From assembly GCA_024641705.1 (NCBI GenBank), contig JAHECO010000003.1, positions 75,826 through 139,825 on the forward strand: DNA of 64,000 nt, in the 5' to 3' direction. The notes beneath the pieces were generated by a model. The model had not been told where the DNA came from, did no database searches, and saw only the letters and a list, made by a program, of their open reading frames with translations. This DNA is from Candidatus Kryptoniota bacterium. GTDB lineage: Bacteria; Bacteroidota; Ignavibacteria; Kryptoniales; JAKASW01. Position 1 is the first letter of the stretch, and each line of letters opens with the position of its first letter. This document shows positions 1 through 64,000 of this stretch, piece by piece. The position numbers and the translations under genes are program-made.

Positions 1-375
1 AGTCTTCAAGGCTTGAGAGTAGCTATTCTTAGCAACTGAACCTCATCGAACCTGGTTTGTCCTGATACCGCTGCATCCCCGAATGTGGCAAGCTCGACCG
101 CGATCGTATCGCTCGGTGTCAGGGATAACGTGTCTGACAGCACTGCGCAACCCCACTGACCAGCGGCTCCCTGTGATAAAGCCGATACGTATTTGTGCAG
201 TTCGCCTTGTGACCAGACTCCCAGAATTAACGAACCGCATCTTGTCATTAGCTCCATTCTTGGTTCCTAGCTGACATAATGTTTCGGAGAATCTCCGAAC
301 CTATTGGTGGTGTCCCCCGTATGTGATCCCCTTCCTCGTCCCGATCATCCCAAAAGTTTCTGGGCGAGCACCTTT

Positions 376-984
376 CTAGTGCGAATACCTTCCCATCAGC
401 TCCCCTTCCCCTATGACGTGTCCCTGCATGGCTTTGAGGAGATCCGATTTCGAGCAACCGGCCTTGAGCCGAAGAACCGAGTCGAGTGCATAGAGCTTGA
501 AGAAGTATCGATGTGTCCCGCCTGGCGGGCACGGACCGCCGTAGCCGTAGTTCCTGAAATCGTTCTTGCCCTGGAGACTCCCGTCAGGAAGCGAATCTTT
601 CGGCGGCACATTTTCCGGAAGACCGGTAATGCCGGAAGGCATATTGAATATCACCCAGTGTACCCACGTGCCCATCGGCGCGTCGGGGTCGTCGACTATC
701 ATGGCGAGACTCTTTGCCTGTGCCGGCACGTTCTCCCAATTCAACGGCGGGGAAACATCCGGACCGTCGCAGGTATACTTCTTCGGTATCATCCCGCCCT
801 CTTTGAAAGCGGAACTTGTCAATGTCATCTTGGCAGCGGATCCCGTGTTCATATCGGTCCCCCTTTCTTTCATCGCGATTTGATTCTCCCTGCTGGCACC
901 CCCGCAACCCATGACGATCATGGCGGAGACAAGGAGTGTTGCGATTCTCGCTGTTGCCGATCCCTTACGAACCATCATCCTCAT
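376..984 (-). CDS. YbhB/YbcL (PEBP) family lipoprotein
   Basis: ORF 376..1293 trimmed to the ATG at 984 (MRMMVRKGS). It has a lipobox-like LLVSAMIVMGC. The body shows the PEBP pattern DDPDAP..HWV..N...GYGGPCPPGGTHRYFFKLYALD. Confidence 0.8.
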   Translation of the reverse strand: MRMMVRKGSATARIATLLVSAMIVMGCGGASRENQIAMKERGTDMNTGSAAKMTLTSSAFKEGGMIPKKYTCDGPDVSPPLNWENVPAQAKSLAMIVDDPDAPMGTWVHWVIFNMPSGITGLPENVPPKDSLPDGSLQGKNDFRNYGYGGPCPPGGTHRYFFKLYALDSVLRLKAGCSKSDLLKAMQGHVIGEGELMGRYSH

Positions 985-1046
985 CACAACCGCTATTTTA
1001 ATCGTTGCCCGGGCGGTTTGCAACACTCGCCGGAGGGGGCGCGGTG

Positions 1047-2264
1047 TCAGGTCTGCCGGTAGTCCTGCAGGAAGGCCTCGAGGGCATCGAAGGCTCGCTC
1101 GAGAAGACCTGCCTCCGGGAGAAACACAATCCTGAAATGGTCTGGCTCGAACCAGTTGAAGCCGGTGCCCTGTACGACGAGTACCCTTTCTTTTTTCAGG
1201 AGGTCGAGTGTGAATTTCTCGTCGTCCTTTATACCGAACATCTTCGTGTCGATCTTCGGAAAGAAGTAGAAAGCGGCTTCCGGTTTCGTGCAAGATAGGC
1301 CGGGGATCCTCTTAAGTCTTTCGTATCCGAGGTCCCGTTGCTTCTTCAGTCTCCCGTCAGCCGAAGTATGGCTGCGAATGATATCGTCATTTTGAAGCGC
1401 GACGGCCACGGCATGTTGTGCGGGCACGTTGCTGCAGAGCCTCATCGAAGCGAGCATGTTGACGCCTTCCAGGTAGCCTTGCGCTCCGGAGAGCTTGCCG
1501 CTGAATACCATCCACCCGACGCGGAAGCCCGTTATCAGGTGAGATTTGGAAAGGCCGTTCAACGTCACGCACGGTACATCTTCTGCCAGGGAAGCTATCG
1601 AGATGTGTTTTGTACCGTCGTAAAGTATCCTGTCGTAGATCTCGTCGCTGAAGATTATGAGTTCGTTTCGCTCGGCGATGCGGACGATTCCATCGAGGAT
1701 CTCGCGGGAGTAGGAGGCCCCGGTGGGATTGTTCGGGTTGATAACGACGATGCCTTTGCTCCGCGCTGAGATCTTCTTCGTGATGTCGGTAAGATCGGGC
1801 TGCCAGTCTGATTCCTCATCGCAGATGTAGTGGACCGGCGTTCCTCCGGCGAGCACAACTGCAGCAGTCCAGAGCGGGTAATCGGGAGCCGGGATGAGTA
1901 TTTCATCACCGTCGTTTAGCAGGCCCTGTGTCGCCATGACGATGAGCTCGCTCACCCCGTTTCCGATGAACACATTCTCTATGTCGACGTTTGGGATACA
2001 TGTGGCTGTGGAGTAAGTGGCGACAGCCTCGCGCGCGGCGAGGAGTCCTTTTGAGTCGATGTATCCTTCCGACTTCGTGAGGTTTGCCGATACCTGCCTT
2101 ATGATCTCGTCCGGTGCCTGGAAACCAAAAGGTGCGGGATTTCCTATGTTGAGCTTAAGGATTTCCTGTCCATCCGCTTCCATCCGTTTCGCTTCGTCGA
2201 GAACGGGCCCCCTTATATCGTAGCAAACGTTATCGAGTTTAGATGACTTATTGAAAATCTTCAT
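1047..2264 (-). CDS. class I/II PLP aminotransferase, AlaA-like
   Basis: 405-aa ORF. The N-terminus KLDNVCYDIRGPVLDEAKRME..LKLNIGNPAPFGF and LSKSHLITGFRVGW (PLP-lysine region) are typical of alanine/glutamate-pyruvate aminotransferases. Confidence 0.85.
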   Translation of the reverse strand: MKIFNKSSKLDNVCYDIRGPVLDEAKRMEADGQEILKLNIGNPAPFGFQAPDEIIRQVSANLTKSEGYIDSKGLLAAREAVATYSTATCIPNVDIENVFIGNGVSELIVMATQGLLNDGDEILIPAPDYPLWTAAVVLAGGTPVHYICDEESDWQPDLTDITKKISARSKGIVVINPNNPTGASYSREILDGIVRIAERNELIIFSDEIYDRILYDGTKHISIASLAEDVPCVTLNGLSKSHLITGFRVGWMVFSGKLSGAQGYLEGVNMLASMRLCSNVPAQHAVAVALQNDDIIRSHTSADGRLKKQRDLGYERLKRIPGLSCTKPEAAFYFFPKIDTKMFGIKDDEKFTLDLLKKERVLVVQGTGFNWFEPDHFRIVFLPEAGLLERAFDALEAFLQDYRQT

Positions 2265-2444
2265 TTTTTTATCGTAAGTTCCGACGAAAAGGAATCACAT
2301 ACAACCGGTCGCGGTGCTTTTTGTCTGAGCTGCAATCATGATCGTCGTTTCGAAGTAACGCCGCCGATCTGGATGTGAGAGCCAGACCGCGATAGTGGGT
2401 CCCCGTCTCCTTTAACTCATCCTGCGCTTGTGTTAAATTCTTGT

Positions 2445-3836
2445 ATGTACCTGAAGCTGAAGGATGGCGATACCATAGCCGCAATTTCAACCCCGCCCGG
2501 GGAGGGAGGTATAAGCGTAATAAGGGTCTCAGGACGGGATGCCTTCGCCGTGGCGGACAAGGCCTTTGTGGGGAAGAACAGGCTTTCTGAAACGCCGTCC
2601 CACACCGCGCATTTCGGCAAGGTAGTGGACAGCGGCGGGAGGTTCGTAGATGAGGTTGTTGCCGTGACTTTCGGCGCTCCCAACAGCTACACGTGCGAAG
2701 ATGTCGTCGAGATTAGCTGTCATGGCGGCTACCTGGTTACTCAGAAGGTCCTCCAGCTCATGGTTTCCTCAGGTGCGCGGCCGGCTGATCCGGGCGAGTT
2801 TACGAAGAGGGCATTTCTAAACGGGCGACTCGATCTTTCCCAGGCGGAGGCTGTAGGTGACTTGATCCACTCGCAGAGCGAGGCGGCATACCGGAGCTCG
2901 ATAAGACAGTTGTCTGGCGATCTGTCCAGAGAAATCAAGGCTGTCAGGGATGAGCTGCTCAATCTGGCCTCTCTCCTTGAGCTAGAGCTCGATTTCTCCG
3001 AAGAGGACGTGGAATTTGCGAACCGGAAGGCGCTTGACGAAAGACTCGTTGGCGCAATAGCTATTGTCGACCGACTCCTTGCAAGCTACGAGGTCGGAAA
3101 GGTGTACAGGGAAGGTGTCAGGGTCACGATTGCCGGAAAGCCAAACGCCGGCAAATCCAGCCTGCTGAATGCACTTCTTGGCGAAGATAGGGCGATTGTA
3201 AGTTCCACTCCGGGCACCACTCGCGACACGATTTCGGAGAGTGTCTCAATTGACGGAGTACTCTTCAGGCTGACCGACACCGCGGGCTTGCGAGAAACGA
3301 CCGACAGCATTGAGGAGGAGGGGGTAAGGCGGGCGGAGCGGGAGGCCGAGGAATCGGACGTCGTTCTCCTGATCGTTGATTATCAGGAGAAATATTATAA
3401 CGGCACCGACCCGCTCTATGAAAGATTGGCGCGTGTTTGCGAAGGTGCGGGGATCAGGTTGGTCAGAGTTTGGAACAAGATTGATCTCTATCCGGCGGAG
3501 GCGCCACGCAACCCCGAAGATGGTCACGTCTTCTACGTGTCCGCCCTAAACGGAGATGGAATTGATTTCCTCAAAAAGGGGTTATGCAAGGTGGTGCTGA
3601 AGGAGACGATTGCGGAGTCATCCGTCGTGGTCACAAATTCCCGTCACAGGGATGCGTTGTCGAGGTCGCATAGGAGCCTCGGCCTCGCCTTGGAGACGCT
3701 CAGAAGCGGCAAATCGGGAGAGTTTGTCGCTTTGGATTTGAGGGCCGGGTTGAATGCGTTGGGTGAAATCACAGGCGAGATCACCACCGAGGATGTCCTG
3801 AACAACATCTTCTCAAAGTTCTGTATCGGCAAGTGA
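2445..3836 (+). CDS. mnmE: tRNA modification GTPase MnmE
   Basis: DTIAAISTPPGEGGISVIRVSG N-domain, G-domain GKPNAGKSSLLNAL and DTAG, and a C-terminal FCIGK. The ATG at 2445 is preferred over the GTG at 2430. Confidence 0.9.
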   Translation: MYLKLKDGDTIAAISTPPGEGGISVIRVSGRDAFAVADKAFVGKNRLSETPSHTAHFGKVVDSGGRFVDEVVAVTFGAPNSYTCEDVVEISCHGGYLVTQKVLQLMVSSGARPADPGEFTKRAFLNGRLDLSQAEAVGDLIHSQSEAAYRSSIRQLSGDLSREIKAVRDELLNLASLLELELDFSEEDVEFANRKALDERLVGAIAIVDRLLASYEVGKVYREGVRVTIAGKPNAGKSSLLNALLGEDRAIVSSTPGTTRDTISESVSIDGVLFRLTDTAGLRETTDSIEEEGVRRAEREAEESDVVLLIVDYQEKYYNGTDPLYERLARVCEGAGIRLVRVWNKIDLYPAEAPRNPEDGHVFYVSALNGDGIDFLKKGLCKVVLKETIAESSVVVTNSRHRDALSRSHRSLGLALETLRSGKSGEFVALDLRAGLNALGEITGEITTEDVLNNIFSKFCIGK

Positions 3837-3940
3837 TGGTTTCACGTGGAACGGTTGACAAATTGGCAGGGTCCAGCCCGCAAAACAGCGTCCCTTCGAA
3901 AGCCTTTGCCAAACAGAGTAGGATCCCCTAAGGAGTGAGT

Positions 3941-5809
3941 TTGAAGAAGTATGACGTCATAGTGATTGGCGCAGGCCATGCCGGGATCGAAGCATCTCTT
4001 GCTTCGGCAAGGATGGGGTGCTCCGTGCTCCTCATGACGATGGATATTGAGGCCGTCGGCAGGATGTCCTGCAATCCGGCAATAGGGGGGACCGCAAAGG
4101 GTAATCTTGTAAGGGAGGTAGATGCCCTTGGAGGCGATATGGCGAGGATTGCCGATGCGACGGGGATTCAATTCAGGATGCTTAACAGATCGAAGGGTCC
4201 TGCGGTCTGGTCCCCGCGCTCCCAGAACGATAGGGAGGCTTATTCGGTCGAGGCCAGGCGCCATATTGAGGCCCAGCAGCGTCTTCATGTCATGCAGGAT
4301 ATGGTTACCGAAGTCTTTATTGAGAACGGAGAAATTGTGGGAGTCGAGACGGGTACCGGCGTCCGGCTCGCATGCACGGCGCTTGTCGTTTCGGCGGGCA
4401 CATTTCTGAACGGTGTCATGCATACCGGCCTCAAGAGCAGAATCGGCGGCAGGTTCAATGAGCCCCCCGCGGTTGGACTTACGGCGTCGCTCGAGAAACT
4501 CGGGTTTGTGAGCGGTAGGCTCAAAACAGGGACTCCCCCCAGGGTCGACAGACGAAGCATAGATTTCAGCGAGGTTGAGGAACAGCCAGGAGATCCCAAT
4601 CCGGAACCCTTCTCCTACCAGACAGAGGAAGTGACCCGGGACCAGGTCAGCTGCTACCTTACATACACCAACCACCAGACGCATGAGGTTCTGAGAACAG
4701 GCTTCGACAAATCACCGATGTTCACCGGCCTAATTAAGGGGATAGGGCCGAGATATTGCCCCTCCATTGAGGACAAGATTATAAGGTTTGCCGACAAGGA
4801 AAGGCATCAGATCTTCTTGGAACCGGAGGGACGCGACACAAACGTGGTATACGTCAACGGGTTTTCAACTAGCCTTCCAGCTGAGGTACAGTTCGGCGCA
4901 ATGAAGACCGTGCCAGGGCTTGAAAAGGTCGAGATGCTCCGACCGGGATATGCTGTCGAATACGATTTCTTCCCGCCCCATCAGGTGAAGCTCACCCTCG
5001 AGACACATCTTGTGAGGAGGCTTTTCTTTGCTGGACAGATCAACGGTACCTCCGGTTACGAAGAGGCAGCCGCGCAGGGGATCGTTGCGGGCATCAATGC
5101 GGCGCTCACGGTAAAGGGGGAAGAGCCTTTTGTGGTCAGGAGATCGGAGGCATATATCGGTGTTCTCATCGACGACCTGGTGAACAAAGGGACGAGTGAG
5201 CCTTACAGGATGTTCACCTCCCGGGCGGAGTACAGGCTGATGCTCCGGCAAGATAATGCTGACAGGCGCCTGATGAAATATGGACACAAGCTCGGCCTCA
5301 TACCCGACGACGTCTTTCGATCGTTGCGGAAGAAGGAAGAGTACATACAGGTTCTCGCAGATTATGTGGCGAAGAAGAGTGTACCGCCGTCGGCGGTGAA
5401 CTCGTACCTGGAGTCGGTCGGCTCGTCTCCGCTGACGGAGAACGAGAGGCTCTCGCAGCTTGTGAAGAGACAGGATGTTCGGTTGTCGGAGTTGCTTGAG
5501 CTGGAGTTTTTCCGGACCGATTCCGTCCCGGTGGAAGCTGCTAGTCATAGAGCTGTAGTGGAACAGGTGGAGATCGAGACGAAGTACGAGGGTTACATCG
5601 TAAGGCAGCTCGATGAGATAGACAGGTTTGAGAAGTTCGAGTCGATGAGTATCCCCGAAGACTTCGACTTCGGACGAGTAAAATCGCTTTCGACTGAAGC
5701 GAGAGAAAAGCTAGTCAAAGTGAAACCGCAGTCGATCGGTCAGGCGAGCCGTATATCGGGTGTCTCACCGGCCGACATATCGGTCCTCATGGTGTATCTG
5801 CATGGATGA
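3941..5809 (+). CDS. mnmG: tRNA uridine 5-carboxymethylaminomethyl modification enzyme MnmG (GidA)
   Basis: YDVIVIGAGHAGIEA FAD motif and full-length GidA-like sequence. The TTG at 3941 sits about 6 nt after AAGGAG. The GTG at 3935 in the track overlaps that RBS. Confidence 0.9.
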   Translation: MKKYDVIVIGAGHAGIEASLASARMGCSVLLMTMDIEAVGRMSCNPAIGGTAKGNLVREVDALGGDMARIADATGIQFRMLNRSKGPAVWSPRSQNDREAYSVEARRHIEAQQRLHVMQDMVTEVFIENGEIVGVETGTGVRLACTALVVSAGTFLNGVMHTGLKSRIGGRFNEPPAVGLTASLEKLGFVSGRLKTGTPPRVDRRSIDFSEVEEQPGDPNPEPFSYQTEEVTRDQVSCYLTYTNHQTHEVLRTGFDKSPMFTGLIKGIGPRYCPSIEDKIIRFADKERHQIFLEPEGRDTNVVYVNGFSTSLPAEVQFGAMKTVPGLEKVEMLRPGYAVEYDFFPPHQVKLTLETHLVRRLFFAGQINGTSGYEEAAAQGIVAGINAALTVKGEEPFVVRRSEAYIGVLIDDLVNKGTSEPYRMFTSRAEYRLMLRQDNADRRLMKYGHKLGLIPDDVFRSLRKKEEYIQVLADYVAKKSVPPSAVNSYLESVGSSPLTENERLSQLVKRQDVRLSELLELEFFRTDSVPVEAASHRAVVEQVEIETKYEGYIVRQLDEIDRFEKFESMSIPEDFDFGRVKSLSTEAREKLVKVKPQSIGQASRISGVSPADISVLMVYLHG

Positions 5810-5962
5810 GAGAGCGTTTCACACGATGCGTTCGACGACAGGAGTTTCACGTGAAACATGCTGGAGAAAAGACGGAACCGATCCTGCAAACCGCTGATTC
5901 TGTGCGTTATCGGGGGATTATTACACTACTTCATGGAAATGTTGGAAGCGAGGTCTGTACTA

Positions 5963-6895
5963 ATGGCTGAAAGAAAGAGCCTGTTCGATGAGCTCGGCAC
6001 GCTTACTACCGAAGAGCGGAACAAAGCTTCGATGAACATCGATGCAGCGAGCATCGCAGAAATACTTCGCATCATTAATGCCGAGGACAAGAAGGTCGCG
6101 TTCGCCGTTGAGGGAGAACTAGCCTTTATCGAGGAAGCGACCGAAATGGTCGCGGCGGCGTTCCGCCGTGGCGGGAGACTCTTCTACGTCGGCGCCGGAA
6201 CGAGCGGACGGATTGGAGTGCAGGATGCTGTCGAGTGTCCGCCGACATTCGGAACCCTACCGGACCTTGTGCAGGGAATGATCGCCGGCGGAAGACCCGC
6301 CATGTTCAAGGCACAGGAGGGTGCTGAGGACAAGGAGGAAAACGGCGAGAATGATATCGTGGCACACGGTATAACTGAAAGAGATGTTGTTTGCGGGATC
6401 GCCGCGAGCAGGAGAACGCCGTATGTGGTCGGTGCGATCAGGAAGGCGAAGCAGCTCGGTGCGAAAACCGTTTTCGTTACGACGAACCCGCGCTCCCAAT
6501 TCGACCTTGAGGTCGATGTAGCGATCTGCCCGGAAGTCGGACCGGAAGTTATCATGGGTTCGACGCGGATGAAATCGGGAACCGCTCAGAAAATGGTTCT
6601 TAACATGATTACCACGGCCGCCATGATCAGACTCGGGAAGGTTTATGAGAACATGATGGTCGATCTCCAGATGACAAACAGGAAACTCGAGGAAAGATCC
6701 AAACGCATAGTTATGACAATAACCGGGGTGGATTATGGTAAGGCGGAAGAGGTTCTGAAGAAGGCCGAGGGACATGTGAAGACGGCCGTCGTCATGATCA
6801 GAGCTAAGGTCGAGGCGGCAGAAGCAAAGAGACGGCTCCGGAAGGCGGACGGTTTTGTAAGGCGGGCGATAGAGGCAGACTTTGGAAAAGGGTAA
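5963..6895 (+). CDS. murQ: N-acetylmuramic acid 6-phosphate etherase
   Basis: SIS-domain protein with LTTEERN, GRLFYVGAGTSGR and GSTRMKSGTAQK motifs. Trimmed to the internal ATG (MAERKSLF). Confidence 0.85.
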   Translation: MAERKSLFDELGTLTTEERNKASMNIDAASIAEILRIINAEDKKVAFAVEGELAFIEEATEMVAAAFRRGGRLFYVGAGTSGRIGVQDAVECPPTFGTLPDLVQGMIAGGRPAMFKAQEGAEDKEENGENDIVAHGITERDVVCGIAASRRTPYVVGAIRKAKQLGAKTVFVTTNPRSQFDLEVDVAICPEVGPEVIMGSTRMKSGTAQKMVLNMITTAAMIRLGKVYENMMVDLQMTNRKLEERSKRIVMTITGVDYGKAEEVLKKAEGHVKTAVVMIRAKVEAAEAKRRLRKADGFVRRAIEADFGKG

Positions 6896-9800
6896 ATCGG
6901 CCCTACTAACCGAAAAGCTTGCGACGCTGGCGACAGTGCGCAAGACGGTAGGCGCACTCACCACGGCCGGACCGATGACGCTTCATTCCATCAGCGTCCC
7001 TTTTTTCGCTTTCGTACTGGCCGAAGAATTGAAGACCCTGAACTCGGGGCTCCTCTTGGTTGTGGACGACCCGGACGTCAGCGAGAGGCTCCAGTCTGAC
7101 TTCGCGGTCTTTTCGGGGGCGGCGCCCGTGGAACTAATGGGCGAGGATAAGACTGTCACGGATTCCAGCGCGTTCGGGCCGAACCTTGCCGGACTCTTCG
7201 ACTTCTATTCCGGAAAGAAGAACCTCTATATCTCCGACTACGCAACGGTTTTCCGTAAAATGCCCGCCCGCCAAACCCTTGAATCAGCTGCCGTTATAAT
7301 AACGGCCGGTTCAGACCTTGACCATGACGAACTTGTCACGAGACTCACGAAGTACAGCTATCAGAGGAAGGACTATGTCGAGGAGGTCGGCGATTTTGCC
7401 GTGAGAGGGAGTATCGTCGACGTCTTCCCGGAGTCCGGTGACAACCCGATCAGGATCGACTTCTTCGGCGACAGCGTCGATTCCATCCGGGTTTTCGACT
7501 CAGTCACACAACGATCCATCCAAACGATTGCATCGTTCACTCTTCTCCCGTTTGCCAGTTCCGCCAGGGAAACATCCCCCTTCGCAGAGCAGATTCCTGA
7601 GGGGACCAGGATCATCTTTCACGAACCCGCGGCGATCTCCTCCAGGTTGTCCAAAGAGCTCGCAAGCCTTGTAGAGAGTATTGCCGGAAAGGCGCCAATC
7701 GTGTATTGGAAGATCCTTGAGCGCAAAGAAGGGGAGCCAAGCGTCGATGTACTCCCCCAGCCCACATTCGGAGGTAAACTTCAGCTCGCCGCCGGCAAGA
7801 TCGCGGAGCTCTTCTCCGACGGTTACGAGATAACTGTCGCCTCCAGTACGAGGCACCTGGAAGACAACTTCCTCAATCTTCTCAACGAATACGATGAGCT
7901 CAACGGCACGATGCTGAGGCAGGAGGTCCGGCTCGTCCAGGCCTCGCTCTCCGGCGGTTTCATACTGCCTGGGGACCGCTTTGCGCTTCTTACCGAACAT
8001 GAGATCTTCGGCAGACGGTCACCGCTCATCTCGAGAAGAGAGAAGGCAAAGAAGTTTGTCGGACTCCTTCGGCGCGACCTGACCTCGCTGCGGAAGGGAG
8101 ACTACGTCGTACATGAGGAATACGGCATCGGCCGGTTCCTCGGAATGGAGAAACTCAAGATCATAGACAGCACCCAGGAGTGCGTGAAGATAGAATACGC
8201 CGAAGGCGACATGCTGTACGTGAATGTAGACTACGTCGGCAAGCTTCAGCGCTACGCCTCCGAGGACGGTTTCAATCCGAAACTTTCCAAGCTCGGCGGT
8301 GCCGAATGGCAGCTGATGAAGACCCGCGCAAAAGGGAAACTCAAGGACATTGCCAAAGACCTCATAAAGCTCTATGCGGACCGGAAGAAATCCAAAGGTT
8401 TCTCCTTCCACAAAGACAGCATATGGCAGCACGAGCTCGAAGCGTCGTTCGTTTACGAAGACACGGCCGATCAGGTACGCGCCACGGCGGAGATAAAGTC
8501 GGACATGGAAGGCGATATTCCGATGGACAGGCTTCTGTGCGGCGACGTTGGGTTCGGGAAAACCGAGGTCGCGGTTCGCGCGGCCTTCAAGGCCGTCATG
8601 AGCGGTAAACAGGTCGCGGTCCTCGTTCCGACCACTATACTTGCCGAGCAGCATTTCAATACATTTCGCGACAGGCTTTCGGAGTACGCCGCAAAGATCG
8701 AGGTCCTTTCAAGGTTCAGGAACAGATCCGAACAGAAACAGATCCTGGAGAGACTGAAAAAGGGGGAGGTCGACATTATAATCGGCACCCACAGGCTCCT
8801 CTCCGGGGACGCAGAGTTCCATGACCTCGGCCTCCTAATAGTCGACGAAGAGCACCGTTTCGGCGTCGAGGCTAAGGAAAAGATCAGGCAATTGCGGGCC
8901 AGCGTCGACACTCTGTACATGACTGCGACCCCGATACCGAGAACGCTGTATATGTCCCTCTCCTCGGCCATGGATATTTCTATATTGCAGACGCCGCCGG
9001 CCAACAGGCTCCCCATCGACACGTACATAATAAATTTCGACGGAAAGCTCATCCAGTCGGTGATCGAACGGGAGCTGGCGCGCGGCGGACAGGTATATGT
9101 TGTCAGCGATACGGTGAAGGACCTCGGCAAGCTCGCGGAGTTCGTGCACCGGAGGGTACCGGCGGCGAAAGCGGGGATAATTCACGGAAAGATGAAGGCG
9201 GGGGAGATCGAAAGGACGATGGTGCATTTCCTTGAGAAGAAACTGAACGTCCTCCTCGCCACGAAGATAATCGAGTCCGGAATAGATATCCCGTCGGTGA
9301 ACACTCTCATCGTAAACAACGCCGACAGGTTCGGCCTGGCTGAACTGTACCAGATCCGGGGGCGAATAGGGCGCTCGAATGTCCAGGCATATGCCTACCT
9401 CATCGCAAAGCAGTTCTCGAACATGACCAGGGACGCTGTCCGGAGGCTGACTGCAATAGAGGAATTCACCGAACTAGGTTCCGGATTCAACCTGGCGATG
9501 CGGGACCTGGAGATCCGTGGAGCAGGGAACCTTCTCGGAAGAGAGCAGAGCGGGTTCATCAACAACATGGGATTCGAGATGTACAACAAGGTTCTCGAAG
9601 AAGCGGTGGCAGAGGCGAAGTTCGAGGAGAACCTGACCGAACAGCTGGACACTCTCACCCGCCGGAAGGTGGAGCCGCAGGTTACCGCGGATGTCGATGC
9701 TTTCATCCCGGACGATTACGTATCGATGGATGCCGAGAGGTTCGATTTCTACAAGCGGCTCTCCAGAGCTGCATCGACCGCCGAGGTGGACGACATGCGG

Positions 9801-10136
9801 GCGGAAATGCTCGACAGGTTCGGAAAGCTGCCGGGCCCGGCCGAAGCCCTTCTCAAGCTGATAAAACTCAAGATCAAGCTTGAGCCCCTCAGAATCCCGA
9901 AACTTGAAACGCGCGGGTCGCAGGCGAAGATATATCTGCCGCCGGACGACAAAGATTTTTATAGGGAGATCTTTCCTCTCATCATGAACGCCCTCGATAG
10001 GGTAAGCGACATCAAGCATCGCGTGACGCAGGAGAACTCGAGCGCAAGGGTCGAAGTTACGTTTCTCTCTGAAGCCCCGGCCGGAGAAGAGGGGAAGATC
10101 GAAAGGTTGGAAAGGTTGATCGACATCATGGTCTAG
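6882..10136 (+). CDS. mfd: transcription-repair coupling factor Mfd
   Basis: 1084-aa ORF with a CarD-like region (GDYVVHEEYGIGRF), DEAD/DEAH helicase motifs (GDVGFGKTEVA, DEEHRFG) and a TRCF C-terminal domain. TTG start; the start is uncertain. Confidence 0.9.
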   Translation: MEKGKSALLTEKLATLATVRKTVGALTTAGPMTLHSISVPFFAFVLAEELKTLNSGLLLVVDDPDVSERLQSDFAVFSGAAPVELMGEDKTVTDSSAFGPNLAGLFDFYSGKKNLYISDYATVFRKMPARQTLESAAVIITAGSDLDHDELVTRLTKYSYQRKDYVEEVGDFAVRGSIVDVFPESGDNPIRIDFFGDSVDSIRVFDSVTQRSIQTIASFTLLPFASSARETSPFAEQIPEGTRIIFHEPAAISSRLSKELASLVESIAGKAPIVYWKILERKEGEPSVDVLPQPTFGGKLQLAAGKIAELFSDGYEITVASSTRHLEDNFLNLLNEYDELNGTMLRQEVRLVQASLSGGFILPGDRFALLTEHEIFGRRSPLISRREKAKKFVGLLRRDLTSLRKGDYVVHEEYGIGRFLGMEKLKIIDSTQECVKIEYAEGDMLYVNVDYVGKLQRYASEDGFNPKLSKLGGAEWQLMKTRAKGKLKDIAKDLIKLYADRKKSKGFSFHKDSIWQHELEASFVYEDTADQVRATAEIKSDMEGDIPMDRLLCGDVGFGKTEVAVRAAFKAVMSGKQVAVLVPTTILAEQHFNTFRDRLSEYAAKIEVLSRFRNRSEQKQILERLKKGEVDIIIGTHRLLSGDAEFHDLGLLIVDEEHRFGVEAKEKIRQLRASVDTLYMTATPIPRTLYMSLSSAMDISILQTPPANRLPIDTYIINFDGKLIQSVIERELARGGQVYVVSDTVKDLGKLAEFVHRRVPAAKAGIIHGKMKAGEIERTMVHFLEKKLNVLLATKIIESGIDIPSVNTLIVNNADRFGLAELYQIRGRIGRSNVQAYAYLIAKQFSNMTRDAVRRLTAIEEFTELGSGFNLAMRDLEIRGAGNLLGREQSGFINNMGFEMYNKVLEEAVAEAKFEENLTEQLDTLTRRKVEPQVTADVDAFIPDDYVSMDAERFDFYKRLSRAASTAEVDDMRAEMLDRFGKLPGPAEALLKLIKLKIKLEPLRIPKLETRGSQAKIYLPPDDKDFYREIFPLIMNALDRVSDIKHRVTQENSSARVEVTFLSEAPAGEEGKIERLERLIDIMV

Positions 10137-10301
10137 ACGACTGTCGATTCAGTCGCCTTGCGCTGCCGCCAGGGACTGTTCAAGAAAATTCCGAATGGGG
10201 GAGGATAGCAGAGGCGAAGGGGGACTCAAAGTTGGCTTGTTATTGTTTAGTTGAGATTGAACGGATTCATAATTAACTGATTTGAAAGGGAGAAAAGGAC
10301 G

Positions 10302-10850
10302 ATGACTGGATCTGACAATAGCGTTACCGCCACTCTCGGCGGCGGGTGCTTCTGGTGCATCGAAGCGGTATTCGACGATCTTAATGGAGTGGAAAATGTA
10401 GAATCGGGTTACTCCGGTGGAACGATTGCCAACCCGAGCTATGAGCAGGTCTGTACCGGAAGAACGGGTCACGCGGAAGTCGTTCAGGTCACATTCGATC
10501 CGAAAGTTATTTCATATGAGGACATCCTGCGGATCTTCTTCACCGTACACGATCCGACGATGTTGAACAGACAGGGAAACGACATCGGCACGCAGTACCG
10601 CTCGGTCATTTTCTATCGTGACGAGAGTCAAAGATCGGTTGCGGAGAAGATCATGAAAGAGATTTCGGACGAGAAGATTTGGGATGACCCGCTGGTCACG
10701 CAACTGGTGCCGTTCACGGCATTCTACAAGGCGGAAGACCACCACCAGGGGTATTTCGCGAATAATCCGAATCAGGGTTACTGTCGCGTCGTGATAGCGC
10801 CGAAAGTCGCGAAGTTCAGGAGCCACTACAGGGATAGACTCAAGAAGTGA
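10302..10850 (+). CDS. msrA: peptide-methionine (S)-S-oxide reductase MsrA
   Basis: GGGCFWC active-site motif followed by GYSGG..NPSYEQVCTGRTGHAEVVQV. Confidence 0.9.
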   Translation: MTGSDNSVTATLGGGCFWCIEAVFDDLNGVENVESGYSGGTIANPSYEQVCTGRTGHAEVVQVTFDPKVISYEDILRIFFTVHDPTMLNRQGNDIGTQYRSVIFYRDESQRSVAEKIMKEISDEKIWDDPLVTQLVPFTAFYKAEDHHQGYFANNPNQGYCRVVIAPKVAKFRSHYRDRLKK

Positions 10851-10953
10851 TTAAGTAAGTCAAAAATCAAAGCTCAAAAAGAATTATGCTAACCCATCCT
10901 GACACGATCTTGGAGCGGAACCTCAGTTTTCCTTTTTGACTTCTGAATTCCTG

Positions 10954-10972
10954 ACCTGTCGTCAGGACAGGT
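10954..10972. terminator. hairpin between convergent msrA and GNAT/nitrilase genes
   Basis: acctgtc-gtcag-gacaggt, a perfect 7-bp stem, sits between two convergent stop codons. Confidence 0.35.
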
Positions 10973-10984
10973 TTGCCCCTTGAC

Positions 10985-12532
10985 TTACCTCTCGCTGTCC
11001 CCGTTGTACTTGATCTGGTACAGGTCGGTTCTGCGGTCGCGCCAGTTCAGGACGCTTCCCGTCTGCCGGTGACGCTTCAGCAGTTCGAGGTCCACATCTT
11101 CGAATATCACCGTTTCTATATTCGGTGTCGCTTCTGCCTGGATGGCGTCGCGTGAAAAGGGAATATCGGAAGGCGTGAAGATGGCGGACTGGGCGTAATT
11201 TATGTCGAGGTTCTCGACGTCGGGGAGATTCCCGGCGTTTCCGGCGATCGCGACATAAACGTGGTTCTCGACGCATCGTGCCTGCGCACAATACCTGACA
11301 CGCAGGTAGGCGTAACGCTCGTCGGTGCAGAACGGTACGAAAATTATTTGCGCACCTTTTTCCGCCGCAATTCGACCAAGCTCGGGAAACTCCACGTCGT
11401 AGCAGATCTGGATGGAGATTTTCCCCTTGTCGGTATCGAACACCTCCAGCTTGTTTCCGGGTTTCACCCCCCACCAGTGTCTTTCGTTCGGCGTGATGTG
11501 GAGCTTGTACTGCTTTCCGATCGTACCGTCGCGCCGGAAAAGATAGGAGATGTTGTATAGGTTGTCCTCTTCCACGGTGAAGTGCGAGCCGCCGATGATG
11601 TTGACGTTGAATGTCGTTGCCAGCCTGTTGAACAACTCAAGGTACTTCGGTGTGAACTCGGACAGCCGTCTCATTGCGAGCGCGGGGCGCTCCTTCGGGA
11701 AGAAGGAGAGCAGCTGTGTCGTGAACATCTCGGGAAAGAGGACGAAATCCGCCCGGTAGTCCGAAGCGACGTCCACGAAGTACTCGCACTGGCGCGCGAA
11801 CTCGTCGAAACTGTGAATCATCCTCATCTGGTACTGCACGGCGCAGATCCTGACGGGGCTGACGGGGACGAAGGTCCGCGAGGTGTCAGGGTTGAAATCG
11901 AGGTTGGTCCATTCGAGGAACGTTGCATACCCTCTCGAGTCCTGGTCGCTGGTCAGGTAGTTCGGGATGAGCCGCTTCAGCACGAACCCGTTCGAGATTT
12001 GCGTGGTGAGGACAGGATCGTACAACACCTTCTGCGTTACTTTGTCGACGTACTCGCGTGCGGGCATCTTTTCGGCGTGCGCGCCGTACCCGGGGATCCT
12101 TCCCCCGATGATGATGCGCATGAGGTTCTTCTGTCTTGCCAGCTGCTTCCGTGCTTCATACAGGCGCCTCGCCAGCTTGAGGCCGCGGAATTTCGGGTCG
12201 ACCATTATCTCTATGCCATAGAGAGTGTTCCCGTCAGGGTTATGGTTGCGTATGAAGCCGTTGTCCGCTATCTCCTTCCAGCTGTGCCACTCGGAGTAAA
12301 GCGCGAAATCGAGTATGAGGCTGCTCGAAGAAGCAACGACATGCCCCTCGTACTCGACGCATATCTGTCCCTCCGGGAAATTCGTAAGCTGGCTCCGGAA
12401 TTGTTCCGGCGACCAGGTCTTCATGCCCGGGAAGCATTTGAGCTGCAGCGCGGTGACTTCATCGTAGTCCGATTCCCGCAGCGGCCTTACGGTTATGCTG
12501 CGCTCGAAAGATTTGAGATTCAGCTTCTTCAA
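10985..12532 (-). CDS. bifunctional GNAT acetyltransferase / carbon-nitrogen hydrolase (nitrilase superfamily) protein
   Basis: N-terminal GNAT fold ([18 protein letters not shown]). The C-terminal CN-hydrolase has E..K..C elements ([20 protein letters not shown]). Confidence 0.8.
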
Positions 12533-12703
12533 CGGATTCCTCCTGCTTGTCTGTCATAATCTACCACAAGGCTTCGGGATGAACAAAGCCTGGAGGGATA
12601 TCGTGTTGCCCGGGAGCAATATAAGAAATCAAACCCGTCATTCGATGCTTAGTCTGAAGCGTGCAACGGACGGGTCCTGCGTCATTTGGGATATCTGGAT
12701 GCA

Positions 12704-12832
12704 GAGGCTGTCCAGAAAGTCTTGTCTGTCATGCTGAACGAAGTGAAGCATCCATTTTTCAGAACGAATAAGTGGATTCTTCAGTCGCTCCGCTCCTTCA
12801 GAATGACATTTTCCTTGTTTTGGGACAACCTC
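12704..12832 (+). mobile_element. 129-bp MITE-like element, copy 1
   Basis: By direct comparison it is 129/129 identical to the reverse complement of 40980..41108. Imperfect terminal inverted repeats (gaggctgtccagaaag / gaggttgtcccaaaac) and an internal palindrome. Intergenic. Confidence 0.65.
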
Positions 12833-12964
12833 GACCTACATTATGGTTTCATTCCGGCCGGCCGCCGCAATTCCGGTCCCGTAGTTATCTTGACGTTCAG
12901 GAGCAGTGAACGAATTGTGCCACAATACGTCCATATGGACAAAAAGCCGTCATGGAGACTTCAG

Positions 12965-13714
12965 ATGAAAACCTCTGGAAACACGGTCCTGATCACCGGC
13001 GGTGGAACCGGTATCGGGTTCTGTATCGCCGAAGAATTCGTAAGATCAGGGAACGAAGTAATTATTTGCGGGAGAAGGGAAGAGAAGCTGAGAGAGGCGA
13101 AGGCGAAACTCCCGCAGATCCACACGAAGCAGTGTGACGTCTCGAATGCGAAAGACCGGGAAGCACTGTTCAATTGGGTGACAGCGAATTTCAAAGGGAT
13201 CAACATCCTCGTGAACAACGCCGGCGTTCAGAGGATGATAGACTTCAAGAAAGGCGTCGCGGAACTTGCAAGGCACGAGGACGAGGTGGACATCAACCTG
13301 ACAGCGACGATCCAGCTCTCGGCGTATTTCATCCCGGCCTTCATGCAGCGGAAGGAGTCCGCTATCGTCAATGTCTCTTCCGGACTGGCATTCATCCCGC
13401 TTGCCATCATGCCGGTCTACTGTGCGACGAAGGCTGCGCTGCATTCGTTCAGCATCTCGCTGAGGCACCAGCTGAAGGACACGCCGGTGAAAGTGTTCGA
13501 GGTAATACCGCCCACCGTCGACACTGAGCTCGACAAAGGGACGCGTGCGCAGAGAAACATGACCTACAGGGGGATCCCTCCTTCCGAAGTCGCGACAGCA
13601 ACCATGAAAGCTCTGGCTGACGACGAGTTCGAGTGTGCGGTCGGTCAGGCGCAAGGCCTGATGGATGCATCGCGGTCCAACTTCGCCGAGCAGTTCGGCC
13701 GAATGAACCACTGA
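12965..13714 (+). CDS. SDR family oxidoreductase
   Basis: TGGGTGIG cofactor motif, NNAG, and YCATKAA (YxxxK). Trimmed to the ATG at 12965, because the upstream part of the ORF is the MITE read through. Confidence 0.8.
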   Translation: MKTSGNTVLITGGGTGIGFCIAEEFVRSGNEVIICGRREEKLREAKAKLPQIHTKQCDVSNAKDREALFNWVTANFKGINILVNNAGVQRMIDFKKGVAELARHEDEVDINLTATIQLSAYFIPAFMQRKESAIVNVSSGLAFIPLAIMPVYCATKAALHSFSISLRHQLKDTPVKVFEVIPPTVDTELDKGTRAQRNMTYRGIPPSEVATATMKALADDEFECAVGQAQGLMDASRSNFAEQFGRMNH

Positions 13715-13717
13715 ACT

Positions 13718-13786
13718 GAACCACAGAGACATCGAGGCACAGAGAGAAAGAAACTTGACTTTCCGTGTCTCTGCAACTCCGTGGTT
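13718..13786. repeat. REP-like hairpin element (ccacagagaca...tgtctc..cgtggtt family), copy A
   Basis: Imperfect palindrome directly after the SDR stop codon. A related copy lies at 35434..35500. Confidence 0.45.
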
Positions 13787-13900
13787 TTATTATATTTGTT
13801 GGACCTCGGGTTCGGCGCGAGGTTAGGTTGCTGGCGTCACGCCGCGAAATGAACCTTAATCCCCATTATTAACGGCGTCCCCGGACGCAGGAGTATTTGG

Positions 13901-16123
13901 ATGAAGAGATTTTTGTTCTGCTTTCTTGCGCTGCTGGTTGTCGCCGGAGCGAGCGACGGCATGGCGCAATCCAGGCGACACCGCGCTGTGAGTTTCACGA
14001 TTTCGAAGGACCGACTTGCGGTCAACTGGGGAGATGAGACGCGGCTTCTCGGCGGGGTTCCGGAGATTCAGGGAAGCACGGGCACCACGGGCGCTGCCTG
14101 TACCGCCGCGAATGATTCCACATTTCACTTCCGGCTCGGGAACGGAGAGAAGCTGGGAATTATGGTGAGGCAGCAGGACCACCAGAATGTTGCGGGCTTA
14201 TTCCTCATTACAAACGGCAACAGGCCGCCCGACGGCGACGATTATCTCGGATTCTTCTTTGATGGGATGCCGGGTTATAAGGAGGGAGTATGTTACTGGT
14301 TCATGCAGGACTGGAACCCGTGGACGAAGCCAATGAAAGTTGAGAAGATCGCCGATTTCCCCGACCACGGCGTTCAGTTCTTTCTATGGCAATACGATGA
14401 CGGGACATACGGGGCGGCAATGCCTCTGAGCGGGAACGGATATGAGACGGCGCTCGGGAGGAGCGAGCGCGGCATAGGAGCAAAATCGGTGAGCGGTTAC
14501 TCCGCTTCGAAAGCATCGGAAGTTCCGATGCTGGCTGTCGGCTTCGGCAAGGACCCGTACAACCTTATCTCCGAACTTTATCACGACGGCCTTTCCATGA
14601 TGGGAAGGGGCAGTGACCTCAGGATACACAAGAAATATCCGAAGATCTTCGAGTACTTCGGCTGGTGCTCGTGGAACGCGTCGAACAACGGCAGGGACGT
14701 CGGCTCCCCGCTCCTTCTGGAGGCAGCCCGGTCTTTTCATGATAATGGTTTTCCTCTACCATGGGTCATCGTCGACGACGGCTGGCTGCAGAAGAATAAC
14801 GAAGGAGCCTTAACGAGCTACCGGCCGGACACATCCAAGTTCCCCGGCGGGTTCAAGCCGGTGATTCAGAAGTTGAAGAGGGATTACGGCGTCAAATATG
14901 TCGGCGTGTGGCACACGATCAACGGGTACTGGAACGGGATCGATTCAAGCTCGACGCTGGGGCGTAAGTTCGCCGGCGACATGTTCGCGTGGACGGTGAG
15001 AAACCACAAAGGAAAGACGACAAGGTTCCACTTCGTCTCTCCTTATACGGGTGCGCTCGCCCGATTTTACGGGAGCTGGTACAAATATCTGAGGGGACAG
15101 GGAGTGGATTTTGTCAAAGTGGATAATCAGCTCTCGATACCGCAGATGGCGAGGGGAAACTTTCCCGTGTTTAGTTTTGCGAGCCGGATCCATGACGAGC
15201 TGAACAAAGAGGTGTGGAAATATTTCGGAGGTGCCATAATCAATTGCATGGACATGGGGAACAACGCGTACTACAACTTCGGGTCGACGGCAATCGCCCG
15301 CAATGAAGAGGATTATTTTCCATATGAACCTGGCGAAAGTTATAACATCATGCGCGGCAATGCCGCCGTGCATGTGTTGGGTGCCGTGACAAATTCTCTC
15401 TGGTTCGGACAGATGGTTTACCCGGATTACGACGAGTTCGAAAGCTGCAACCCGAACAGCGTGTTTCACGCAATTGCCCGCGCGATAAGCGACGGTCCCG
15501 TTTACATCACGGACAAGCCCGGGAAGCAGGACTTCGGCGTTCTGTGGCCGCTCGTCTACCGGAACGGGAAGATAATCCGCACCGACGAGCCCGCCAGGTC
15601 GACGCAGGACTGCCTCTTCCAGGTCCAGGATCCGAAGCCGTTCAAGGCCTTCAGCATGTCGGGCAAGGTCGGCGTTCTCGCCGTGTGGAACCTTGCCGAC
15701 GCTGATTCCGTCAGCGGCACTTTCAAGCCGGCCGATGTGCACGGCATTCGCGGCGACAAGTTCCTCGTATATGAATATTTCTCGAAGTCCCACATGATTG
15801 TCGGGAGAGAGCAGGATGTTCCTCTCAAACTCGGGAGGATGGGATACAGGCTGTATTATGTCTCCCCGATCACCGACGGTTTCGCACCTGTCGGCTTGGG
15901 CGACAAGTACAACGCACCGGGAACGATCGAAAAGTTACGGCGTAAAGGGAATGTCGTGACTATAAGGGTCGGAGAGTCGGGTCCGTTCATCGCGTACTCT
16001 TCGAAGTCTCCGAAAGAGGTGAGTGTGAACGGCTCGAAGTGCGGCTTCAAGTACGCTGACGGAATAATCTCTGTAGATATGAAGGAAACGCTCGAGAGCC
16101 CGGTGATACGCATAACATTCTAG
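13901..16123 (+). CDS. secreted GH36-like raffinose-synthase/Sip1-type alpha-galactosidase family protein
   Basis: Signal peptide MKRFLFCFLALLVVAGA. FGWCSWNA, VIVDDGW and FVKVDNQ motifs are typical of the raffinose synthase / GH36 family. Confidence 0.7.
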   Translation: MKRFLFCFLALLVVAGASDGMAQSRRHRAVSFTISKDRLAVNWGDETRLLGGVPEIQGSTGTTGAACTAANDSTFHFRLGNGEKLGIMVRQQDHQNVAGLFLITNGNRPPDGDDYLGFFFDGMPGYKEGVCYWFMQDWNPWTKPMKVEKIADFPDHGVQFFLWQYDDGTYGAAMPLSGNGYETALGRSERGIGAKSVSGYSASKASEVPMLAVGFGKDPYNLISELYHDGLSMMGRGSDLRIHKKYPKIFEYFGWCSWNASNNGRDVGSPLLLEAARSFHDNGFPLPWVIVDDGWLQKNNEGALTSYRPDTSKFPGGFKPVIQKLKRDYGVKYVGVWHTINGYWNGIDSSSTLGRKFAGDMFAWTVRNHKGKTTRFHFVSPYTGALARFYGSWYKYLRGQGVDFVKVDNQLSIPQMARGNFPVFSFASRIHDELNKEVWKYFGGAIINCMDMGNNAYYNFGSTAIARNEEDYFPYEPGESYNIMRGNAAVHVLGAVTNSLWFGQMVYPDYDEFESCNPNSVFHAIARAISDGPVYITDKPGKQDFGVLWPLVYRNGKIIRTDEPARSTQDCLFQVQDPKPFKAFSMSGKVGVLAVWNLADADSVSGTFKPADVHGIRGDKFLVYEYFSKSHMIVGREQDVPLKLGRMGYRLYYVSPITDGFAPVGLGDKYNAPGTIEKLRRKGNVVTIRVGESGPFIAYSSKSPKEVSVNGSKCGFKYADGIISVDMKETLESPVIRITF

Positions 16124-16301
16124 CCTCTTCCGGGCAACTAGGTCGGTTCCGAATTCGGCGGGAAAGCCCATCTTCCGTCTTATGCCAGCCCCCTTGTGGG
16201 TGGTGCATTTGAAAAAGCTGGCTGTTAGATTTATTCGCAATTCGTTCACGGAGAGCCGGTGTTGCTCTTCGTGGACAAGGTTGATCGAAAGGAGGCGCGA
16301 C

Positions 16302-16727
16302 ATGAAACAAATAGTTGCGAGATGCGGGTTCAGGTGCGATGAGTGTATGGCGTATGCCGCGAACAACCGTTCGCGCGACGACCAGGCGAGGGTTGCATCG
16401 GCATGGTCGAAATATTTCGGACTCAAGATTTCCCCGGAAAAGATCCGCTGCAACGGATGCTTCGGTGAGCGCTGCGCGGAATACGACCTTCCCGAATCGT
16501 CGTGCGCGGTGCGAGCCTGCGTGACGGAGCGTGGGATGAATACATGCGCTGATTGCTACGACTACCCCTGTGAGAAGATCGAGTCGAGGATGAACGGTGT
16601 CGAGGAGGTGATCAGGCGTTTCAGGGAGAAGATCACACACGATGAGTTCGATACCTTCATCGGGCCGTACGACGCGCGTAAGACGCTGAACGAGATCAGG
16701 GACCGCAGGGTGGACAGGATAGATTAG
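16302..16727 (+). CDS. DUF3795 domain protein (Cys-rich)
   Basis: ARCGFRCDECMAY..CNGC..CADCYDYPC pattern. GGAGG lies 6 nt upstream of the ATG at 16302. Confidence 0.7.
   Translation: MKQIVARCGFRCDECMAYAANNRSRDDQARVASAWSKYFGLKISPEKIRCNGCFGERCAEYDLPESSCAVRACVTERGMNTCADCYDYPCEKIESRMNGVEEVIRRFREKITHDEFDTFIGPYDARKTLNEIRDRRVDRID
16680..16726 (+). repeat. direct repeat, left copy (3' end of DUF3795 gene)
   Basis: aagacgctgaacgagatcagggaccgcagggtggacaggatagatta recurs at 18687..18733, with a 32-nt perfect core. Confidence 0.75.
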
Positions 16728-16777
16728 GGCAAACTCGCTTCGGCAGGTATTCTCTTTAATGTAACGCCGCATCGCGG

Positions 16778-16806
16778 TTGAAAACATTGAACGTCTTGTG
16801 TATAAT
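16778..16806 (+). promoter_or_regulatory. near-consensus sigma-70 promoter for the methyltransferase
   Basis: TTGAAA (16778-83), a 17-nt spacer, then tgtgTATAAT (16801-06). This lies inside the upstream part of ORF 16778..18202 and argues for the ATG at 16826. Confidence 0.4.
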
Positions 16807-16825
16807 GTCATACAAACAATTACCC

Positions 16826-18202
16826 ATGGAAAAACGTAGACTCAACAAAGCCAGACGTCCCAAGGTGTCGGAACTCAAAGCTGATTTTATCTCGGTGCCT
16901 CGTGTGAAAGGGGCCGCGGAAGGTGTTGTACTGAGAGAACTGAAGACTCTACTCTCTGAGGATCTCGGATTCCACGACGCGCCCGTCAATAACGGTAGAC
17001 ACAATTTCCACTCTTTTCCTGCAAAGTTTCCTCCGCAGTTGCCGCGTCGCTTTATTGAGAGCTTGACTTCCCCCGGCGATCTCGTCCTGGATCCCATGTC
17101 GGGATCTGGTACTACGGTTGTGGAGGCGATCTCAACAGCCAGAATCGGAATTGGATTTGATATCGACCCCTTGGCTCTACTGATAGGCAAGGTGAAAACG
17201 ACTCATCTCGATCCAATCGCCGTGGAGCGCGAGGCGCACAGAGTAGCGGAGAAAGCTGAGCTGTCTTTGCTGAAGCCGTCGTTGCTACAAAAAGAACTTG
17301 AGACGAGATTCGACAGACAGACGAGGGAATTCATAAACTATTGGTTCAGCGAAGACACACAAATTGAGCTGATGGCAATACTCTCAAGCATCGACAGCGT
17401 GGAGGATCTAAACGTAAGAGATTTCTTGAAGCTGACACTTTCTGCGATTATAGTGACGAAATCTGGCGGTGTTTCCCTTGCTTGGGACCTTGGCCATACT
17501 CGTCCTCATAAGCTTAATCAAGGAAAAGCCAAGGGCTACAAGGCGGCGATTCCCGAATTCGAGAAACGAGCGGCCAAGAATATTTCGAGCATGCTTAAGC
17601 AAGGTGGATCTGCAGCGAAGGGTTACATCCTCCACGGGAACGCCGAGAGCCTTCCTTTGGAGAGCGATTGTGTCGATTTGATTGTGACATCTCCCCCATA
17701 CGCTTCAAATGCGATAGACTACATGCGAGCTCACAAGTTTTCGCTCGTGTGGCTAGGCATGGAAGTGAATCATTTAACAGAGCTCCGGAGCGGATATATC
17801 GGAAATGACAAGCTAACCGGCTACACCTTTGAGCCTTTGACTTCATTGCCCGAGCGAATCATTTCGAGGATCACCAAGATCGACCCACGAAAAGGGGGCG
17901 TGCTTCGGCGGTATTATTCTGAAATGACGCGTGTGCTGAGAGAGATGCGGAGAGTGCTGAGGCCGGGGAAAGTCGCCATAGTTGTCGTTGGTTCGTCTCT
18001 GATGCGCGGGATTGATACGGAGACAGATAGGTGTCTCGTAGAAATCGGTGAAGCGGTGGATTTGCCTTGCGCGGGCGTTGGGGTGAGATTACTCGACCGA
18101 GACAGGCGCATGATGCCAACGAGTTCGAAGACTCCGAAATCCTCGCAGATAGAAAACCGGATGCATCGAGAATTCGTGCTTGCTTTTGTGAAACCAAGTT
18201 AG
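16826..18202 (+). CDS. site-specific DNA methyltransferase (N4-C/N6-A type, SPPY motif)
   Basis: HSFPAKFPPQLP...VLDPMSGSGTTVVEA (SAM motif) is followed about 190 aa later by DLIVTSPPY (catalytic motif IV). Low-GC gene (sample lines about 40-47% GC). Confidence 0.8.
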   Translation: MEKRRLNKARRPKVSELKADFISVPRVKGAAEGVVLRELKTLLSEDLGFHDAPVNNGRHNFHSFPAKFPPQLPRRFIESLTSPGDLVLDPMSGSGTTVVEAISTARIGIGFDIDPLALLIGKVKTTHLDPIAVEREAHRVAEKAELSLLKPSLLQKELETRFDRQTREFINYWFSEDTQIELMAILSSIDSVEDLNVRDFLKLTLSAIIVTKSGGVSLAWDLGHTRPHKLNQGKAKGYKAAIPEFEKRAAKNISSMLKQGGSAAKGYILHGNAESLPLESDCVDLIVTSPPYASNAIDYMRAHKFSLVWLGMEVNHLTELRSGYIGNDKLTGYTFEPLTSLPERIISRITKIDPRKGGVLRRYYSEMTRVLREMRRVLRPGKVAIVVVGSSLMRGIDTETDRCLVEIGEAVDLPCAGVGVRLLDRDRRMMPTSSKTPKSSQIENRMHREFVLAFVKPS

Positions 18203-18227
18203 TGAGGGGAACTATGAGCACAATTGA

Positions 18228-18635
18228 GGAGATGCGGCATGGATATCATCGGAAAATATCTGCATCGCTCATATACATGAAGCAGGAAAACATACCAAGC
18301 ATAGCGAGATCCTTCACGCGAGCATCTCCTGCAAATGGACAATCCGAAGCGACAGGGCACAGAACGCCAGGACGGAAGCTCTTAATCTTATCAGAAACCG
18401 AAAAGGTAATACGCCTCACATCGCGGTAGTCACTGCCGAACCTCTTCCAAGCAGAATTGCATCTGTGGCTCTTGGGACTGGCGATATAGATTGTGTATAT
18501 CACTTTGCTTTGCAGGAGCTGCAGACTGCCGTACGAGAAGTCGGTAATGAGACGGAACAAGAGCAGCTAGAGATGATGATGAACGGTCGTCGCCTGCGGG
18601 ACATCGCGGACTTGCCTTTCGATTTGGCTATCTAA
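18228..18635 (+). pseudogene. 5'-truncated NgoMIV/Cfr10I-family (CCGG-type) restriction endonuclease relic
   Basis: Frame-3 open stretch with no start codon: ...ASISCKWTIRSDRAQNARTEALNL...DLPFDLAI*. It has S-x-K, then R-S-D-R, then E 14 residues after the K, as in this family. Only 35 codons precede the SCK, so the upstream catalytic Asp region is missing. Confidence 0.55.
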
Positions 18636-18686
18636 GTTCCTACCGCAACATTCCGCTCCCGCTGCCTGCTGCCTTATGCCGAACGA

Positions 18687-18733
18687 AAGACACTCAACGA
18701 AATCAGGGACCGCAGGGTGGACAGGATAGATTA
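18687..18733 (+). repeat. direct repeat, right copy (duplicate 3' end of DUF3795 gene)
   Basis: It encodes ..ERKTLNEIRDRRVDRID* in frame, matching the end of the DUF3795 protein. Confidence 0.75.
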
Positions 18734-18985
18734 AGCCGGGTCCGAGCCGTCGAACCATTGACTCGTGTGACCGCATCCCGGCCGTACGTCCAGGCGAACG
18801 CCGGGAGGTCAAGTCCTTTCGGTTCATCGCGAGGGGGAATGCGAAAAATCGCGGGAATAAACGATTCAGAGGTAGCGAAGCGCCGAGCAAAGGCGATTGA
18901 GTTCGAAACATAGACGGTTGAACTCGGATCAAAGGCATTCGCGTGTGACACAATGTCAAAAATAAGTCGAGCAGAGGAGTTCACA

Positions 18986-19237
18986 TGGCAAACAATGGAG
19001 TTCAGATGCGAAACATTGCCGGCAACATGCCGAACAATGGCATCTGAGAGCCGAACAATGCGATCCGAACACGAAACATTGCGGATTGAAAGTGATTCAC
19101 AGCACATCGAAGGTCAAGCATTGCCGTGCGAACCAGAAGCAATGTGGATCGAGCCGGAAGCATTGCACTTCGTAGCCTTAGCAATGGATATCACGGCTCA
19201 ATCGATGACGGTCGCGAGTGACAAAATGGCACGAGCG
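18986..19237. repeat. tandem array of 12 degenerate 21-bp units
   Basis: Units align by hand. A CA(A/T)TG core at unit positions 8-12 is present in 10/12 units, preceded by gaa/gaag, and most units end cgaa. Confidence 0.7.
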
Positions 19238-19427
19238 GGTCGATCGGAGAGGAGCACGGGTGGTTCATCGAGGGATGGGGCTGGATCAATGTGGAACGAG
19301 GAAGAATTCGAGGGGGATGTGCTTTGTTCGATGGCGGGCGATCTTAGGGGTCGGCGAGCGTTTGCTTTCTCTTCGGGGAAGAGGGTGTCTATCGGAACCG
19401 TGTCGCTGAGCTGGACTGTCGGCTCGT

Positions 19428-19468
19428 CCGGGAGAGGGAATCTGAAAGCTATCTGAGTCGGCTCCATG
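19428..19468 (+). repeat. 41-bp direct repeat, copy 1 (flanks RAYT gene)
   Basis: 35/41 identical to 20211..20251. Confidence 0.6.
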
Positions 19469-19592
19469 ATTAACCGACCGTGTTTTTGCTGTGAGTTGCC
19501 ATTGGTTTATTGAAATATAGTAAGAAGGAGAGGGGAATTGCTGAAAAGCAGGATTGGGGCTTAACCGATGGCCGGGTCTCTTTACCGGCTTA

Positions 19593-20210
19593 TCAAAGGA
19601 AGCCTGATCGGTCATCTTCGTTCGACGGCCACCTCCCGGGGTTGTTGTAAATATATTCACGGATACGGTTCAGCTCATCCTGGTTCCGGACAATATGTTC
19701 ATAGTAGTTTCGTTGCCATACCGGCGCTCCGGGTGAACGGTTGGTTTCGTTTATCCTTTTGGTCGATTCGTATTTGAAAAACGCGACGATTTTTCCCGGC
19801 GTTATTTTGTAGGGGCGGCGTTGCGTCGCCCCAATCGAAATCGGTTCGTTGTTGCCGCCGGGTTCATGTCGCGAATCGGGGCGATGTGACATCGCCCCTA
19901 CGTAGGGATTCGCAACATCGTTGATGATGATTATTCCGTGAAAATGGTCCGGCATAACGACGAATGCGTCCGTCTCGACGTTCTGATATTTCTTTGGAAT
20001 CTCCTTCCAGCATTTCTCGACGATCTCTCCGAGATAATTGGTTTTCATTTCCGCGTGGACGATCTCACCGAATAGATGCTGTCTATCCTTTACTCGGACC
20101 GTGATGAAATATCCTCCCGGCTGTGAATAATCGTAATCTTTCAGCCTGATTGATCGGCGGTGATGTTTGTGAGGATCATACGTCATGGCATGTCGGGAGA
20201 TATGGCTCAT
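19593..20210 (-). CDS. IS200/IS605-like Y1 (HUH) transposase, REP-associated (RAYT) type
   Basis: HUH motif (PDHFHGII), catalytic Tyr region (WQRNYYEHIVRN) and the Gly/Pro-rich insert typical of RAYT-like proteins. Confidence 0.8.
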   Translation of the reverse strand: MSHISRHAMTYDPHKHHRRSIRLKDYDYSQPGGYFITVRVKDRQHLFGEIVHAEMKTNYLGEIVEKCWKEIPKKYQNVETDAFVVMPDHFHGIIIINDVANPYVGAMSHRPDSRHEPGGNNEPISIGATQRRPYKITPGKIVAFFKYESTKRINETNRSPGAPVWQRNYYEHIVRNQDELNRIREYIYNNPGRWPSNEDDRSGFL

Positions 20211-20251
20211 CCGGGACAGGAAACGTGAGAGCTATCTGGGTCGGCTCCATG
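20211..20251 (+). repeat. 41-bp direct repeat, copy 2
   Basis: Immediately abuts the RAYT start codon. See 19428..19468. Confidence 0.6.
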
Positions 20252-20383
20252 CGTCGCGGATAATTTTTTGAAGGAAGATACTTTTCAAGAAGGGCAGAAA
20301 CGTAATTTGTGATAGAGCCATCCAACGCTCCATGATGTTTGCGCGATGTAAAAGAGCGTTAATGACGGATGCCGGCAGGGGGC

Positions 20384-20482
20384 GACTTCGGATCGGCGGG
20401 TCACCAGATCGCATCTGCCCGGCTGCACGACTATCGATATGATGCGGGGCGGAGGCACGCGGGTGTTGCTAAATGGGAAAGA
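20384..20482 (+). repeat. ~99-bp direct repeat, copy A (flanks TA cassette)
   Basis: About 80/99 identical by hand alignment to 21145..21243, with a shared core atgatgcggggcggaggc..gggtgttgcta. Confidence 0.6.
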
Positions 20483-20485
20483 ACG

Positions 20486-20773
20486 CTAACCAGAAGAGAG
20501 GTTCTGACGACCGTGTACTACCGTGATGATATATATCGTCGATTTCGTTACTCTGTATATGATGCGGTAGCCATCAACGATTACTTCCCGGAAAGCCGGA
20601 TCGTTGATCTCAGGCACCTTTCTACCGCTCAGTGGAAACTCCCTAAGACGGTCCACGGCACCGAACAGTTTTGAAACGACAACGCGGGCATAATGCAATG
20701 AATCGCGCTCGATGAACCTGCCGATTTACTCGACGTCATCGACAGCGTTTATCGTCCATGTTATTTTAGCCAT
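20486..20773 (-). pseudogene. RelE/ParE-family toxin with premature stop
   Basis: ATG at 20773 gives MAKITWTINAVDDVE-TAA(20728..20726)-IGRFIERDSLHYARVVV..FPLSGRKVPE..YRIIYRV..I.IITVVHGRQ. The full ParE-like layout is interrupted at codon 16. The start overlaps the antitoxin 3' end. Confidence 0.65.
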
Positions 20774-21012
20774 CGATCCAAACGCTTCTTGACCTCCTTG
20801 TGAGCGAGAGTCTTCTTCCGGTTTACATCATCCTGTCCGCGCTCGATCTTCTGCAGGACATAGAGCTCGTACATAATATCATCGTATGTTACATCGATGG
20901 GAAGTCTCTCCAGTGCTTGGATTGCTGAAGCCTTTGCGTTTGATATCGTTTCGGAACCTGAGATCTCTCGCTTTGCCCTGTACAAACCTTGTTGTTCCTT
21001 CACTTTTGCCAT
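20761..21012 (-). CDS. putative antitoxin of the RelE/ParE toxin
   Basis: 83-aa ORF directly upstream of, and overlapping, the toxin start. The C-terminal YELYVLQKIERG...EVKKRL pattern is seen in antitoxins paired with ParE-like toxins. Confidence 0.6.
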   Translation of the reverse strand: MAKVKEQQGLYRAKREISGSETISNAKASAIQALERLPIDVTYDDIMYELYVLQKIERGQDDVNRKKTLAHKEVKKRLDRWLK

Positions 21013-21144
21013 TAAGCTCTTCTCCTCTTTCGTTCCTATCTGTAGAAAGCTTAAGAAGAAACCTCATAAGAAACCACTCTATGCAGCACCAGGATGGTTG
21101 TTAAGCATCAAAGAACATTGAGACCGGCGCCGGGCCCAAACCAG

Positions 21145-21243
21145 CTTCGGCAAGACCGGGTCATCAGATCGGATCTGCCCGTCTGCATAGCCATCGGGAT
21201 GATGCGGGGCGGAGGCCCGTGGGTGTTGCTATGTGTGAAAGAA
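21145..21243 (+). repeat. ~99-bp direct repeat, copy B
   Basis: See 20384..20482. Confidence 0.6.
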
Positions 21244-21307
21244 CAATTAAGCATCGTAATCTTCTCACTCTGAATCTTTTCCACTTGGTAGTTCGAGTAT
21301 CTTTATT

Positions 21308-21766
21308 TCAGGTAATGATGCGCCAATCATTCCCTGAAGGTCCCCATACATACCCGACGTGTTCTGGATGACTCGTTGGATCTGTTTTTCGCGTTTCGAC
21401 CAAACCGTAGCCGACATGATCGTAAAGTGACACTAAGCTGAAATTCATTTTCCTCGGCTGCATACAGGTCTCGTTGAACCATTTGACGACCGGATGATCC
21501 CTGAAGGGCTCAAAATACTTCAGTACTTCCTCCTTGTAGCGAAACGAGTCCGGCTGCATCAGGAACCCAAACGTGCGCGGATATTCGCTGATGGCCTGGA
21601 CGATGGATATCAGTTCCACCTGGGGCAGGACCGTGTAATGAATGGAATTGTACTCCGTCGCAACCGGGTCGGGTAAATGGTAAGACGGGCCTGTGGGTGA
21701 AGCATGGCACACGCATGGAACCCAAAGCAGCGTGAGCATTGTCAGCATGACGGGGAGGTTCTTCAT
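21308..21766 (-). CDS. DUF4932-like secreted protein, apparently C-terminally truncated
   Basis: Signal peptide MKNLPVMLTMLTLLWVPCVCHA. PQVELISIVQAIS...YFEPFRDHPVVKWF resembles the DUF4932 N-terminal region. It is only 152 aa, whereas the family is normally far longer. Confidence 0.4.
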   Translation of the reverse strand: MKNLPVMLTMLTLLWVPCVCHASPTGPSYHLPDPVATEYNSIHYTVLPQVELISIVQAISEYPRTFGFLMQPDSFRYKEEVLKYFEPFRDHPVVKWFNETCMQPRKMNFSLVSLYDHVGYGLVETRKTDPTSHPEHVGYVWGPSGNDWRIIT

Positions 21767-21969
21767 TGTACTGTCCCCTTTCTGTGGTTCGGTAAACTGT
21801 GCACGACTATTGGGTTCATACGGAAAGCGATGGATTAGGTTCCGCGGGATGCTGAGAAGGGAAATTCCCTTTGTGACTCTGTGCCTCCTTTTCTCAGCGC
21901 GTTTGTACGGTTCAGGTGGATTAGTTAGCATATTGAACCGATGGACAAAGCAGAACGGGAAAGATCGAT

Positions 21970-23007
21970 ATGAAAGCAGCTTTGCTTACGGCACCGAGGA
22001 AATTCGAAATCAGGGAGGTGCCCGACCCGAAAATAAAAAACGACACCGACGTATTGATCAGGATAAAAACTGTAGGCGTCTGCGGGTCGGATATGCATTA
22101 CTATACTACCGGAAGGATCGGCACGCAGGTCGTTCAATATCCCTTCATTGTCGGCCATGAGACCTCTGGTATCGTGGAGAAGACGGGTAAAGCCGTGACG
22201 CGCGTGAAGCCGGGACAGAAAGTAGCGATCGATCCTGCCGTATCCTGCGGTAAATGCGACCAATGCAAGGCCGGAAGGGAGAACACGTGCCGGGAGCTCC
22301 GGTTTCTCGGAGCACCGAAACAGCTCGACGGTGCGCAATGCGAGTATATAGTACTCCCGGAAGACAACTGTTTCCCTATGCCGGACCACATGACGTTCGA
22401 GCAGGGCGCGCTATCGGAACCGCTGGCGATAGCGGTATATGCCGTCGAAAGGTCGTCGCTTCCTCCCGCAGCCAACCTCGCGATTCTCGGAACCGGGCCG
22501 ATCGGGATGTCGGTGTTTCATGTGCTGAGGACAAAGGACGTTGGTAATGTTTATGTTACGGACAAGATCGAAGAGCGCCTGGCGTTCGCGAAGAAGCTGG
22601 TCCCGACCTGGGCCGGGAATCCTGATCGGGTGGACGTCGTGAAGCAAATTTCCGCCGCCGAGCCGACCCAGCTCGATGTTGTATACGAATGCAGCGGTGA
22701 TCCGGAAGCTATCGCTCAAGCCGTGCAGCTGGTGAAACCGGGAGGGAACCTCATGATTGTCGGAATACCGGAGGTGGACCATGTGTCGTTCCCGATGCAT
22801 GAGCTGCGGCGAAAGGAGATTACGATCATAAACGTGCGCCGGCAGAATCACACCACGCAGAAGGCGGTCGCCCTTCTTGTCGAGAAACGGATAGACATGG
22901 ATTCGATGGTCACCCACCATTTTGGGCTGGAGGAAACTCAGAGAGCCTTCGAGCTTGTAGCCGGCTACAGGGACGGTGTCATGAAGGCAATGATAGAAAT
23001 CGGTTAA
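21970..23007 (+). CDS. zinc-dependent alcohol/polyol dehydrogenase (MDR family)
   Basis: GVCGSDMHYY, GHETSG, structural-zinc CGKCDQCKAGRENTC, and GTGPIGM Rossmann motif. Confidence 0.85.
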   Translation: MKAALLTAPRKFEIREVPDPKIKNDTDVLIRIKTVGVCGSDMHYYTTGRIGTQVVQYPFIVGHETSGIVEKTGKAVTRVKPGQKVAIDPAVSCGKCDQCKAGRENTCRELRFLGAPKQLDGAQCEYIVLPEDNCFPMPDHMTFEQGALSEPLAIAVYAVERSSLPPAANLAILGTGPIGMSVFHVLRTKDVGNVYVTDKIEERLAFAKKLVPTWAGNPDRVDVVKQISAAEPTQLDVVYECSGDPEAIAQAVQLVKPGGNLMIVGIPEVDHVSFPMHELRRKEITIINVRRQNHTTQKAVALLVEKRIDMDSMVTHHFGLEETQRAFELVAGYRDGVMKAMIEIG

Positions 23008-23202
23008 ACCCGGGAAATGCAATAGCACACGGATGACACATGAGCGCCCTGCGCCATCTCGCATATCCTATTTTTACAAGAATGAGCGGGAGAAAGGACT
23101 GATTTTCACTGATTGATAAATCACTTGTTCTCAGATCCGCGAAAATCCGTTTCATTCGCGTAATCTGTGTTCTATTATTTTCTAATGGATGATTCGAGTC
23201 GA

Positions 23203-24732
23203 ATGTCAGCGACAAGGACAAAACATGTGGGAGAAGAAGGCGATCTTGTCGTAGGCCTCGACTGCAGCACCACGAGTACAAAAGCGATCGCCTTTGACAG
23301 GCACGGGAAAGTGGCGGCGTTCGCCGGCGAAGCGGTCCCTCTCCATTCTCCGCAGCCGAATTATTATGAGCAAGAGGCGAACGATTGGTGGCACTCTGCG
23401 CGGAAGGCGCTGAAGGAGATCACCCGCTCGGTCGGTCCTGAAAGGATCGCTGCGCTTGCCGTTTCAAACCAGAGAGAGACTTTCGCCGCCTTGGACCGGA
23501 AGGGAAAGCCTCTCAGGCCGGCCGTAGTGTGGTTGGATGAAAGATGCAAAGATGAAGTGGAATCGTTCTCGCGAAAGATCGGGAAGGAGAGGATACACCG
23601 TATAACCGGCAAGCCTCCGGACTACGCGCCGGTTGTGTATCGCCTGGCCTGGATGAAGAGAAATGAGCCGGATCTTTTCAGAAAGATCGGAATGATCTGC
23701 GACGTGCATGCATACCTCGTGTGGAAATTGACTGGGTCATTCAGAACAAGCCTGGCGAGCGCCGACCCGCTCGGCCTGTTCGGCATGAGAAGAAGGGAAT
23801 GGTCCCCGATAATCCTCCGCGCGCTGGGAATGAAGGAAAGTCAGCTGCCTGAGACTTTCTTTCCTGGCACAATTCTCGGAACAGTCTCCCTGGCGGCATC
23901 GAAGGCGACAGGCCTCCCCGCCAGTACGTTGATCGTCGCGGGCGGCGGTGACGGGCAGGCTGCCGGACTCGGATCGAACGTGCTTGCGCCGAGCCGGGCA
24001 TATCTTAACCTGGGGACGGCGGTTGTGGCCGGTATCTATGGTGCCGAGTACAGAACGGACAGAGCATTCCGCACGATGAGCAGCTGTTCGGGCGGCGGTT
24101 ACTACTACGAATGCAGCCTGAGGACGGGGACGTTTGCGGTCGATTGGCTGATAAGGAAAGTGCTGAAGATCGATCCGTTGCGGCAGCCCGGCATTTATGA
24201 ACAACTCGAGCGAGAGGCACGGCAGGTTCCAGCGGGAAGCGAAGGGCTCATTCATCTACCCTACTTGTGCGGCGCGATGAATCCGTACTGGGATGTCGAC
24301 GCGAGGGGCGCGTTCGTCGGCCTCTCCTCATCGCATACCCGCGGGCATATCTATCGTTCTATACTTGAAGGAATAGCGTTCGAGCAGCGGTTCGCGCTAA
24401 GTGCCGCCGAGAGAGCGGTCGGCAGGCGTGTGAAGGAACTCGTCGCGATAGGCGGAGGCGCAGCGAGCAAGTTGTGGCTCTCGATAATGGCGGATGTGAC
24501 CGGGAAGAATATTCTGGTGCCGGCCAGTACCGAGGCATCCGCGCTCGGTGCGGCGATTGCAGCCGGCGTCGGTGCTGGGTGGTACGGAACATTTGAGTCG
24601 GCCGCGAGAGAAATGACAGGGAAGACAAGAGAAGTCAAGCCCGACAGGAAACGACTTGCAATGTATTCCCGCCTGTTCAAAACTTACGCGAATATTTATC
24701 AGCTCCTTAAGCAGGCCGGAATCGACGGTTGA
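23203..24732 (+). CDS. FGGY-family carbohydrate kinase (xylulokinase-like)
   Basis: VVGLDCSTTSTKAIAF, SNQRETF, and GGGAASKLW..ADVTG motifs. Start chosen at MSATRTK. Confidence 0.8.
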   Translation: MSATRTKHVGEEGDLVVGLDCSTTSTKAIAFDRHGKVAAFAGEAVPLHSPQPNYYEQEANDWWHSARKALKEITRSVGPERIAALAVSNQRETFAALDRKGKPLRPAVVWLDERCKDEVESFSRKIGKERIHRITGKPPDYAPVVYRLAWMKRNEPDLFRKIGMICDVHAYLVWKLTGSFRTSLASADPLGLFGMRRREWSPIILRALGMKESQLPETFFPGTILGTVSLAASKATGLPASTLIVAGGGDGQAAGLGSNVLAPSRAYLNLGTAVVAGIYGAEYRTDRAFRTMSSCSGGGYYYECSLRTGTFAVDWLIRKVLKIDPLRQPGIYEQLEREARQVPAGSEGLIHLPYLCGAMNPYWDVDARGAFVGLSSSHTRGHIYRSILEGIAFEQRFALSAAERAVGRRVKELVAIGGGAASKLWLSIMADVTGKNILVPASTEASALGAAIAAGVGAGWYGTFESAAREMTGKTREVKPDRKRLAMYSRLFKTYANIYQLLKQAGIDG

Positions 24733-24744
24733 GCCGTCGGCTCA
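24730..24744. terminator. hairpin formed by two convergent stop codons
   Basis: tgagcc-gtc-ggctca. The TGA of the kinase and the TGA (tca) of the minus-strand methyltransferase are the stem ends. Confidence 0.3.
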
Positions 24745-25554
24745 GCTTCTTATCCCTTCTGCCCATGAAACCGCGTACCACAACGCCGCATCGGGCCTCT
24801 CCCGCCAGTCCTCGAACGACGCGATAATATCGGTGAATTTTTTCTCCTCGAACAGGCCCTGGCGCACGACCTCTTCCTTCGCCCCATCTATGACGCCGAT
24901 GAGGTTATCAACATAGATGTCGAAACGATTTTCGCCCGAGCAGCTTCCGAAGAAGATCCATGTGTTTCGAACCGGCCTGGCACCCGAGTCGTGCAGAAGG
25001 GAGACGAGCTTCCGGCCTACATCCGGATCGTTGCCGAGTGCCGAGTAGGTTTTCATGTAGGCTTTCCATAAGTCGGCAAAGCCGGGTATCTCCGGATAAA
25101 CGCGGAGGATATCGTGATTGTCGTCCGCAAGAACGACCCGTCCTCCCGGCTTGACGGCCCGTACCATCTCCTTCACCACGTTCAACGGATCGGGAACGTG
25201 CTCGAGGACGAAACGGGTTACTGCCAGGTCGAACGTTCCCCGTTCGTCGTCACGAAGCGGGAGACTTCTTGCATCGCCCTTCCGGAACTCGACGAGATCT
25301 TTCTCTCCGTCTTTGCTTGCCTGGCGGACGGCTTCCGCGATCTGTTCATCGCTTCTTTCCACGCCGATGACCGTTCTTCCTGCGGCTCTGGCCATCGCTC
25401 GCGAGAACTGTCCCAACCCGCTACCGACATCCAGGATTTTCTCGCCGCCCGAAAGCGACAGCTCCTTCAGGCATGCTTCGTTTAAGAGAACGGTATTTAG
25501 GAGCGTGAGTCGCTCCTGCTCTTCGGGGTCGGTGCCGTGAATGTATTTTGACAT
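24742..25554 (-). CDS. class I SAM-dependent methyltransferase
   Basis: ILDVGSGLGQFS motif I and a typical Methyltransf_11/25 layout. ATG at 25554 (MSKYIHG). Confidence 0.8.
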   Translation of the reverse strand: MSKYIHGTDPEEQERLTLLNTVLLNEACLKELSLSGGEKILDVGSGLGQFSRAMARAAGRTVIGVERSDEQIAEAVRQASKDGEKDLVEFRKGDARSLPLRDDERGTFDLAVTRFVLEHVPDPLNVVKEMVRAVKPGGRVVLADDNHDILRVYPEIPGFADLWKAYMKTYSALGNDPDVGRKLVSLLHDSGARPVRNTWIFFGSCSGENRFDIYVDNLIGVIDGAKEEVVRQGLFEEKKFTDIIASFEDWRERPDAALWYAVSWAEGIRS

Positions 25555-25694
25555 GGATTCTCCTCGCTGGTCCAGCAATGCCGAAGTTCTTTTGGTCGAA
25601 ACAATTTAAAGATGTGAGCGGAAATTATCCTACGAAGTTGTCCGGAGTCGATCGAGTTTTTCTGGTCGACAAAAACGCGGATGTAGGCGGCAGC

Positions 25695-26486
25695 TTACTT
25701 GAGCCGCTTCACCCGCTTCAATATCAGCTTGCGGATCTTGTCATAAGACGGAGGTGGGCCTGTCCAGACGCGCTTGCGGTCGATGAAGAGGGCATCGGAA
25801 ACCCCGTGCCGCATGATGTCCGCGCGATCGAAGGTATCGAAGGCGCGGAACACGACCTTGTCCGCAAACTGCGGCTCGGCAGCCGCCCGCTTCGCGCGCT
25901 CGCAGGACATGTTCTGCGCCGGACACCATCCGCTGCAAAAGGCCGAGACAGTAACCTTGTTCTCGACGAGGTCGGGTTCGTATTTGCCCCTGATCCATTT
26001 TGGGGGCACCGCGTCCTGAGAGAACGGCTTCCACATCAGGGCCTGCATGCCGAGCCTGTCGACAGTGCGAAAGCCGTGCTTCCTGAACCACGATGCACGC
26101 ATGAAGACAGGAATGAGAATTCCCCAGGCGACGATGCCCTTCGAGCCGAGCTCGCGGGCATCGGCTTCAGCTGCCTCGAGGAGTGCAGTGCCCATCCCGT
26201 GACGACGGAAGTCACCGCGTCCCTGCTTGTAGCCGTGGACCCATATGCAGTTGATGAAATAGAGGTCCTTCCCGTCGACAAACGAATGTTCGATGGGGAC
26301 GTACTGGATCATTCCGCCGACCGTTCCTTCATCATCGACTGCAAGTTTGACCCTGAGACCTCTGTATCTCATCCTTTTGTACCATGTTTCCTTAAGGTCA
26401 CCCGCCTCCTTCATCTCGTCGGACCAATCTTCGAGGCAGACGAGATAAAGGGGAAGATTGGAATCATCAAGATCGATTATTTTCAT
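25695..26486 (-). CDS. GNAT family N-acetyltransferase with thioredoxin-like C-terminal domain
   Basis: QGRGDFRRHGMGTALLEAAE acetyl-CoA motif. The C-terminal half (VSAFCSGWCPAQ..) resembles small thioredoxin-fold proteins. Confidence 0.65.
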   Translation of the reverse strand: MKIIDLDDSNLPLYLVCLEDWSDEMKEAGDLKETWYKRMRYRGLRVKLAVDDEGTVGGMIQYVPIEHSFVDGKDLYFINCIWVHGYKQGRGDFRRHGMGTALLEAAEADARELGSKGIVAWGILIPVFMRASWFRKHGFRTVDRLGMQALMWKPFSQDAVPPKWIRGKYEPDLVENKVTVSAFCSGWCPAQNMSCERAKRAAAEPQFADKVVFRAFDTFDRADIMRHGVSDALFIDRKRVWTGPPPSYDKIRKLILKRVKRLK

Positions 26487-26545
26487 GCCGATACTCCGTT
26501 CAAGTATGCCCTTCTGCGGCAATATGTGTTATATGACTGGTCGCC

Positions 26546-26983
26546 TCACGCGCTTGCGGGTTTTCCGCCTTTTAGATCGTGCGCGAAGCCGGAAATGTAT
26601 GCGACGTTTATGAGGATGAGCGACGCAAGGAGGCACATCCAGCATATCATCAAAACAGTATCCGGATCCGGTACTCCCGGAACGAAACGGACCGACCAGA
26701 CCACAATGAATAGACTTATAATTATGGCCGCAATGCCGGTAGTCAGGAAGTTCGGGATTACCGTGAAAGCATCGTCGGTGCCGTACTCCCACATAAGCTG
26801 CGACGGCCCGATGGACTGGATCAGGAAGGAGTTCGTGGGGGTGTTTCCCTGAAGCGTCTCGAAGAAGCCGTGATGGAGCCCGGCGATCGCGAACGTGCAA
26901 CCCAGGATGGCAGTGATGGTTCTCGTCGCCTTGTTAACTCCTCGGGAGGATGCTGTCGAAGTACCGTGGAACTCGCCCGTCAT
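26546..26983 (-). CDS. hypothetical membrane protein
   Basis: 145-aa ORF with 3-4 hydrophobic segments. Its ATG overlaps the stop of an upstream small ORF (ATGA). Confidence 0.5.
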   Translation of the reverse strand: MTGEFHGTSTASSRGVNKATRTITAILGCTFAIAGLHHGFFETLQGNTPTNSFLIQSIGPSQLMWEYGTDDAFTVIPNFLTTGIAAIIISLFIVVWSVRFVPGVPDPDTVLMICWMCLLASLILINVAYISGFAHDLKGGKPASA

Positions 26984-27135
26984 TCTCGCTCCTGTTCCAC
27001 TCGTCTCATCACGAGTTTTATAGCCGCATTCTGATTCTTCATGTTACCTATGATGACGTCTTCACGCGTGTCGATCCGGAAATTCAGGGTGTCACTAAGT
27101 ATCACCTCGAACCTGCCCGAAGAATCGACCGCCAC
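26980..27135 (-). CDS. possible 51-aa ORF (below track threshold)
   Basis: A GTG at 27135 gives (M)AVDSSGRFEVILSDTLNFRIDTREDVIIGNMKNQNAAIKLVMRRVEQERE*. Its stop overlaps the downstream ATG as ATGA. Confidence 0.25.
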   Translation of the reverse strand: MAVDSSGRFEVILSDTLNFRIDTREDVIIGNMKNQNAAIKLVMRRVEQERE

Positions 27136-27206
27136 ATCTCTTCTTGCCGACCCTTTCTTGAAATACGCCGTCGGAGGTATTTACAGCTCAGATCTCTCTT
27201 TGCTCT

Positions 27207-27626
27207 TCAGAAAGTCAGCACGTGCCAGCCGTCCTTCTGAAGGTCGGCGAGCATGCGGCCGGTGTACATAACGTTTATGCCGAGCACAGACAGTTTGTCG
27301 GAAATTCCGTACAGGTCGGCGCATCCCTTGCAGGCGTACAGCTCGATCCCGGCCTTCTTCAGCTCGTCTAACCCTTCCTGAAGCTCCTTATCCTCAGTAA
27401 GGAGTTTGCCCGAAGGGCCCCATATGAGGAGACGGACGGTGTCCATCCATTCGTACTTCTGGCAATTGAGCGCGTACATGAACACCATCTTGAGGGCGAC
27501 TTCGCGGTCGCCGCTTGTCCAGACTATCAGTTGTTTCTCTTTTGCCGGCTGTGTGGCAGTCTGCGCGTTTGCCTTCGGGCAGAACGCGAGGCTGCAGAAA
27601 AGAGCCAATGTCAGTAAGGATTTCAT
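27207..27626 (-). CDS. DsrE/DsrF-like family protein with signal peptide
   Basis: MKSLLTLALFCSLAFCPKANA signal. LIVWTSGDREVA...YACKGCADLYG resembles DsrE-fold proteins. Confidence 0.55.
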   Translation of the reverse strand: MKSLLTLALFCSLAFCPKANAQTATQPAKEKQLIVWTSGDREVALKMVFMYALNCQKYEWMDTVRLLIWGPSGKLLTEDKELQEGLDELKKAGIELYACKGCADLYGISDKLSVLGINVMYTGRMLADLQKDGWHVLTF

Positions 27627-27735
27627 TCTAAGTTTCTCCTTTAGTTTTAACAGAAGTTCGAGCGGGGGTGCCGGGACATAACTTTCCGCAGCACGGAGAA
27701 CCACACTTGGTATAGAGGTCCGCCGATCATCATGA

Positions 27736-28590
27736 TTACCGCTGACGGGCCCGGCACCATTCTGCGAGTGTGGTTTTCGGTTTGCCGAGGAGATCGTCCG
27801 CCTCCCTCGAATCGCTGATCTCCCTAACTTTGGAGAAGTAGCGCATAAGCGGCAAGCCTACGCGACGGAGCTCCGTCCGGCCCGGGAACATCGACATAAA
27901 CGAGAGTATCCAGAATGGCACGCGTGTGAGTGTCGCTTCGGGTGCGCACGCGGTGCGGTACTTCTCGATAGCTTGTTCCATCGTCAGAGCTTCCGGGCCG
28001 TATACGTAGAATGTCTTGCCCGCTGTTGAGCCAGTATCGAATGCTTTCGAGACCATGGCGGCGTAGTCATCCGCAGCAACCCAGTGCCATGGTACGGGCT
28101 GGTTTCCCAGTAACATTGCCTTGCCGTCCCGCACGAAAGTCGGAAGCAGCTCCATGAACATAGTGCACCTGAATATGGTGAAGGGGACTCCGGAAGCGCG
28201 CACCGCGTTCTCGGCATCCAACTTCGCACGCGTCATCGGGAACCAGGCATTCTCCTCGCAGGTGCTAGCGCCGGAGATGAGCGTGATCCGGCGTACTCCT
28301 TGGCGGGCCGCGGTCGCGGCAACATTCTTCGTCCCGTTCCGCTCGACATCCCAGTCACCGCGTCCGTCGATGCTGATATGAACACCCGTGCACCCTGCCA
28401 TCGCGCGCTCGAGCGAGGGGACATCGAGCACGTCGCCGCGGATGACTTCGAATCCGTGGGGGAATTTCTTTCTTGTACTCTCTTCGTTCCGGCTGAATAC
28501 ACGGACACTATATCCGTCCCCGGCAAGCCGGCGTGCAACCGGCTCGCCGAGCCTTCCCGTGGCACCGACGACAAGTATTGTCTGAGCCAT
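27736..28590 (-). CDS. NmrA-like / NAD(P)H-binding SDR-type protein
   Basis: ILVVGATGRLG Rossmann motif and atypical-SDR layout. ATG at 28590. Confidence 0.8.
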   Translation of the reverse strand: MAQTILVVGATGRLGEPVARRLAGDGYSVRVFSRNEESTRKKFPHGFEVIRGDVLDVPSLERAMAGCTGVHISIDGRGDWDVERNGTKNVAATAARQGVRRITLISGASTCEENAWFPMTRAKLDAENAVRASGVPFTIFRCTMFMELLPTFVRDGKAMLLGNQPVPWHWVAADDYAAMVSKAFDTGSTAGKTFYVYGPEALTMEQAIEKYRTACAPEATLTRVPFWILSFMSMFPGRTELRRVGLPLMRYFSKVREISDSREADDLLGKPKTTLAEWCRARQR

Positions 28591-29008
28591 GACGCTCCTC
28601 ATGTTTTACAGTGCGAAAGCGTGAAAGGTCCTTGACTACTCATCATTGACGACATGAGCACCAATGTCCGTTCATCTACTTCAGATAGGTTCTTCGGTGT
28701 GATTTTATCGTTCTTGCGCGCCCTCTGACCTCCAGCGCCGGATGACCGCCGTTGGAAGACGATCAACTTCTCAAAAATTAGGAGAACATGTTCGGAATGT
28801 CAATTGTCTGCAGAGGGAAGTATTTCCCGGTCCTGTGCGGGGAGGGGGCATGGATCCAATTTTTCTCAAATTTGTATGCTATTGGCCGGCTGAATGGTGT
28901 ATAACGATCGCATTGCTTAATATGTGAATGGGCGGTGCCGGCTTTACGTAAGAAGGGGACATTCTCCCGACCATCCGGCTTGCCGCATTGACCGAACAGA
29001 GAGCGAGG

Positions 29009-29521
29009 ATGAGAAAGGTAATCCTTAATCTTGCCGTTAGTCTCGACGGTTACATCGAAGGACCGAAGGGTGAATACGACTGGTGTTTCACGGATCAGGA
29101 CTACGGCATGACGAGGTTCCTCAGTCATATCGACGCCATATTCTTCGGGAGAAAGAGTTTTGAACTGGTCTGTCCGATGGGTCCGAATGCTTACCCGGAT
29201 CTCACAAGGTACGTCTTCTCGAGAAGTCTGAAATCGGCGGAGGGGGCTATCGTGATAAGTGACGACGTGAAACGGAATGTCGAGAAGATCAAGCGTATGA
29301 AGGGGAGGGATATATGGTTGTTCGGAGGTGCGGAACTGACAAACAGCCTGCTCGAACTCGGTGTCATAGATGAGCTTCAGCTTTCCGTGCATCCGGTCAT
29401 CCTGGGCGGAGGCAAACCGCTGTTTAAGAGTTCCAGCAAGAGAACCGGACTGAGACTGGTCGGTACGAAGCAGTACTCTACCGGCCTTGTGCAGATGTTC
29501 TATACTTTCGGCAAGAAATAG
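29009..29521 (+). CDS. dihydrofolate reductase family protein (RibD C-terminal domain)
   Basis: MRKVILNLAVSLDGYIEGP...DIWLFGGAEL...DELQLSVHPVILGGGKPLF. Confidence 0.8.
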   Translation: MRKVILNLAVSLDGYIEGPKGEYDWCFTDQDYGMTRFLSHIDAIFFGRKSFELVCPMGPNAYPDLTRYVFSRSLKSAEGAIVISDDVKRNVEKIKRMKGRDIWLFGGAELTNSLLELGVIDELQLSVHPVILGGGKPLFKSSSKRTGLRLVGTKQYSTGLVQMFYTFGKK

Positions 29522-29542
29522 AATCTCCATCATCAAACGAGG

Positions 29543-30547
29543 ATGATAATGAAGAGCGAGTCTACTCTGTTGCATCGCAGGATGAGATTGCCGGTGATGC
29601 TGACCGGCTTACTGTTACTCTTTTCCACGTTCGGAACGACTGCCGTCATGGCACAGGGCTCGAGGGCAACGCCGGGTGCCTATGCGTGGGTCGATGGTGT
29701 GCACCTGTGGTTCCAGATAAAGGGGCACGGCGACCCGGTGGTCGTGATCCCGGGCGGACCGGGCGATTCGCATCTCTACCTTACGCCCTGGTTCGACGAG
29801 CTGGAGCGGCAGCACAAGGTTATCTACTACGACCCGTTCGGAAGAGGGAAATCCGACAGGGCGAAAGAAGCGAGTGAGTACTCCTTCGATCGCGACGTGA
29901 AGGACCTCGAAGGGCTTCGGACTGCTCTCGGAATCGAGAAGTGGAGCGTGATCGGACATTCCTACGGCGGCATGGTCGCTCAGGCTTACGCGCTGAAGTA
30001 CCCTAACTCCGTCGACAAGCTGATCCTTTCCAATACTTTCTACGACGCAGAGATGTGGCAGGAGAACGACGACAATTCGAATTACGAAATAAAGAACCAG
30101 TACCCCGAGGTGTGGGCAGAGCTGATGAAGCTTCGCGACCAGGGGATGGTTTCAAGCTCACCGGAGTGTCAGAGACTCTACGCACAGATCCCGTCGGGAT
30201 TGTTGTACTACTACGACGCTGCCAACTCGGAAAAGGTCAGGAAGGATTCTGTGAGTTTCAATCCGCAGGTATATTACCAGATAGTCGGTGCAGACGGCGA
30301 CTTCCTCATCGGGGGCGACATCGGAAAAATCGATTTCAGGACGGAGCTGAAGAATCTCAAGATGCCGGTCCTGATTCTGACTGGGCGGTTCGACCGCATC
30401 GCGGTCCCGCGTTTCTCGGAGAAATTCCAGGAGTACTGCCCGCAGGCGAAGCTCGTGATGTTCGAAAGGAGCGGACACCTGCCGTTCATAGAACAGCCGA
30501 AGAGGTACTTCCAGGTAGTGGAGGAGTTTCTGAAAGAGGGGAAATAG
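29543..30547 (+). CDS. secreted alpha/beta hydrolase (proline iminopeptidase-like)
   Basis: Signal peptide, HGGPG-like IPGGPG, and nucleophile elbow GHSYGG. Confidence 0.8.
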   Translation: MIMKSESTLLHRRMRLPVMLTGLLLLFSTFGTTAVMAQGSRATPGAYAWVDGVHLWFQIKGHGDPVVVIPGGPGDSHLYLTPWFDELERQHKVIYYDPFGRGKSDRAKEASEYSFDRDVKDLEGLRTALGIEKWSVIGHSYGGMVAQAYALKYPNSVDKLILSNTFYDAEMWQENDDNSNYEIKNQYPEVWAELMKLRDQGMVSSSPECQRLYAQIPSGLLYYYDAANSEKVRKDSVSFNPQVYYQIVGADGDFLIGGDIGKIDFRTELKNLKMPVLILTGRFDRIAVPRFSEKFQEYCPQAKLVMFERSGHLPFIEQPKRYFQVVEEFLKEGK

Positions 30548-30569
30548 CCATGATCTGAAGATCATGGCT
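30546..30569 (+). terminator. perfect 10-bp stem hairpin overlapping the hydrolase stop codon
   Basis: agccatgatc-tgaa-gatcatggct. There is no clear T-tract. Confidence 0.35.
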
Positions 30570-30650
30570 ATGATTCTGTGGGAGATCCGCGGTACAATCC
30601 ACAATATTTGTTCTTCCTATCCGTCATAATTACCAGAGGCAAAAAGAGAA

Positions 30651-31226
30651 TTGACAGCCGCTACTTCGAAGCAGATTGAAGCGACGATAGAGAAGGAAAG
30701 AGGAAAGCTTTTCGGCTTTATCAGGCGAAATGTGCCGACTAAAGAAGAGGCTGAGGATATACTTCAGGATGTTCTTTTCCAATTCGCGAACGCGTTCGAG
30801 AGCATCGAGTTCATGGACAGGGTTTCCGCGTGGCTCATGCGGGTCGCGAAGAACAGGATAATAGACACGCAAAGGAAGAAGAAGCCGCAGGCCTTCAGGG
30901 ACTTGAAGATCAGGGTCCCGGGCGACGAATCGGGCGACGCACTCTCAATCGAAGATATGATCCCGGATCTTGCCGGGCTTCCGCTTCCCGACGAAGTGTA
31001 CTGGCAAAACCAATTCTGGGACGAGATCGAAGAGGCACTCGATGACTTGCCGGAGGAGCAGCGCGAAGTCTTCGAGATGAACGAGTTCGAAGGGATGAGT
31101 TTCAAAGAAATTGCCGAAATAAAAGGCGAGCCGCTCAACACGCTCATTTCGAGGAAGCGGTACGCGGTTCTGTATTTGAGAAAACGTTTGAAAAATCTAT
31201 ATGAGGAGTTAACAAACAATGTATAA
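30651..31226 (+). CDS. ECF-type RNA polymerase sigma-70 factor
   Basis: Region 2 (DILQDVLFQF..W) and region 4 (MSFKEIAEIKGEPLNTLISRKRYAV) are present. Confidence 0.85.
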   Translation: MTAATSKQIEATIEKERGKLFGFIRRNVPTKEEAEDILQDVLFQFANAFESIEFMDRVSAWLMRVAKNRIIDTQRKKKPQAFRDLKIRVPGDESGDALSIEDMIPDLAGLPLPDEVYWQNQFWDEIEEALDDLPEEQREVFEMNEFEGMSFKEIAEIKGEPLNTLISRKRYAVLYLRKRLKNLYEELTNNV

Positions 31227-31548
31227 CTGGAATGGACGCAGACGGGGCGTGTGGATTATCTTTGCATTTCCATTCTTCCTGGTATTCCTTGCCGTAGCCG
31301 GTCTCGCGGTCATGCTCCTTTGGAATTGGCTCCTGCCGGCAGTATTCGGCTTGAAGACGATAACGTTCCTGCAGGCCGTGGGAATTCTGATCCTTGCAAA
31401 AATCCTGTTCGGTACGCATGGAAGGAGGCCGAGACCCTTCTACGGACGTCCGTGGGCGTGGGAGCGATGGAAGAAGTGGCACGAAGAACATCCGCATTTC
31501 TCCGAGCACGACACGTCATTGTCAGAAGACGAAGGCAAGGACGCATAA
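31219..31548 (+). CDS. small membrane protein coupled to the ECF sigma gene
   Basis: Overlaps the sigma gene stop by 8 nt. It has two TM segments and an Arg/Trp/His-rich tail. Confidence 0.5.
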   Translation: MYNWNGRRRGVWIIFAFPFFLVFLAVAGLAVMLLWNWLLPAVFGLKTITFLQAVGILILAKILFGTHGRRPRPFYGRPWAWERWKKWHEEHPHFSEHDTSLSEDEGKDA

Positions 31549-31565
31549 AATCGCGGGAATAGATC

Positions 31566-32165
31566 ATGAGTAATTTCCAGTTCTATTATACGGTCGCCTA
31601 TCGCCGGGCGAGAGACGAATCCCGGATAGACTGGCACAGCGAGGATCCTCCCGCACTCCTGGTGGAGGCAGTAGAGTCGATAGCCGGGCCGGGAAGGGCG
31701 CTGGATGTCGGCTGTGGGACGGGTGTCAGCTCGGTCTTCATGGCACAGCGTGGTCTAGACGTGACCGCCATAGACTTCGTGCCGGAGGCACTACCGTTTG
31801 CAATCAGGCGCGCTGAAAAAGCGGGAGTGAAGGTCGATTTCAAGGTGGCCGACGCGACGAAGTTCGAACCGGTCGGCAGGTACGACCTCGTGGTCGATGT
31901 CGGCTGCTTCCACGGCCTCAACGACAAGTCTAAGTTGCTGTACAGGGCGAGGCTGATGAACTGGCTGTCGGACGGCGGCCAGTTTGTCCTTGTCCATTTT
32001 GGGAAGAGGCACACTTTCGATTTCGGCATTATCGGCCCGAAGCCGAGGAGGAAGGAAGAGATAGAGAGATTTTTCGCCCCCGAGCTGAGTCTGGAAAACT
32101 TCCTCCCGGAGACGATGGGGAAGCCCCTCTACCAGTACAGGTTCACGAGAAACCGTGCGCGTTAG
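31566..32165 (+). CDS. class I SAM-dependent methyltransferase
   Basis: [12 protein letters not shown] motif I and DLVVDVGCFH. Confidence 0.75.
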   Translation: MSNFQFYYTVAYRRARDESRIDWHSEDPPALLVEAVESIAGPGRALDVGCGTGVSSVFMAQRGLDVTAIDFVPEALPFAIRRAEKAGVKVDFKVADATKFEPVGRYDLVVDVGCFHGLNDKSKLLYRARLMNWLSDGGQFVLVHFGKRHTFDFGIIGPKPRRKEEIERFFAPELSLENFLPETMGKPLYQYRFTRNRAR

Positions 32166-32382
32166 CGGCAGCGAAGGATAGTTGGAGACCAGAGCAAAAG
32201 ACATGAAGTGGTGTGTGATAGCCGCAGGATAAGCGGAAAGGAAAGTACAAATTGGAAATATGGATCGCCATACCAGTTGCCGTGTTTGCGGTTGCGTTTG
32301 CGGTCGGTGTAATTGTAAACCGTATTTCAGCTCTCGCGCCTGCTGACCTGGCCGACCTGCCAGATGCCCGCAAGGCAGGGGG

Positions 32383-34098
32383 CTAAATCCCCAGTTTCTT
32401 CATCTTTCTCCACAGCGTCGACGGATTTATACCTAGCTCGGCCGCTGCCTTTACCCTGCTCCCGTTATGTTTCCTGAGGACTTCGATGATCATGGCTCTC
32501 TCTGCTCCCTTGACGGTTGAGTTGGGAACCGGACGCTCTGCGCGAGGGCCCGTCCTGATCCTCTCAGGGAGGCATTCCGGCTGGATTACTTCCCCGCCGC
32601 ACAACACGAACGAGTGCTCGACTACATTTTCCAATTCCCTGACGTTGCCTGGCCAGTCGTATCTTATAAGGAGGTCGTAAGTCTCGGGTGAGAAGCGGAG
32701 GATATGTTTGGAGAATTTCTCGTTAAACTGTGTAATGAAGTGGTTGACCAGAAGAGGGAAATCGTCCATCCTTTCCCTTAGAGGAGGGAGATGGATGTTT
32801 ATGACGTTTATCCTGTAGAAGAGATCTTTCCTGAACCTCCCCGCTTCAATTTCGTCCTGCGGTACCCTGTTGGTAGCGGCTATTATCCTCACGTTCATCT
32901 TGATCGGTTTGTTCCCTCCGACCCTTTCGAACTGACGTGTCTCTAAAACGCGCAGGAGTTTCGTTTGCACCCGCAGGGAAATATCTCCTATCTCGTCGAG
33001 GAAGAGGGTCCCCTCCTGTGCCAGTTCGAATTTCCCGATCTTTGTCGTGATCGCTCCGGTGAACGCGCCCTTCTCGTGTCCGAACAATTCACTTTCTATC
33101 AACGATTCGGCAAAGGCGCTGCAGTTGAGTGCAACGAACGGACCGTTCTGTCTCGCGCTGTTCAGGTGAATTGCCCTTGCCACAAGTTCCTTCCCGGTTC
33201 CGCTCTCTCCTGTGATCAGGACGGATGAATCGGTCTGCGACACACTCTCGAGCAGCGTAAACACCCGTTCCATCTCTTTATTCCTGCCGACGATGTACTC
33301 GTATTTGAATTTCTCCCTTAAATGCTCGGACAAATTTCTGATCTCCGACACATCTATGAAGGTTTCGACAGCGCCGATCTTCTCGCGTTTGTTGTTTCGA
33401 AGTATAGAGGAGTTGACTCTGATCGGGACGCGCGCCCCCTGCCGGCTTACGATTTCGAGTTCGTTTCCTATCGTCGGCTTGCCCCTGGTCATCGTGGCTT
33501 CCATATGACAGCCGTTTCTGCAGAGCCGGGATCTGAATATCTCCCAGCATTTCTTTCCGACCGCATCACTTTTGCGGTAACCGGTGATCTTTTCTGCAGA
33601 GTTGTTGAATGAAGTGACGGTCCATTCATTGTCTATTGTGAATGTTCCCTCGATGTTGCTGTTGAAGATCGCTTCAAGCCTGTTCCTTTGGTCGATCAAT
33701 TCCGATGTCATTCGTTCAAGCTCTCCGGTCAGGGTCAGCATCTCACGGGTGTCGCGGAACACGAAGACCGCGCTGATAACCTTGCCGGACTTGGTAATCG
33801 GAGTCACGGATGCGAGGACGTTCCTGACCCCACCCCTGTGGTCGGTGATGTTGACGGAGAGGTTTGACAATGCGACGTTGTCCGTGAGTGAATGTGAGAT
33901 CTGCTCCATGTCGTGCGGACTGTTGCGGAAGAGGAGGTCATAATGCTTACCGACTATCTCGTCCTCACGGTACCCGCTGATCCGCGATGCGGCTTCGTTG
34001 AAAACGATTATCTTGCGGTCGGAACCGATGACGGCTATGCCGTCAGGGATTACCATCTTCTCCCTGTTCCTGTCGATAATGCTGATCGCTTCTTTCAT
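32383..34098 (-). CDS. sigma-54-dependent transcriptional activator with two PAS domains
   Basis: AAA+ core ([29 protein letters not shown]), C-terminal Fis-type HTH, and two PAS-like N-terminal modules. Start moved to the ATG at 34098 because the upstream ORF part is a repeat-rich probable regulatory region. Confidence 0.85.
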
Positions 34099-34163
34099 CT
34101 TCACATATCCCTGTGTCTGGTTGCTGCGGACCGTAGACTCTGAAACCGAACGCTCTAAGTTAA

Positions 34164-34206
34164 TTGCAATGATGCAATGCATGCAACATTCGTTGCAGGC
34201 ATGCAA
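34164..34206. promoter_or_regulatory. cluster of (A/T)TGCAA hexamers incl. palindrome TGCAAC-N4-GTTGCA (candidate enhancer/UAS)
   Basis: ttgcaa 34164, atgcaa 34172, atgcaa 34181, tgcaac-attc-gttgca 34182-34197, atgcaa 34201. They lie between the divergent activator gene and the DUF5320 gene. Confidence 0.3.
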
Positions 34207-34256
34207 CGACATTCGCTGAATATGCTTCTTTTTCCTCCAATTCCGGGGTGTCTCGC

Positions 34257-34283
34257 GGCATAATTATTGGCCTTTCTGAAGCA
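34257..34283 (+). promoter_or_regulatory. candidate sigma-54 -24/-12 promoter(s)
   Basis: Two overlapping candidates: GGCAT-N5-TTGG (34257-34270) and TGGCC-N7-AAGCA (34268-34283, with the GG-N10-GC invariants intact). They lie about 75 nt upstream of the first gene. Confidence 0.3.
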
Positions 34284-34358
34284 AGGTCGGGAGAAACATG
34301 GTTTACACAACATGACTTCCGCCTGAACTGAGTTTCGAACCAAAGGAGGGAGATGAAC

Positions 34359-34598
34359 ATGCCTAACCTTGACGGAACAGGGCCGCAAGGCCTGGGACCC
34401 ATGTCCGGTGGAGGACGGGGGCGCTGCACTACAAGAGGAATTGCGGAACAGCGGCTATCGCAACCCGCAGCCGTCGAGCCCGGTCAGACTACTGTATTCG
34501 GTGTCGGACGTGGTGGGAGGCCTTTCGGCGGTGGAAGAGGAAACTGCTACGGCGGCGGCAATTGCCGGCGGGGGATGGTAAGAAGACGCGGCTGGTAA
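34359..34598 (+). CDS. DUF5320-like Gly/Arg-rich small protein
   Basis: MPNLDGTGPQGLGPMSGGGRGRC N-terminus is typical of DUF5320. AAGGAGG lies about 8 nt upstream of the ATG at 34359. Confidence 0.6.
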   Translation: MPNLDGTGPQGLGPMSGGGRGRCTTRGIAEQRLSQPAAVEPGQTTVFGVGRGGRPFGGGRGNCYGGGNCRRGMVRRRGW

Positions 34599-35000
34599 AT
34601 GATCGTCGCGTTTTCTGCCGAGACGCTGCAACCGGATTCTTTCATATCCTCCGACTTCGGGAGGAGCAGCTGTTTTATACTCGTCGATACCGGCATCGAT
34701 TCCAGGGAAGTAGTGCGGAACCCATATGCGGAATCGCTCGGAGACGCCGGAATTCAATCCGCCAGGATGTTGATCGAAAAGAATGTCGATGCGGTTGTCA
34801 TCGGCCAGATCGGTAGGTTTGCGTTGAAGCTTCTATCTGCCGCAGGCATACGTGTCTACAGTTATCCCGGAAGACAGGTATCCGAAGCGATCGCGCGCTT
34901 TCTAAAAGACGGACTGGACGTATTCTCCGATGTCGCGGTCGCGAAACAGCGGCGCTGTGCATGCCGGGGACGAAGGCGAGGGGAACGGAGAAGAGATTAA
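34599..35000 (+). CDS. NifB/NifX-family (dinitrogenase FeMo-cofactor-binding domain) protein 1
   Basis: FGRSSCFILVD...DAVVIGQIG..A...L..AGI layout. TAA-ATG junction with the preceding gene. Arg-rich tail. Confidence 0.75.
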   Translation: MIVAFSAETLQPDSFISSDFGRSSCFILVDTGIDSREVVRNPYAESLGDAGIQSARMLIEKNVDAVVIGQIGRFALKLLSAAGIRVYSYPGRQVSEAIARFLKDGLDVFSDVAVAKQRRCACRGRRRGERRRD

Positions 35001-35042
35001 TGGAATATCGAACATAGACAAACAACAATCGAAAGAGGAACG

Positions 35043-35417
35043 ATGAATCGAAGACTAGTGGTGGCAATCGAAGAATCGGGTTCGGAAGAAAGAGTGGCCG
35101 AACATTTCGGACGATGCTCCAGGTTTTGCATTTGCGAACTGGATGAGATGAACCGAGTGGTAAAACAGGAATCCTATTTCAACCCGCTGAACGGAGAGCA
35201 CGGCGGAGTCTGCCAGCTTCCCGCGTACGTCAGGCAGTTCAATGTTGACGCGATAATTGCAGGTGGGATGGGACGAAAAGCGGTCGCCGGTTTTCATGAG
35301 CTGGGTATGGAGGTCATAACGGCACCAGGGCTTCTCTACAGGGAAGCCGTGGATCTCTACGCAACTGGAAAATTGAATGGCTACCAGGAGTGCGCGGGGC
35401 ACGGTCATCATTCATAA
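35043..35417 (+). CDS. NifB/NifX-family protein 2
   Basis: HFGRCSRFCICE...DAIIAGGMGRKAVAGFHELGMEV, with a C-terminal GHGHHS. Confidence 0.75.
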   Translation: MNRRLVVAIEESGSEERVAEHFGRCSRFCICELDEMNRVVKQESYFNPLNGEHGGVCQLPAYVRQFNVDAIIAGGMGRKAVAGFHELGMEVITAPGLLYREAVDLYATGKLNGYQECAGHGHHS

Positions 35418-35433
35418 CGAGCCGGAAGATGAA

Positions 35434-35500
35434 GAACACCACGAGAGAAACAGAGGCACCGAGAGAAATGACTTTCCCTGTTTCCTGTGTCTCCGTGGTT
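35434..35500. repeat. REP-like hairpin element, copy B
   Basis: gaacaccacgagagaaacagaggcac...gtgtctccgtggtt. Same family and same position (just after a stop codon) as 13718..13786. Confidence 0.45.
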
Positions 35501-35544
35501 CAATGCCGCTCCAGTATTGTGAATAGAATCGGGAGTAGCGCGAG

Positions 35545-36138
35545 ATGATAATGCCGATACACCTTTACGGAGCCGGAGTATGGGATAAGCCCGTCCGTGA
35601 AGTTACCGGGTTTGATGACAAGCTTGCCGGACTTATCCGCGACATGTTGGAGACGATGTACAAAGCGGATGGCGTCGGGTTGTCCGCGACGCAGGTCGGA
35701 CTTCGGATCCAGCTTGCCGTGATAGATGTGTCGGGTATGGAATGCTGCGGGGACTCGAAGCCGCTCGTGGTCATCAATCCTGAGATTCTGGAGTCGAACG
35801 GCGAATCCGTTCTGGAAGAAGGTTGTCTGAGCATTCCTGGAGTACGCGGTGAGGTGTCGCGCGCGGAAAAGATAACGGTCCGGTTCTCCGACGGGACCTT
35901 CAAACCGGTTGAGGCTCAGTTTGCCGGCATGCCTGCGCGCGTGTTCCAGCACGAGTACGATCACCTTCATCAGAAGTTCTTCGTCGATCGTCTGTCGCGC
36001 ACGAAGCGCCGTCTCATCAAACCCAAGTTGTCAAAGGTAAGAAGGGGAGAAGCCATGGTCCGCTATCCGGTTGTGTCCGTGGTCGATGAGAAGAAAACGA
36101 AATGTCGCGAGCCGCTTCGATATGATTTTCAAGACTGA
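35545..36138 (+). CDS. def: peptide deformylase
   Basis: The three PDF motifs are present: GVGLSATQ, EGCLS and QHEYDHL. Confidence 0.85.
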   Translation: MIMPIHLYGAGVWDKPVREVTGFDDKLAGLIRDMLETMYKADGVGLSATQVGLRIQLAVIDVSGMECCGDSKPLVVINPEILESNGESVLEEGCLSIPGVRGEVSRAEKITVRFSDGTFKPVEAQFAGMPARVFQHEYDHLHQKFFVDRLSRTKRRLIKPKLSKVRRGEAMVRYPVVSVVDEKKTKCREPLRYDFQD

Positions 36139-36159
36139 GAAAAAGGAAAGGAGTTTGCC

Positions 36160-36354
36160 ATGGCGGGAGAAGGCCGAAATAGGATGGGACCGAGCGGGTA
36201 CTGCGTCTGCGCGAGCTGCGGCTACAGGAAGCCCCACGTCGCGGGAGTTCCGTGCCTGGAAGAGAAGTGCCCGCACTGCGGGAAGGCGCTTATGCGCGAA
36301 GGATCCGAACACTACAAGTCGGCTGTAGAAAAGAAAAAGAGGAGGGAAGGCTGA
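36160..36354 (+). CDS. small Cys-rich zinc-ribbon protein
   Basis: GPSGYCVCASCG...PCLEEKCPHCG (two CxxC pairs) with a good RBS. Similar mini-proteins accompany NifX-like/DUF5320 genes in other anaerobes (from memory). Confidence 0.5.
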   Translation: MAGEGRNRMGPSGYCVCASCGYRKPHVAGVPCLEEKCPHCGKALMREGSEHYKSAVEKKKRREG

Positions 36355-36439
36355 CCGTACCATCAAGGGATTGTCGCCGGAACACCTCTCTTCTCAAAAT
36401 CAGCCGTCAGACATAACAGCTCAAAAAGGAGACAGTATC

Positions 36440-37501
36440 GTGAAGGGCAAAACGTTCGTGCAAATTACTCTGGGATGTGTCCTGACATTAGGACCAGCTG
36501 TCGGGTCGTACTCGCAAGAAATCGGTAGGGGGGACTGTCTTTATCTCTCCAGTCTGCATTCGTCCGCGAAAGGGATGGCTTACTGGTACGACAAGGCACA
36601 GGGAGGCCTCGAGACGGTAACGGGAATACCTTATGTGGATCTGGGGTGCAAGAACTGTCATGTCAAATCGTGCGATGCCTGCCACAAGGCCGATGTGAAC
36701 GGCAAACCGGCTTACTCGGTGAAGGAGGCGGAGAGTCAGGACAAGTGCCTGACGTGCCACGCCCGAGAGGCATCGATCATGAAAATCGACAAGGGAGCTA
36801 ACACGGCAGATGTCCATTTCGCCAGCGGGATGAGCTGTATGGATTGCCACAGCGCCCGCGAAATGCACGGGGACAGCCTCGAGTACGTTTCGATGAAGGA
36901 GAAGGGCGCGATGGACGCTAATTGTGAAGGATGCCACGAGTCCCTCTCGAAGATTGAAGCTCACACCGTTCACGGTAGTACCGTAGATTGCAAGGCATGT
37001 CATGTTCGCCAGGTGGTTAGCTGCACGAACTGTCACTTCGAAACGATGGTTCAAGAGGGGAGAAGGGTTGCCGTGCCGGTGTCGGGATGGGTGTTTCTGA
37101 TGAACCGCGACGGCAAGGTCACGTCCGCGAATATGCAAACTTTCGTCATGAAGGGAAACAAGACGTTCATGATTTTCGCGCCGCAGTTCAGTCACTCGGT
37201 TTATAAAGGTGCTAAATGTGAGGATTGCCACGCGACGGACAATGTTAAGCAGGTTCAAAAGGGGAGCATCGCCCTGACGTGGGTGAAAGACGGCAAGATG
37301 GAGAACGTGAAAGGGATTGTTCCCGTCGTGGACGGGGTCCGGTACAACAACACCTATGAGAATTTTTCCGGAGGCACATGGACTCCGATAGTAAACACAG
37401 AAACTTCTAAGGTCCAGTATGTCGGATTCGGTTCTCCGCTCACCAAGGAACAGATGGAGAAGCTCGAAAAACCGCAGAAGTCGACCGCCGCCGGCAAATG
37501 A
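36440..37501 (+). CDS. octahaem c-type cytochrome (secreted)
   Basis: Eight CxxCH motifs: CKNCH, CDACH, CLTCH, CMDCH, CEGCH, CKACH, CTNCH, CEDCH. The GTG at 36440 follows AAAGGAGA and precedes a signal-like segment. Confidence 0.8.
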   Translation: MKGKTFVQITLGCVLTLGPAVGSYSQEIGRGDCLYLSSLHSSAKGMAYWYDKAQGGLETVTGIPYVDLGCKNCHVKSCDACHKADVNGKPAYSVKEAESQDKCLTCHAREASIMKIDKGANTADVHFASGMSCMDCHSAREMHGDSLEYVSMKEKGAMDANCEGCHESLSKIEAHTVHGSTVDCKACHVRQVVSCTNCHFETMVQEGRRVAVPVSGWVFLMNRDGKVTSANMQTFVMKGNKTFMIFAPQFSHSVYKGAKCEDCHATDNVKQVQKGSIALTWVKDGKMENVKGIVPVVDGVRYNNTYENFSGGTWTPIVNTETSKVQYVGFGSPLTKEQMEKLEKPQKSTAAGK

Positions 37502-37551
37502 AGGATACAGATGAGAATTAGGTGCAGGGTCACAACCGGGATTGGTGAACG

Positions 37552-38499
37552 ATGATTGTTTTCGGTCCGATTCCGTCCCGAAGGCTTGGGAGAAGTCTCG
37601 GCATCAACAACATACCCCCAAAGGTGTGCAGCTATTCCTGCATTTACTGCCAGCTGGGGATTACGGACTCCATGTCAATCGAACGGAAGAGCTATTTTTC
37701 GCCGGAAGCTGTTTTCGATGAGGTCTCTCAAAAGCTTGAGCTCCTTCACAAGGCAGGAAAACGAATCGATTACATCACCCTCGTGCCGGACGGAGAACCC
37801 ACGCTCGATGTCAACCTTGGCTTAACTCTTGTCAAACTCAAATCAACTGGCGTGAGGCTCGCGGTTATTACAAACGCATCCATGTTGTGGAATGAAGACG
37901 TTAGGCGAGATTTGTCGGAAGCTGATTGGGTCTCCGTTAAGATCGATTCGGCTCGCGAGGAAGTCTGGAGACGGATCAACCGGCCACACGGGAAACTGGG
38001 TCTGCATAGCATAAAGGCGGGCATTCTGGAGTTCTCCGCCTTCTACTCGGGAATACTTGTAACCGAGACAATGCTAGTCGGAGGAATAAACGACGGGTCT
38101 CTCTCTGCGACAGCCGAGTTCATTAGTGAGCTGAAACCCCGGAAGGCGTATATCCTGGTTCCGACGCGTCCGCCGGCGGAGAAGTACGCAACCGCGCCCG
38201 CAGAGGAAAGCATAAACGGCGCTTACCAGATTTACAGGAGTGTCATAGACGATGTGGAACTGTTGATCCGCAACGAGGGAACAGACTTCACCTTCTCTTC
38301 CGACGCCGAAGAAGAGCTTCTCGGCATCACGGCGGTCCATCCTATGCGAAAGGAAGCCGTGGGGAGGTTCCTTGAGGAATCGAATTCAGACTGGGACCTC
38401 GTCGATCGCCTGATAGCAAACGGCCAAATGAGAGAAGTCATCTACCTCGGCGAAACCTTTTTCATACGGAGGACTGGTTTGCCTGCTATTAACAACTGA
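37552..38499 (+). CDS. radical SAM protein
   Basis: [30 protein letters not shown] contains the CxxxCxxC cluster motif. Confidence 0.8.
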
Positions 38500-38524
38500 A
38501 CCGACAAATGGAGGAAGAAACAAA

Positions 38525-39070
38525 TTGTACGTGCCCACAAAGATCTTTTTCACGAAAGGCGTAGGAAGGCACAAGGATTATCTGAGTTCCTTCGAGCTCG
38601 CCCTGCGAAACGCCGGCATAGAGATATGCAACCTGGTAAGCGTCAGCAGCATATTCCCGCCGGGCTGCAGGAGAATCAGCAAGGAGGAAGGTTTGAAGGA
38701 GCTGAAAGCCGGAGAGGTGACTTTTGCCGTGATGGCAAGGAACTCAACCAGCGAACCGAACCGCCTGATCGCCGCGTCGATAGGTGCAGCGATCCCGGCC
38801 GACGGCTCCCAGTACGGCTACCTCTCCGAATATCATCCGTTCGGAGTAGCCGAGAAGATAGCGGGAGATTACGCGGAGGATCTCGCGGCTCAAATGCTCG
38901 CGACAACCCTCGGCGTCGAGTTTGACCCCGAGGCCGATTGGAACGAGAGAGAACAGCTGTTCAAAATGTCCGGAAAGATCGTCAAGACGTTCAACATAAC
39001 CCAAACGGCCGAAGGAGACAGGACGGGACTCTGGACTACCGTGATTGCGGCAGCAATTTTACTCGAATGA
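38525..39070 (+). CDS. pdaD: pyruvoyl-dependent arginine decarboxylase
   Basis: [12 protein letters not shown]...[12 protein letters not shown]...NLV.VSSI.P is typical PvlArgDC. TTG start 8 nt after GGAGGAAG. Confidence 0.8.
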
Positions 39071-39086
39071 ATAAGGGGGAAGACTC

Positions 39087-39473
39087 TTGTCGGACCATAA
39101 GACCGAATCGGAAATAGAAATAAAGACATACGACGTAGATGTGGCAGGACACGTGAACAACATCGCGTATATCAGGTGGCTTGAAGATTTACGCTGTAAA
39201 ATGTTCGCATCATGTTGTCCGGTGGATGAATTACTTGAGAGACATCTGTACCCTGTTGTTACCTCTACCCAAATACGCTACAGGAGCCAGTTGAAGCTGA
39301 CCGACAAGCTGAAGGGCGTCATTTGGGTTGAATCAATCAGTCACGGATTGATGCAACTGAAGGTGATCTTTCAAAGGGACGGAGAGATAATTGCGACAGC
39401 CGGACAGAATTGCGTGCTGATGGACCTTGAGAAGGGAAGGATGGAGAAGGAGGCGATTGAAATCTATTTGTGA
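39087..39473 (+). CDS. acyl-CoA thioesterase (4HBT/YbgC-like hotdog fold)
   Basis: YDVDVAGHVNNIAYIRWLED pattern. Confidence 0.7.
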   Translation: MSDHKTESEIEIKTYDVDVAGHVNNIAYIRWLEDLRCKMFASCCPVDELLERHLYPVVTSTQIRYRSQLKLTDKLKGVIWVESISHGLMQLKVIFQRDGEIIATAGQNCVLMDLEKGRMEKEAIEIYL

Positions 39474-39610
39474 AACGCGCCCCGTGGAAATGAGACAAGA
39501 GGTGAAGTGTGGAAGCGGTCCTGGCTAAAGTCGTTTAATTTTTCATTCGGTTTGATTTCGGGCCTGTTGCTCTTTGCGCTGGGCTTATGAGAGGAACGGA
39601 GGTTACGGCC

Positions 39611-40345
39611 ATGCAAGAAAATAAAAGCCATTGGTACGACGGTATGTTCTACGATCACTTCATTGCTCCCCATCAGGACAAAGTCTTCGCTCAATTGAAA
39701 GAGATGCTGACAAAAGGCTCGACAGTTCTTGATGTGGGCTGCGGAACAGGCAGGCTGGCGTCACAGCTGCTGGACAAGTGCGAGAGGATTGAGATTATAG
39801 ACCTTTCCGAAAGGAATATTCATATTGCAAGGCGCAAGCTCGCGGATGTGCCACCGGCAAAGCTGCACATCGAGCGTGCCGACCTGTTGGAATTCGTGGT
39901 TCACAATGTCATTCGCTTTGACTTCGCGATTGTCTCATATGTTCTTCACGAGATCAGGGAAGAGGAAAGGGATGTGCTGTTGTGGGCTCTATCATCGGTT
40001 GCGGACAAGATCGTGGTTGTGGATTATCTGGTCCCTCAGCCTGGGAATTACCGTGGATTAGTAAATCATCTGGTCGAATATGCCGCCGGTCGTGAACACT
40101 ACAGAAATTTCAAGTCGTTTGTGAGAGGCGACGGTATTGCCGGTTTGCTGAAGAAAGTCCCGCTTCGTGTTATCAGTGAAGTGAAAGACGACGCGTGCTC
40201 GAGCCATGTCGCCCTGCTGGAGGGAAGAGGGGGAGGTAATCGGGGGGCGAGGCCGCCTTGTCCGATACAAAATACAAATCTCGACAAATCGAGAAGGAGA
40301 AGAATACTATGGAGACGAACGGTGAAAGAAAAGGTATTCCTCTGA
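39611..40345 (+). CDS. class I SAM-dependent methyltransferase
   Basis: [12 protein letters not shown] motif I. The last ~40 codons look like read-through and overlap the peroxiredoxin start. Confidence 0.7.
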
Positions 40346-40965
40346 TCGGTGAGAGGATGCCGAGTGTCGAAGCTCAGACGACACAAGGGATGAAGAAGAT
40401 CCCGGAGGATTACAGCGGCAAGTGGATTGTCTTGTTCAGTCATCCGGGAGATTTCACGCCCGTATGCACGACGGAGTTCTACGCATTTGCGAAGCGTAAT
40501 GACCAATTCAAGAAGCTAGATGCCGAGCTGATCGGCCTCTCGATCGACCAGGTCTTTGCCCACATCGAATGGGTGGACTGGATCAAAGACAAACTCGGGA
40601 TGGAAATACCGTTCCCGGTCATAGCAGACGATACGGGCAAGGTCGCCGCGAAGCTTGGGATGATCCACCCGGGAAAGGGAACGAACACAGTCAGGGCGGT
40701 ATTCGTGATTGATCCTGCCGGAATTATCCGGCTGATGATATACTATCCGCAGGAGATCGGCAGACAGGTAGATGAGGTGCTTCGGGCACTCAAGGCACTC
40801 CAGATTTCCGATGCGAACAAGGTGGCGATGCCGGAGAACTGGCCGAACAATGAACTCATCAAAGACAAGGTGATATTGCCGCCGCCGAAGGATGTCGCGG
40901 GAGCGGCGAAGAGGAAAACGCCCAAAGAAGGTTACGATTGGTGGTTCACGTTTAAGTCACTGTGA
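40309..40965 (+). CDS. 1-Cys/Prx6-type peroxiredoxin
   Basis: [18 protein letters not shown] peroxidatic-Cys motif. ATG at 40309 after GAAGGAGA. Confidence 0.85.
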
Positions 40966-40979
40966 AGGGGGGAGCAACT

Positions 40980-41108
40980 GAGGTTGTCCCAAAACAAGGA
41001 AAATGTCATTCTGAAGGAGCGGAGCGACTGAAGAATCCACTTATTCGTTCTGAAAAATGGATGCTTCACTTCGTTCAGCATGACAGACAAGACTTTCTGG
41101 ACAGCCTC
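40980..41108 (-). mobile_element. 129-bp MITE-like element, copy 2 (inverted)
   Basis: It is the exact reverse complement of 12704..12832. Confidence 0.65.
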
Positions 41109-41324
41109 AGTTAGAATCGCAAGGGAGTTAGGCGGATACAATAACCGGGGGACTATTTCGTTATTAAAGGAGTGGAAGCATCTTTTCTTTCTGCGCGGCA
41201 TCATACTATCGAATTGCCGCAGCCAACCGGGAATTGAAAGAAATGTGATTAATATCGGCTGGCGGAAAGCCGGGCGCTCGCCGCCGACAGCCGAATGCTG
41301 AACTGAAAACATACGAGGAAACAC

Positions 41325-41702
41325 ATGAAATACCTGATAGCATCCGAAGGAAACACACTCGAGAGCAACGTAAGCACCCATTACGGCAGGGCGCCGTTCT
41401 TTCTAGTTTACGACGACGAAGCAAAAACGCTGGAGCCAAAGGCGAACGACGGGTTGCTCGATCCACACCTCGTGATTCGCGACGGGGCAAAAGCAGGAGT
41501 GAAGAGATTGATCTGCGGCGGTATCGGACCGCACGCGTACCAGGTCGCTGAGAGATTCAGTGTCGAGGTCTGCGTCACGTCGGGCGTGCCTGTCGCTGAG
41601 GCTGTAAAGCTTGCAACCGAAGGGAAGCTTCCGGTTACGACGGGGCCGACAGCCCACCACCATCATGAGCACGGCGGGGATCATCACCACTCGGGTCACT
41701 GA
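41325..41702 (+). CDS. NifB/NifX-family protein 3 with His-rich tail
   Basis: HYGRAPFFLVYD...RLICGGIGPHAYQVAERF layout. C-terminal HHHHEHGGDHHHSGH. Confidence 0.75.
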   Translation: MKYLIASEGNTLESNVSTHYGRAPFFLVYDDEAKTLEPKANDGLLDPHLVIRDGAKAGVKRLICGGIGPHAYQVAERFSVEVCVTSGVPVAEAVKLATEGKLPVTTGPTAHHHHEHGGDHHHSGH

Positions 41703-41723
41703 CAAACCTTCGTTACTTCAAAG

Positions 41724-41762
41724 AAGCGGCAAGCGCTCGGCGAGTGCGTGCCGCTTTTTTTC
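41724..41762 (+). terminator. rho-independent terminator
   Basis: agcggca...tgccgct stem followed by tttttttt. Confidence 0.6.
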
Positions 41763-41946
41763 TAACCGGAAACACTTCGGCGCGGCAACGATGAATCCGG
41801 TCTGCATCATGTGCACTCCGTCACATACTGACTACAGCAGGAACTTTTACATTCTCTGAAAGACTTCGAGAGACAGACAGAGTCTTCTAACTAAGGAGAG
41901 CACCAAACAAGGGACATCGAGGAGGAGGGCCACGGAGTGGCAAGCG

Positions 41947-44076
41947 ATGCCCTTTGCACCACGGAGGAGGCGGAGTTCGTTGCTGCACCGCTTGGCGAAG
42001 CACCTTGGCTTTGTACTTCTGAGTCTCGCGTGCGCCGGGAATGTCCTGTCACAGGGTACCGCACGGCCCGATTCGACGGGACAATCATTCATAGAGAAGA
42101 ACGTCAGCATAACAGGAGATGCCGGAGTTTACGGAGAACTATACGGCATTTCCGGGATAGCGGGCAGACGCCCGCCCAGTTCGGCAAGGCTCTATTTTCG
42201 ACCCACCGTCACGCTCTTTAACTCGTTTTCCATGTCCTTCGATTTTCTTCTCTCAACCGAAGGAAGCTCGGCGAGGCAGAATATCAACCAGCTCGGCATA
42301 AACCCCTCCTGGGGATGGGGCAGCGCGCACCTCGGCGATTTCACGGATATGTTCACGCCGTTTACTTTCGACGGCATCATGGTACGCGGAGCAGGGATCA
42401 ACCTCGACCCAGGCCTATTCAGATTCTCCGCCATCGGAGGATACACGCAGAGAGCGGTCGACGGAGGAGCCGGGACCGGAAGTTTCTCCAGGTACATGTA
42501 CGGGGCGAGACTAGGCGTCGGCAAACAGGAAGGGTCGTACTTCGATCTCATGTTCCTGCGGACAAGAGATGTCCCGTCGTCCCTTTCGCAGCCGCAGCCG
42601 ACCATCGCCATCGTAGCTCCCAACGGAAACGACTCGTGGCCGATAGGAAACATAGAGAATATCCGGTGGGGTTCGTCCGGCATTACGGGAAATGTTCGCA
42701 TCGAGCTCTCCAGGGACGGCGGAGCGACGTACGAAGTGCTGTTCGACAGCGTTGCCAACACCGGTGCGCAGCCGTGGGTCGTCACCGGCCCGCCGACCGT
42801 GCAGGCTATAATAAGGATCACGAGCCTGGAAGATTCTGTCAGCGATGTGAGCGATTTTCCTTTCAGCATCGGTGTCGGCGTGGCAGACCAGCAGGGGACG
42901 AGTCCCGGCGCCGTCGTAAATACTTACGCCGTGACTCCGGAGGAGAACCTGGTATTGGGTGCCGACGGCAGACTGGCCCTGTTCGGCAATGCGGTGACGC
43001 TGAGCGCTGAAGTGGACGCGAGTGCTTACACAAGGGACATGCGGGCGCCGACCATAGACAGCCTCGGGCTCCCTTCGGCTCTTACCGGTCTCTTCGCGCC
43101 CAGGACGAGCAGCAGGGCGGACTACGCCTACAACACCCAACTCGCCGTGAATCTTTCTTCCTTCAGTGCCCAGCTCGGCTACAAATACGTCGGACCGGGA
43201 TACACTTCCCTCGGCGTCGCGTCGCTTTTGCCCGATGACCGCCAGTTCACGCTGGCCACGATGTTCAGGGTATCGGCGGTCTCTGTGAACGTCAACGCGG
43301 GCCGGGAATACGACAACCTTCTGGGGCAGAAGAGCTATACGACGACCAGGAACAATATCGGAGGAAACGTCAGTCTGCGTGCCTCCGACAACTGGATGCT
43401 CTCATTCATGGGGAGCTATCTGAGTATGGCGAACGATGCCTCGAACGACACCATGCTTGTAGACTATTCGACCTTCATGGCGGGGCTGTCTCAAATGTTC
43501 TTCGTCGCCGGTGGAGGTGCCTTCCAGTCGGCCACGCTCAGCTATATATACCAGACATCTGCCGACGGCAACCCTCTCAGACAGAACAGCGGGCTCCTCT
43601 CGCATTCGCTGAACTCCAGTGCAGTTTTCGGAGTCATGTCGAATCTGAGCCTGATACCTTCGATAAGCCTGATCTATTCAGACATCGGGGAGACCGGATG
43701 GAGTTCCACGCAGACATATTCGATTTCCACGCAGCACCGCGCACTCAATAACAGACTTACCACAGCCTTGTCGCTGGGGACGTCGCTATTGACGGGATCG
43801 CATTCCATACAGGCGGTCCTTTCCAGGGGCATCTCGGCCGCTTCGTATGTAGAGAGGGCGAAATTGAACGGGAAGAGCATGCGCGTGTATGAATTTAAGT
43901 TGACCTTCAAGTCGGGCAACGTGTCTTCAAATGGGACAGGGAAATGCTGGATCGGCACGTCGGATGGATTGCCTTATGAATCCACCTACACGGGCGAAGT
44001 TGGCGGAGGCAAAGTGCAGTCCCGGATCTATTACCTGTACAATGTCAGATTTGATATCAGGAAGCCTGTTAACTGA
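41947..44076 (+). CDS. large putative outer-membrane beta-barrel protein with inserted Ig-like domain
   Basis: Signal-like N-terminus and long Ser/Thr/Gly/Tyr/Asn-rich alternating segments. An internal ~90-aa module runs IAIVAPNGNDSWPIGN..IRW...GNVRIELS.DGG.TY. Confidence 0.5.
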   Translation: MPFAPRRRRSSLLHRLAKHLGFVLLSLACAGNVLSQGTARPDSTGQSFIEKNVSITGDAGVYGELYGISGIAGRRPPSSARLYFRPTVTLFNSFSMSFDFLLSTEGSSARQNINQLGINPSWGWGSAHLGDFTDMFTPFTFDGIMVRGAGINLDPGLFRFSAIGGYTQRAVDGGAGTGSFSRYMYGARLGVGKQEGSYFDLMFLRTRDVPSSLSQPQPTIAIVAPNGNDSWPIGNIENIRWGSSGITGNVRIELSRDGGATYEVLFDSVANTGAQPWVVTGPPTVQAIIRITSLEDSVSDVSDFPFSIGVGVADQQGTSPGAVVNTYAVTPEENLVLGADGRLALFGNAVTLSAEVDASAYTRDMRAPTIDSLGLPSALTGLFAPRTSSRADYAYNTQLAVNLSSFSAQLGYKYVGPGYTSLGVASLLPDDRQFTLATMFRVSAVSVNVNAGREYDNLLGQKSYTTTRNNIGGNVSLRASDNWMLSFMGSYLSMANDASNDTMLVDYSTFMAGLSQMFFVAGGGAFQSATLSYIYQTSADGNPLRQNSGLLSHSLNSSAVFGVMSNLSLIPSISLIYSDIGETGWSSTQTYSISTQHRALNNRLTTALSLGTSLLTGSHSIQAVLSRGISAASYVERAKLNGKSMRVYEFKLTFKSGNVSSNGTGKCWIGTSDGLPYESTYTGEVGGGKVQSRIYYLYNVRFDIRKPVN

Positions 44077-44088
44077 ACCATCAACATA

Positions 44089-44514
44089 GTGCCGATTCGA
44101 AATGATGAGAGGGCATCGGTGAACTGGAAAGTCATAATGTATCTATCGCCGCTCGGAGTCGCTGTAGGTTTCGCCGGCATCTACGGCCTGTCGGGGGATC
44201 CGCGAGTAGTCATGTGGCTCGGGACATCTCTGATCTGCGGTGTAGTCGTCATCCGGCATGCAGGAAGGGACTATTTCGTGCATTCGCTTCTCGCCTGCAT
44301 ACTGATAGGCTTGCTCGCAGGCCTGACACGCGCTGCCATGATCGATACCTATCTGCTTCACAATATTCAAATGGAGGATGTCTACGGCTCGATGCCGAAG
44401 ACGGTTCAGCCCCGGCTGGTAGCGATCATGATGGGACTCTACTTCGGTGCCGTCGCAGGAGCCCTGTCGGGGTCTCTGTCCGTCGCGGTGGGGAAGTTGA
44501 TGGGGAAGAAGTAA
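44089..44514 (+). CDS. hypothetical membrane protein
   Basis: Four hydrophobic segments. GTG start, uncertain (alternative ATG at 44137). Confidence 0.45.
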   Translation: MPIRNDERASVNWKVIMYLSPLGVAVGFAGIYGLSGDPRVVMWLGTSLICGVVVIRHAGRDYFVHSLLACILIGLLAGLTRAAMIDTYLLHNIQMEDVYGSMPKTVQPRLVAIMMGLYFGAVAGALSGSLSVAVGKLMGKK

Positions 44515-44598
44515 AAAGATTCCTTCGTAAGCAGGCAGCGTAACCGCATCTCCGCTGTTTCGTATTTATCGGTTACCAACAAAGGAGATGCAAAAGAT

Positions 44599-45450
44599 AT
44601 GAGACTGACAATTATAACTGCGCTGCTTGCCCTGACGATTCTTCCCGCGGCCGCGCAGACGAAAGACCCGCAGGAGAAAATACGCGTGATGACGCTCGGC
44701 GTCTTCCATTTCAATTATCCTAACCTCGACCGGCACGCGGTCGCGGCGGGGAATGAGATCGATGTCCTTGACTCTGAGTACCAGGCCCAGATTGAGAGGA
44801 TAGTCGCCGGCCTGAAAGAGTTCAAACCGACTAAGATCGCGATTGAGGCGGAGCCGAAGTATCAGGCGAAGTACGATTCCCTTTACGATGCCTACCTCGC
44901 CGGTAAATTCATCCTCGGCCGCGACGAAATATTCCAGATCGGCTTCCGTCTCGGCAAGGAGCTCGGCATCAGGCATCTGTCATGCGTAGACGAACAGGGA
45001 AGATACTACGAATATCTCGATACTCTTTTTGCCGACTCGGTGCGCGAAGCGAAGTTCGAAAGCTACTTCTACCACAATCCGGACTCACTCATCGGGAAGA
45101 GCTATCACGAGCTCTACAGTGACGTCGACAAGCTTCCGAAATCGCGGGGCATGATCTACACTCTGAGGGATATAAACAGGCCGGAGTTCATCAGGCATCA
45201 GCAGGGAGTGTATTTCATCGGCGACTTCAAGTACGAAGAGAAACCGGGAGACTTTACGGGCGTCGACTTCGAAACGTCGAGGTGGTACAACCGCAATCTC
45301 AGGATATTCAGGAACATAGAGAGGATAACCGACGACCCGAGTGACAGGATACTCCTCATCATCGGCGATGGGCACCTGGGTCTCCTCAATTATTTCTTCG
45401 AGTGCGCACCGCAGTACGATCTGGTAAGTCCGCTCGATTATCTCAAGTAG
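44599..45450 (+). CDS. TraB/GumN-like (DUF5694-type) secreted protein
   Basis: Signal peptide. VMTLGVFHFNYPNLD and LLIIGDGHLGLL patterns. Confidence 0.55.
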   Translation: MRLTIITALLALTILPAAAQTKDPQEKIRVMTLGVFHFNYPNLDRHAVAAGNEIDVLDSEYQAQIERIVAGLKEFKPTKIAIEAEPKYQAKYDSLYDAYLAGKFILGRDEIFQIGFRLGKELGIRHLSCVDEQGRYYEYLDTLFADSVREAKFESYFYHNPDSLIGKSYHELYSDVDKLPKSRGMIYTLRDINRPEFIRHQQGVYFIGDFKYEEKPGDFTGVDFETSRWYNRNLRIFRNIERITDDPSDRILLIIGDGHLGLLNYFFECAPQYDLVSPLDYLK

Positions 45451-45654
45451 GGGGCATACGGGAAACCTTGGCCCTGATCTGACTTCACTCAGAACCTGCG
45501 GCCCTGAGTCGCGGTTGTCATTCCATACCGACGGCTCAGGTATGGATTTCCCGCTCATTGTTATAAACGATGGATATGCGGGATGCCGCACCTGTGCGCT
45601 GAAGCGCTTCGATGCGCAGGCGCAAGGCGGCACTTCGTCCCGCTTGGCGGGACT

Positions 45655-45686
45655 CAGAATGACAGTATGGATACGGTGTCATTCTG
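45655..45686. repeat. perfect 10-bp-stem hairpin in a degenerate relative of the MITE
   Basis: cagaatgaca-N12-tgtcattctg. Downstream cgactgaagaatcc is shared with the 129-bp element. Confidence 0.5.
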
Positions 45687-45811
45687 AAGGACTCCGACCC
45701 TGCATGATATGGGCGGACGACTGAAGAATCCAGGCTTAGGGAAAGGTGCGGGTTCTTCGGTCGTTCTTCCCGGAGAAGTTAAGCTGAGTCGGAACGAAAA
45801 CCTCGGCCTTC

Positions 45812-46087
45812 TTGAATCTTCGGGGAGTCCGGCCTACCTTCTGGAGTCAGGGAGGTTTGTTCTTGCCGCTTTCGATCGACTACGCCAAGGTCGCCGACAT
45901 ATACGACGAATATGTCACAGCGGATTTCGAGATCCGTTTCTGTTTACCCGAAAGGGAAGAGTTCGAAGAGCTTGCAGCGTCCGCCGACTTCGAAGTAGCC
46001 GGTATGTATGGCGACTACGATTATGCTAAATTCGACGAGCTGCGGTCTCCGTTCATGATCTGGAGGCTGAAACCGAACCGCCATTGA
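45812..46087 (+). pseudogene. internally deleted class I methyltransferase remnant
   Basis: An N-terminal-type segment (YAKVADIYDEYVTADFE) is joined directly to a C-terminal-type segment (EEFEELAASADFEVAGMYGDYDYAKF...FMIWRLK). The whole SAM-binding core is absent. Confidence 0.35.
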
Positions 46088-46103
46088 GAAGAAGTAGGAC
46101 CGA

Positions 46104-46946
46104 ATGAAGGACAAGATCTGCATCGTTACCGGCGCCAACGTCGGTATAGGAAAGATCACCGCGCTTGAACTTGCGAAGATGGGCGCCACGGTAGTAATGG
46201 TATGCCGCAACAGGGAAAAGGGTGAAGCTGCCGCGGCGGAAATCATGAAGAGTACGGGAAACCGTTCAGTGCATCTCCTTGTCGGAGACATGTCGTCGCA
46301 AGCGGATGTGCGCCGCGTCGCGGGACAGTTCCGTGAGAAGTTCAATTCGCTCCACGTTCTCGTCAACAACGCGGGCGGCCTCGTGCCGGCAAGAGAGCTC
46401 TCGGCCGACGGAATAGAGAAGACCTTCGCGGGCAACCATCTGGGTTATTTCCTGCTCACGGGCCTGCTGCTTGACATGCTAAAGAAGTCGGCGCCATCCC
46501 GTATCGTGAACGTTGCCTCCGACTTCCACCGGCTTGCGAAGCTCGATTTCAGCGATCTCCAGGGAGAACGGAAGTACAATCAATTGCAGGCGTACGCGCT
46601 TTCGAAAGTGGCAAACATACTCTTCACTTACGAGCTCGCGCGCAGGCTCGACGGGACAGGGGTGACCGTCAACTGCGTCCATCCCGGAGGAGTGAACTCG
46701 AATTTCTACAAAAACTCCGGCGTGCGACTGCGGATCTTCTCGGCTTTATTCGGCTGGACCATGAGATCGCCGGAGAAGGGAGCGGATACCGTGATCTATC
46801 TCGCCGCTTCGCCGGAAGTAGAAGGAATCACAGGCAAATATTTCAAGGACAGGAAACAAATTGAATCTTCGAAGCTCTCGATGGACGAGGAGGTTTCCCG
46901 TCGCATGTGGGAGCTCTCCGAAAAGTTGGTAAATTTCAAACGATGA
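46104..46946 (+). CDS. SDR family oxidoreductase (retinol-dehydrogenase-like)
   Basis: VTGANVGIGK, NNAG and YALSKVAN (YxxxK). Confidence 0.85.
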   Translation: MKDKICIVTGANVGIGKITALELAKMGATVVMVCRNREKGEAAAAEIMKSTGNRSVHLLVGDMSSQADVRRVAGQFREKFNSLHVLVNNAGGLVPARELSADGIEKTFAGNHLGYFLLTGLLLDMLKKSAPSRIVNVASDFHRLAKLDFSDLQGERKYNQLQAYALSKVANILFTYELARRLDGTGVTVNCVHPGGVNSNFYKNSGVRLRIFSALFGWTMRSPEKGADTVIYLAASPEVEGITGKYFKDRKQIESSKLSMDEEVSRRMWELSEKLVNFKR

Positions 46947-47043
46947 ACCGCGCGGCGTAAAGGGCAGCCCCCGTTCCGGAAGCGGACGGGAGCAGGTATG
47001 GATTCCGCACGGCAGTTCGAAAAAATGTCAGAGGGAGACGACT

Positions 47044-47373
47044 ATGAAACTGGAAAACATGCCGCTTTCGGTTACCGACTGGAACAAACTTAGCTCGGTC
47101 GGGGCACGTGGGGAGACCGGCAAGGCTGTCTCCAGGGAGCTGGACCAGGGTGACGTGCGCGTGAGGATAGTCGAGTACTCCGCCGGTTACAGATCCGATC
47201 ACTGGTGCTCGAAGGGACACATAGTGATGGTACAGGAAGGCGATTTGACGGTAGAACTCGAGGACGGAAAGAAATACGCATTGTCCGGCGAGATGAGCCT
47301 TCAGGTCGGAGACAATGTCGCGTGCCACCGTGTTTATTCAAATAACGGGGCGCGAGTGATCATTTTCGATTGA
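47044..47373 (+). CDS. DHCW-motif cupin fold protein
   Basis: YRSDHWCSKGHIVMVQEG in a 109-aa single cupin barrel. Confidence 0.7.
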   Translation: MKLENMPLSVTDWNKLSSVGARGETGKAVSRELDQGDVRVRIVEYSAGYRSDHWCSKGHIVMVQEGDLTVELEDGKKYALSGEMSLQVGDNVACHRVYSNNGARVIIFD

Positions 47374-47413
47374 CTCTTCGGGCGAAGCACTATACATTCT
47401 GACGAACGATAAT

Positions 47414-47845
47414 GTGATCCTGCGCCCGGGCAAGAGAATCAGTGGATTTTTCGGATATGATGAATATGGAGGTAGTATCGCAATTATGAAGCACGGAAGC
47501 GGAGTTTTCCGCATAAGTTCCTCGTTTATGCGTTCCATTCGGGTCGCTTATCGCCGGGTCGGACCGGAGCCCTTCATATGGATAGTTGCCCTGTTGTACC
47601 TTGCGATCCATAATCCTTACGCGCAAACCGAATTCACGATCTGCCCGCTCAGGAACCTGGGATTTCATTACTGTCCCGGCTGCGGCCTTGGCAGGGCCGT
47701 GTCGTTTCTTCTGCACGGCGATATTGTGCGGTCAATACAGACTCATTTGCTCGGCATCCCTGCAACCATCATCCTTGGATTTCGTATTTTCTCTCTGTTG
47801 AATAATGCGCTGAAGAGGCCCAGTCTTCAGCCTTCGGTTCATTAA
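47414..47845 (+). CDS. DUF2752 domain membrane protein
   Basis: CPLRNLGFHYCPGCGLGRA motif. The start is uncertain. Confidence 0.6.
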   Translation: MILRPGKRISGFFGYDEYGGSIAIMKHGSGVFRISSSFMRSIRVAYRRVGPEPFIWIVALLYLAIHNPYAQTEFTICPLRNLGFHYCPGCGLGRAVSFLLHGDIVRSIQTHLLGIPATIILGFRIFSLLNNALKRPSLQPSVH

Positions 47846-47859
47846 ACAAAGGAGCGGAA

Positions 47860-48213
47860 ATGGCCAACATATTCGAGTTAATGCCGATGCTTCAGGGTGA
47901 AGAACTTGCTTATGTCCAGAACGTAATCAAGGACATGAACGAGGACCAGGCAAAGTTGTTTTCAAACATTTACAACGTTAGAAGAAAGGATCCGCAGCTG
48001 GTGCTCCTTGTCGCCGTGCTCGGCTTCATCGGTATCGCCGGTGTCCAGAGATTCGTGCTCGGTCAGATCGGGATGGGGCTGCTTTACCTCTTCACCGCAG
48101 GCCTCTGCCTGATCGGTACGATAGTGGACATGGTGAACCACAAGCGGCTCGCGTTCGAGTACAACGTCGTGGTCGCGATGGAAGTATCGAAGATAGTTAA
48201 GGCGTCGAATTGA
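47860..48213 (+). CDS. TM2 domain protein
   Basis: Two TM helices with GIAGVQRFVLGQIGMGLLYLFT. Confidence 0.7.
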   Translation: MANIFELMPMLQGEELAYVQNVIKDMNEDQAKLFSNIYNVRRKDPQLVLLVAVLGFIGIAGVQRFVLGQIGMGLLYLFTAGLCLIGTIVDMVNHKRLAFEYNVVVAMEVSKIVKASN

Positions 48214-48327
48214 AAGGCATGCGAGAATGAAGGACGGGTGCTCGGTGAACCGGCGGAGAGGCTCTGCGGGCGAAATTGAACCGCCCGGTTCACGGAGTGT
48301 CCGGGAAGGCGGGGAAAGGCGGCCGGC

Positions 48328-49563
48328 GTGGAACTGAACCGTGTCGGACGCGAGACCGTCCTTGCGACGCTCAGACTGACTCAATCTTTTCTCGAAAGGC
48401 ACGGGCCGAGGATAGCGGGCACGAGACAGTGTCTCAACGCTGCCGACCAGATTGCGGAAATGCTGAGGGTCCACTGCGATAAGGTGGCGGAGGAACGCTT
48501 CGAAATGCACCCGGCATCTTTCTGGAGCGTGGGAAAGATCGTCTCGGTTGCGTACCTCCTCTCGATCATCTTTCTGTTCGCGGGCGGATCATTCGTTTAC
48601 CTTTCCTTTGCGGTCGCGTTGGCCGGGCTCATCTACGGAATTGTTCTCTACATATTCAACGGCAGGGTGTTCGACCGGTTTTTCCCCCATGCCGATGGGT
48701 GTAACGTCTACGGAAGCATCGAGCCGGCGGGGGAGGTCAAGCAGCAGATAATCCTCTCCGGTCACCACGACAGCCCGTATGTAGTAAGCTTCCTTCTCAA
48801 CTGGAAGAAGCTGGCGCGCATCCGGCTTGTGCTGGCCGTCATTACTTACATTGTGATGTTGGGCGTGGCTATTGCGGCGACGCTCGAAACGGCCGTCGGT
48901 TCTCCCGACATAATTCCCATCGAGGTCATTGCTGCACTCGCCGGCTTGGGATTGATCTTCGTGGGGCCGCTTTATTCCGCTATTACGCGCCTCCAATCGC
49001 CGGGCGCGGGCGACAACCTGAACGCGACGGCTATGGCAATTACTGCCGCCGTGCATTTCAGCCTCAAGAGGAAGAAGGGGGCACCGCTGAAACATACCAG
49101 GCTGGTGATCCTCAGCACCGACGGTGAAGAGGTCGGCATGAGGGGCGCGATCGACTACGCTGAACGTCACAAATCCGAGTTGCTTGAGGTTCCTACTTAT
49201 GTTTTCAACATGGACAGCGTCTACACGATAAAGGACCTCGCCCTCCTCACGCGCGACAGGAACGGGACGCGCAAGCTGTCGGAGCACATGGCGAGGGAGT
49301 GCCACGAGATCGCGGCGGAACTGGGGTACTTTCCCAACATCATGCCCGTCTCCACGGGTGGAGGAGGAACGGACGCGGCAGCTTTCGCCAGGATAGGTGT
49401 GGAGGCGACGTCCGTCATCGGGGTGTCGATACACAGCATCGGGAACGATACCGTGTACCATACACCGCAGGACACGGTGGAGAATATCGAGCCGGAAGCC
49501 GTAGAGGCCGTACTGGATATGGCGATCAACTACGTGATGCGGAAAGATGAAAAAGTGAAATGA
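48328..49563 (+). CDS. membrane-associated M28-family metallopeptidase
   Basis: SGHHDS, STDGEEVGMRGA and YHTPQDT metal-ligand motifs, with inserted TM segments. Confidence 0.7.
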   Translation: MELNRVGRETVLATLRLTQSFLERHGPRIAGTRQCLNAADQIAEMLRVHCDKVAEERFEMHPASFWSVGKIVSVAYLLSIIFLFAGGSFVYLSFAVALAGLIYGIVLYIFNGRVFDRFFPHADGCNVYGSIEPAGEVKQQIILSGHHDSPYVVSFLLNWKKLARIRLVLAVITYIVMLGVAIAATLETAVGSPDIIPIEVIAALAGLGLIFVGPLYSAITRLQSPGAGDNLNATAMAITAAVHFSLKRKKGAPLKHTRLVILSTDGEEVGMRGAIDYAERHKSELLEVPTYVFNMDSVYTIKDLALLTRDRNGTRKLSEHMARECHEIAAELGYFPNIMPVSTGGGGTDAAAFARIGVEATSVIGVSIHSIGNDTVYHTPQDTVENIEPEAVEAVLDMAINYVMRKDEKVK

Positions 49564-49572
49564 GGTGCCGGG

Positions 49573-49935
49573 ATGTTCTGTCCGAATTGCGGGACTGAAT
49601 ACCGTCCCGGGTTCACGCGTTGCGCCGACTGCGGCTCGCAACTGGTAGACACGCTGCCGGAAGAACCGCGGCAAGTCAACGAACGAAGAGCCGACGACGT
49701 CAGGCTCGTTCCTCTGCTTCAGACAGAGGACCAGTCGGATGTATTGAGCATCAGGATGCTCCTCGACTCCGAGGGGATCGAGTACTTCCTGCAGGGAGAA
49801 ACCCTGACCGGTTTCCGCAGGAGTGATCCTGTCGTGCTGCTCGTCAGGGAAGACGAGGCCGGACGGGTGAGAGAACTCTTGAAGGGGATCAAGCTCAACT
49901 ATTCGAGCCAGGTGTTCAACCCAAAGAAGAGATAG
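49573..49935 (+). CDS. zinc-ribbon + DUF2007-like small protein
   Basis: CPNCG...CADCG, followed by a DUF2007-type alpha/beta module (LLDSEGIEYFLQGE). Confidence 0.6.
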   Translation: MFCPNCGTEYRPGFTRCADCGSQLVDTLPEEPRQVNERRADDVRLVPLLQTEDQSDVLSIRMLLDSEGIEYFLQGETLTGFRRSDPVVLLVREDEAGRVRELLKGIKLNYSSQVFNPKKR

Positions 49936-50225
49936 GGAATTTCTCGGTTCCCGGTTGCAGATGATTTTGCCACATCTTGTTGTGTTTAGATTTGACCAAA
50001 TGGAGAAGGCGATCGTTTCGCGAACGCAAGGCGCATCCGAGTTCACCAAGGTGAAGATATACTATGTTATATTGCATCATGAACCCGAGAATAGGCGTCT
50101 CATGAAAATGTCTATAGGGCCCTGACTCAAATGAAGTGGGTTGACAAGCTTAGGCTTGTATGTGGTGATGCCTGCGCGTTGCAACTTGAGTCGCTCTCAT
50201 ACCTTCTAGAACCGAGGAGGACATT

Positions 50226-51143
50226 ATGCCCAATCTGACAAAGGCGTCATTCTTGTCTGAGTTGGAAAGGCGCTTTGGTGAAACGAGGAAACTGACATCT
50301 AGTCTTTCGCTCTATGAAGTGAGCGATGGGTTACTAAGGGTGTACGTGCGGTACTCTAAAATCCATGCTGAAAGGAAGCAGGCATTTTATGGATTACGAA
50401 AAGAAGACCTGAAAGAGCTTGAAGGTCGCAATTCAGTTATATGTTTCTTGTGGGACACGCAGGTTGAACCTTTGTTTCTCCCTTTCTCTGAATTTGAGGA
50501 TATACTTAACTTCGTTACCCCAGCTTCGGATGGCCAAATAAAGGCGTCCATCTTCCAACAAAGAGATGCGACAGAGTTATACATATCCAATACGGGGAGG
50601 TTTAATGTTGAAGCGTTTTTCGGGTGGAACTATTTGGAACGACTTGTGGATAAGAATCGGATAGTGTCAGTGCCAGAATTTAGTCATTCCCAGATCCAGA
50701 CTCTTATAGGTTCGATTGGCGCTTCAAAAGGCTATGATATCTGGGTTCCGTTGGTTGATAGGAATAAACTCGACTGGAAACTCGCTCGGAAGTTTAATTG
50801 TAGAGCATCGCTGCCTGACAGGTATGGGCGAGTGAAGGAGATAATCAGCGAGGTAGATGTCATGTGGTTACAACGTGGATCAAGCGACTTGAATGCGATA
50901 TTCGAGGTAGAGCATTCGACACCAGTGTATTCGGGTTTGCTTAGGTTCAACGATCTATTCTTGACTGAACCTAATCTCAAATTGAAATATAGCATCGTTT
51001 CCAACGACGAGAGAAGGTCTTTGTTCCTGAGGCAGATAGACAGACCAACTTTCAAGGCTAGCGGTTTGTCAGAGGTTTGCAGTTTCCTTGAGTATAAGGA
51101 TGTTTTTCTCTGGTATAATAGGATTATGGGGGTGAGAGGATGA
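50226..51143 (+). CDS. hypothetical two-domain protein with restriction-endonuclease-like C-terminal signature
   Basis: Clean 305-aa ORF after GAGGAGG in a low-GC islet (sample lines 43-47% GC). The C-terminal half reads HSQIQTLIGSIG..GYDIWVP...EVDVMWL...AIFEVEHSTPVYSGLLRFNDL. The function is inferred only. Confidence 0.55.
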   Translation: MPNLTKASFLSELERRFGETRKLTSSLSLYEVSDGLLRVYVRYSKIHAERKQAFYGLRKEDLKELEGRNSVICFLWDTQVEPLFLPFSEFEDILNFVTPASDGQIKASIFQQRDATELYISNTGRFNVEAFFGWNYLERLVDKNRIVSVPEFSHSQIQTLIGSIGASKGYDIWVPLVDRNKLDWKLARKFNCRASLPDRYGRVKEIISEVDVMWLQRGSSDLNAIFEVEHSTPVYSGLLRFNDLFLTEPNLKLKYSIVSNDERRSLFLRQIDRPTFKASGLSEVCSFLEYKDVFLWYNRIMGVRG

Positions 51144-51334
51144 AGAGGATTTGGATTCTCGTGCAAAGCAAGAGAGGCATCTTTCTCGATCCGCAGATTT
51201 TTTACGCAAAGAAAGATGCCGTAGACAAAAAGAACCATTTACTCGACCGGTCTAATCCCGCATATGATGAAATCGAGGTTTTCGAAAAGAGAGTACTGGC
51301 AGGTGAGACCCATAGGAGCAGGAGGCGAGGCTGA
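51140..51334 (+). CDS. small hypothetical protein coupled to preceding gene
   Basis: ATGA start/stop overlap with the 305-aa gene. 64 aa with no recognisable motif. Confidence 0.35.
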   Translation: MKRIWILVQSKRGIFLDPQIFYAKKDAVDKKNHLLDRSNPAYDEIEVFEKRVLAGETHRSRRRG

Positions 51335-51475
51335 TCGCCAGTTGAGGGGGAGGGTTACAATGTTGTGCGTCAGGGCCGCAACAGTCCCCCGGTTCCCCTT
51401 TTGATTCTCGGCATTGAACCTTGAAGAGAGGCGCAGTAGGCCTTTTCCTGCTGTTGCCGATTCGAGATTAATTTC

Positions 51476-52057
51476 CTACCGCATCATTCCCAGCTGCAGG
51501 CACAGCGTGATTCCCCAGAAAGATCTGGTATTGCCGAACCCGTAGTCGCCGAAAGCTGTCAGACCGATCCCTAAAAAGCTCGTCGGCGTCCAGAAGAGCT
51601 GCGCCTCGACCGGGATGCCGATGCCGAACGAGTTGTTGGTGTCGTAACCGTACGTGTACGATGGCGGTCTGTAATACGGCTCCGAGTAAGTAGTTGCTGA
51701 GGAGACTGAGAGGCCGGCGGATATCGAGGCGTGCCCGTAGCTTGTCTTCGCGATCCTACCGTAGAGGACCCCCAGCTCCCACATGTGGTCATCAGGATGG
51801 CTCTGTCCGAAAATGTGTAGTTCGAATTGTGAATTGTAAAGGAATCTCAGGGTGACGAGGTTTCTTCCCCGATTGGCGGAAATACCTGCACCGAAGTTGC
51901 CTGCCAGGTCACCGCGCCAGCTTCCCACCCCGAGTCCCAGGTTGAGACAGCCGCTTAGACTTGTCGAGGCGGTGTCGCGTTCTTCGGCGGCAAGACACTC
52001 GGATCCGCAAATATTGGGAAGGGATAGCAATGCAACAAGAAGGAAAAACTTCTTCAT
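51476..52057 (-). CDS. small outer-membrane beta-barrel-like protein
   Basis: Signal peptide MKKFFLLVALLSL, Gly/aromatic alternating strands, and a C-terminal ..LCLQLGMMR. Confidence 0.5.
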   Translation of the reverse strand: MKKFFLLVALLSLPNICGSECLAAEERDTASTSLSGCLNLGLGVGSWRGDLAGNFGAGISANRGRNLVTLRFLYNSQFELHIFGQSHPDDHMWELGVLYGRIAKTSYGHASISAGLSVSSATTYSEPYYRPPSYTYGYDTNNSFGIGIPVEAQLFWTPTSFLGIGLTAFGDYGFGNTRSFWGITLCLQLGMMR

Positions 52058-52148
52058 GGCAAATCCTCCATCACAGACTGTGGTACAGGTGATTTCATGC
52101 GCCCGCCCGGATTACAATATAACCCGGGCAGGCATGAAAAAGAGCACG

Positions 52149-54056
52149 CTATTTCATCAGGACCATTTTCTTTGTACTTCGGTATTTTCCTGCTTCGATC
52201 CGGTAGAAGTACACTCCGCTCGCAAGGCGGTCCGCGGTCCACACAAGCGAGTGTGTCCCGGCAGAGTATTCGCCGTTGGCCAGTGTGGCAACCTCCCGTC
52301 CCAGCATGTCGTATACCCTGACTGTCACAAACGATTTCTGCGGGAGCGAGAAGCTTATGGTCGTGCTCGGGTTGAACGGATTCGGGAAGTTCTGAGCGAG
52401 GTTGAATTCCTTCGGAACCCTGGTTCCCCGCGCTATCTGCGTCAACGATTTCGATGCGATTTGCACGGCGGTAATCCGTCCTTCGACATTCGGGCTGATC
52501 GTGCCCTGTGCCTCTACGTAGCCTTCGACAACCGAATACTCCGCTATCCCCTGGAGCACTTGCGGATCGGTGACGGTCAGACCGGTCATCGGCCCGACGT
52601 AATCCTTCAACACGGCCAGTATGAATTCGTTCGTCGTGACCGTGTACGTCTTGCTGAAGTCGATGTCCTCTCCGCCGATCTTCACGCCGACCACTCTCGA
52701 TCCCGGCGGCTGGTCGACGGCGTAAGTGTACGTCATTCCCGATACCTGGATCAGGTACTCGTCGTTCAGGTCGATGCTGCTCAGACCGAACTCCAAACCG
52801 ATGATCAGGTCAAGTCCGGTTATTTTGAATGTCGCCAGCCTGTAGCCGAGTCCGTTGTCCGTATTGAACCCGTAGCCGACAAGACGGAAGACGTCGTCGC
52901 CGACAAGCGGTCCGTGATGCAAAGGCTGAGCTATCGACCCGCCAGCCGTGATGGCGATGTCCGTATTCGTGTAAGCCCGGAAAGCATCGGTCACCAGATT
53001 GCCCGCTGGTGTATCATGGCTGCCGGGTGATAGAAGGGAATCTGCCACTTCCGGGAAATCCGCCGTGGCGTAAGCGATCTTCTTCGTGAACATCGGCCCG
53101 TAGACCGCTTCGATTTGCTTCTCCAGCTCCTTCACCTTCAGTGCGATCAAAGGATCCTCCGGGATCGATGTGTCGAGATGGATCAGGTCGTAGTCGACTA
53201 TGCGGGCTTTACCGTGCCTGACCGCGAATTTCAGCTTACCCATATACTCATAGAACGCGCCGGCCTGCATGATGAATGTTGTGTCTCCCACCGGATTGAC
53301 CACCGGGACAGGCTGCTCGAATACATAATGGTCGTGTCCTCCGATGATGAAGTCGATCCCCGGCACGTAGGAGGCCACTATCTGGTCATACGCGAAGCCG
53401 AGATGTGACAGCAGAATCACAACGGAGCAATTGAGCTTCTTCAGCTTTTGCACCATGGATGCGGCAATTTCGACGAAATTCGTGTCTATGAACGCCGGGG
53501 CCGGCTGAGAGGTGATGTTTGTCTCGGGAGTAGTAAGCCCGAAGATACCGACCCTTGTCCCTTCGACGGTCCTTATTGTGAACGGCACGATATACTTCTT
53601 GAGCGGCTGGACTTCAGGTGCATCCAGGACCGTGTTCGCGGAGAGAAGCGGGAAGCCTTTTCCGTGGAAGGCCTCGCTCAATGACGACAGAAGCGTCGCC
53701 GGTCCGAGGTCAAATTCATGATTCCCGACCGTCATCGCGTCCACGCCGAGACTGTTGAGCATCTTTAGCTCAGGCACGCCGAAGGTCGTGTTGAAGAAGA
53801 TATCCCCGATGAAGAGATCGCCGGCGTCGAGGACGAGGGCGTCCCTGTCGTGATGCCGGGTGATCTCTATGACGGCAGCGGCACGCGCGATACCGCCGAC
53901 GGTGCCGTTGAGGTGTGTCGTCCGCGGGCCAAGCGGCGCGAGGTTCGAGTGGGTGTCGTTGAAATGAAGCAGAGTGATCGTTCTGTACTGACCTGCCGAT
54001 GTCGCGGCAAGCAACATTATCAGGGTCAGTATCCTGATCGTGATTTTCCCGAGCAT
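52149..54056 (-). CDS. bifunctional metallophosphatase/5'-nucleotidase with T9SS C-terminal sorting domain
   Basis: LLHFNDTHS, GDLF.GD, GNHEFD and GGHDH motifs. The last ~75 aa (NFPNPFNPSTTISFSL..VYDMLGREV...SGVYFYRI) are a Por/T9SS secretion tag. Confidence 0.85.
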   Translation of the reverse strand: MLGKITIRILTLIMLLAATSAGQYRTITLLHFNDTHSNLAPLGPRTTHLNGTVGGIARAAAVIEITRHHDRDALVLDAGDLFIGDIFFNTTFGVPELKMLNSLGVDAMTVGNHEFDLGPATLLSSLSEAFHGKGFPLLSANTVLDAPEVQPLKKYIVPFTIRTVEGTRVGIFGLTTPETNITSQPAPAFIDTNFVEIAASMVQKLKKLNCSVVILLSHLGFAYDQIVASYVPGIDFIIGGHDHYVFEQPVPVVNPVGDTTFIMQAGAFYEYMGKLKFAVRHGKARIVDYDLIHLDTSIPEDPLIALKVKELEKQIEAVYGPMFTKKIAYATADFPEVADSLLSPGSHDTPAGNLVTDAFRAYTNTDIAITAGGSIAQPLHHGPLVGDDVFRLVGYGFNTDNGLGYRLATFKITGLDLIIGLEFGLSSIDLNDEYLIQVSGMTYTYAVDQPPGSRVVGVKIGGEDIDFSKTYTVTTNEFILAVLKDYVGPMTGLTVTDPQVLQGIAEYSVVEGYVEAQGTISPNVEGRITAVQIASKSLTQIARGTRVPKEFNLAQNFPNPFNPSTTISFSLPQKSFVTVRVYDMLGREVATLANGEYSAGTHSLVWTADRLASGVYFYRIEAGKYRSTKKMVLMK

Positions 54057-54235
54057 GTTTTCCCCTTTTTTTGTTGTTATTCGCCGGAGACGGAGGCGGC
54101 ATCCAACCGGATATTGCGTCTCGTCCGCGGTTTGATTTTTATCGTTTGGTTATGATCCGATCGGTCTCCACCGCATCATGCGCAGTCGCTAAGTTGGTAT
54201 CCGGAAGAATGCATAGACTGCGTGTCCTCCAAAGG

Positions 54236-54955
54236 TTAGTTGTTATATGAGTCGCGCGTTGCGCACGGACCGGAGGTCTTCAGCACCCCGTCCTCGAGGC
54301 GGAATATTCCGTCCGCATAATCGATCAGTCGAAGGTCGTGGCTGGCTGCGATGACACATCGGTTTTCATCTTTCGCGATCGAGTGAAGGATCTTAATGAT
54401 CTCGAAGCCCTGTTTCGATTCGAGACAGGCCGTCGGTTCATCCGCCAGCAGGAGATGCGGATTGTTCACGCACGCCCGCGCGATCGCCGCCCGCTGTTTC
54501 TCGCCCTGGCTCAGGTTCGCGGGATACCGGCCGGCAAGATGTGAAATCCCGACTCGTTCTAGTGCCGCCCGCGCGTGCGAGACCGCGGAATTTCTCCCGG
54601 CAAACTCTGCGACCAGTGCGACGTTTTCTTCCACTGTGAGCCAGTCGAGGAGGAGGAAGTTCTGAAATATGAACCCGATTTTCGCGGCCCTGAACAGCTG
54701 AAGCTTCGCCGGCGGCAGATCGGTTGGCTTCGTATCGAAGACGGTTACGGCTCCCGACGTGGGCTGCGTGAAGCCGGCGATAAGCGAGAGGAGGGTAGTC
54801 TTGCCGCTTCCGCTCGGGCCGAGCACCAGCGCGAGCCGACCCCGCTTGAATTCGGCGGAGGCGTCATTGAGAGCGTGCACGACACTGCCGTCCTCGCGGT
54901 AGCTCTTTGAGACGTGTTCCAATATAATCGACCGGCTTTCCGATGACGGGTTCAT
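54236..54955 (-). CDS. ABC transporter ATP-binding protein (MacB/LolD-like)
   Basis: Walker A GPSGSGKTT, LSQGEKQR signature and LLLADEPT. The ATG at 54955 overlaps the permease stop (ATGA). Confidence 0.85.
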   Translation of the reverse strand: MNPSSESRSIILEHVSKSYREDGSVVHALNDASAEFKRGRLALVLGPSGSGKTTLLSLIAGFTQPTSGAVTVFDTKPTDLPPAKLQLFRAAKIGFIFQNFLLLDWLTVEENVALVAEFAGRNSAVSHARAALERVGISHLAGRYPANLSQGEKQRAAIARACVNNPHLLLADEPTACLESKQGFEIIKILHSIAKDENRCVIAASHDLRLIDYADGIFRLEDGVLKTSGPCATRDSYNN

Positions 54956-56067
54956 TCGAATGCCTCCAGAGGATATATTCTCTTCAATCTTTGGAAGCAT
55001 ACGAGCGAACTAACAAGCCCGATTACGATTACCATGCAGATGACCGTGAATATTTGAAGCGCATCGATAGCCGTACTCAGCTCTGGAAAGAAGTTCTCCA
55101 GTGCCGCTGTAACAGGGAAGATGAGGATCAGCGATATTATGCCTCCGGAGAGGGACAGCAGCATGGCCTGACCGGTTATGAGTTTTGGAAGAAACGACGG
55201 AGGAGAGCCAAGGACCATCACGACTGCAAAATCCTTCCGGCTTTCGGCGATGTTCATTACAAGGATTGCGGTCAGGATCGTCGCGAGCACGACAGCCGAA
55301 ATGGCCGATACGATCAGGAGTATAGGAAGGAACCCCGCCCGCATCTCGCGCAAGTTGTTCTCCACAAATTCGTCCTGTGAGAAAGCGTCGATGCCGGGGA
55401 CGTCCTCCGCAATGCGCATCACCACGACGTCCCGGTCTTGCGGGTCCGAGAGGCGGACGAGGTAGCACGACACTATGTTTGGATACCCGAGTATCGACCG
55501 CGCCTGCTCGATTGTCGTGAAGGCGTACTGGATAACGAACATGTTTGTTCCCGAAGAGATGCCGACTACTTTCAACTTCTCCCTGTGGACGGTCACGCTG
55601 TCCCCGACGCGTATCCCCGACTTCAGCGCGAACGATCTGTCGAGTACTATCTCGCCGGCTTTCTCGACGTTCCTCCCCGAGACGATCTGCGGGGGGCCGC
55701 CAAGAGTATCCCCGGGGGAATAGCCCGCGATGTATATCGTTGAGGTTCGCCCGTTCGCTTCAGCCTGTGCGAGGACGAACAGCACCGGTGAAACCCGGGC
55801 CACGCCCGGAACCTGTCTCAACGCATCGCCGTAAGCCGTCAGCAGGATCGACGAACCGCGCATGATATTTCCAGTGCCCTCCTGAAGGACCCAGAAGTCG
55901 GCCTTGTTGTATCGTATGTAAGTCAGGGAGCCCACTTCCACGCCGTTATAAACCGACAGCAAAAAGAGGATGAGCATCGCGCAAAGCGACCCGGCGCCGA
56001 TAGTGAACGCCGTCCTGAACGGCTGCCTGCGGAGAGACCTGACCGAATATTTCAATGACCGTCTCAT
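54952..56067 (-). CDS. ABC transporter permease, FtsX/MacB-type
   Basis: An N-terminal TM, a large periplasmic loop, then three C-terminal TMs (FtsX-like). Confidence 0.8.
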   Translation of the reverse strand: MRRSLKYSVRSLRRQPFRTAFTIGAGSLCAMLILFLLSVYNGVEVGSLTYIRYNKADFWVLQEGTGNIMRGSSILLTAYGDALRQVPGVARVSPVLFVLAQAEANGRTSTIYIAGYSPGDTLGGPPQIVSGRNVEKAGEIVLDRSFALKSGIRVGDSVTVHREKLKVVGISSGTNMFVIQYAFTTIEQARSILGYPNIVSCYLVRLSDPQDRDVVVMRIAEDVPGIDAFSQDEFVENNLREMRAGFLPILLIVSAISAVVLATILTAILVMNIAESRKDFAVVMVLGSPPSFLPKLITGQAMLLSLSGGIISLILIFPVTAALENFFPELSTAIDALQIFTVICMVIVIGLVSSLVCFQRLKRIYPLEAFE

Positions 56068-56074
56068 TTCCGTT

Positions 56075-57178
56075 TCACGCGAACGCAGGTACCTCCGTCA
56101 CAATTTTGCCGCGGAGCCTGCCGAAGATATCCTCCAGAGATTCGCCGGTGACGGTAATGCCGTGGTTCTTGAGGCCGACTGCTGTTCGCCCGGGGTTCCC
56201 CGTGGCAGAGAGGAGTTCCGCGACCTCCTTCGCTATCTCCACAGTCCCGCAGGGATAGTTCTGACGCGTGCAAACGATACCTTCGAGCCACACGTGGACA
56301 TGCACGATGGCTCCGACTTCGGGAAAAGTTTTGTAGACCAAAGCATGCTCGACGGCGTCTATGGAAACCCGCGCCCTCGGATCAAAGTCCTGCGGAACGG
56401 AGACCAGAGCGGCCCCATTTTCGAAGTCGAAGCCTTTGACGAGAAGTATGTCCTTTCCGACTTTGCCAAGCGCGGATTTATTGACGCCTCGTCCAGTCAT
56501 CCAGTAAGTGTAGTCACCGAGCTCCGGGATCCTATCCCTCGCGCTCATGTTGCCGTAGCTCAGCCCCGTCAGCCCGAAAAGCCTGTACAGGTGTTCCATG
56601 TCTTCCGAAGGTAGGAGCTCGCGGATCGGGAAGGGGGCAGGAAGGACCCCCAGACTGTTCAGCTCCGCGGCGTATTTCTTTATGTCTTCCACGATCGGGG
56701 ATGATTGCGAGTATATCTCCGGGAGGTCGGTTGTCATTATGTTTTCCGACGCGAAGTGCGCGGTCGCTATCGGAAGGATGCTCCTGTAAACACGTTCGGG
56801 ATCGAACGCGTAGTGGTAGTATCCCGCTTCAGGCGTGGTGAAATAGCACTCCGGAGTCCCATCCGTTCCTCCGACAATTCCACCGGGCGCAACCGCACAG
56901 ATGCAAAGGTTCGAGAGCGAGCGGATAAGTGTCGTGTAACAGAACGAGCGCATGCTCCCGTTGAGATTGGGGGCAGAGGCTATCGTGATGACGAAAATGT
57001 CTTTCGACTTTCGATGGAACGGTTTCGTCCGCCCTGAGTCGGCCAGGTTAAGTACGAAGCTCGCTTCAGACAGGTCGTCAGATAACTCTGCGCCATTTTC
57101 GACGAACTTCCGGATGACCTCGTCTGCGATTGCGTCCCGCAGCAAATCCGTACCGTCCTTTTCTACTGCGAATTTCAT
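56075..57178 (-). CDS. class II aldolase/adducin-domain protein with extra N-terminal domain
   Basis: The C-terminal ~200 aa read SYGNMSAR...YWMTGRGVNKS...SIDAVEHALVY...VHVH...NHGITVTGESLE. The start was chosen at MKFAVEK, 8 nt after GGAGG. Confidence 0.65.
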   Translation of the reverse strand: MKFAVEKDGTDLLRDAIADEVIRKFVENGAELSDDLSEASFVLNLADSGRTKPFHRKSKDIFVITIASAPNLNGSMRSFCYTTLIRSLSNLCICAVAPGGIVGGTDGTPECYFTTPEAGYYHYAFDPERVYRSILPIATAHFASENIMTTDLPEIYSQSSPIVEDIKKYAAELNSLGVLPAPFPIRELLPSEDMEHLYRLFGLTGLSYGNMSARDRIPELGDYTYWMTGRGVNKSALGKVGKDILLVKGFDFENGAALVSVPQDFDPRARVSIDAVEHALVYKTFPEVGAIVHVHVWLEGIVCTRQNYPCGTVEIAKEVAELLSATGNPGRTAVGLKNHGITVTGESLEDIFGRLRGKIVTEVPAFA

Positions 57179-58565
57179 GTCCATTACCTCCCTTGTAATC
57201 ATTTCTTTGGATGACATCTCTTGATACCGAATCATTGAACGTCTCCCGTCTTCGCAGGAGCCTGGTCTTGCCAGCATTTATTCCGACGATTGCCGGCCTG
57301 TAAAATCCGAAAGACGACTCGAGAGCCGTGAAGTATGCTCCGCTGTCCATTACGGCGATTACCTCGCCCGGCATGATTGCCGGCATCCGTTTGTTTTTGT
57401 AGACAACGTCGCCGGAAAAACAGGCCGGCCCTATTATGTTCACCGTCTTATTTCTTTTGCGGCTCGTGCCGCTGCACGGGAAGACTTCATGATACTCGTA
57501 GAAGGTCGGCATGGTGACTGTCCCCAACCCACCGTCCGTGATGAGCCACGTCCGTTTGCCAGCTCTTGTCTTCACGTAATGAACCCGGAGCAGGAGGACC
57601 TGGTTCTGGCTCGCGATGGATCTGCCCGGTTCATATATCAATTCGGGGAGCATGTCGGTGCCGATGGCAGATCTCAAAGCTTCAGAGATTTTTGCGAGGT
57701 ATTCGCCGAGCGGATCGGCGGGTTTTCCGGGACGCGGGAGTATCCCGGCGCTCTGGTAAAGGAGCATCTCCGTGTCGGTCATCTCCCACGATGTGGGAGA
57801 AGGAAATCCGCCGCCGACGTCCAGGACTTGCCACTCGAGCCCTTTCCCGCGGACCAGTCTCTGGAGATATGACAGACAGCCTAAAGCACTCGCGTAGTTG
57901 GAGCTTTTTCTTATCCCGGTACCTATGTGAATGTGAAAACCTTTGAAATCTGCGTAACGGAATTTCGCCGCTGAGTCCAACGCTTCTTCTATCTCACCGC
58001 CGGCAAGGTCCAAACCGAACGGGCTTGTCTTTCTGCTTGCCGCAATCGAGCCAGTGTTTATTCTCCCGGGCCTGTATCCCGGGTTCACTCGGAGAAGAAT
58101 GTCTGCCGTTCTCCCGGTTTCCCGGCCGATCTCTTCTATTCGTTGGAGTTCCGCGATAGAGTCGACGACGATGAACCTGACTCCCGACCGGATGCAACGC
58201 AGAAGAAAATCCTGCGTCTTGCAGGGACCGTTCACGATGATCTCCTGCGGTTGATAGCCGAGTTCGAGCGCGAGGGTCAATTCGTATTCGCTCATCACCT
58301 CGGCCTTAAGTCCCGCCCGGCGGACCAGCTCCACTATCCCCGGGACGGAATTGCACTTGAAGGCGAAGTGAACAGAGACCGCACCCGCGTACGTATTTCT
58401 GGCTTCGCTTGTGAACCTCTCGGCATGTTCCGTCAGACGGCGCTCGTTCACGACATGCACAGGAGTACCGAACGACTTCGCCACCTCAGTCAGCCTCACG
58501 CCTTCCATCTGGAGGGAATCGTCCCTGTCGAGCGTAAGGCCGAAATCGGACGGACTCAATTTCAC
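57078..58565 (-). CDS. fold-type III PLP-dependent decarboxylase (Orn/DAP/Arg decarboxylase family)
   Basis: FAFKCN (PLP-Lys), HIHIGTG, DVGGGFP, EPGRSI and CFSGD motifs. The last ~45 codons look non-native and overlap the next gene. Confidence 0.8.
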   Translation of the reverse strand: MKLSPSDFGLTLDRDDSLQMEGVRLTEVAKSFGTPVHVVNERRLTEHAERFTSEARNTYAGAVSVHFAFKCNSVPGIVELVRRAGLKAEVMSEYELTLALELGYQPQEIIVNGPCKTQDFLLRCIRSGVRFIVVDSIAELQRIEEIGRETGRTADILLRVNPGYRPGRINTGSIAASRKTSPFGLDLAGGEIEEALDSAAKFRYADFKGFHIHIGTGIRKSSNYASALGCLSYLQRLVRGKGLEWQVLDVGGGFPSPTSWEMTDTEMLLYQSAGILPRPGKPADPLGEYLAKISEALRSAIGTDMLPELIYEPGRSIASQNQVLLLRVHYVKTRAGKRTWLITDGGLGTVTMPTFYEYHEVFPCSGTSRKRNKTVNIIGPACFSGDVVYKNKRMPAIMPGEVIAVMDSGAYFTALESSFGFYRPAIVGINAGKTRLLRRRETFNDSVSRDVIQRNDYKGGNGHEIRSRKGRYGFAAGRNRRRGHPEVRRKWRRVI

Positions 58566-58658
58566 GGAAGAATCTCCTTTCTGTTGCGCAACAATATCGG
58601 CATCGCGGAAAGCCGCCCTGTCAACGATTTCCCGGATCGGTGTAAAATTTTGGTCATC

Positions 58659-59771
58659 TCAGTCAAGCCGCTTGCCCAGTATCCAGAAATTCTTGTCGCG
58701 CTCCAGGCCGAGCGCTTTCGCGATTCGTACCGCCGGGGAATTATCGTCGTACATCCATGTCGTCTCGAGTGAATCGAAACGGAGGCAAATCCTGCAAAGG
58801 GCGTCGAAGAGCAGCTTCGTGACCTCGGAATGACGGGCCTCCTTCCTGATCCCCGCGGCGTATATGATGAGATTCCTGCTTTGCCTCCTTTCGCGCATGA
58901 GCTGCCAGTAGAGGAGGGGAATCGGCAGTCTCCGGAGCGAGATAAGGAGCGGGTTTATGTCGTATACGCACTGAAGCACCCCGTAAGGCACCCCCTCCTT
59001 TTCCACGATTATGTTGAGCTCGGGCGAGCTGACATATTTGATGTACTTTGCCGTGAAGGCATATTCTTCCCGGCTGACCGGGAGAAACCGCCAGTTGGAT
59101 TCGAAGGCGTCGTTGTAAACCTCCCGCACTTTTGCCAGCTCTCCATCGAGATTCCTCATGTCGAGTTGCCGAGCGTTGAAGCCCGACGATGACGCTGTTG
59201 AGAACGTCGTCCCGAAGTTGCGCGCGACGAATTGACGGATGTCGGGGTTCTTTCTAGTATGGATTTCGAAGGACCGTCTGAAACCGGCGTTCGTCAGAAG
59301 CGCTTCGTAATACGGCGGGTTGTGTGTCTGGAAGAATGCGGGCGGTTTATCGAACGCTTCCGTCTGAAGGCCCAGGTCGGAGTAGTGGTTCGGATTGTAA
59401 GGCCCTTCCAGGATTGCGGCGCCGTTCGCTTTGCAATATTCGCTTGCCCGTCGGAACAGAATCGCCACGGCTTCGGGATCATTCTCGGCCTCGAAGAATC
59501 CGAAGAATGCGATCCCTTCGCCGGTCTTCTCCTTGTAGAGGGGGTTTATGACGACGGCAGTGCGCGCGACGGGATTACCGTTTCTCAGGCAGAGGAACAA
59601 CCGGAGCGACGAGTTCCTGAAGTACGGGTTCTTCTCCGCGTCGAGGGTTTCCTTCACGTATGAACCCGTCGTCGGAATGTAGAACGGATCATCGGCGTAC
59701 AGCCGGGCCGTCAACTTAAAGAAGGCTCGCCTCAGGCTCCAGCTGTTTGCTTCAATGGCTTCGTATCCCAT
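58659..59771 (-). CDS. uncharacterised GNAT-fold-like acyltransferase family protein
   Basis: 370-aa ORF. The N-terminal F..L...LY.DDPFYIP... pattern is seen in proteins usually annotated N-acetyltransferase. Assignment is weak. Confidence 0.45.
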   Translation of the reverse strand: MGYEAIEANSWSLRRAFFKLTARLYADDPFYIPTTGSYVKETLDAEKNPYFRNSSLRLFLCLRNGNPVARTAVVINPLYKEKTGEGIAFFGFFEAENDPEAVAILFRRASEYCKANGAAILEGPYNPNHYSDLGLQTEAFDKPPAFFQTHNPPYYEALLTNAGFRRSFEIHTRKNPDIRQFVARNFGTTFSTASSSGFNARQLDMRNLDGELAKVREVYNDAFESNWRFLPVSREEYAFTAKYIKYVSSPELNIIVEKEGVPYGVLQCVYDINPLLISLRRLPIPLLYWQLMRERRQSRNLIIYAAGIRKEARHSEVTKLLFDALCRICLRFDSLETTWMYDDNSPAVRIAKALGLERDKNFWILGKRLD

Positions 59772-60883
59772 CGCTGCTCCCGTTTATGGATATGTTCCAC
59801 GACGTAATTGTTGTACATGAAAGACCTGTCGGATTCGTGCAGTCTCCCCGCTAATGTCGTATCGGATTTGATAAAGCCGTCCAGCGAGCGGGGGTGTTCG
59901 CGGTGCACGAGGAGGTTTCTGTAAGTCATGACGGCGTTGTCGCCGGCGACACGGATAGTCTCTCGGAGTGTCGCCTCGAACTGATCGGCCGGCATCCATT
60001 CGAAGATGTTCGTGAAATTGAACCTCGTGATGCATCCGCGCGGCAGGCGGGCAAAATAGTCCGCGCACGATCCCGTGACTATCTCCAGGCGGTCGAGATT
60101 CGCCCTGATGCGGTCGTAGTTTTCTCGCTTCAAGTATTCCGGGAGGCTTTCATCGCAGGCGTACCCGCCCAGGAGGATGTACGTGAGGAAGCTGCTTTCG
60201 CGCGGGTTCAAGAAGATGAGAGCCGTTCGAGCCCGTTCCGCGAAGTGATTCCCGAAAGAGAAGCCGGTGTCGAGCTGCGCGAAGAAAGCCTTCGTGAAAA
60301 GAAAACTCATCGTCGACCGGCTGAGAATCACGTTCGTCAGGAACTGCCATCTGAGGTTGTTCCACTTCGAATCGAACACCGATTCACGCCCGGCTGAATC
60401 GCGTGCATCGAACATGCTTTCGATCGCGCTGTCCCCGATCGTCATTCTGAGCAGGACCCGTATCATCTTCATGTATTCTTCGAACCTGCCGGAGTCGATT
60501 ACTCCGTGCTCGATTTTCCCGGCCTGTCCGTCCCAGTAACTCCTGCTATTGCTGCTGAGGCCGCTCCGTATTTTCACGTACAGGCTGCGCCGTCGCGAAG
60601 ATTCCACGACTCCGAGTAATTCCAGCGTCTCGTTGTACTCCAGTCGGCGAAATGCATTCATCTTGAAATCGAGGAGATAGTTCTGAAAGGGATTAAGATC
60701 GAGCGAGATGATCTTCCGCGGGCTATCGGCCAGGAAGGCGAGCACGTTGCATCCGCCGGAGGTAATGGAGAAGACCACGTCGGTGTTCCGGATGCGAAAC
60801 GCTTCTCTGTCCATTGCGGGGTCTTCCCAGCATTGCGCGTAGAGGGTGTCGTCGAAGACGCCCTCTCGCTTGAATGGGTTCAT
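59732..60883 (-). CDS. BtaA-like (DUF3419) S-adenosylmethionine:diacylglycerol 3-amino-3-carboxypropyltransferase family protein
   Basis: YAQCWEDPAMDREAF..V.SITSGGCNVLAFL......I.SLDLNPFQNYLL is the characteristic DUF3419/BtaA N-terminal signature. Confidence 0.7.
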   Translation of the reverse strand: MNPFKREGVFDDTLYAQCWEDPAMDREAFRIRNTDVVFSITSGGCNVLAFLADSPRKIISLDLNPFQNYLLDFKMNAFRRLEYNETLELLGVVESSRRRSLYVKIRSGLSSNSRSYWDGQAGKIEHGVIDSGRFEEYMKMIRVLLRMTIGDSAIESMFDARDSAGRESVFDSKWNNLRWQFLTNVILSRSTMSFLFTKAFFAQLDTGFSFGNHFAERARTALIFLNPRESSFLTYILLGGYACDESLPEYLKRENYDRIRANLDRLEIVTGSCADYFARLPRGCITRFNFTNIFEWMPADQFEATLRETIRVAGDNAVMTYRNLLVHREHPRSLDGFIKSDTTLAGRLHESDRSFMYNNYVVEHIHKREQRWDTKPLKQTAGA

Positions 60884-60884
60884 G

Positions 60885-61646
60885 TCATTCCTCTGCGTTT
60901 GCCGCTTCTTTGCGATCGGCGGTGCCGACGATCGTGTGGATTATCGCCCAGTCGAATACGGCCGGCAGTCCTATCGCAAGAGCGAGGAAGAAATTGTGCG
61001 TGAAAGAGGCGACGATGAAACCGGGGACGAACAAGAGATAAAGCGCGTTGTGACGTACGCCGTCCTTACTGAACGTTACGCTGCGGCTGATGAGAATTGT
61101 CCTGCAGATACTCCTCAAAGTCGGGAAGAAAGGAGGAGTGAATTTCTCGTAAGTGGAGAATTGGAGACGGTATTCCCCGCGCAATTCGGTTTGCTCGTAT
61201 GCGATTAGTCTCCTGTAATGCAACAGGAGGAAAAAGGGGAGCGATACCGCAATCGAGGGCATGACAACGGCAAATCCGCAGAAGGCGGTGAAGTCGGCGA
61301 GGTAAATAGGGTTCCTGCAGAGCGTGTATGGGGGATCGGTAAGGAGGCTGTCCGTCTGGACCTGGAACGCCATCATCCGGTGCGAGCTGAGAGTGCTCCC
61401 CGCCCAGATCCTCAGTGCGCTCGCCGCGACCATGAATACCGCCGCAATGAGATACGCCGCGGATTGCGCCCAGTCCCTCCCAATCCCGAGAAATGAGGAG
61501 AGCGCCTCAAATGGCGAAGGGAGATAATCGAACGTGTTCAGAGAGAGGAGCGCGACGGCTATGACGATTCCGAACGAGACGAAGATCCTGTATTCGAACT
61601 CCAGTCGCAGAACTGCTTCCCGAAAGGATTCTTTCTTCTCAGTCAT
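60885..61646 (-). CDS. membrane methyltransferase of the ICMT/PEMT (phospholipid methyltransferase) superfamily
   Basis: Multi-TM protein with LLTDPPYTLCRNPIYLADF...RLIAYEQTELRGEY. ATG at 61646. Confidence 0.65.
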   Translation of the reverse strand: MTEKKESFREAVLRLEFEYRIFVSFGIVIAVALLSLNTFDYLPSPFEALSSFLGIGRDWAQSAAYLIAAVFMVAASALRIWAGSTLSSHRMMAFQVQTDSLLTDPPYTLCRNPIYLADFTAFCGFAVVMPSIAVSLPFFLLLHYRRLIAYEQTELRGEYRLQFSTYEKFTPPFFPTLRSICRTILISRSVTFSKDGVRHNALYLLFVPGFIVASFTHNFFLALAIGLPAVFDWAIIHTIVGTADRKEAANAEE

Positions 61647-62592
61647 GTTGACTCCCGTTTGATGGAACGTATACCTGGATTGCATTGGGGACTACCGATA
61701 TTTCCGCGGGGAGCGTGCCAAGCATTTCACCGTCAGCTTCGAGAAGTACAGGCCCGGCGGATTCGAGCGTGATACGTTTCCCCTGTCTATATGTGAACCG
61801 CGGCGACTTCAAGTGGTTCGCCGAGTAAATCTTCGGGAGATTAATGAGGCGGCTGAATACGCTCGTAGTCTTGATCAAGAGAACGTCGAGCTTTCCGTCG
61901 TTGAACGTCGCCTTCGGCGTCAGGTTCATGCCGCCGCCCGTGTGTGTGCCGTTGGCGACGACGACTCCGAACATAGGCATTTCATATTCTCCGTCCCCGT
62001 CGATCGAAACCCGCATGTCGAAGTTGCCGAGCGTCAGCGTAAGCCTCAGGGTGGTGAGACCGAAGCCGAGGAAGCCGCTCCTTTTTCTGCCGCTCGCTTC
62101 TATATTCTTCACGACTTGGCCGCCTATCCCGGCCTGGCATTCATTTACGAAGTACCGCAGCCTCCGGCCGCTCCCGTTCTCCTCCCAGCTGACGAGTCCT
62201 ACTTCTATGGCTTTCGTCCTCCCTGATGCTATTACCCGCACCTGCTCGTCCACGGTCGGCGGCAAGCCGAGGCTCTGCGCCAATCCCTGGCCAGTTCCGC
62301 TGCTGACGATTCCGAGCGCGCATCCGGTAGTCGCGCCGTTCCGGGTTGACAGCAGACCGTTCACGATTTCATTTATTGTTCCATCCCCTCCGATGGCGAC
62401 GACGGCATCGTCACCGCCGAGCGCGGCTTCGCGTGCCATGTCGGCAGCTTCATTTCTCCTGGAAGTCGTCCTCACTACGAGCTGCGGACCGAAATACTGC
62501 CTCAGGAACTCAACTACTTTACCGGAAATGATCCGGGTTCGGCCGTTGGCAGACGCCGGATTGACTATTGCGGTGATCTTGCTCGGTTCCAT
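61639..62592 (-). CDS. YegS/DagK-type lipid (diacylglycerol) kinase
   Basis: ITAIVNPASANGR and AIGGDGTINEIVNGL catalytic-domain motifs. ATG at 62592. Confidence 0.8.
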   Translation of the reverse strand: MEPSKITAIVNPASANGRTRIISGKVVEFLRQYFGPQLVVRTTSRRNEAADMAREAALGGDDAVVAIGGDGTINEIVNGLLSTRNGATTGCALGIVSSGTGQGLAQSLGLPPTVDEQVRVIASGRTKAIEVGLVSWEENGSGRRLRYFVNECQAGIGGQVVKNIEASGRKRSGFLGFGLTTLRLTLTLGNFDMRVSIDGDGEYEMPMFGVVVANGTHTGGGMNLTPKATFNDGKLDVLLIKTTSVFSRLINLPKIYSANHLKSPRFTYRQGKRITLESAGPVLLEADGEMLGTLPAEISVVPNAIQVYVPSNGSQHD

Positions 62593-62754
62593 GCTATTGC
62601 TCTCTTGTCTCGACGACATTCTAGGCAACCCGTGCGACGGGAAGGTCACGCCGGGGTCAAGATTCTGTAAAGGAAATCCGTAGCGCGGACCTGCATCCGA
62701 CCGGCTGGAGCTTCGGACGGGGAAGGGGTTGCGCTGCCCGGCTTCGGCTCAACC

Positions 62755-62775
62755 GGGTGGGCCGGTTCGGGTGGG
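62755..62775 (+). other. canonical G-quadruplex motif G3-N1-G3-N7-G3-N1-G3
   Basis: gggtgggccggttcgggtggg, within a 330-bp G-tract-rich divergent intergenic region. Confidence 0.4.
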
Positions 62776-62978
62776 AGGTCTGCTGGGCCGGGTTAGGGCG
62801 GTCTGACCGGGCAAAAAGGGGGGGTACGCGGCAGTGCCCGAAGGAGGTGGATCGCTCCGGTTCCGTCCGCCAGCTAGGGGACGCGTCGTCTGGAGTTTCC
62901 CCCTCACCTTGATTTTGGGGGGCTCCAAAACTATATTTTTAGGCAAAATTCACGAAACACCAAGATTTATGGGAGATT

Positions 62979-63539
62979 ATGGCTACTACCTCTGAATTCA
63001 GACCAGGGTTGACGATTCGTTACAATAACGATTTGTGGACGATTGTGGAGTTTCAGCACGTAAACCCCGGCAACTGGCGGGCATTTGTTCGCGCTAAGAT
63101 GAAGAATATCAAGACCGGACAGGTAATCGAGAACAGGTTCCGCGCAGGGCAGGATATAGATGTGGTCAGGATCGAGCAGCGTAATTATCAGTATCTTTAC
63201 CGCGACGGTGACATGCTGGTGTTCATGGACAACGATACCTACGACCAGATCCACGTGCCGGAAGACGTTGTCGGTGCGGGAAGCAAGTTCCTGAAGGAGA
63301 ACGAGAACATCCAGATTTTCTTCAACGGGACGGAGATTACGGGCGTCGAGATTCCGATTTTCGTGAGTCTCAGAGTCGTTGAAACCGAACCCGGCGTCAA
63401 AGGCGATAGTGTCAACAACGTCATGAAGCCCGCCAAGATGGAAACGGGCGCGACAGTCAACGTTCCTCTATTCGTCAACGAGGGAGAAGTTCTTAAGATA
63501 GATACGCGCAACGGCGCATACGTGGAGCGCGTGAAGTAG
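62979..63539 (+). CDS. efp: elongation factor P
   Basis: 186 aa. FRPGLTIRYNNDLWTIVEFQHVNPGNWRAFVRAKMKNIKTG and the C-terminal OB domains. Confidence 0.9.
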   Translation: MATTSEFRPGLTIRYNNDLWTIVEFQHVNPGNWRAFVRAKMKNIKTGQVIENRFRAGQDIDVVRIEQRNYQYLYRDGDMLVFMDNDTYDQIHVPEDVVGAGSKFLKENENIQIFFNGTEITGVEIPIFVSLRVVETEPGVKGDSVNNVMKPAKMETGATVNVPLFVNEGEVLKIDTRNGAYVERVK

Positions 63540-63707
63540 ACCTGCCACAGAGTCCCGCCGGGACAGGCATGCTTCGAACCTGAAGGCCGGGTCTCCGACG
63601 CTTGCTTGCAGACGATTCGGCGAGAGGTCGGCACGCGCGTACTCCTTCTTCATCCGGAAGTTCCCGCGATCGGGATTGTTCTTCGACACGTTAGCATTGG
63701 AGACTAA

Positions 63708-64000
63708 ATGGACCTTAACTACATCAAGAAGCTCGTCAAGCTAGTAGACGAGAGCGGGGTAGACGAAATAGAGATCGAGGAAGAAGGTGCCAAGATACGG
63801 GTAAGCAAAGCCCGCCACAATTCTTCGGCTGGACAGTTTCCCTTTCCTCAATACGTGCTGCAGGCTCAGGCTCCGTCACAGCCTGTGGCAGCTCCGGTGG
63901 GAAACCCGGGCCCGGCTGTGGAAGGCGCGCTGGCTCCTGCCCCGAAGGCAGAAGGCGTAAAATACCACGAGGTGAAGTCCCCGATAGTCGGGACGTTCTA
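63708..64000 (+). CDS. accB: acetyl-CoA carboxylase biotin carboxyl carrier protein (5' part, runs off window)
   Basis: MDLNYIKKLVKLVDESGVDEIEIEEEG..IRV, a Pro/Ala linker, then the start of the biotinyl domain (EVKSPIVGTF). The efp-accB order is common. Confidence 0.8.
   Translation, partial: MDLNYIKKLVKLVDESGVDEIEIEEEGAKIRVSKARHNSSAGQFPFPQYVLQAQAPSQPVAAPVGNPGPAVEGALAPAPKAEGVKYHEVKSPIVGTF

Follow-up and report, generated by a model that had tools for sequence, protein, structure and literature searches.

The question raised by this locus is whether a compact run of genes around a BtaA-like (DUF3419) protein encodes the synthesis and export of an undescribed lipid, and which chemistry such a pathway would follow. 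In the window, by which we mean the whole analysed stretch of 64,000 nucleotides, eight ORFs were verified, all on the minus strand from 62592 down to 54236 (Table 1). The kinase and PEMT-like genes overlap by 8 nt (61639-61646), the DUF3419 gene and that of the 370-aa protein by 40 nt (59732-59771), the decarboxylase and aldolase-like genes by 101 nt (57078-57178), and the permease and ABC ATPase genes by an ATGA start/stop overlap (54952-54955). Gaps of 1 nt (60884) and 7 nt (56068-56074) separate the PEMT-like from the DUF3419 gene and the aldolase-like from the permease gene. A 93-nt gap (58566-58658) between the genes of the 370-aa protein and the decarboxylase was missing from the junctions listed in an earlier, sequence-only reading of this DNA; the eight same-strand genes and the junctions it did list were all confirmed on the ORFs. 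Its start codons match the points where homology to relatives begins (the longest kinase ORF extends to 62649, the homology starts near M20), and those of the PEMT-like and ABC genes were also called independently on a public contig of identical sequence. All its family assignments were reproduced with Pfam and NCBIfam, that of the 370-aa protein as a tandem GNAT by structure. Its view of a single transcription-unit-like cassette is borne out by the junctions and by conserved gene order, and the eight genes are predicted to form one operon.

Table 1. Genes of the cassette and the gene downstream of it (positions in the window).
Product	Position	Strand	Remarks
YegS/BmrU-family lipid kinase (DAGK_cat + YegS_C)	61639..62592	-	operon gene 1; M20 of longest ORF
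PEMT/ICMT-superfamily membrane methyltransferase-like protein, polytopic	60885..61646	-	start M14
DUF3419 (BtaA-family fold) protein	59732..60883	-	PF11899
370-aa tandem-GNAT N-acyltransferase homologue	58659..59771	-	structure prediction and Foldseek
Fold-type III PLP decarboxylase, DAP-decarboxylase clade	57078..58565	-	Orn_Arg_deC_N + Orn_DAP_Arg_deC
Aldolase-like two-domain protein	56075..57178	-	M34; homology of relatives begins at residue ~34
MacB/LolC-type FtsX permease	54952..56067	-	MacB_PCD + FtsX
ABC ATPase	54236..54955	-	ABC_tran; start M16
Secreted 5'-nucleotidase/phosphoesterase, T9SS sorting tail	52149..54056	-	Metallophos + 5_nucleotid_C + Por_Secre_tail; cassette membership uncertain

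The neighbourhood was compared in 76 related loci, all from metagenome-assembled genomes, which carry about ten phylum labels. Six core genes are complete in 66 of them, the remaining ten being interrupted by contig ends. In all 66 complete loci (66/66) gene order and strand of this core are identical and the kinase gene comes first. Because the six genes are collinear throughout, the arrangement is far beyond chance, and the conservation in related genomes on which the sequence-only reading had set store is decisively present. An ABC pair lies downstream of the core in at least 46 of the 55 loci with room for it; in at least six loci with such room, from Bacteroidales and Trueperaceae genomes, it is missing and the core is intact. 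Judged from these sequences, the cassette is most likely a mobile, multi-phylum unit of a six-gene core with a MacB-type ABC exporter usually attached. A literature search found no published description of such a cassette or pathway, in agreement with the earlier view that the pathway is undescribed. We see about an even chance that the product of the cassette is an undescribed membrane amino-lipid, built by two-step aminopropylation, then N-acylated or methylated and exported.

The DUF3419 protein scores 231 bits against PF11899 and has the N-terminal motifs WEDP, SGGCN and DLNP in common with BtaA. Its identity is 26-27% to three reference BtaA proteins with adjacent BtaB, a class I methyltransferase (Sinorhizobium, R. 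leguminosarum and Chondrinema), and 46-57% within its own multi-phylum clade. As it falls outside the BtaB-linked BtaA clade in a small neighbour-joining tree, which was accompanied by a motif alignment, the true BtaA orthology assumed in the sequence-only reading is not supported. That reading had itself named placement outside the BtaA clade as grounds for giving it up; for BtaA orthology this is the placement found, the N-terminal motifs nevertheless being kept. It was right that BtaB is missing, since no BtaB-type gene occurs within or beside the cluster. DUF3419 proteins are also found in unrelated gene contexts, and the nearest outgroup clade adjoins genes for a phosphotransferase (PPDK-like) and a GNAT within a UbiA/HMG-CoA-reductase lipid cluster. 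To our knowledge transfer of the 3-amino-3-carboxypropyl (acp) group is the sole characterised DUF3419 activity. The protein is a candidate SAM-dependent acp transferase of a clade distinct from BtaB-linked BtaA; because of its position outside the BtaA clade and the unrelated contexts of the family, acp transfer rather than methyl transfer can only be inferred.

The PEMT-like protein reaches 30.3 bits against PF04191 (cut-off 25) and matches LmtA weakly (NCBIfam). Here it is encoded separately, whereas in 57 of 73 loci it forms the N-terminal part of one ORF with DUF3419; the fusion is also found in most homologues, and the motifs GPY.L.RNPIYLAD and HY..LI.YEE..L are kept across 60 fusion proteins. 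This parallels eukaryotic BTA1, a fusion of BtaA-like and BtaB-like parts. The BtaA/BtaB system for DGTS (Rhodobacter, rhizobia and some Bacteroidota) likewise pairs a SAM-using DUF3419 enzyme with a methyltransferase. In the cassette, however, the partner is a polytopic protein of the PEMT/ICMT type, and DGTS synthesis has no counterpart of the strictly conserved kinase, ceramide synthase-like GNAT, PLP decarboxylase and aldolase-like protein.

The decarboxylase stays below the cut-off of the lysA model of NCBIfam (273 versus 297.9 bits), and its best PDB matches are LysA, the D-Orn/Lys decarboxylase DokD, BtrK and FslC. In 68 orthologues the catalytic residues are kept (AFKCNS, HIGTG, GGGF, EPGR and Cys motifs); NDxxRPxxY of LysA appears as GTVTMPTYY and CES as CF(A/S), Met and Phe thus replacing the LysA-type Arg and Glu. 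These LysA residues, which from LysA structural papers we take to face the far end of the substrate, have become hydrophobic at this distal site. By its sequence the enzyme clearly belongs to the DAP-decarboxylase clade and is not LysA. The sequence-only reading was correct on the fold-type III PLP family but not on the likeness to carboxy(nor)spermidine decarboxylase: close kinship to the carboxynorspermidine enzyme was rejected, the match to NspC being 22 bits only. The conserved part stops near residue 453 (~57206); after it comes a basic, non-conserved tail of ~42 residues, which overlaps the next gene.

MccE of microcin C synthesis lies in the same clade, whose non-LysA members decarboxylate side-chain-tethered amino acids (PMC7857480). 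There the SAM enzyme MccD adds an amino-carboxypropyl group to a phosphate oxygen, and MccE, composed of an N-terminal PLP decarboxylase with alanine-racemase fold and a C-terminal GNAT, converts it to aminopropyl (PMC10491745, PMC7857480). The acp-transfer-then-decarboxylation logic of the sequence-only reading is hence chemically precedented, and the precedent includes transfer onto phosphate (PMC10491745). The two systems resemble each other in mechanism but are not related as families. MccD does not belong to DUF3419, its substrate is a peptidyl-nucleotide rather than a lipid, and the GNAT of MccE is a single-domain immunity acetyltransferase, whereas that of the cassette is of a tandem type. 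With a phosphate acceptor as in microcin C, the kinase would gain a role here.

Aldolase_II (PF00596) covers only the C-terminal half of the aldolase-like protein (60 bits, residues 233-390 of the long ORF), and the Foldseek matches of the AF2 model (pLDDT 88.7), AraD, YgbL, FucA and MtnB/APIP, are confined to the C-domain. E277, H278, H293, H295 and H339 are invariant among relatives, and so are the GxSxGNxS, T..RG and S272 motifs; the protein keeps its metal ligands, and the motifs read as an apparent class II aldolase phosphate site. The orphan N-terminal domain (~190 aa), for which no known relatives were found, occurs in just 80 representative clusters among 1.84 billion proteins. One relative, P0364, is a fusion of decarboxylase, N-domain and aldolase in the same kind of cluster. 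An Aldolase_II domain with an extra N-terminal domain had thus been recognised correctly, while the suggested MtnB function is only faintly indicated: MtnB is the best NCBIfam match of the family, but its scores of 23-39 bits stay below the cut-off (137), and one distant member adjoins a homocysteine methyltransferase/MTHFR gene.

The kinase is well supported as a YegS/BmrU lipid kinase (TIGR00147, 144.4 bits, cut-off 118.65; PF00781, 89.5 bits; PF19279, 108 bits; GGDGT motif in the translation), and it bears on the model of the sequence-only reading. There a true BtaA would make ether-linked diacylglyceryl-homoserine from DAG, which decarboxylase, membrane methyltransferase and acyltransferase would remodel into a phosphorus-free aminolipid; the kinase would manage DAG, the aldolase would salvage methylthioadenosine and the ABC pair would export the product. 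We consider this unlikely. It agrees with the DUF3419 fold and shared motifs, with a decarboxylase other than LysA and with the traces of MtnB. Neighbouring genes would fit a phosphate-starvation response, as phosphoesterases adjoin the cassette in several lineages: the co-oriented 5'-nucleotidase gene follows the ABC gene after 179 nt, homologues are co-oriented after the ABC pair in L008, L014, L021 and L022, and in L063 a different Metallophos gene comes after the core. A PhoB-like response regulator is encoded upstream in 12 loci, but it scores nearly the same with the MtrA and YycF models and stays below the PhoB cut-off. The position of the DUF3419 protein outside the BtaA clade also speaks against this model, and MtnB alone would be insufficient for methylthioadenosine salvage. 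A phosphorus-free product is doubtful and not supported, because a strictly conserved lipid kinase heads the operon and the aldolase-like enzyme keeps its apparent phosphate site. Taken as a whole, the sequence-only interpretation is partly supported, namely in the cassette, the families, the conservation and the chemically precedented decarboxylation logic; BtaA orthology and the phosphorus-free product are not supported.

The 370-aa protein alone has no significant Pfam match. Its AF2 model (pLDDT 92) has tandem-GNAT enzymes as best Foldseek matches (E 1e-13 to 1e-10), and its identity to a YghO-type protein of Klebsiella, encoded beside a FAAL-epimerase-ACP-AOS cluster, is 25% (E 4e-40). 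YghO/CC_1154 is the acyl-CoA N-acyltransferase of dihydroceramide synthesis (PMC9386255). By sequence comparison the protein is a full-length homologue of this bacterial ceramide synthase (bCerS). The GNAT fold of the sequence-only reading is thereby retained but not its generic acylation, since this homology suggests that a fatty acyl group is attached to the nitrogen of a lipid amine. Paralogues of about 30% identity adjoin serine palmitoyltransferase-like and reductase genes (25-33% to the Spt-linked ones), and DAGK_cat kinases, one of which the cassette also encodes, adjoin bCerS-type genes in sphingolipid-like clusters. Unlike bacterial ceramide synthesis (Spt, AcpR/AasR, CerR, bCerS) with its ceramide kinase CpgB, the cassette lacks serine palmitoyltransferase, specialised ACP and reductase, so the amine substrate must have another route.

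One such route, which we regard as rather improbable, would make DUF3419 a methyltransferase or other non-acp SAM enzyme. The decarboxylase would yield the amine from a free or side-chain-acylated amino acid (lysine/ornithine-type or DAP-like) and the bCerS homologue would add a fatty acyl group to it. Without any serine palmitoyltransferase this would give a ceramide-like lipid or N-acyl amine, which would afterwards be methylated, phosphorylated and exported. bCerS does acylate a free long-chain amine, kinases of this family accompany it, the varied DUF3419 contexts suggest that the chemistry of the family may exceed that of BtaA, and the decarboxylase clade has enzymes for side-chain-acylated amino acids, e.g. 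FslC. However, the cluster has no gene supplying a long-chain base, the characterised DUF3419 activity is a different one, and a charged diamino-acid substrate would fit badly with the hydrophobic Met and Phe found at the distal site of LysA. Acp transfer is also the simpler explanation where a SAM enzyme able to create an alpha-amino acid moiety is paired with a decarboxylase.

The permease (PF12704, 46.5 bits; PF02687, 40.4 bits) and ATPase (PF00005, 112.7 bits) resemble the LolCDE/MacB/DevBCA type VII systems, which extract inner-membrane lipoproteins and glycolipids, in their MacB_PCD and FtsX domains and separate ATPase; the conserved cassette, however, has no membrane-fusion protein or outer-membrane partner, and the best NCBIfam matches of the ATPase (DevA, FtsE and LolD types), like all equivalog models, stay under their cut-offs. 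An exported non-membrane metabolite (for example an aminopropylated, acylated antibiotic, surfactant or metal-binding compound, with the pump as secretion system) would agree with the small molecules and peptides that pumps of the MacB type export, with the acp-transfer/decarboxylase/GNAT triad of the microcin C antibiotic pathway and with the patchy spread over about ten phylum labels, which resembles horizontal transfer of an accessory trait. It is nevertheless very unlikely, as the conserved core encodes neither a precursor peptide nor an NRPS, PKS, NIS synthetase or adenylating enzyme, four of six core products are lipid-associated (lipid kinase, polytopic PEMT-like fused to DUF3419, bCerS homologue) and the ABC pair is missing beside an intact core in at least six loci with room for it.

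In the two-step aminopropylation that we prefer, the kinase would first phosphorylate a membrane lipid alcohol (DAG or another hydroxyl lipid). The membrane-embedded PEMT-like and DUF3419 domains, a single polypeptide in most relatives, would act as a unit, DUF3419 moving the acp group from SAM to the lipid, either to a hydroxyl as BtaA does or to the new phosphate as MccD does. The decarboxylase would strip the alpha-carboxyl to leave an aminopropyl head group, and the ceramide-synthase homologue may then fatty-N-acylate the primary amine and/or the PEMT-like domain methylate it. The aldolase-like metalloenzyme may act on a phosphorylated intermediate or dispose of a methylthioadenosine-derived by-product, and the ABC pair would pull the product out of the inner membrane for delivery to the outer one. 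The route from PS via PE to PC (Psd and PmtA/PEMT) likewise decarboxylates an amino acid attached to a lipid and then N-methylates it, using a membrane enzyme of the PEMT superfamily; Psd, however, is a pyruvoyl enzyme, and the amino acid there is serine from CDP-DAG, whereas here it would be homoserine-derived and installed from SAM. Some features argue against our proposal. Two SAM-type enzymes and an N-acyltransferase for one amine exceed the needs of a simple linear scheme, and with phosphatidic acid as acceptor a DAG kinase of its own would seem superfluous. The substrate that class II aldolases normally require, a sugar-like 2-keto-1-phosphate, is formed at no step, and the scheme gives the orphan domain no role.

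The cassette is common to uncultured bacteria of about ten phyla. If the proposed pathway is true, it would combine in one cassette reactions akin to those that make betaine lipids, microcin C and ceramides.

Eight consecutive open reading frames on the minus strand, running from 62649 to 54236, make up an operon that probably synthesises and exports a lipid. The start codons assigned in the sequence-only reading agree with the onset of similarity to relatives, and those of the PEMT-like and ABC genes are also equal to an independent gene call on the identical public contig. The gene junctions were likewise described correctly (an 8-nt overlap, a 1-nt gap, a 40-nt overlap, a 101-nt overlap, a 7-nt gap and an ATGA overlap); the sole sizeable spacer, of 93 nt, lies between the gene for the 370-aa protein and the decarboxylase gene. 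Each of the family calls was reproduced with Pfam and NCBIfam. Upstream the operon is bounded by a divergent EF-P gene. An Rfam scan of the whole window gave no match. Generic promoter and terminator scans, with Bacteroidota-type promoters outside their coverage, gave counts no higher than in shuffled sequences and are silent on the operon boundaries.

Coordinates of the cassette genes and of neighbouring and related features (L handles denote loci fetched from other genomes, with their own coordinates)
Feature	Sequence	Strand	Start codon	Coordinates
YegS-type lipid kinase	window	-	62592	
PEMT-like protein	window	-	61646	
DUF3419 protein	window	-	60883	
370-aa tandem GNAT	window	-	59771	
PLP decarboxylase	window	-	58565	
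Extra end of decarboxylase ORF	window	-		57078-57206
Aldolase-like protein	window	-	57178	
FtsX permease	window	-	56067	54952-56067
ABC ATPase	window	-	54955	54236-54955
EF-P gene (divergent)	window			62979-63539
5'-nucleotidase/phosphoesterase	window	-		52149-54056
193-aa protein	window	-		51476-52057
Low-G+C stretch	window			50000-51500
ORF with PF27126	window	+		50226-51143
Distant N-domain/aldolase relative	L097/L098			5438-9149
Spt-linked GNAT paralogue	L079			8689-11080
Spt-linked GNAT paralogue	L080			1015-3341
Spt-linked GNAT paralogue	L082			~2510-6000
Spt-linked GNAT paralogue	L083			2341-5935
Second tandem-GNAT copy	L008			16459-17550
YghO-type plasmid locus	L094			621-12627
DUF3419 outgroup cluster	L085			1839-13227
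DUF3419 outgroup cluster	L086			523-8507
OmpR/PhoB-family regulator	L006			6146-6826

The neighbourhood proved to be conserved far beyond this genome. A profile of the 370-aa protein, scanned against a collection with one genome per species, gave 327 confirmed matching stretches. The best 80 of these come throughout from metagenome-assembled genomes of uncultured bacteria and carry about ten phylum labels: Ignavibacteriota, Bacteroidota (Bacteroidales, Chitinophagaceae, Saprospiraceae and others), Aminicenantes/Acidobacteriota and Gemmatimonadota, further WOR-3, Nitrospirota, Trueperaceae, Planctomycetia and Calditrichia. Both the DUF3419 protein and the 370-aa protein have hundreds of metagenome homologues. 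When the eight window proteins were compared with the fetched loci by tblastn, 76 loci had a close homologue; the six core genes are complete in 66, all of them in the order kinase-PEMT-DUF3419-GNAT-decarboxylase-aldolase on one strand, and the remaining ten are interrupted by contig ends. The FtsX/ABC pair directly follows the core in at least 46 of the 55 loci with room for it. Because it is absent from a set of Bacteroidales genomes and from the Trueperaceae genome, we regard the six genes as the core and the exporter as a frequent add-on. The identity of the DUF3419 proteins between phyla (45-57%) is about as high as within phyla, which points to horizontal spread of the cassette.

To our knowledge, DUF3419 is the only family known to place an amino-carboxypropyl group on a lipid, and the acceptor of its member BtaA is the hydroxyl of diacylglycerol. 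The protein of the window matches PF11899 with 231 bits over residues 9-362, that is with full-length coverage, and its N-terminal motifs WEDP, SGGCN and D(L/V)NP, which would be the SAM-binding motifs, align and are conserved with BtaA. As BtaA references we used Sinorhizobium, R. leguminosarum and the Bacteroidota member Chondrinema, in each of which a btaB-type methyltransferase gene follows. Membership of the BtaA clade, on which the idea of a BtaA-like pathway depended, was not recovered: a neighbour-joining tree puts the protein in a tight separate clade, with 26-27% identity to the three BtaB-linked BtaA proteins versus 46-57% within its own clade. The reported absence of BtaB holds also beyond the window, as no BtaB-type class I N-methyltransferase was found in the eight genes or in the conserved flank families of more than 70 loci. 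By these tests the cassette is not a btaAB system.

The nearest outgroup is a clade from Brevibacillus and Roseinatronobacter (30-34% identity). Since it sits in a different conserved cluster, the DUF3419 family is broader than BtaA. In Brevibacillus laterosporus (L085) and Roseinatronobacter sp. S2 (L086) this cluster comprises genes for HMG-CoA reductase, a UbiA prenyltransferase, a PPDK-like/PEP-utilising phosphotransferase, DUF3419, a 439-aa hypothetical protein, a GNAT, an AMP-binding enzyme and a P450; this second conserved cluster is apparently undescribed and resembles a pathway that makes a modified isoprenoid lipid. In both lipid-type clusters, which are separate, DUF3419 occurs together with a phosphorylating enzyme and a GNAT.

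Most DUF3419 homologues are 610-645 aa long and carry a PEMT domain at the N terminus (one ORF encodes both parts in 57 of 73 loci), so that the separate genes of the window, one nucleotide apart, represent the minority state. Because they are fused in most relatives, the two domains are expected to work as a unit. The PEMT-like protein matches PF04191 with 30.3 bits (cut-off 25). Sixty relatives keep the motifs GPY.L.RNPIYLAD and HY..LI.YEE..L, which we take to be the PEMT/ICMT cofactor region, with RNP at the place where the superfamily has RHP (the C-terminal R(H/N)PxY...EE..L region). Since these recognised motifs are kept, the domain is probably catalytically active, with nitrogen, carboxyl or phosphate alike as possible acceptors. 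A weak NCBIfam match is LmtA, a methyltransferase for lipid A phosphate. Sequence searches of the PDB with DUF3419, GNAT, PEMT and aldolase-family queries yielded no useful match.

The decarboxylase carries both Orn/DAP/Arg decarboxylase Pfam domains and is closest to LysA, D-Orn/Lys decarboxylase, BtrK and FslC. In the 68 orthologues from the cluster the PLP lysine, HIGTG, GGGF, EPGR and the catalytic Cys are kept, and the LysA motifs NDxxRPxxY and CES are changed to GTVTMPTYY and CF(A/S), replacing Arg by Met and Glu by Phe. These two are presumably the LysA residues that bind the distal end of DAP. A true LysA can therefore be rejected, by the changed distal site as well as by the score (TIGR01048 273.2 bits versus a cut-off of 297.9). 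Carboxynorspermidine decarboxylase is not the closest relative either (NspC match 22 bits). MccE, BtrK, FigC, SbnH and AcsE share a clade with DAPDC and decarboxylate side-chain-tethered amino acids (PMC7857480). By its sequence the enzyme of the window is a fold-type III PLP enzyme of this DAPDC clade, the composition of the clade being taken from the same study. Its ORF continues about 42 residues beyond the point (~residue 453) where all relatives stop. The extra tail is Arg/Gly-rich, non-conserved and the source of the 101-nt overlap with the aldolase gene; in the relative L002 this overlap is only 4 nt. Loss of a stop codon or an error in sequencing could explain the tail, or it could be a genuine extension.

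For the 370-aa protein an AF2 model (pLDDT 92) shows a tandem GNAT, and the best PDB matches in Foldseek are the clavulanate tandem GNAT, a glucosamine N-acetyltransferase, MAB_4324 and mycothiol synthase. It aligns over its full length with a YghO-type protein of Klebsiella (25% identity, E 4e-40, 354 residues). Distant paralogues with about 30% identity (25-33% for the Spt-linked ones) occur without the cassette; wherever the contig permits a view a gene similar to serine palmitoyltransferase (Spt) adjoins them (560-572 bits to the CFB Spt model), and usually also an NAD-dependent reductase gene. The Klebsiella plasmid locus has genes for a fatty acyl-AMP ligase, an epimerase, an ACP and an alpha-oxoamine synthase divergent to the N-acetyltransferase homologue, and one plasmid homologue is annotated as yghO. 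The products of yghO (ECD_02850) and Caulobacter CC_1154 are equated with the acyl-CoA N-acyltransferase of dihydroceramide synthesis, in the same five-gene layout (PMC9386255; see also PMC11087976, PMC11334938). Because of the Spt-linked paralogues, this equation and the full-length Klebsiella alignment, the 370-aa protein is regarded as a sister of the bacterial ceramide synthase bCerS and not its orthologue, and the expected chemistry is the fatty N-acylation of a lipid amine. The 76 cluster loci, as far as their fetched flanks extend, contain no gene for Spt, the reductase or a specialised ACP, and by this test the cassette is not an Spt sphingolipid cluster.

Some of the related GNAT loci deserve mention on their own. 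Four Spt-linked ones from Cytophagia and Acidobacteriota genomes (L079, L080, L082, L083) are candidate sphingolipid clusters of those uncultured lineages. In an Ignavibacterium genome (L008) a second tandem-GNAT copy, ~32% identical to the Spt-linked type, follows the cassette at a distance of about 2 kb, past the 5'-nucleotidase gene. On plasmid p546-2 of Roseomonas haemaphysalidis (L094) a YghO-type N-acyltransferase, mis-annotated as "dATP pyrophosphohydrolase", neighbours genes for an LptF/LptG permease, a nucleotidyltransferase, a fatty acyl-AMP ligase, an SDR, a CDP-alcohol phosphatidyltransferase, a DAGK-family kinase and a metallophosphoesterase; this looks like a plasmid-borne phospho-sphingolipid cluster.

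The aldolase-like protein starts at M34 of a long ORF, and conservation spans all of its 367 residues. The Aldolase_II match (PF00596) is confined to the C-terminal half, for which Foldseek finds AraD, FucA, YgbL and MtnB. Invariant are a Glu and three His (E277, H293, H295, H339), the motifs GxSxGNxS and T..RG, and S272; judged by the motif pattern and the roles in FucA, we take these to be the metal and phosphate sites of the superfamily. Fold, metal site and loop motifs of the class II aldolase/adducin superfamily are thus all present in the C-terminal domain. The comparison with MtnB of methylthioadenosine salvage could not be upheld as an identity (TIGR03328 23.5 bits versus a cut-off of 137). 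MtnB is the top NCBIfam match for this protein and for three distant relatives, the latter also far below the cut-off with 31-39 bits. The N-terminal domain of about 190 aa has no Pfam match at E values up to 10 and no PDB relative, the Foldseek alignments covering the C-terminal domain only. Among 1.84 billion proteins it is found in 80 representative clusters, nearly always with an aldolase domain, and represents an unexplored fold tied to the pathway of the cassette. In an 843-aa metagenomic relative decarboxylase, N-terminal domain and aldolase are fused in frame, followed by FtsX and ABC genes, and this fusion links the decarboxylase to the aldolase-like enzyme. One distant two-domain relative (L097/L098; 25% identity in the N-terminal domain) lies directly after the genes for a bifunctional homocysteine S-methyltransferase/MTHFR and an ordinary 230-aa class II aldolase. 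This methionine-cycle neighbourhood may hint at the ancestral role of the two-domain enzyme; the other distant relatives are found in unrelated sugar contexts.

The kinase contains both DAGK_cat and YegS_C and scores 144.4 bits with TIGR00147 (cut-off 118.65), which places it by sequence in the YegS/Rv2252/BmrU lipid kinase family. To the DAGK protein of the Roseomonas sphingolipid cluster it shows only family-level similarity, and we rejected orthology of the two. The ABC pair is of the MacB/LolCDE/DevA type, with a MacB_PCD + FtsX permease and a separate ATPase; the conserved flanks yielded no adaptor protein.

Downstream of the ABC gene, at a distance of 179 nt and on the same strand, follows a 5'-nucleotidase/phosphoesterase with a T9SS sorting tail, and then a 193-aa protein with an N-terminal signal peptide by eye and no family match. 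Co-oriented 5'-nucleotidase homologues follow the cassette in four other loci (L008, L014, L021, L022), and downstream of the core in one Bacteroidales locus (L063) are a Metallophos gene and a small OMP beta-barrel. The position of these phosphoesterases may be a sign of co-regulation for phosphate scavenging, or a matter of lineage synteny only. In 12 loci (e.g. L006) the cassette has an OmpR/PhoB-family response regulator at its flank, which in ten of them lies upstream and shares its strand; a histidine kinase gene is found beside the cassette in 15 loci, and a sigma-54-dependent response regulator in eight others, mostly upstream on the opposite strand; neither regulator type is found beside the cassette in the window. 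The upstream regulator scores 211 bits with PhoB (cut-off 296), MtrA and YycF scoring about the same. Phosphoesterases and regulator would fit induction under phosphate limitation, which is suggestive only, the regulator being indistinguishable from other OmpR-family members. Further downstream the G+C content drops to 0.45-0.46 compared with ~0.56 in the surroundings. Our scan gave no Pfam match for an ORF there, for which the identical public contig carries a precomputed annotation with PF27126 (NmeDI_C), a restriction-endonuclease-type domain. The stretch may be a small foreign insert.

The pathway we propose is based on several findings: the genes are packed like an operon and strictly conserved, two fusions occur among relatives, families and folds could be assigned, the LysA distal residues are lost, and the 370-aa protein is related to bCerS. 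Because a DUF3419 SAM enzyme is strictly coupled to a decarboxylase for side-chain-tethered amino acids, a two-step aminopropylation is the simplest reading; whether it is the core chemistry we consider evenly balanced. The DUF3419 enzyme would transfer the aminocarboxypropyl group of SAM onto a lipid hydroxyl or a lipid phosphate, and the PLP enzyme would decarboxylate the transferred group to an amine, which the bCerS homologue would fatty-acylate and/or the PEMT-like domain would methylate; the ABC pair would export the product. The scheme is least secure for the aldolase-like enzyme, which might use a phosphorylated intermediate or handle a by-product derived from methylthioadenosine. The same two-step logic is known from microcin C maturation by MccD and the N-terminal domain of MccE, where the acceptor is a phosphate oxygen (PMC10491745). 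Given this precedent, the conserved lead kinase and the phosphotransferase beside the sister DUF3419 clade, lipid phosphate has to be taken seriously as an alternative to the diacylglycerol hydroxyl. The phosphorus-free scheme of the sequence-only reading, a DGHS-derived aminolipid made by a BtaA-like enzyme without BtaB, is in our view unlikely.

Among known systems the cassette would work most like a lipid version of MccD/MccE, to which it adds head-group tailoring of a kind similar to PS-to-PE-to-PC and an acylation of the ceramide synthase type. As previously presumed, no described pathway with this gene set is known to us: full-text literature searches on DUF3419, BtaA-like genes and aminolipids retrieved no description of it. 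We rate the cassette as a combination of known enzyme families and reaction types which is undescribed and very widespread. Tentatively, and with some doubt, we suggest that its product is a new lipid class with a two-step aminopropylated head group, fatty-acylated by the bCerS homologue and delivered by a dedicated ABC exporter to the outer membrane. Such a lipid would be Spt-independent, ceramide-like or homologated-PE/PC-like, and in sediments, fens and wastewater it would be widespread among uncultured bacteria, namely Ignavibacteriota, Bacteroidota, Aminicenantes, Gemmatimonadota and others.

The core to be expressed is only ~6.5 kb, which opens the question to direct testing. Should the model be right, lipidomics has left unassigned a membrane or outer-membrane lipid produced by many of these organisms, and its genes have never been annotated beyond "hypothetical/DUF". 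It would extend SAM aminocarboxypropyl transfer in lipids past DGTS, provide a lipid counterpart of microcin C aminopropylation and show a ceramide-synthase homologue at work without serine palmitoyltransferase. The cassette genes represent a marker set for unknown aminolipids in sediments, peat and wastewater.
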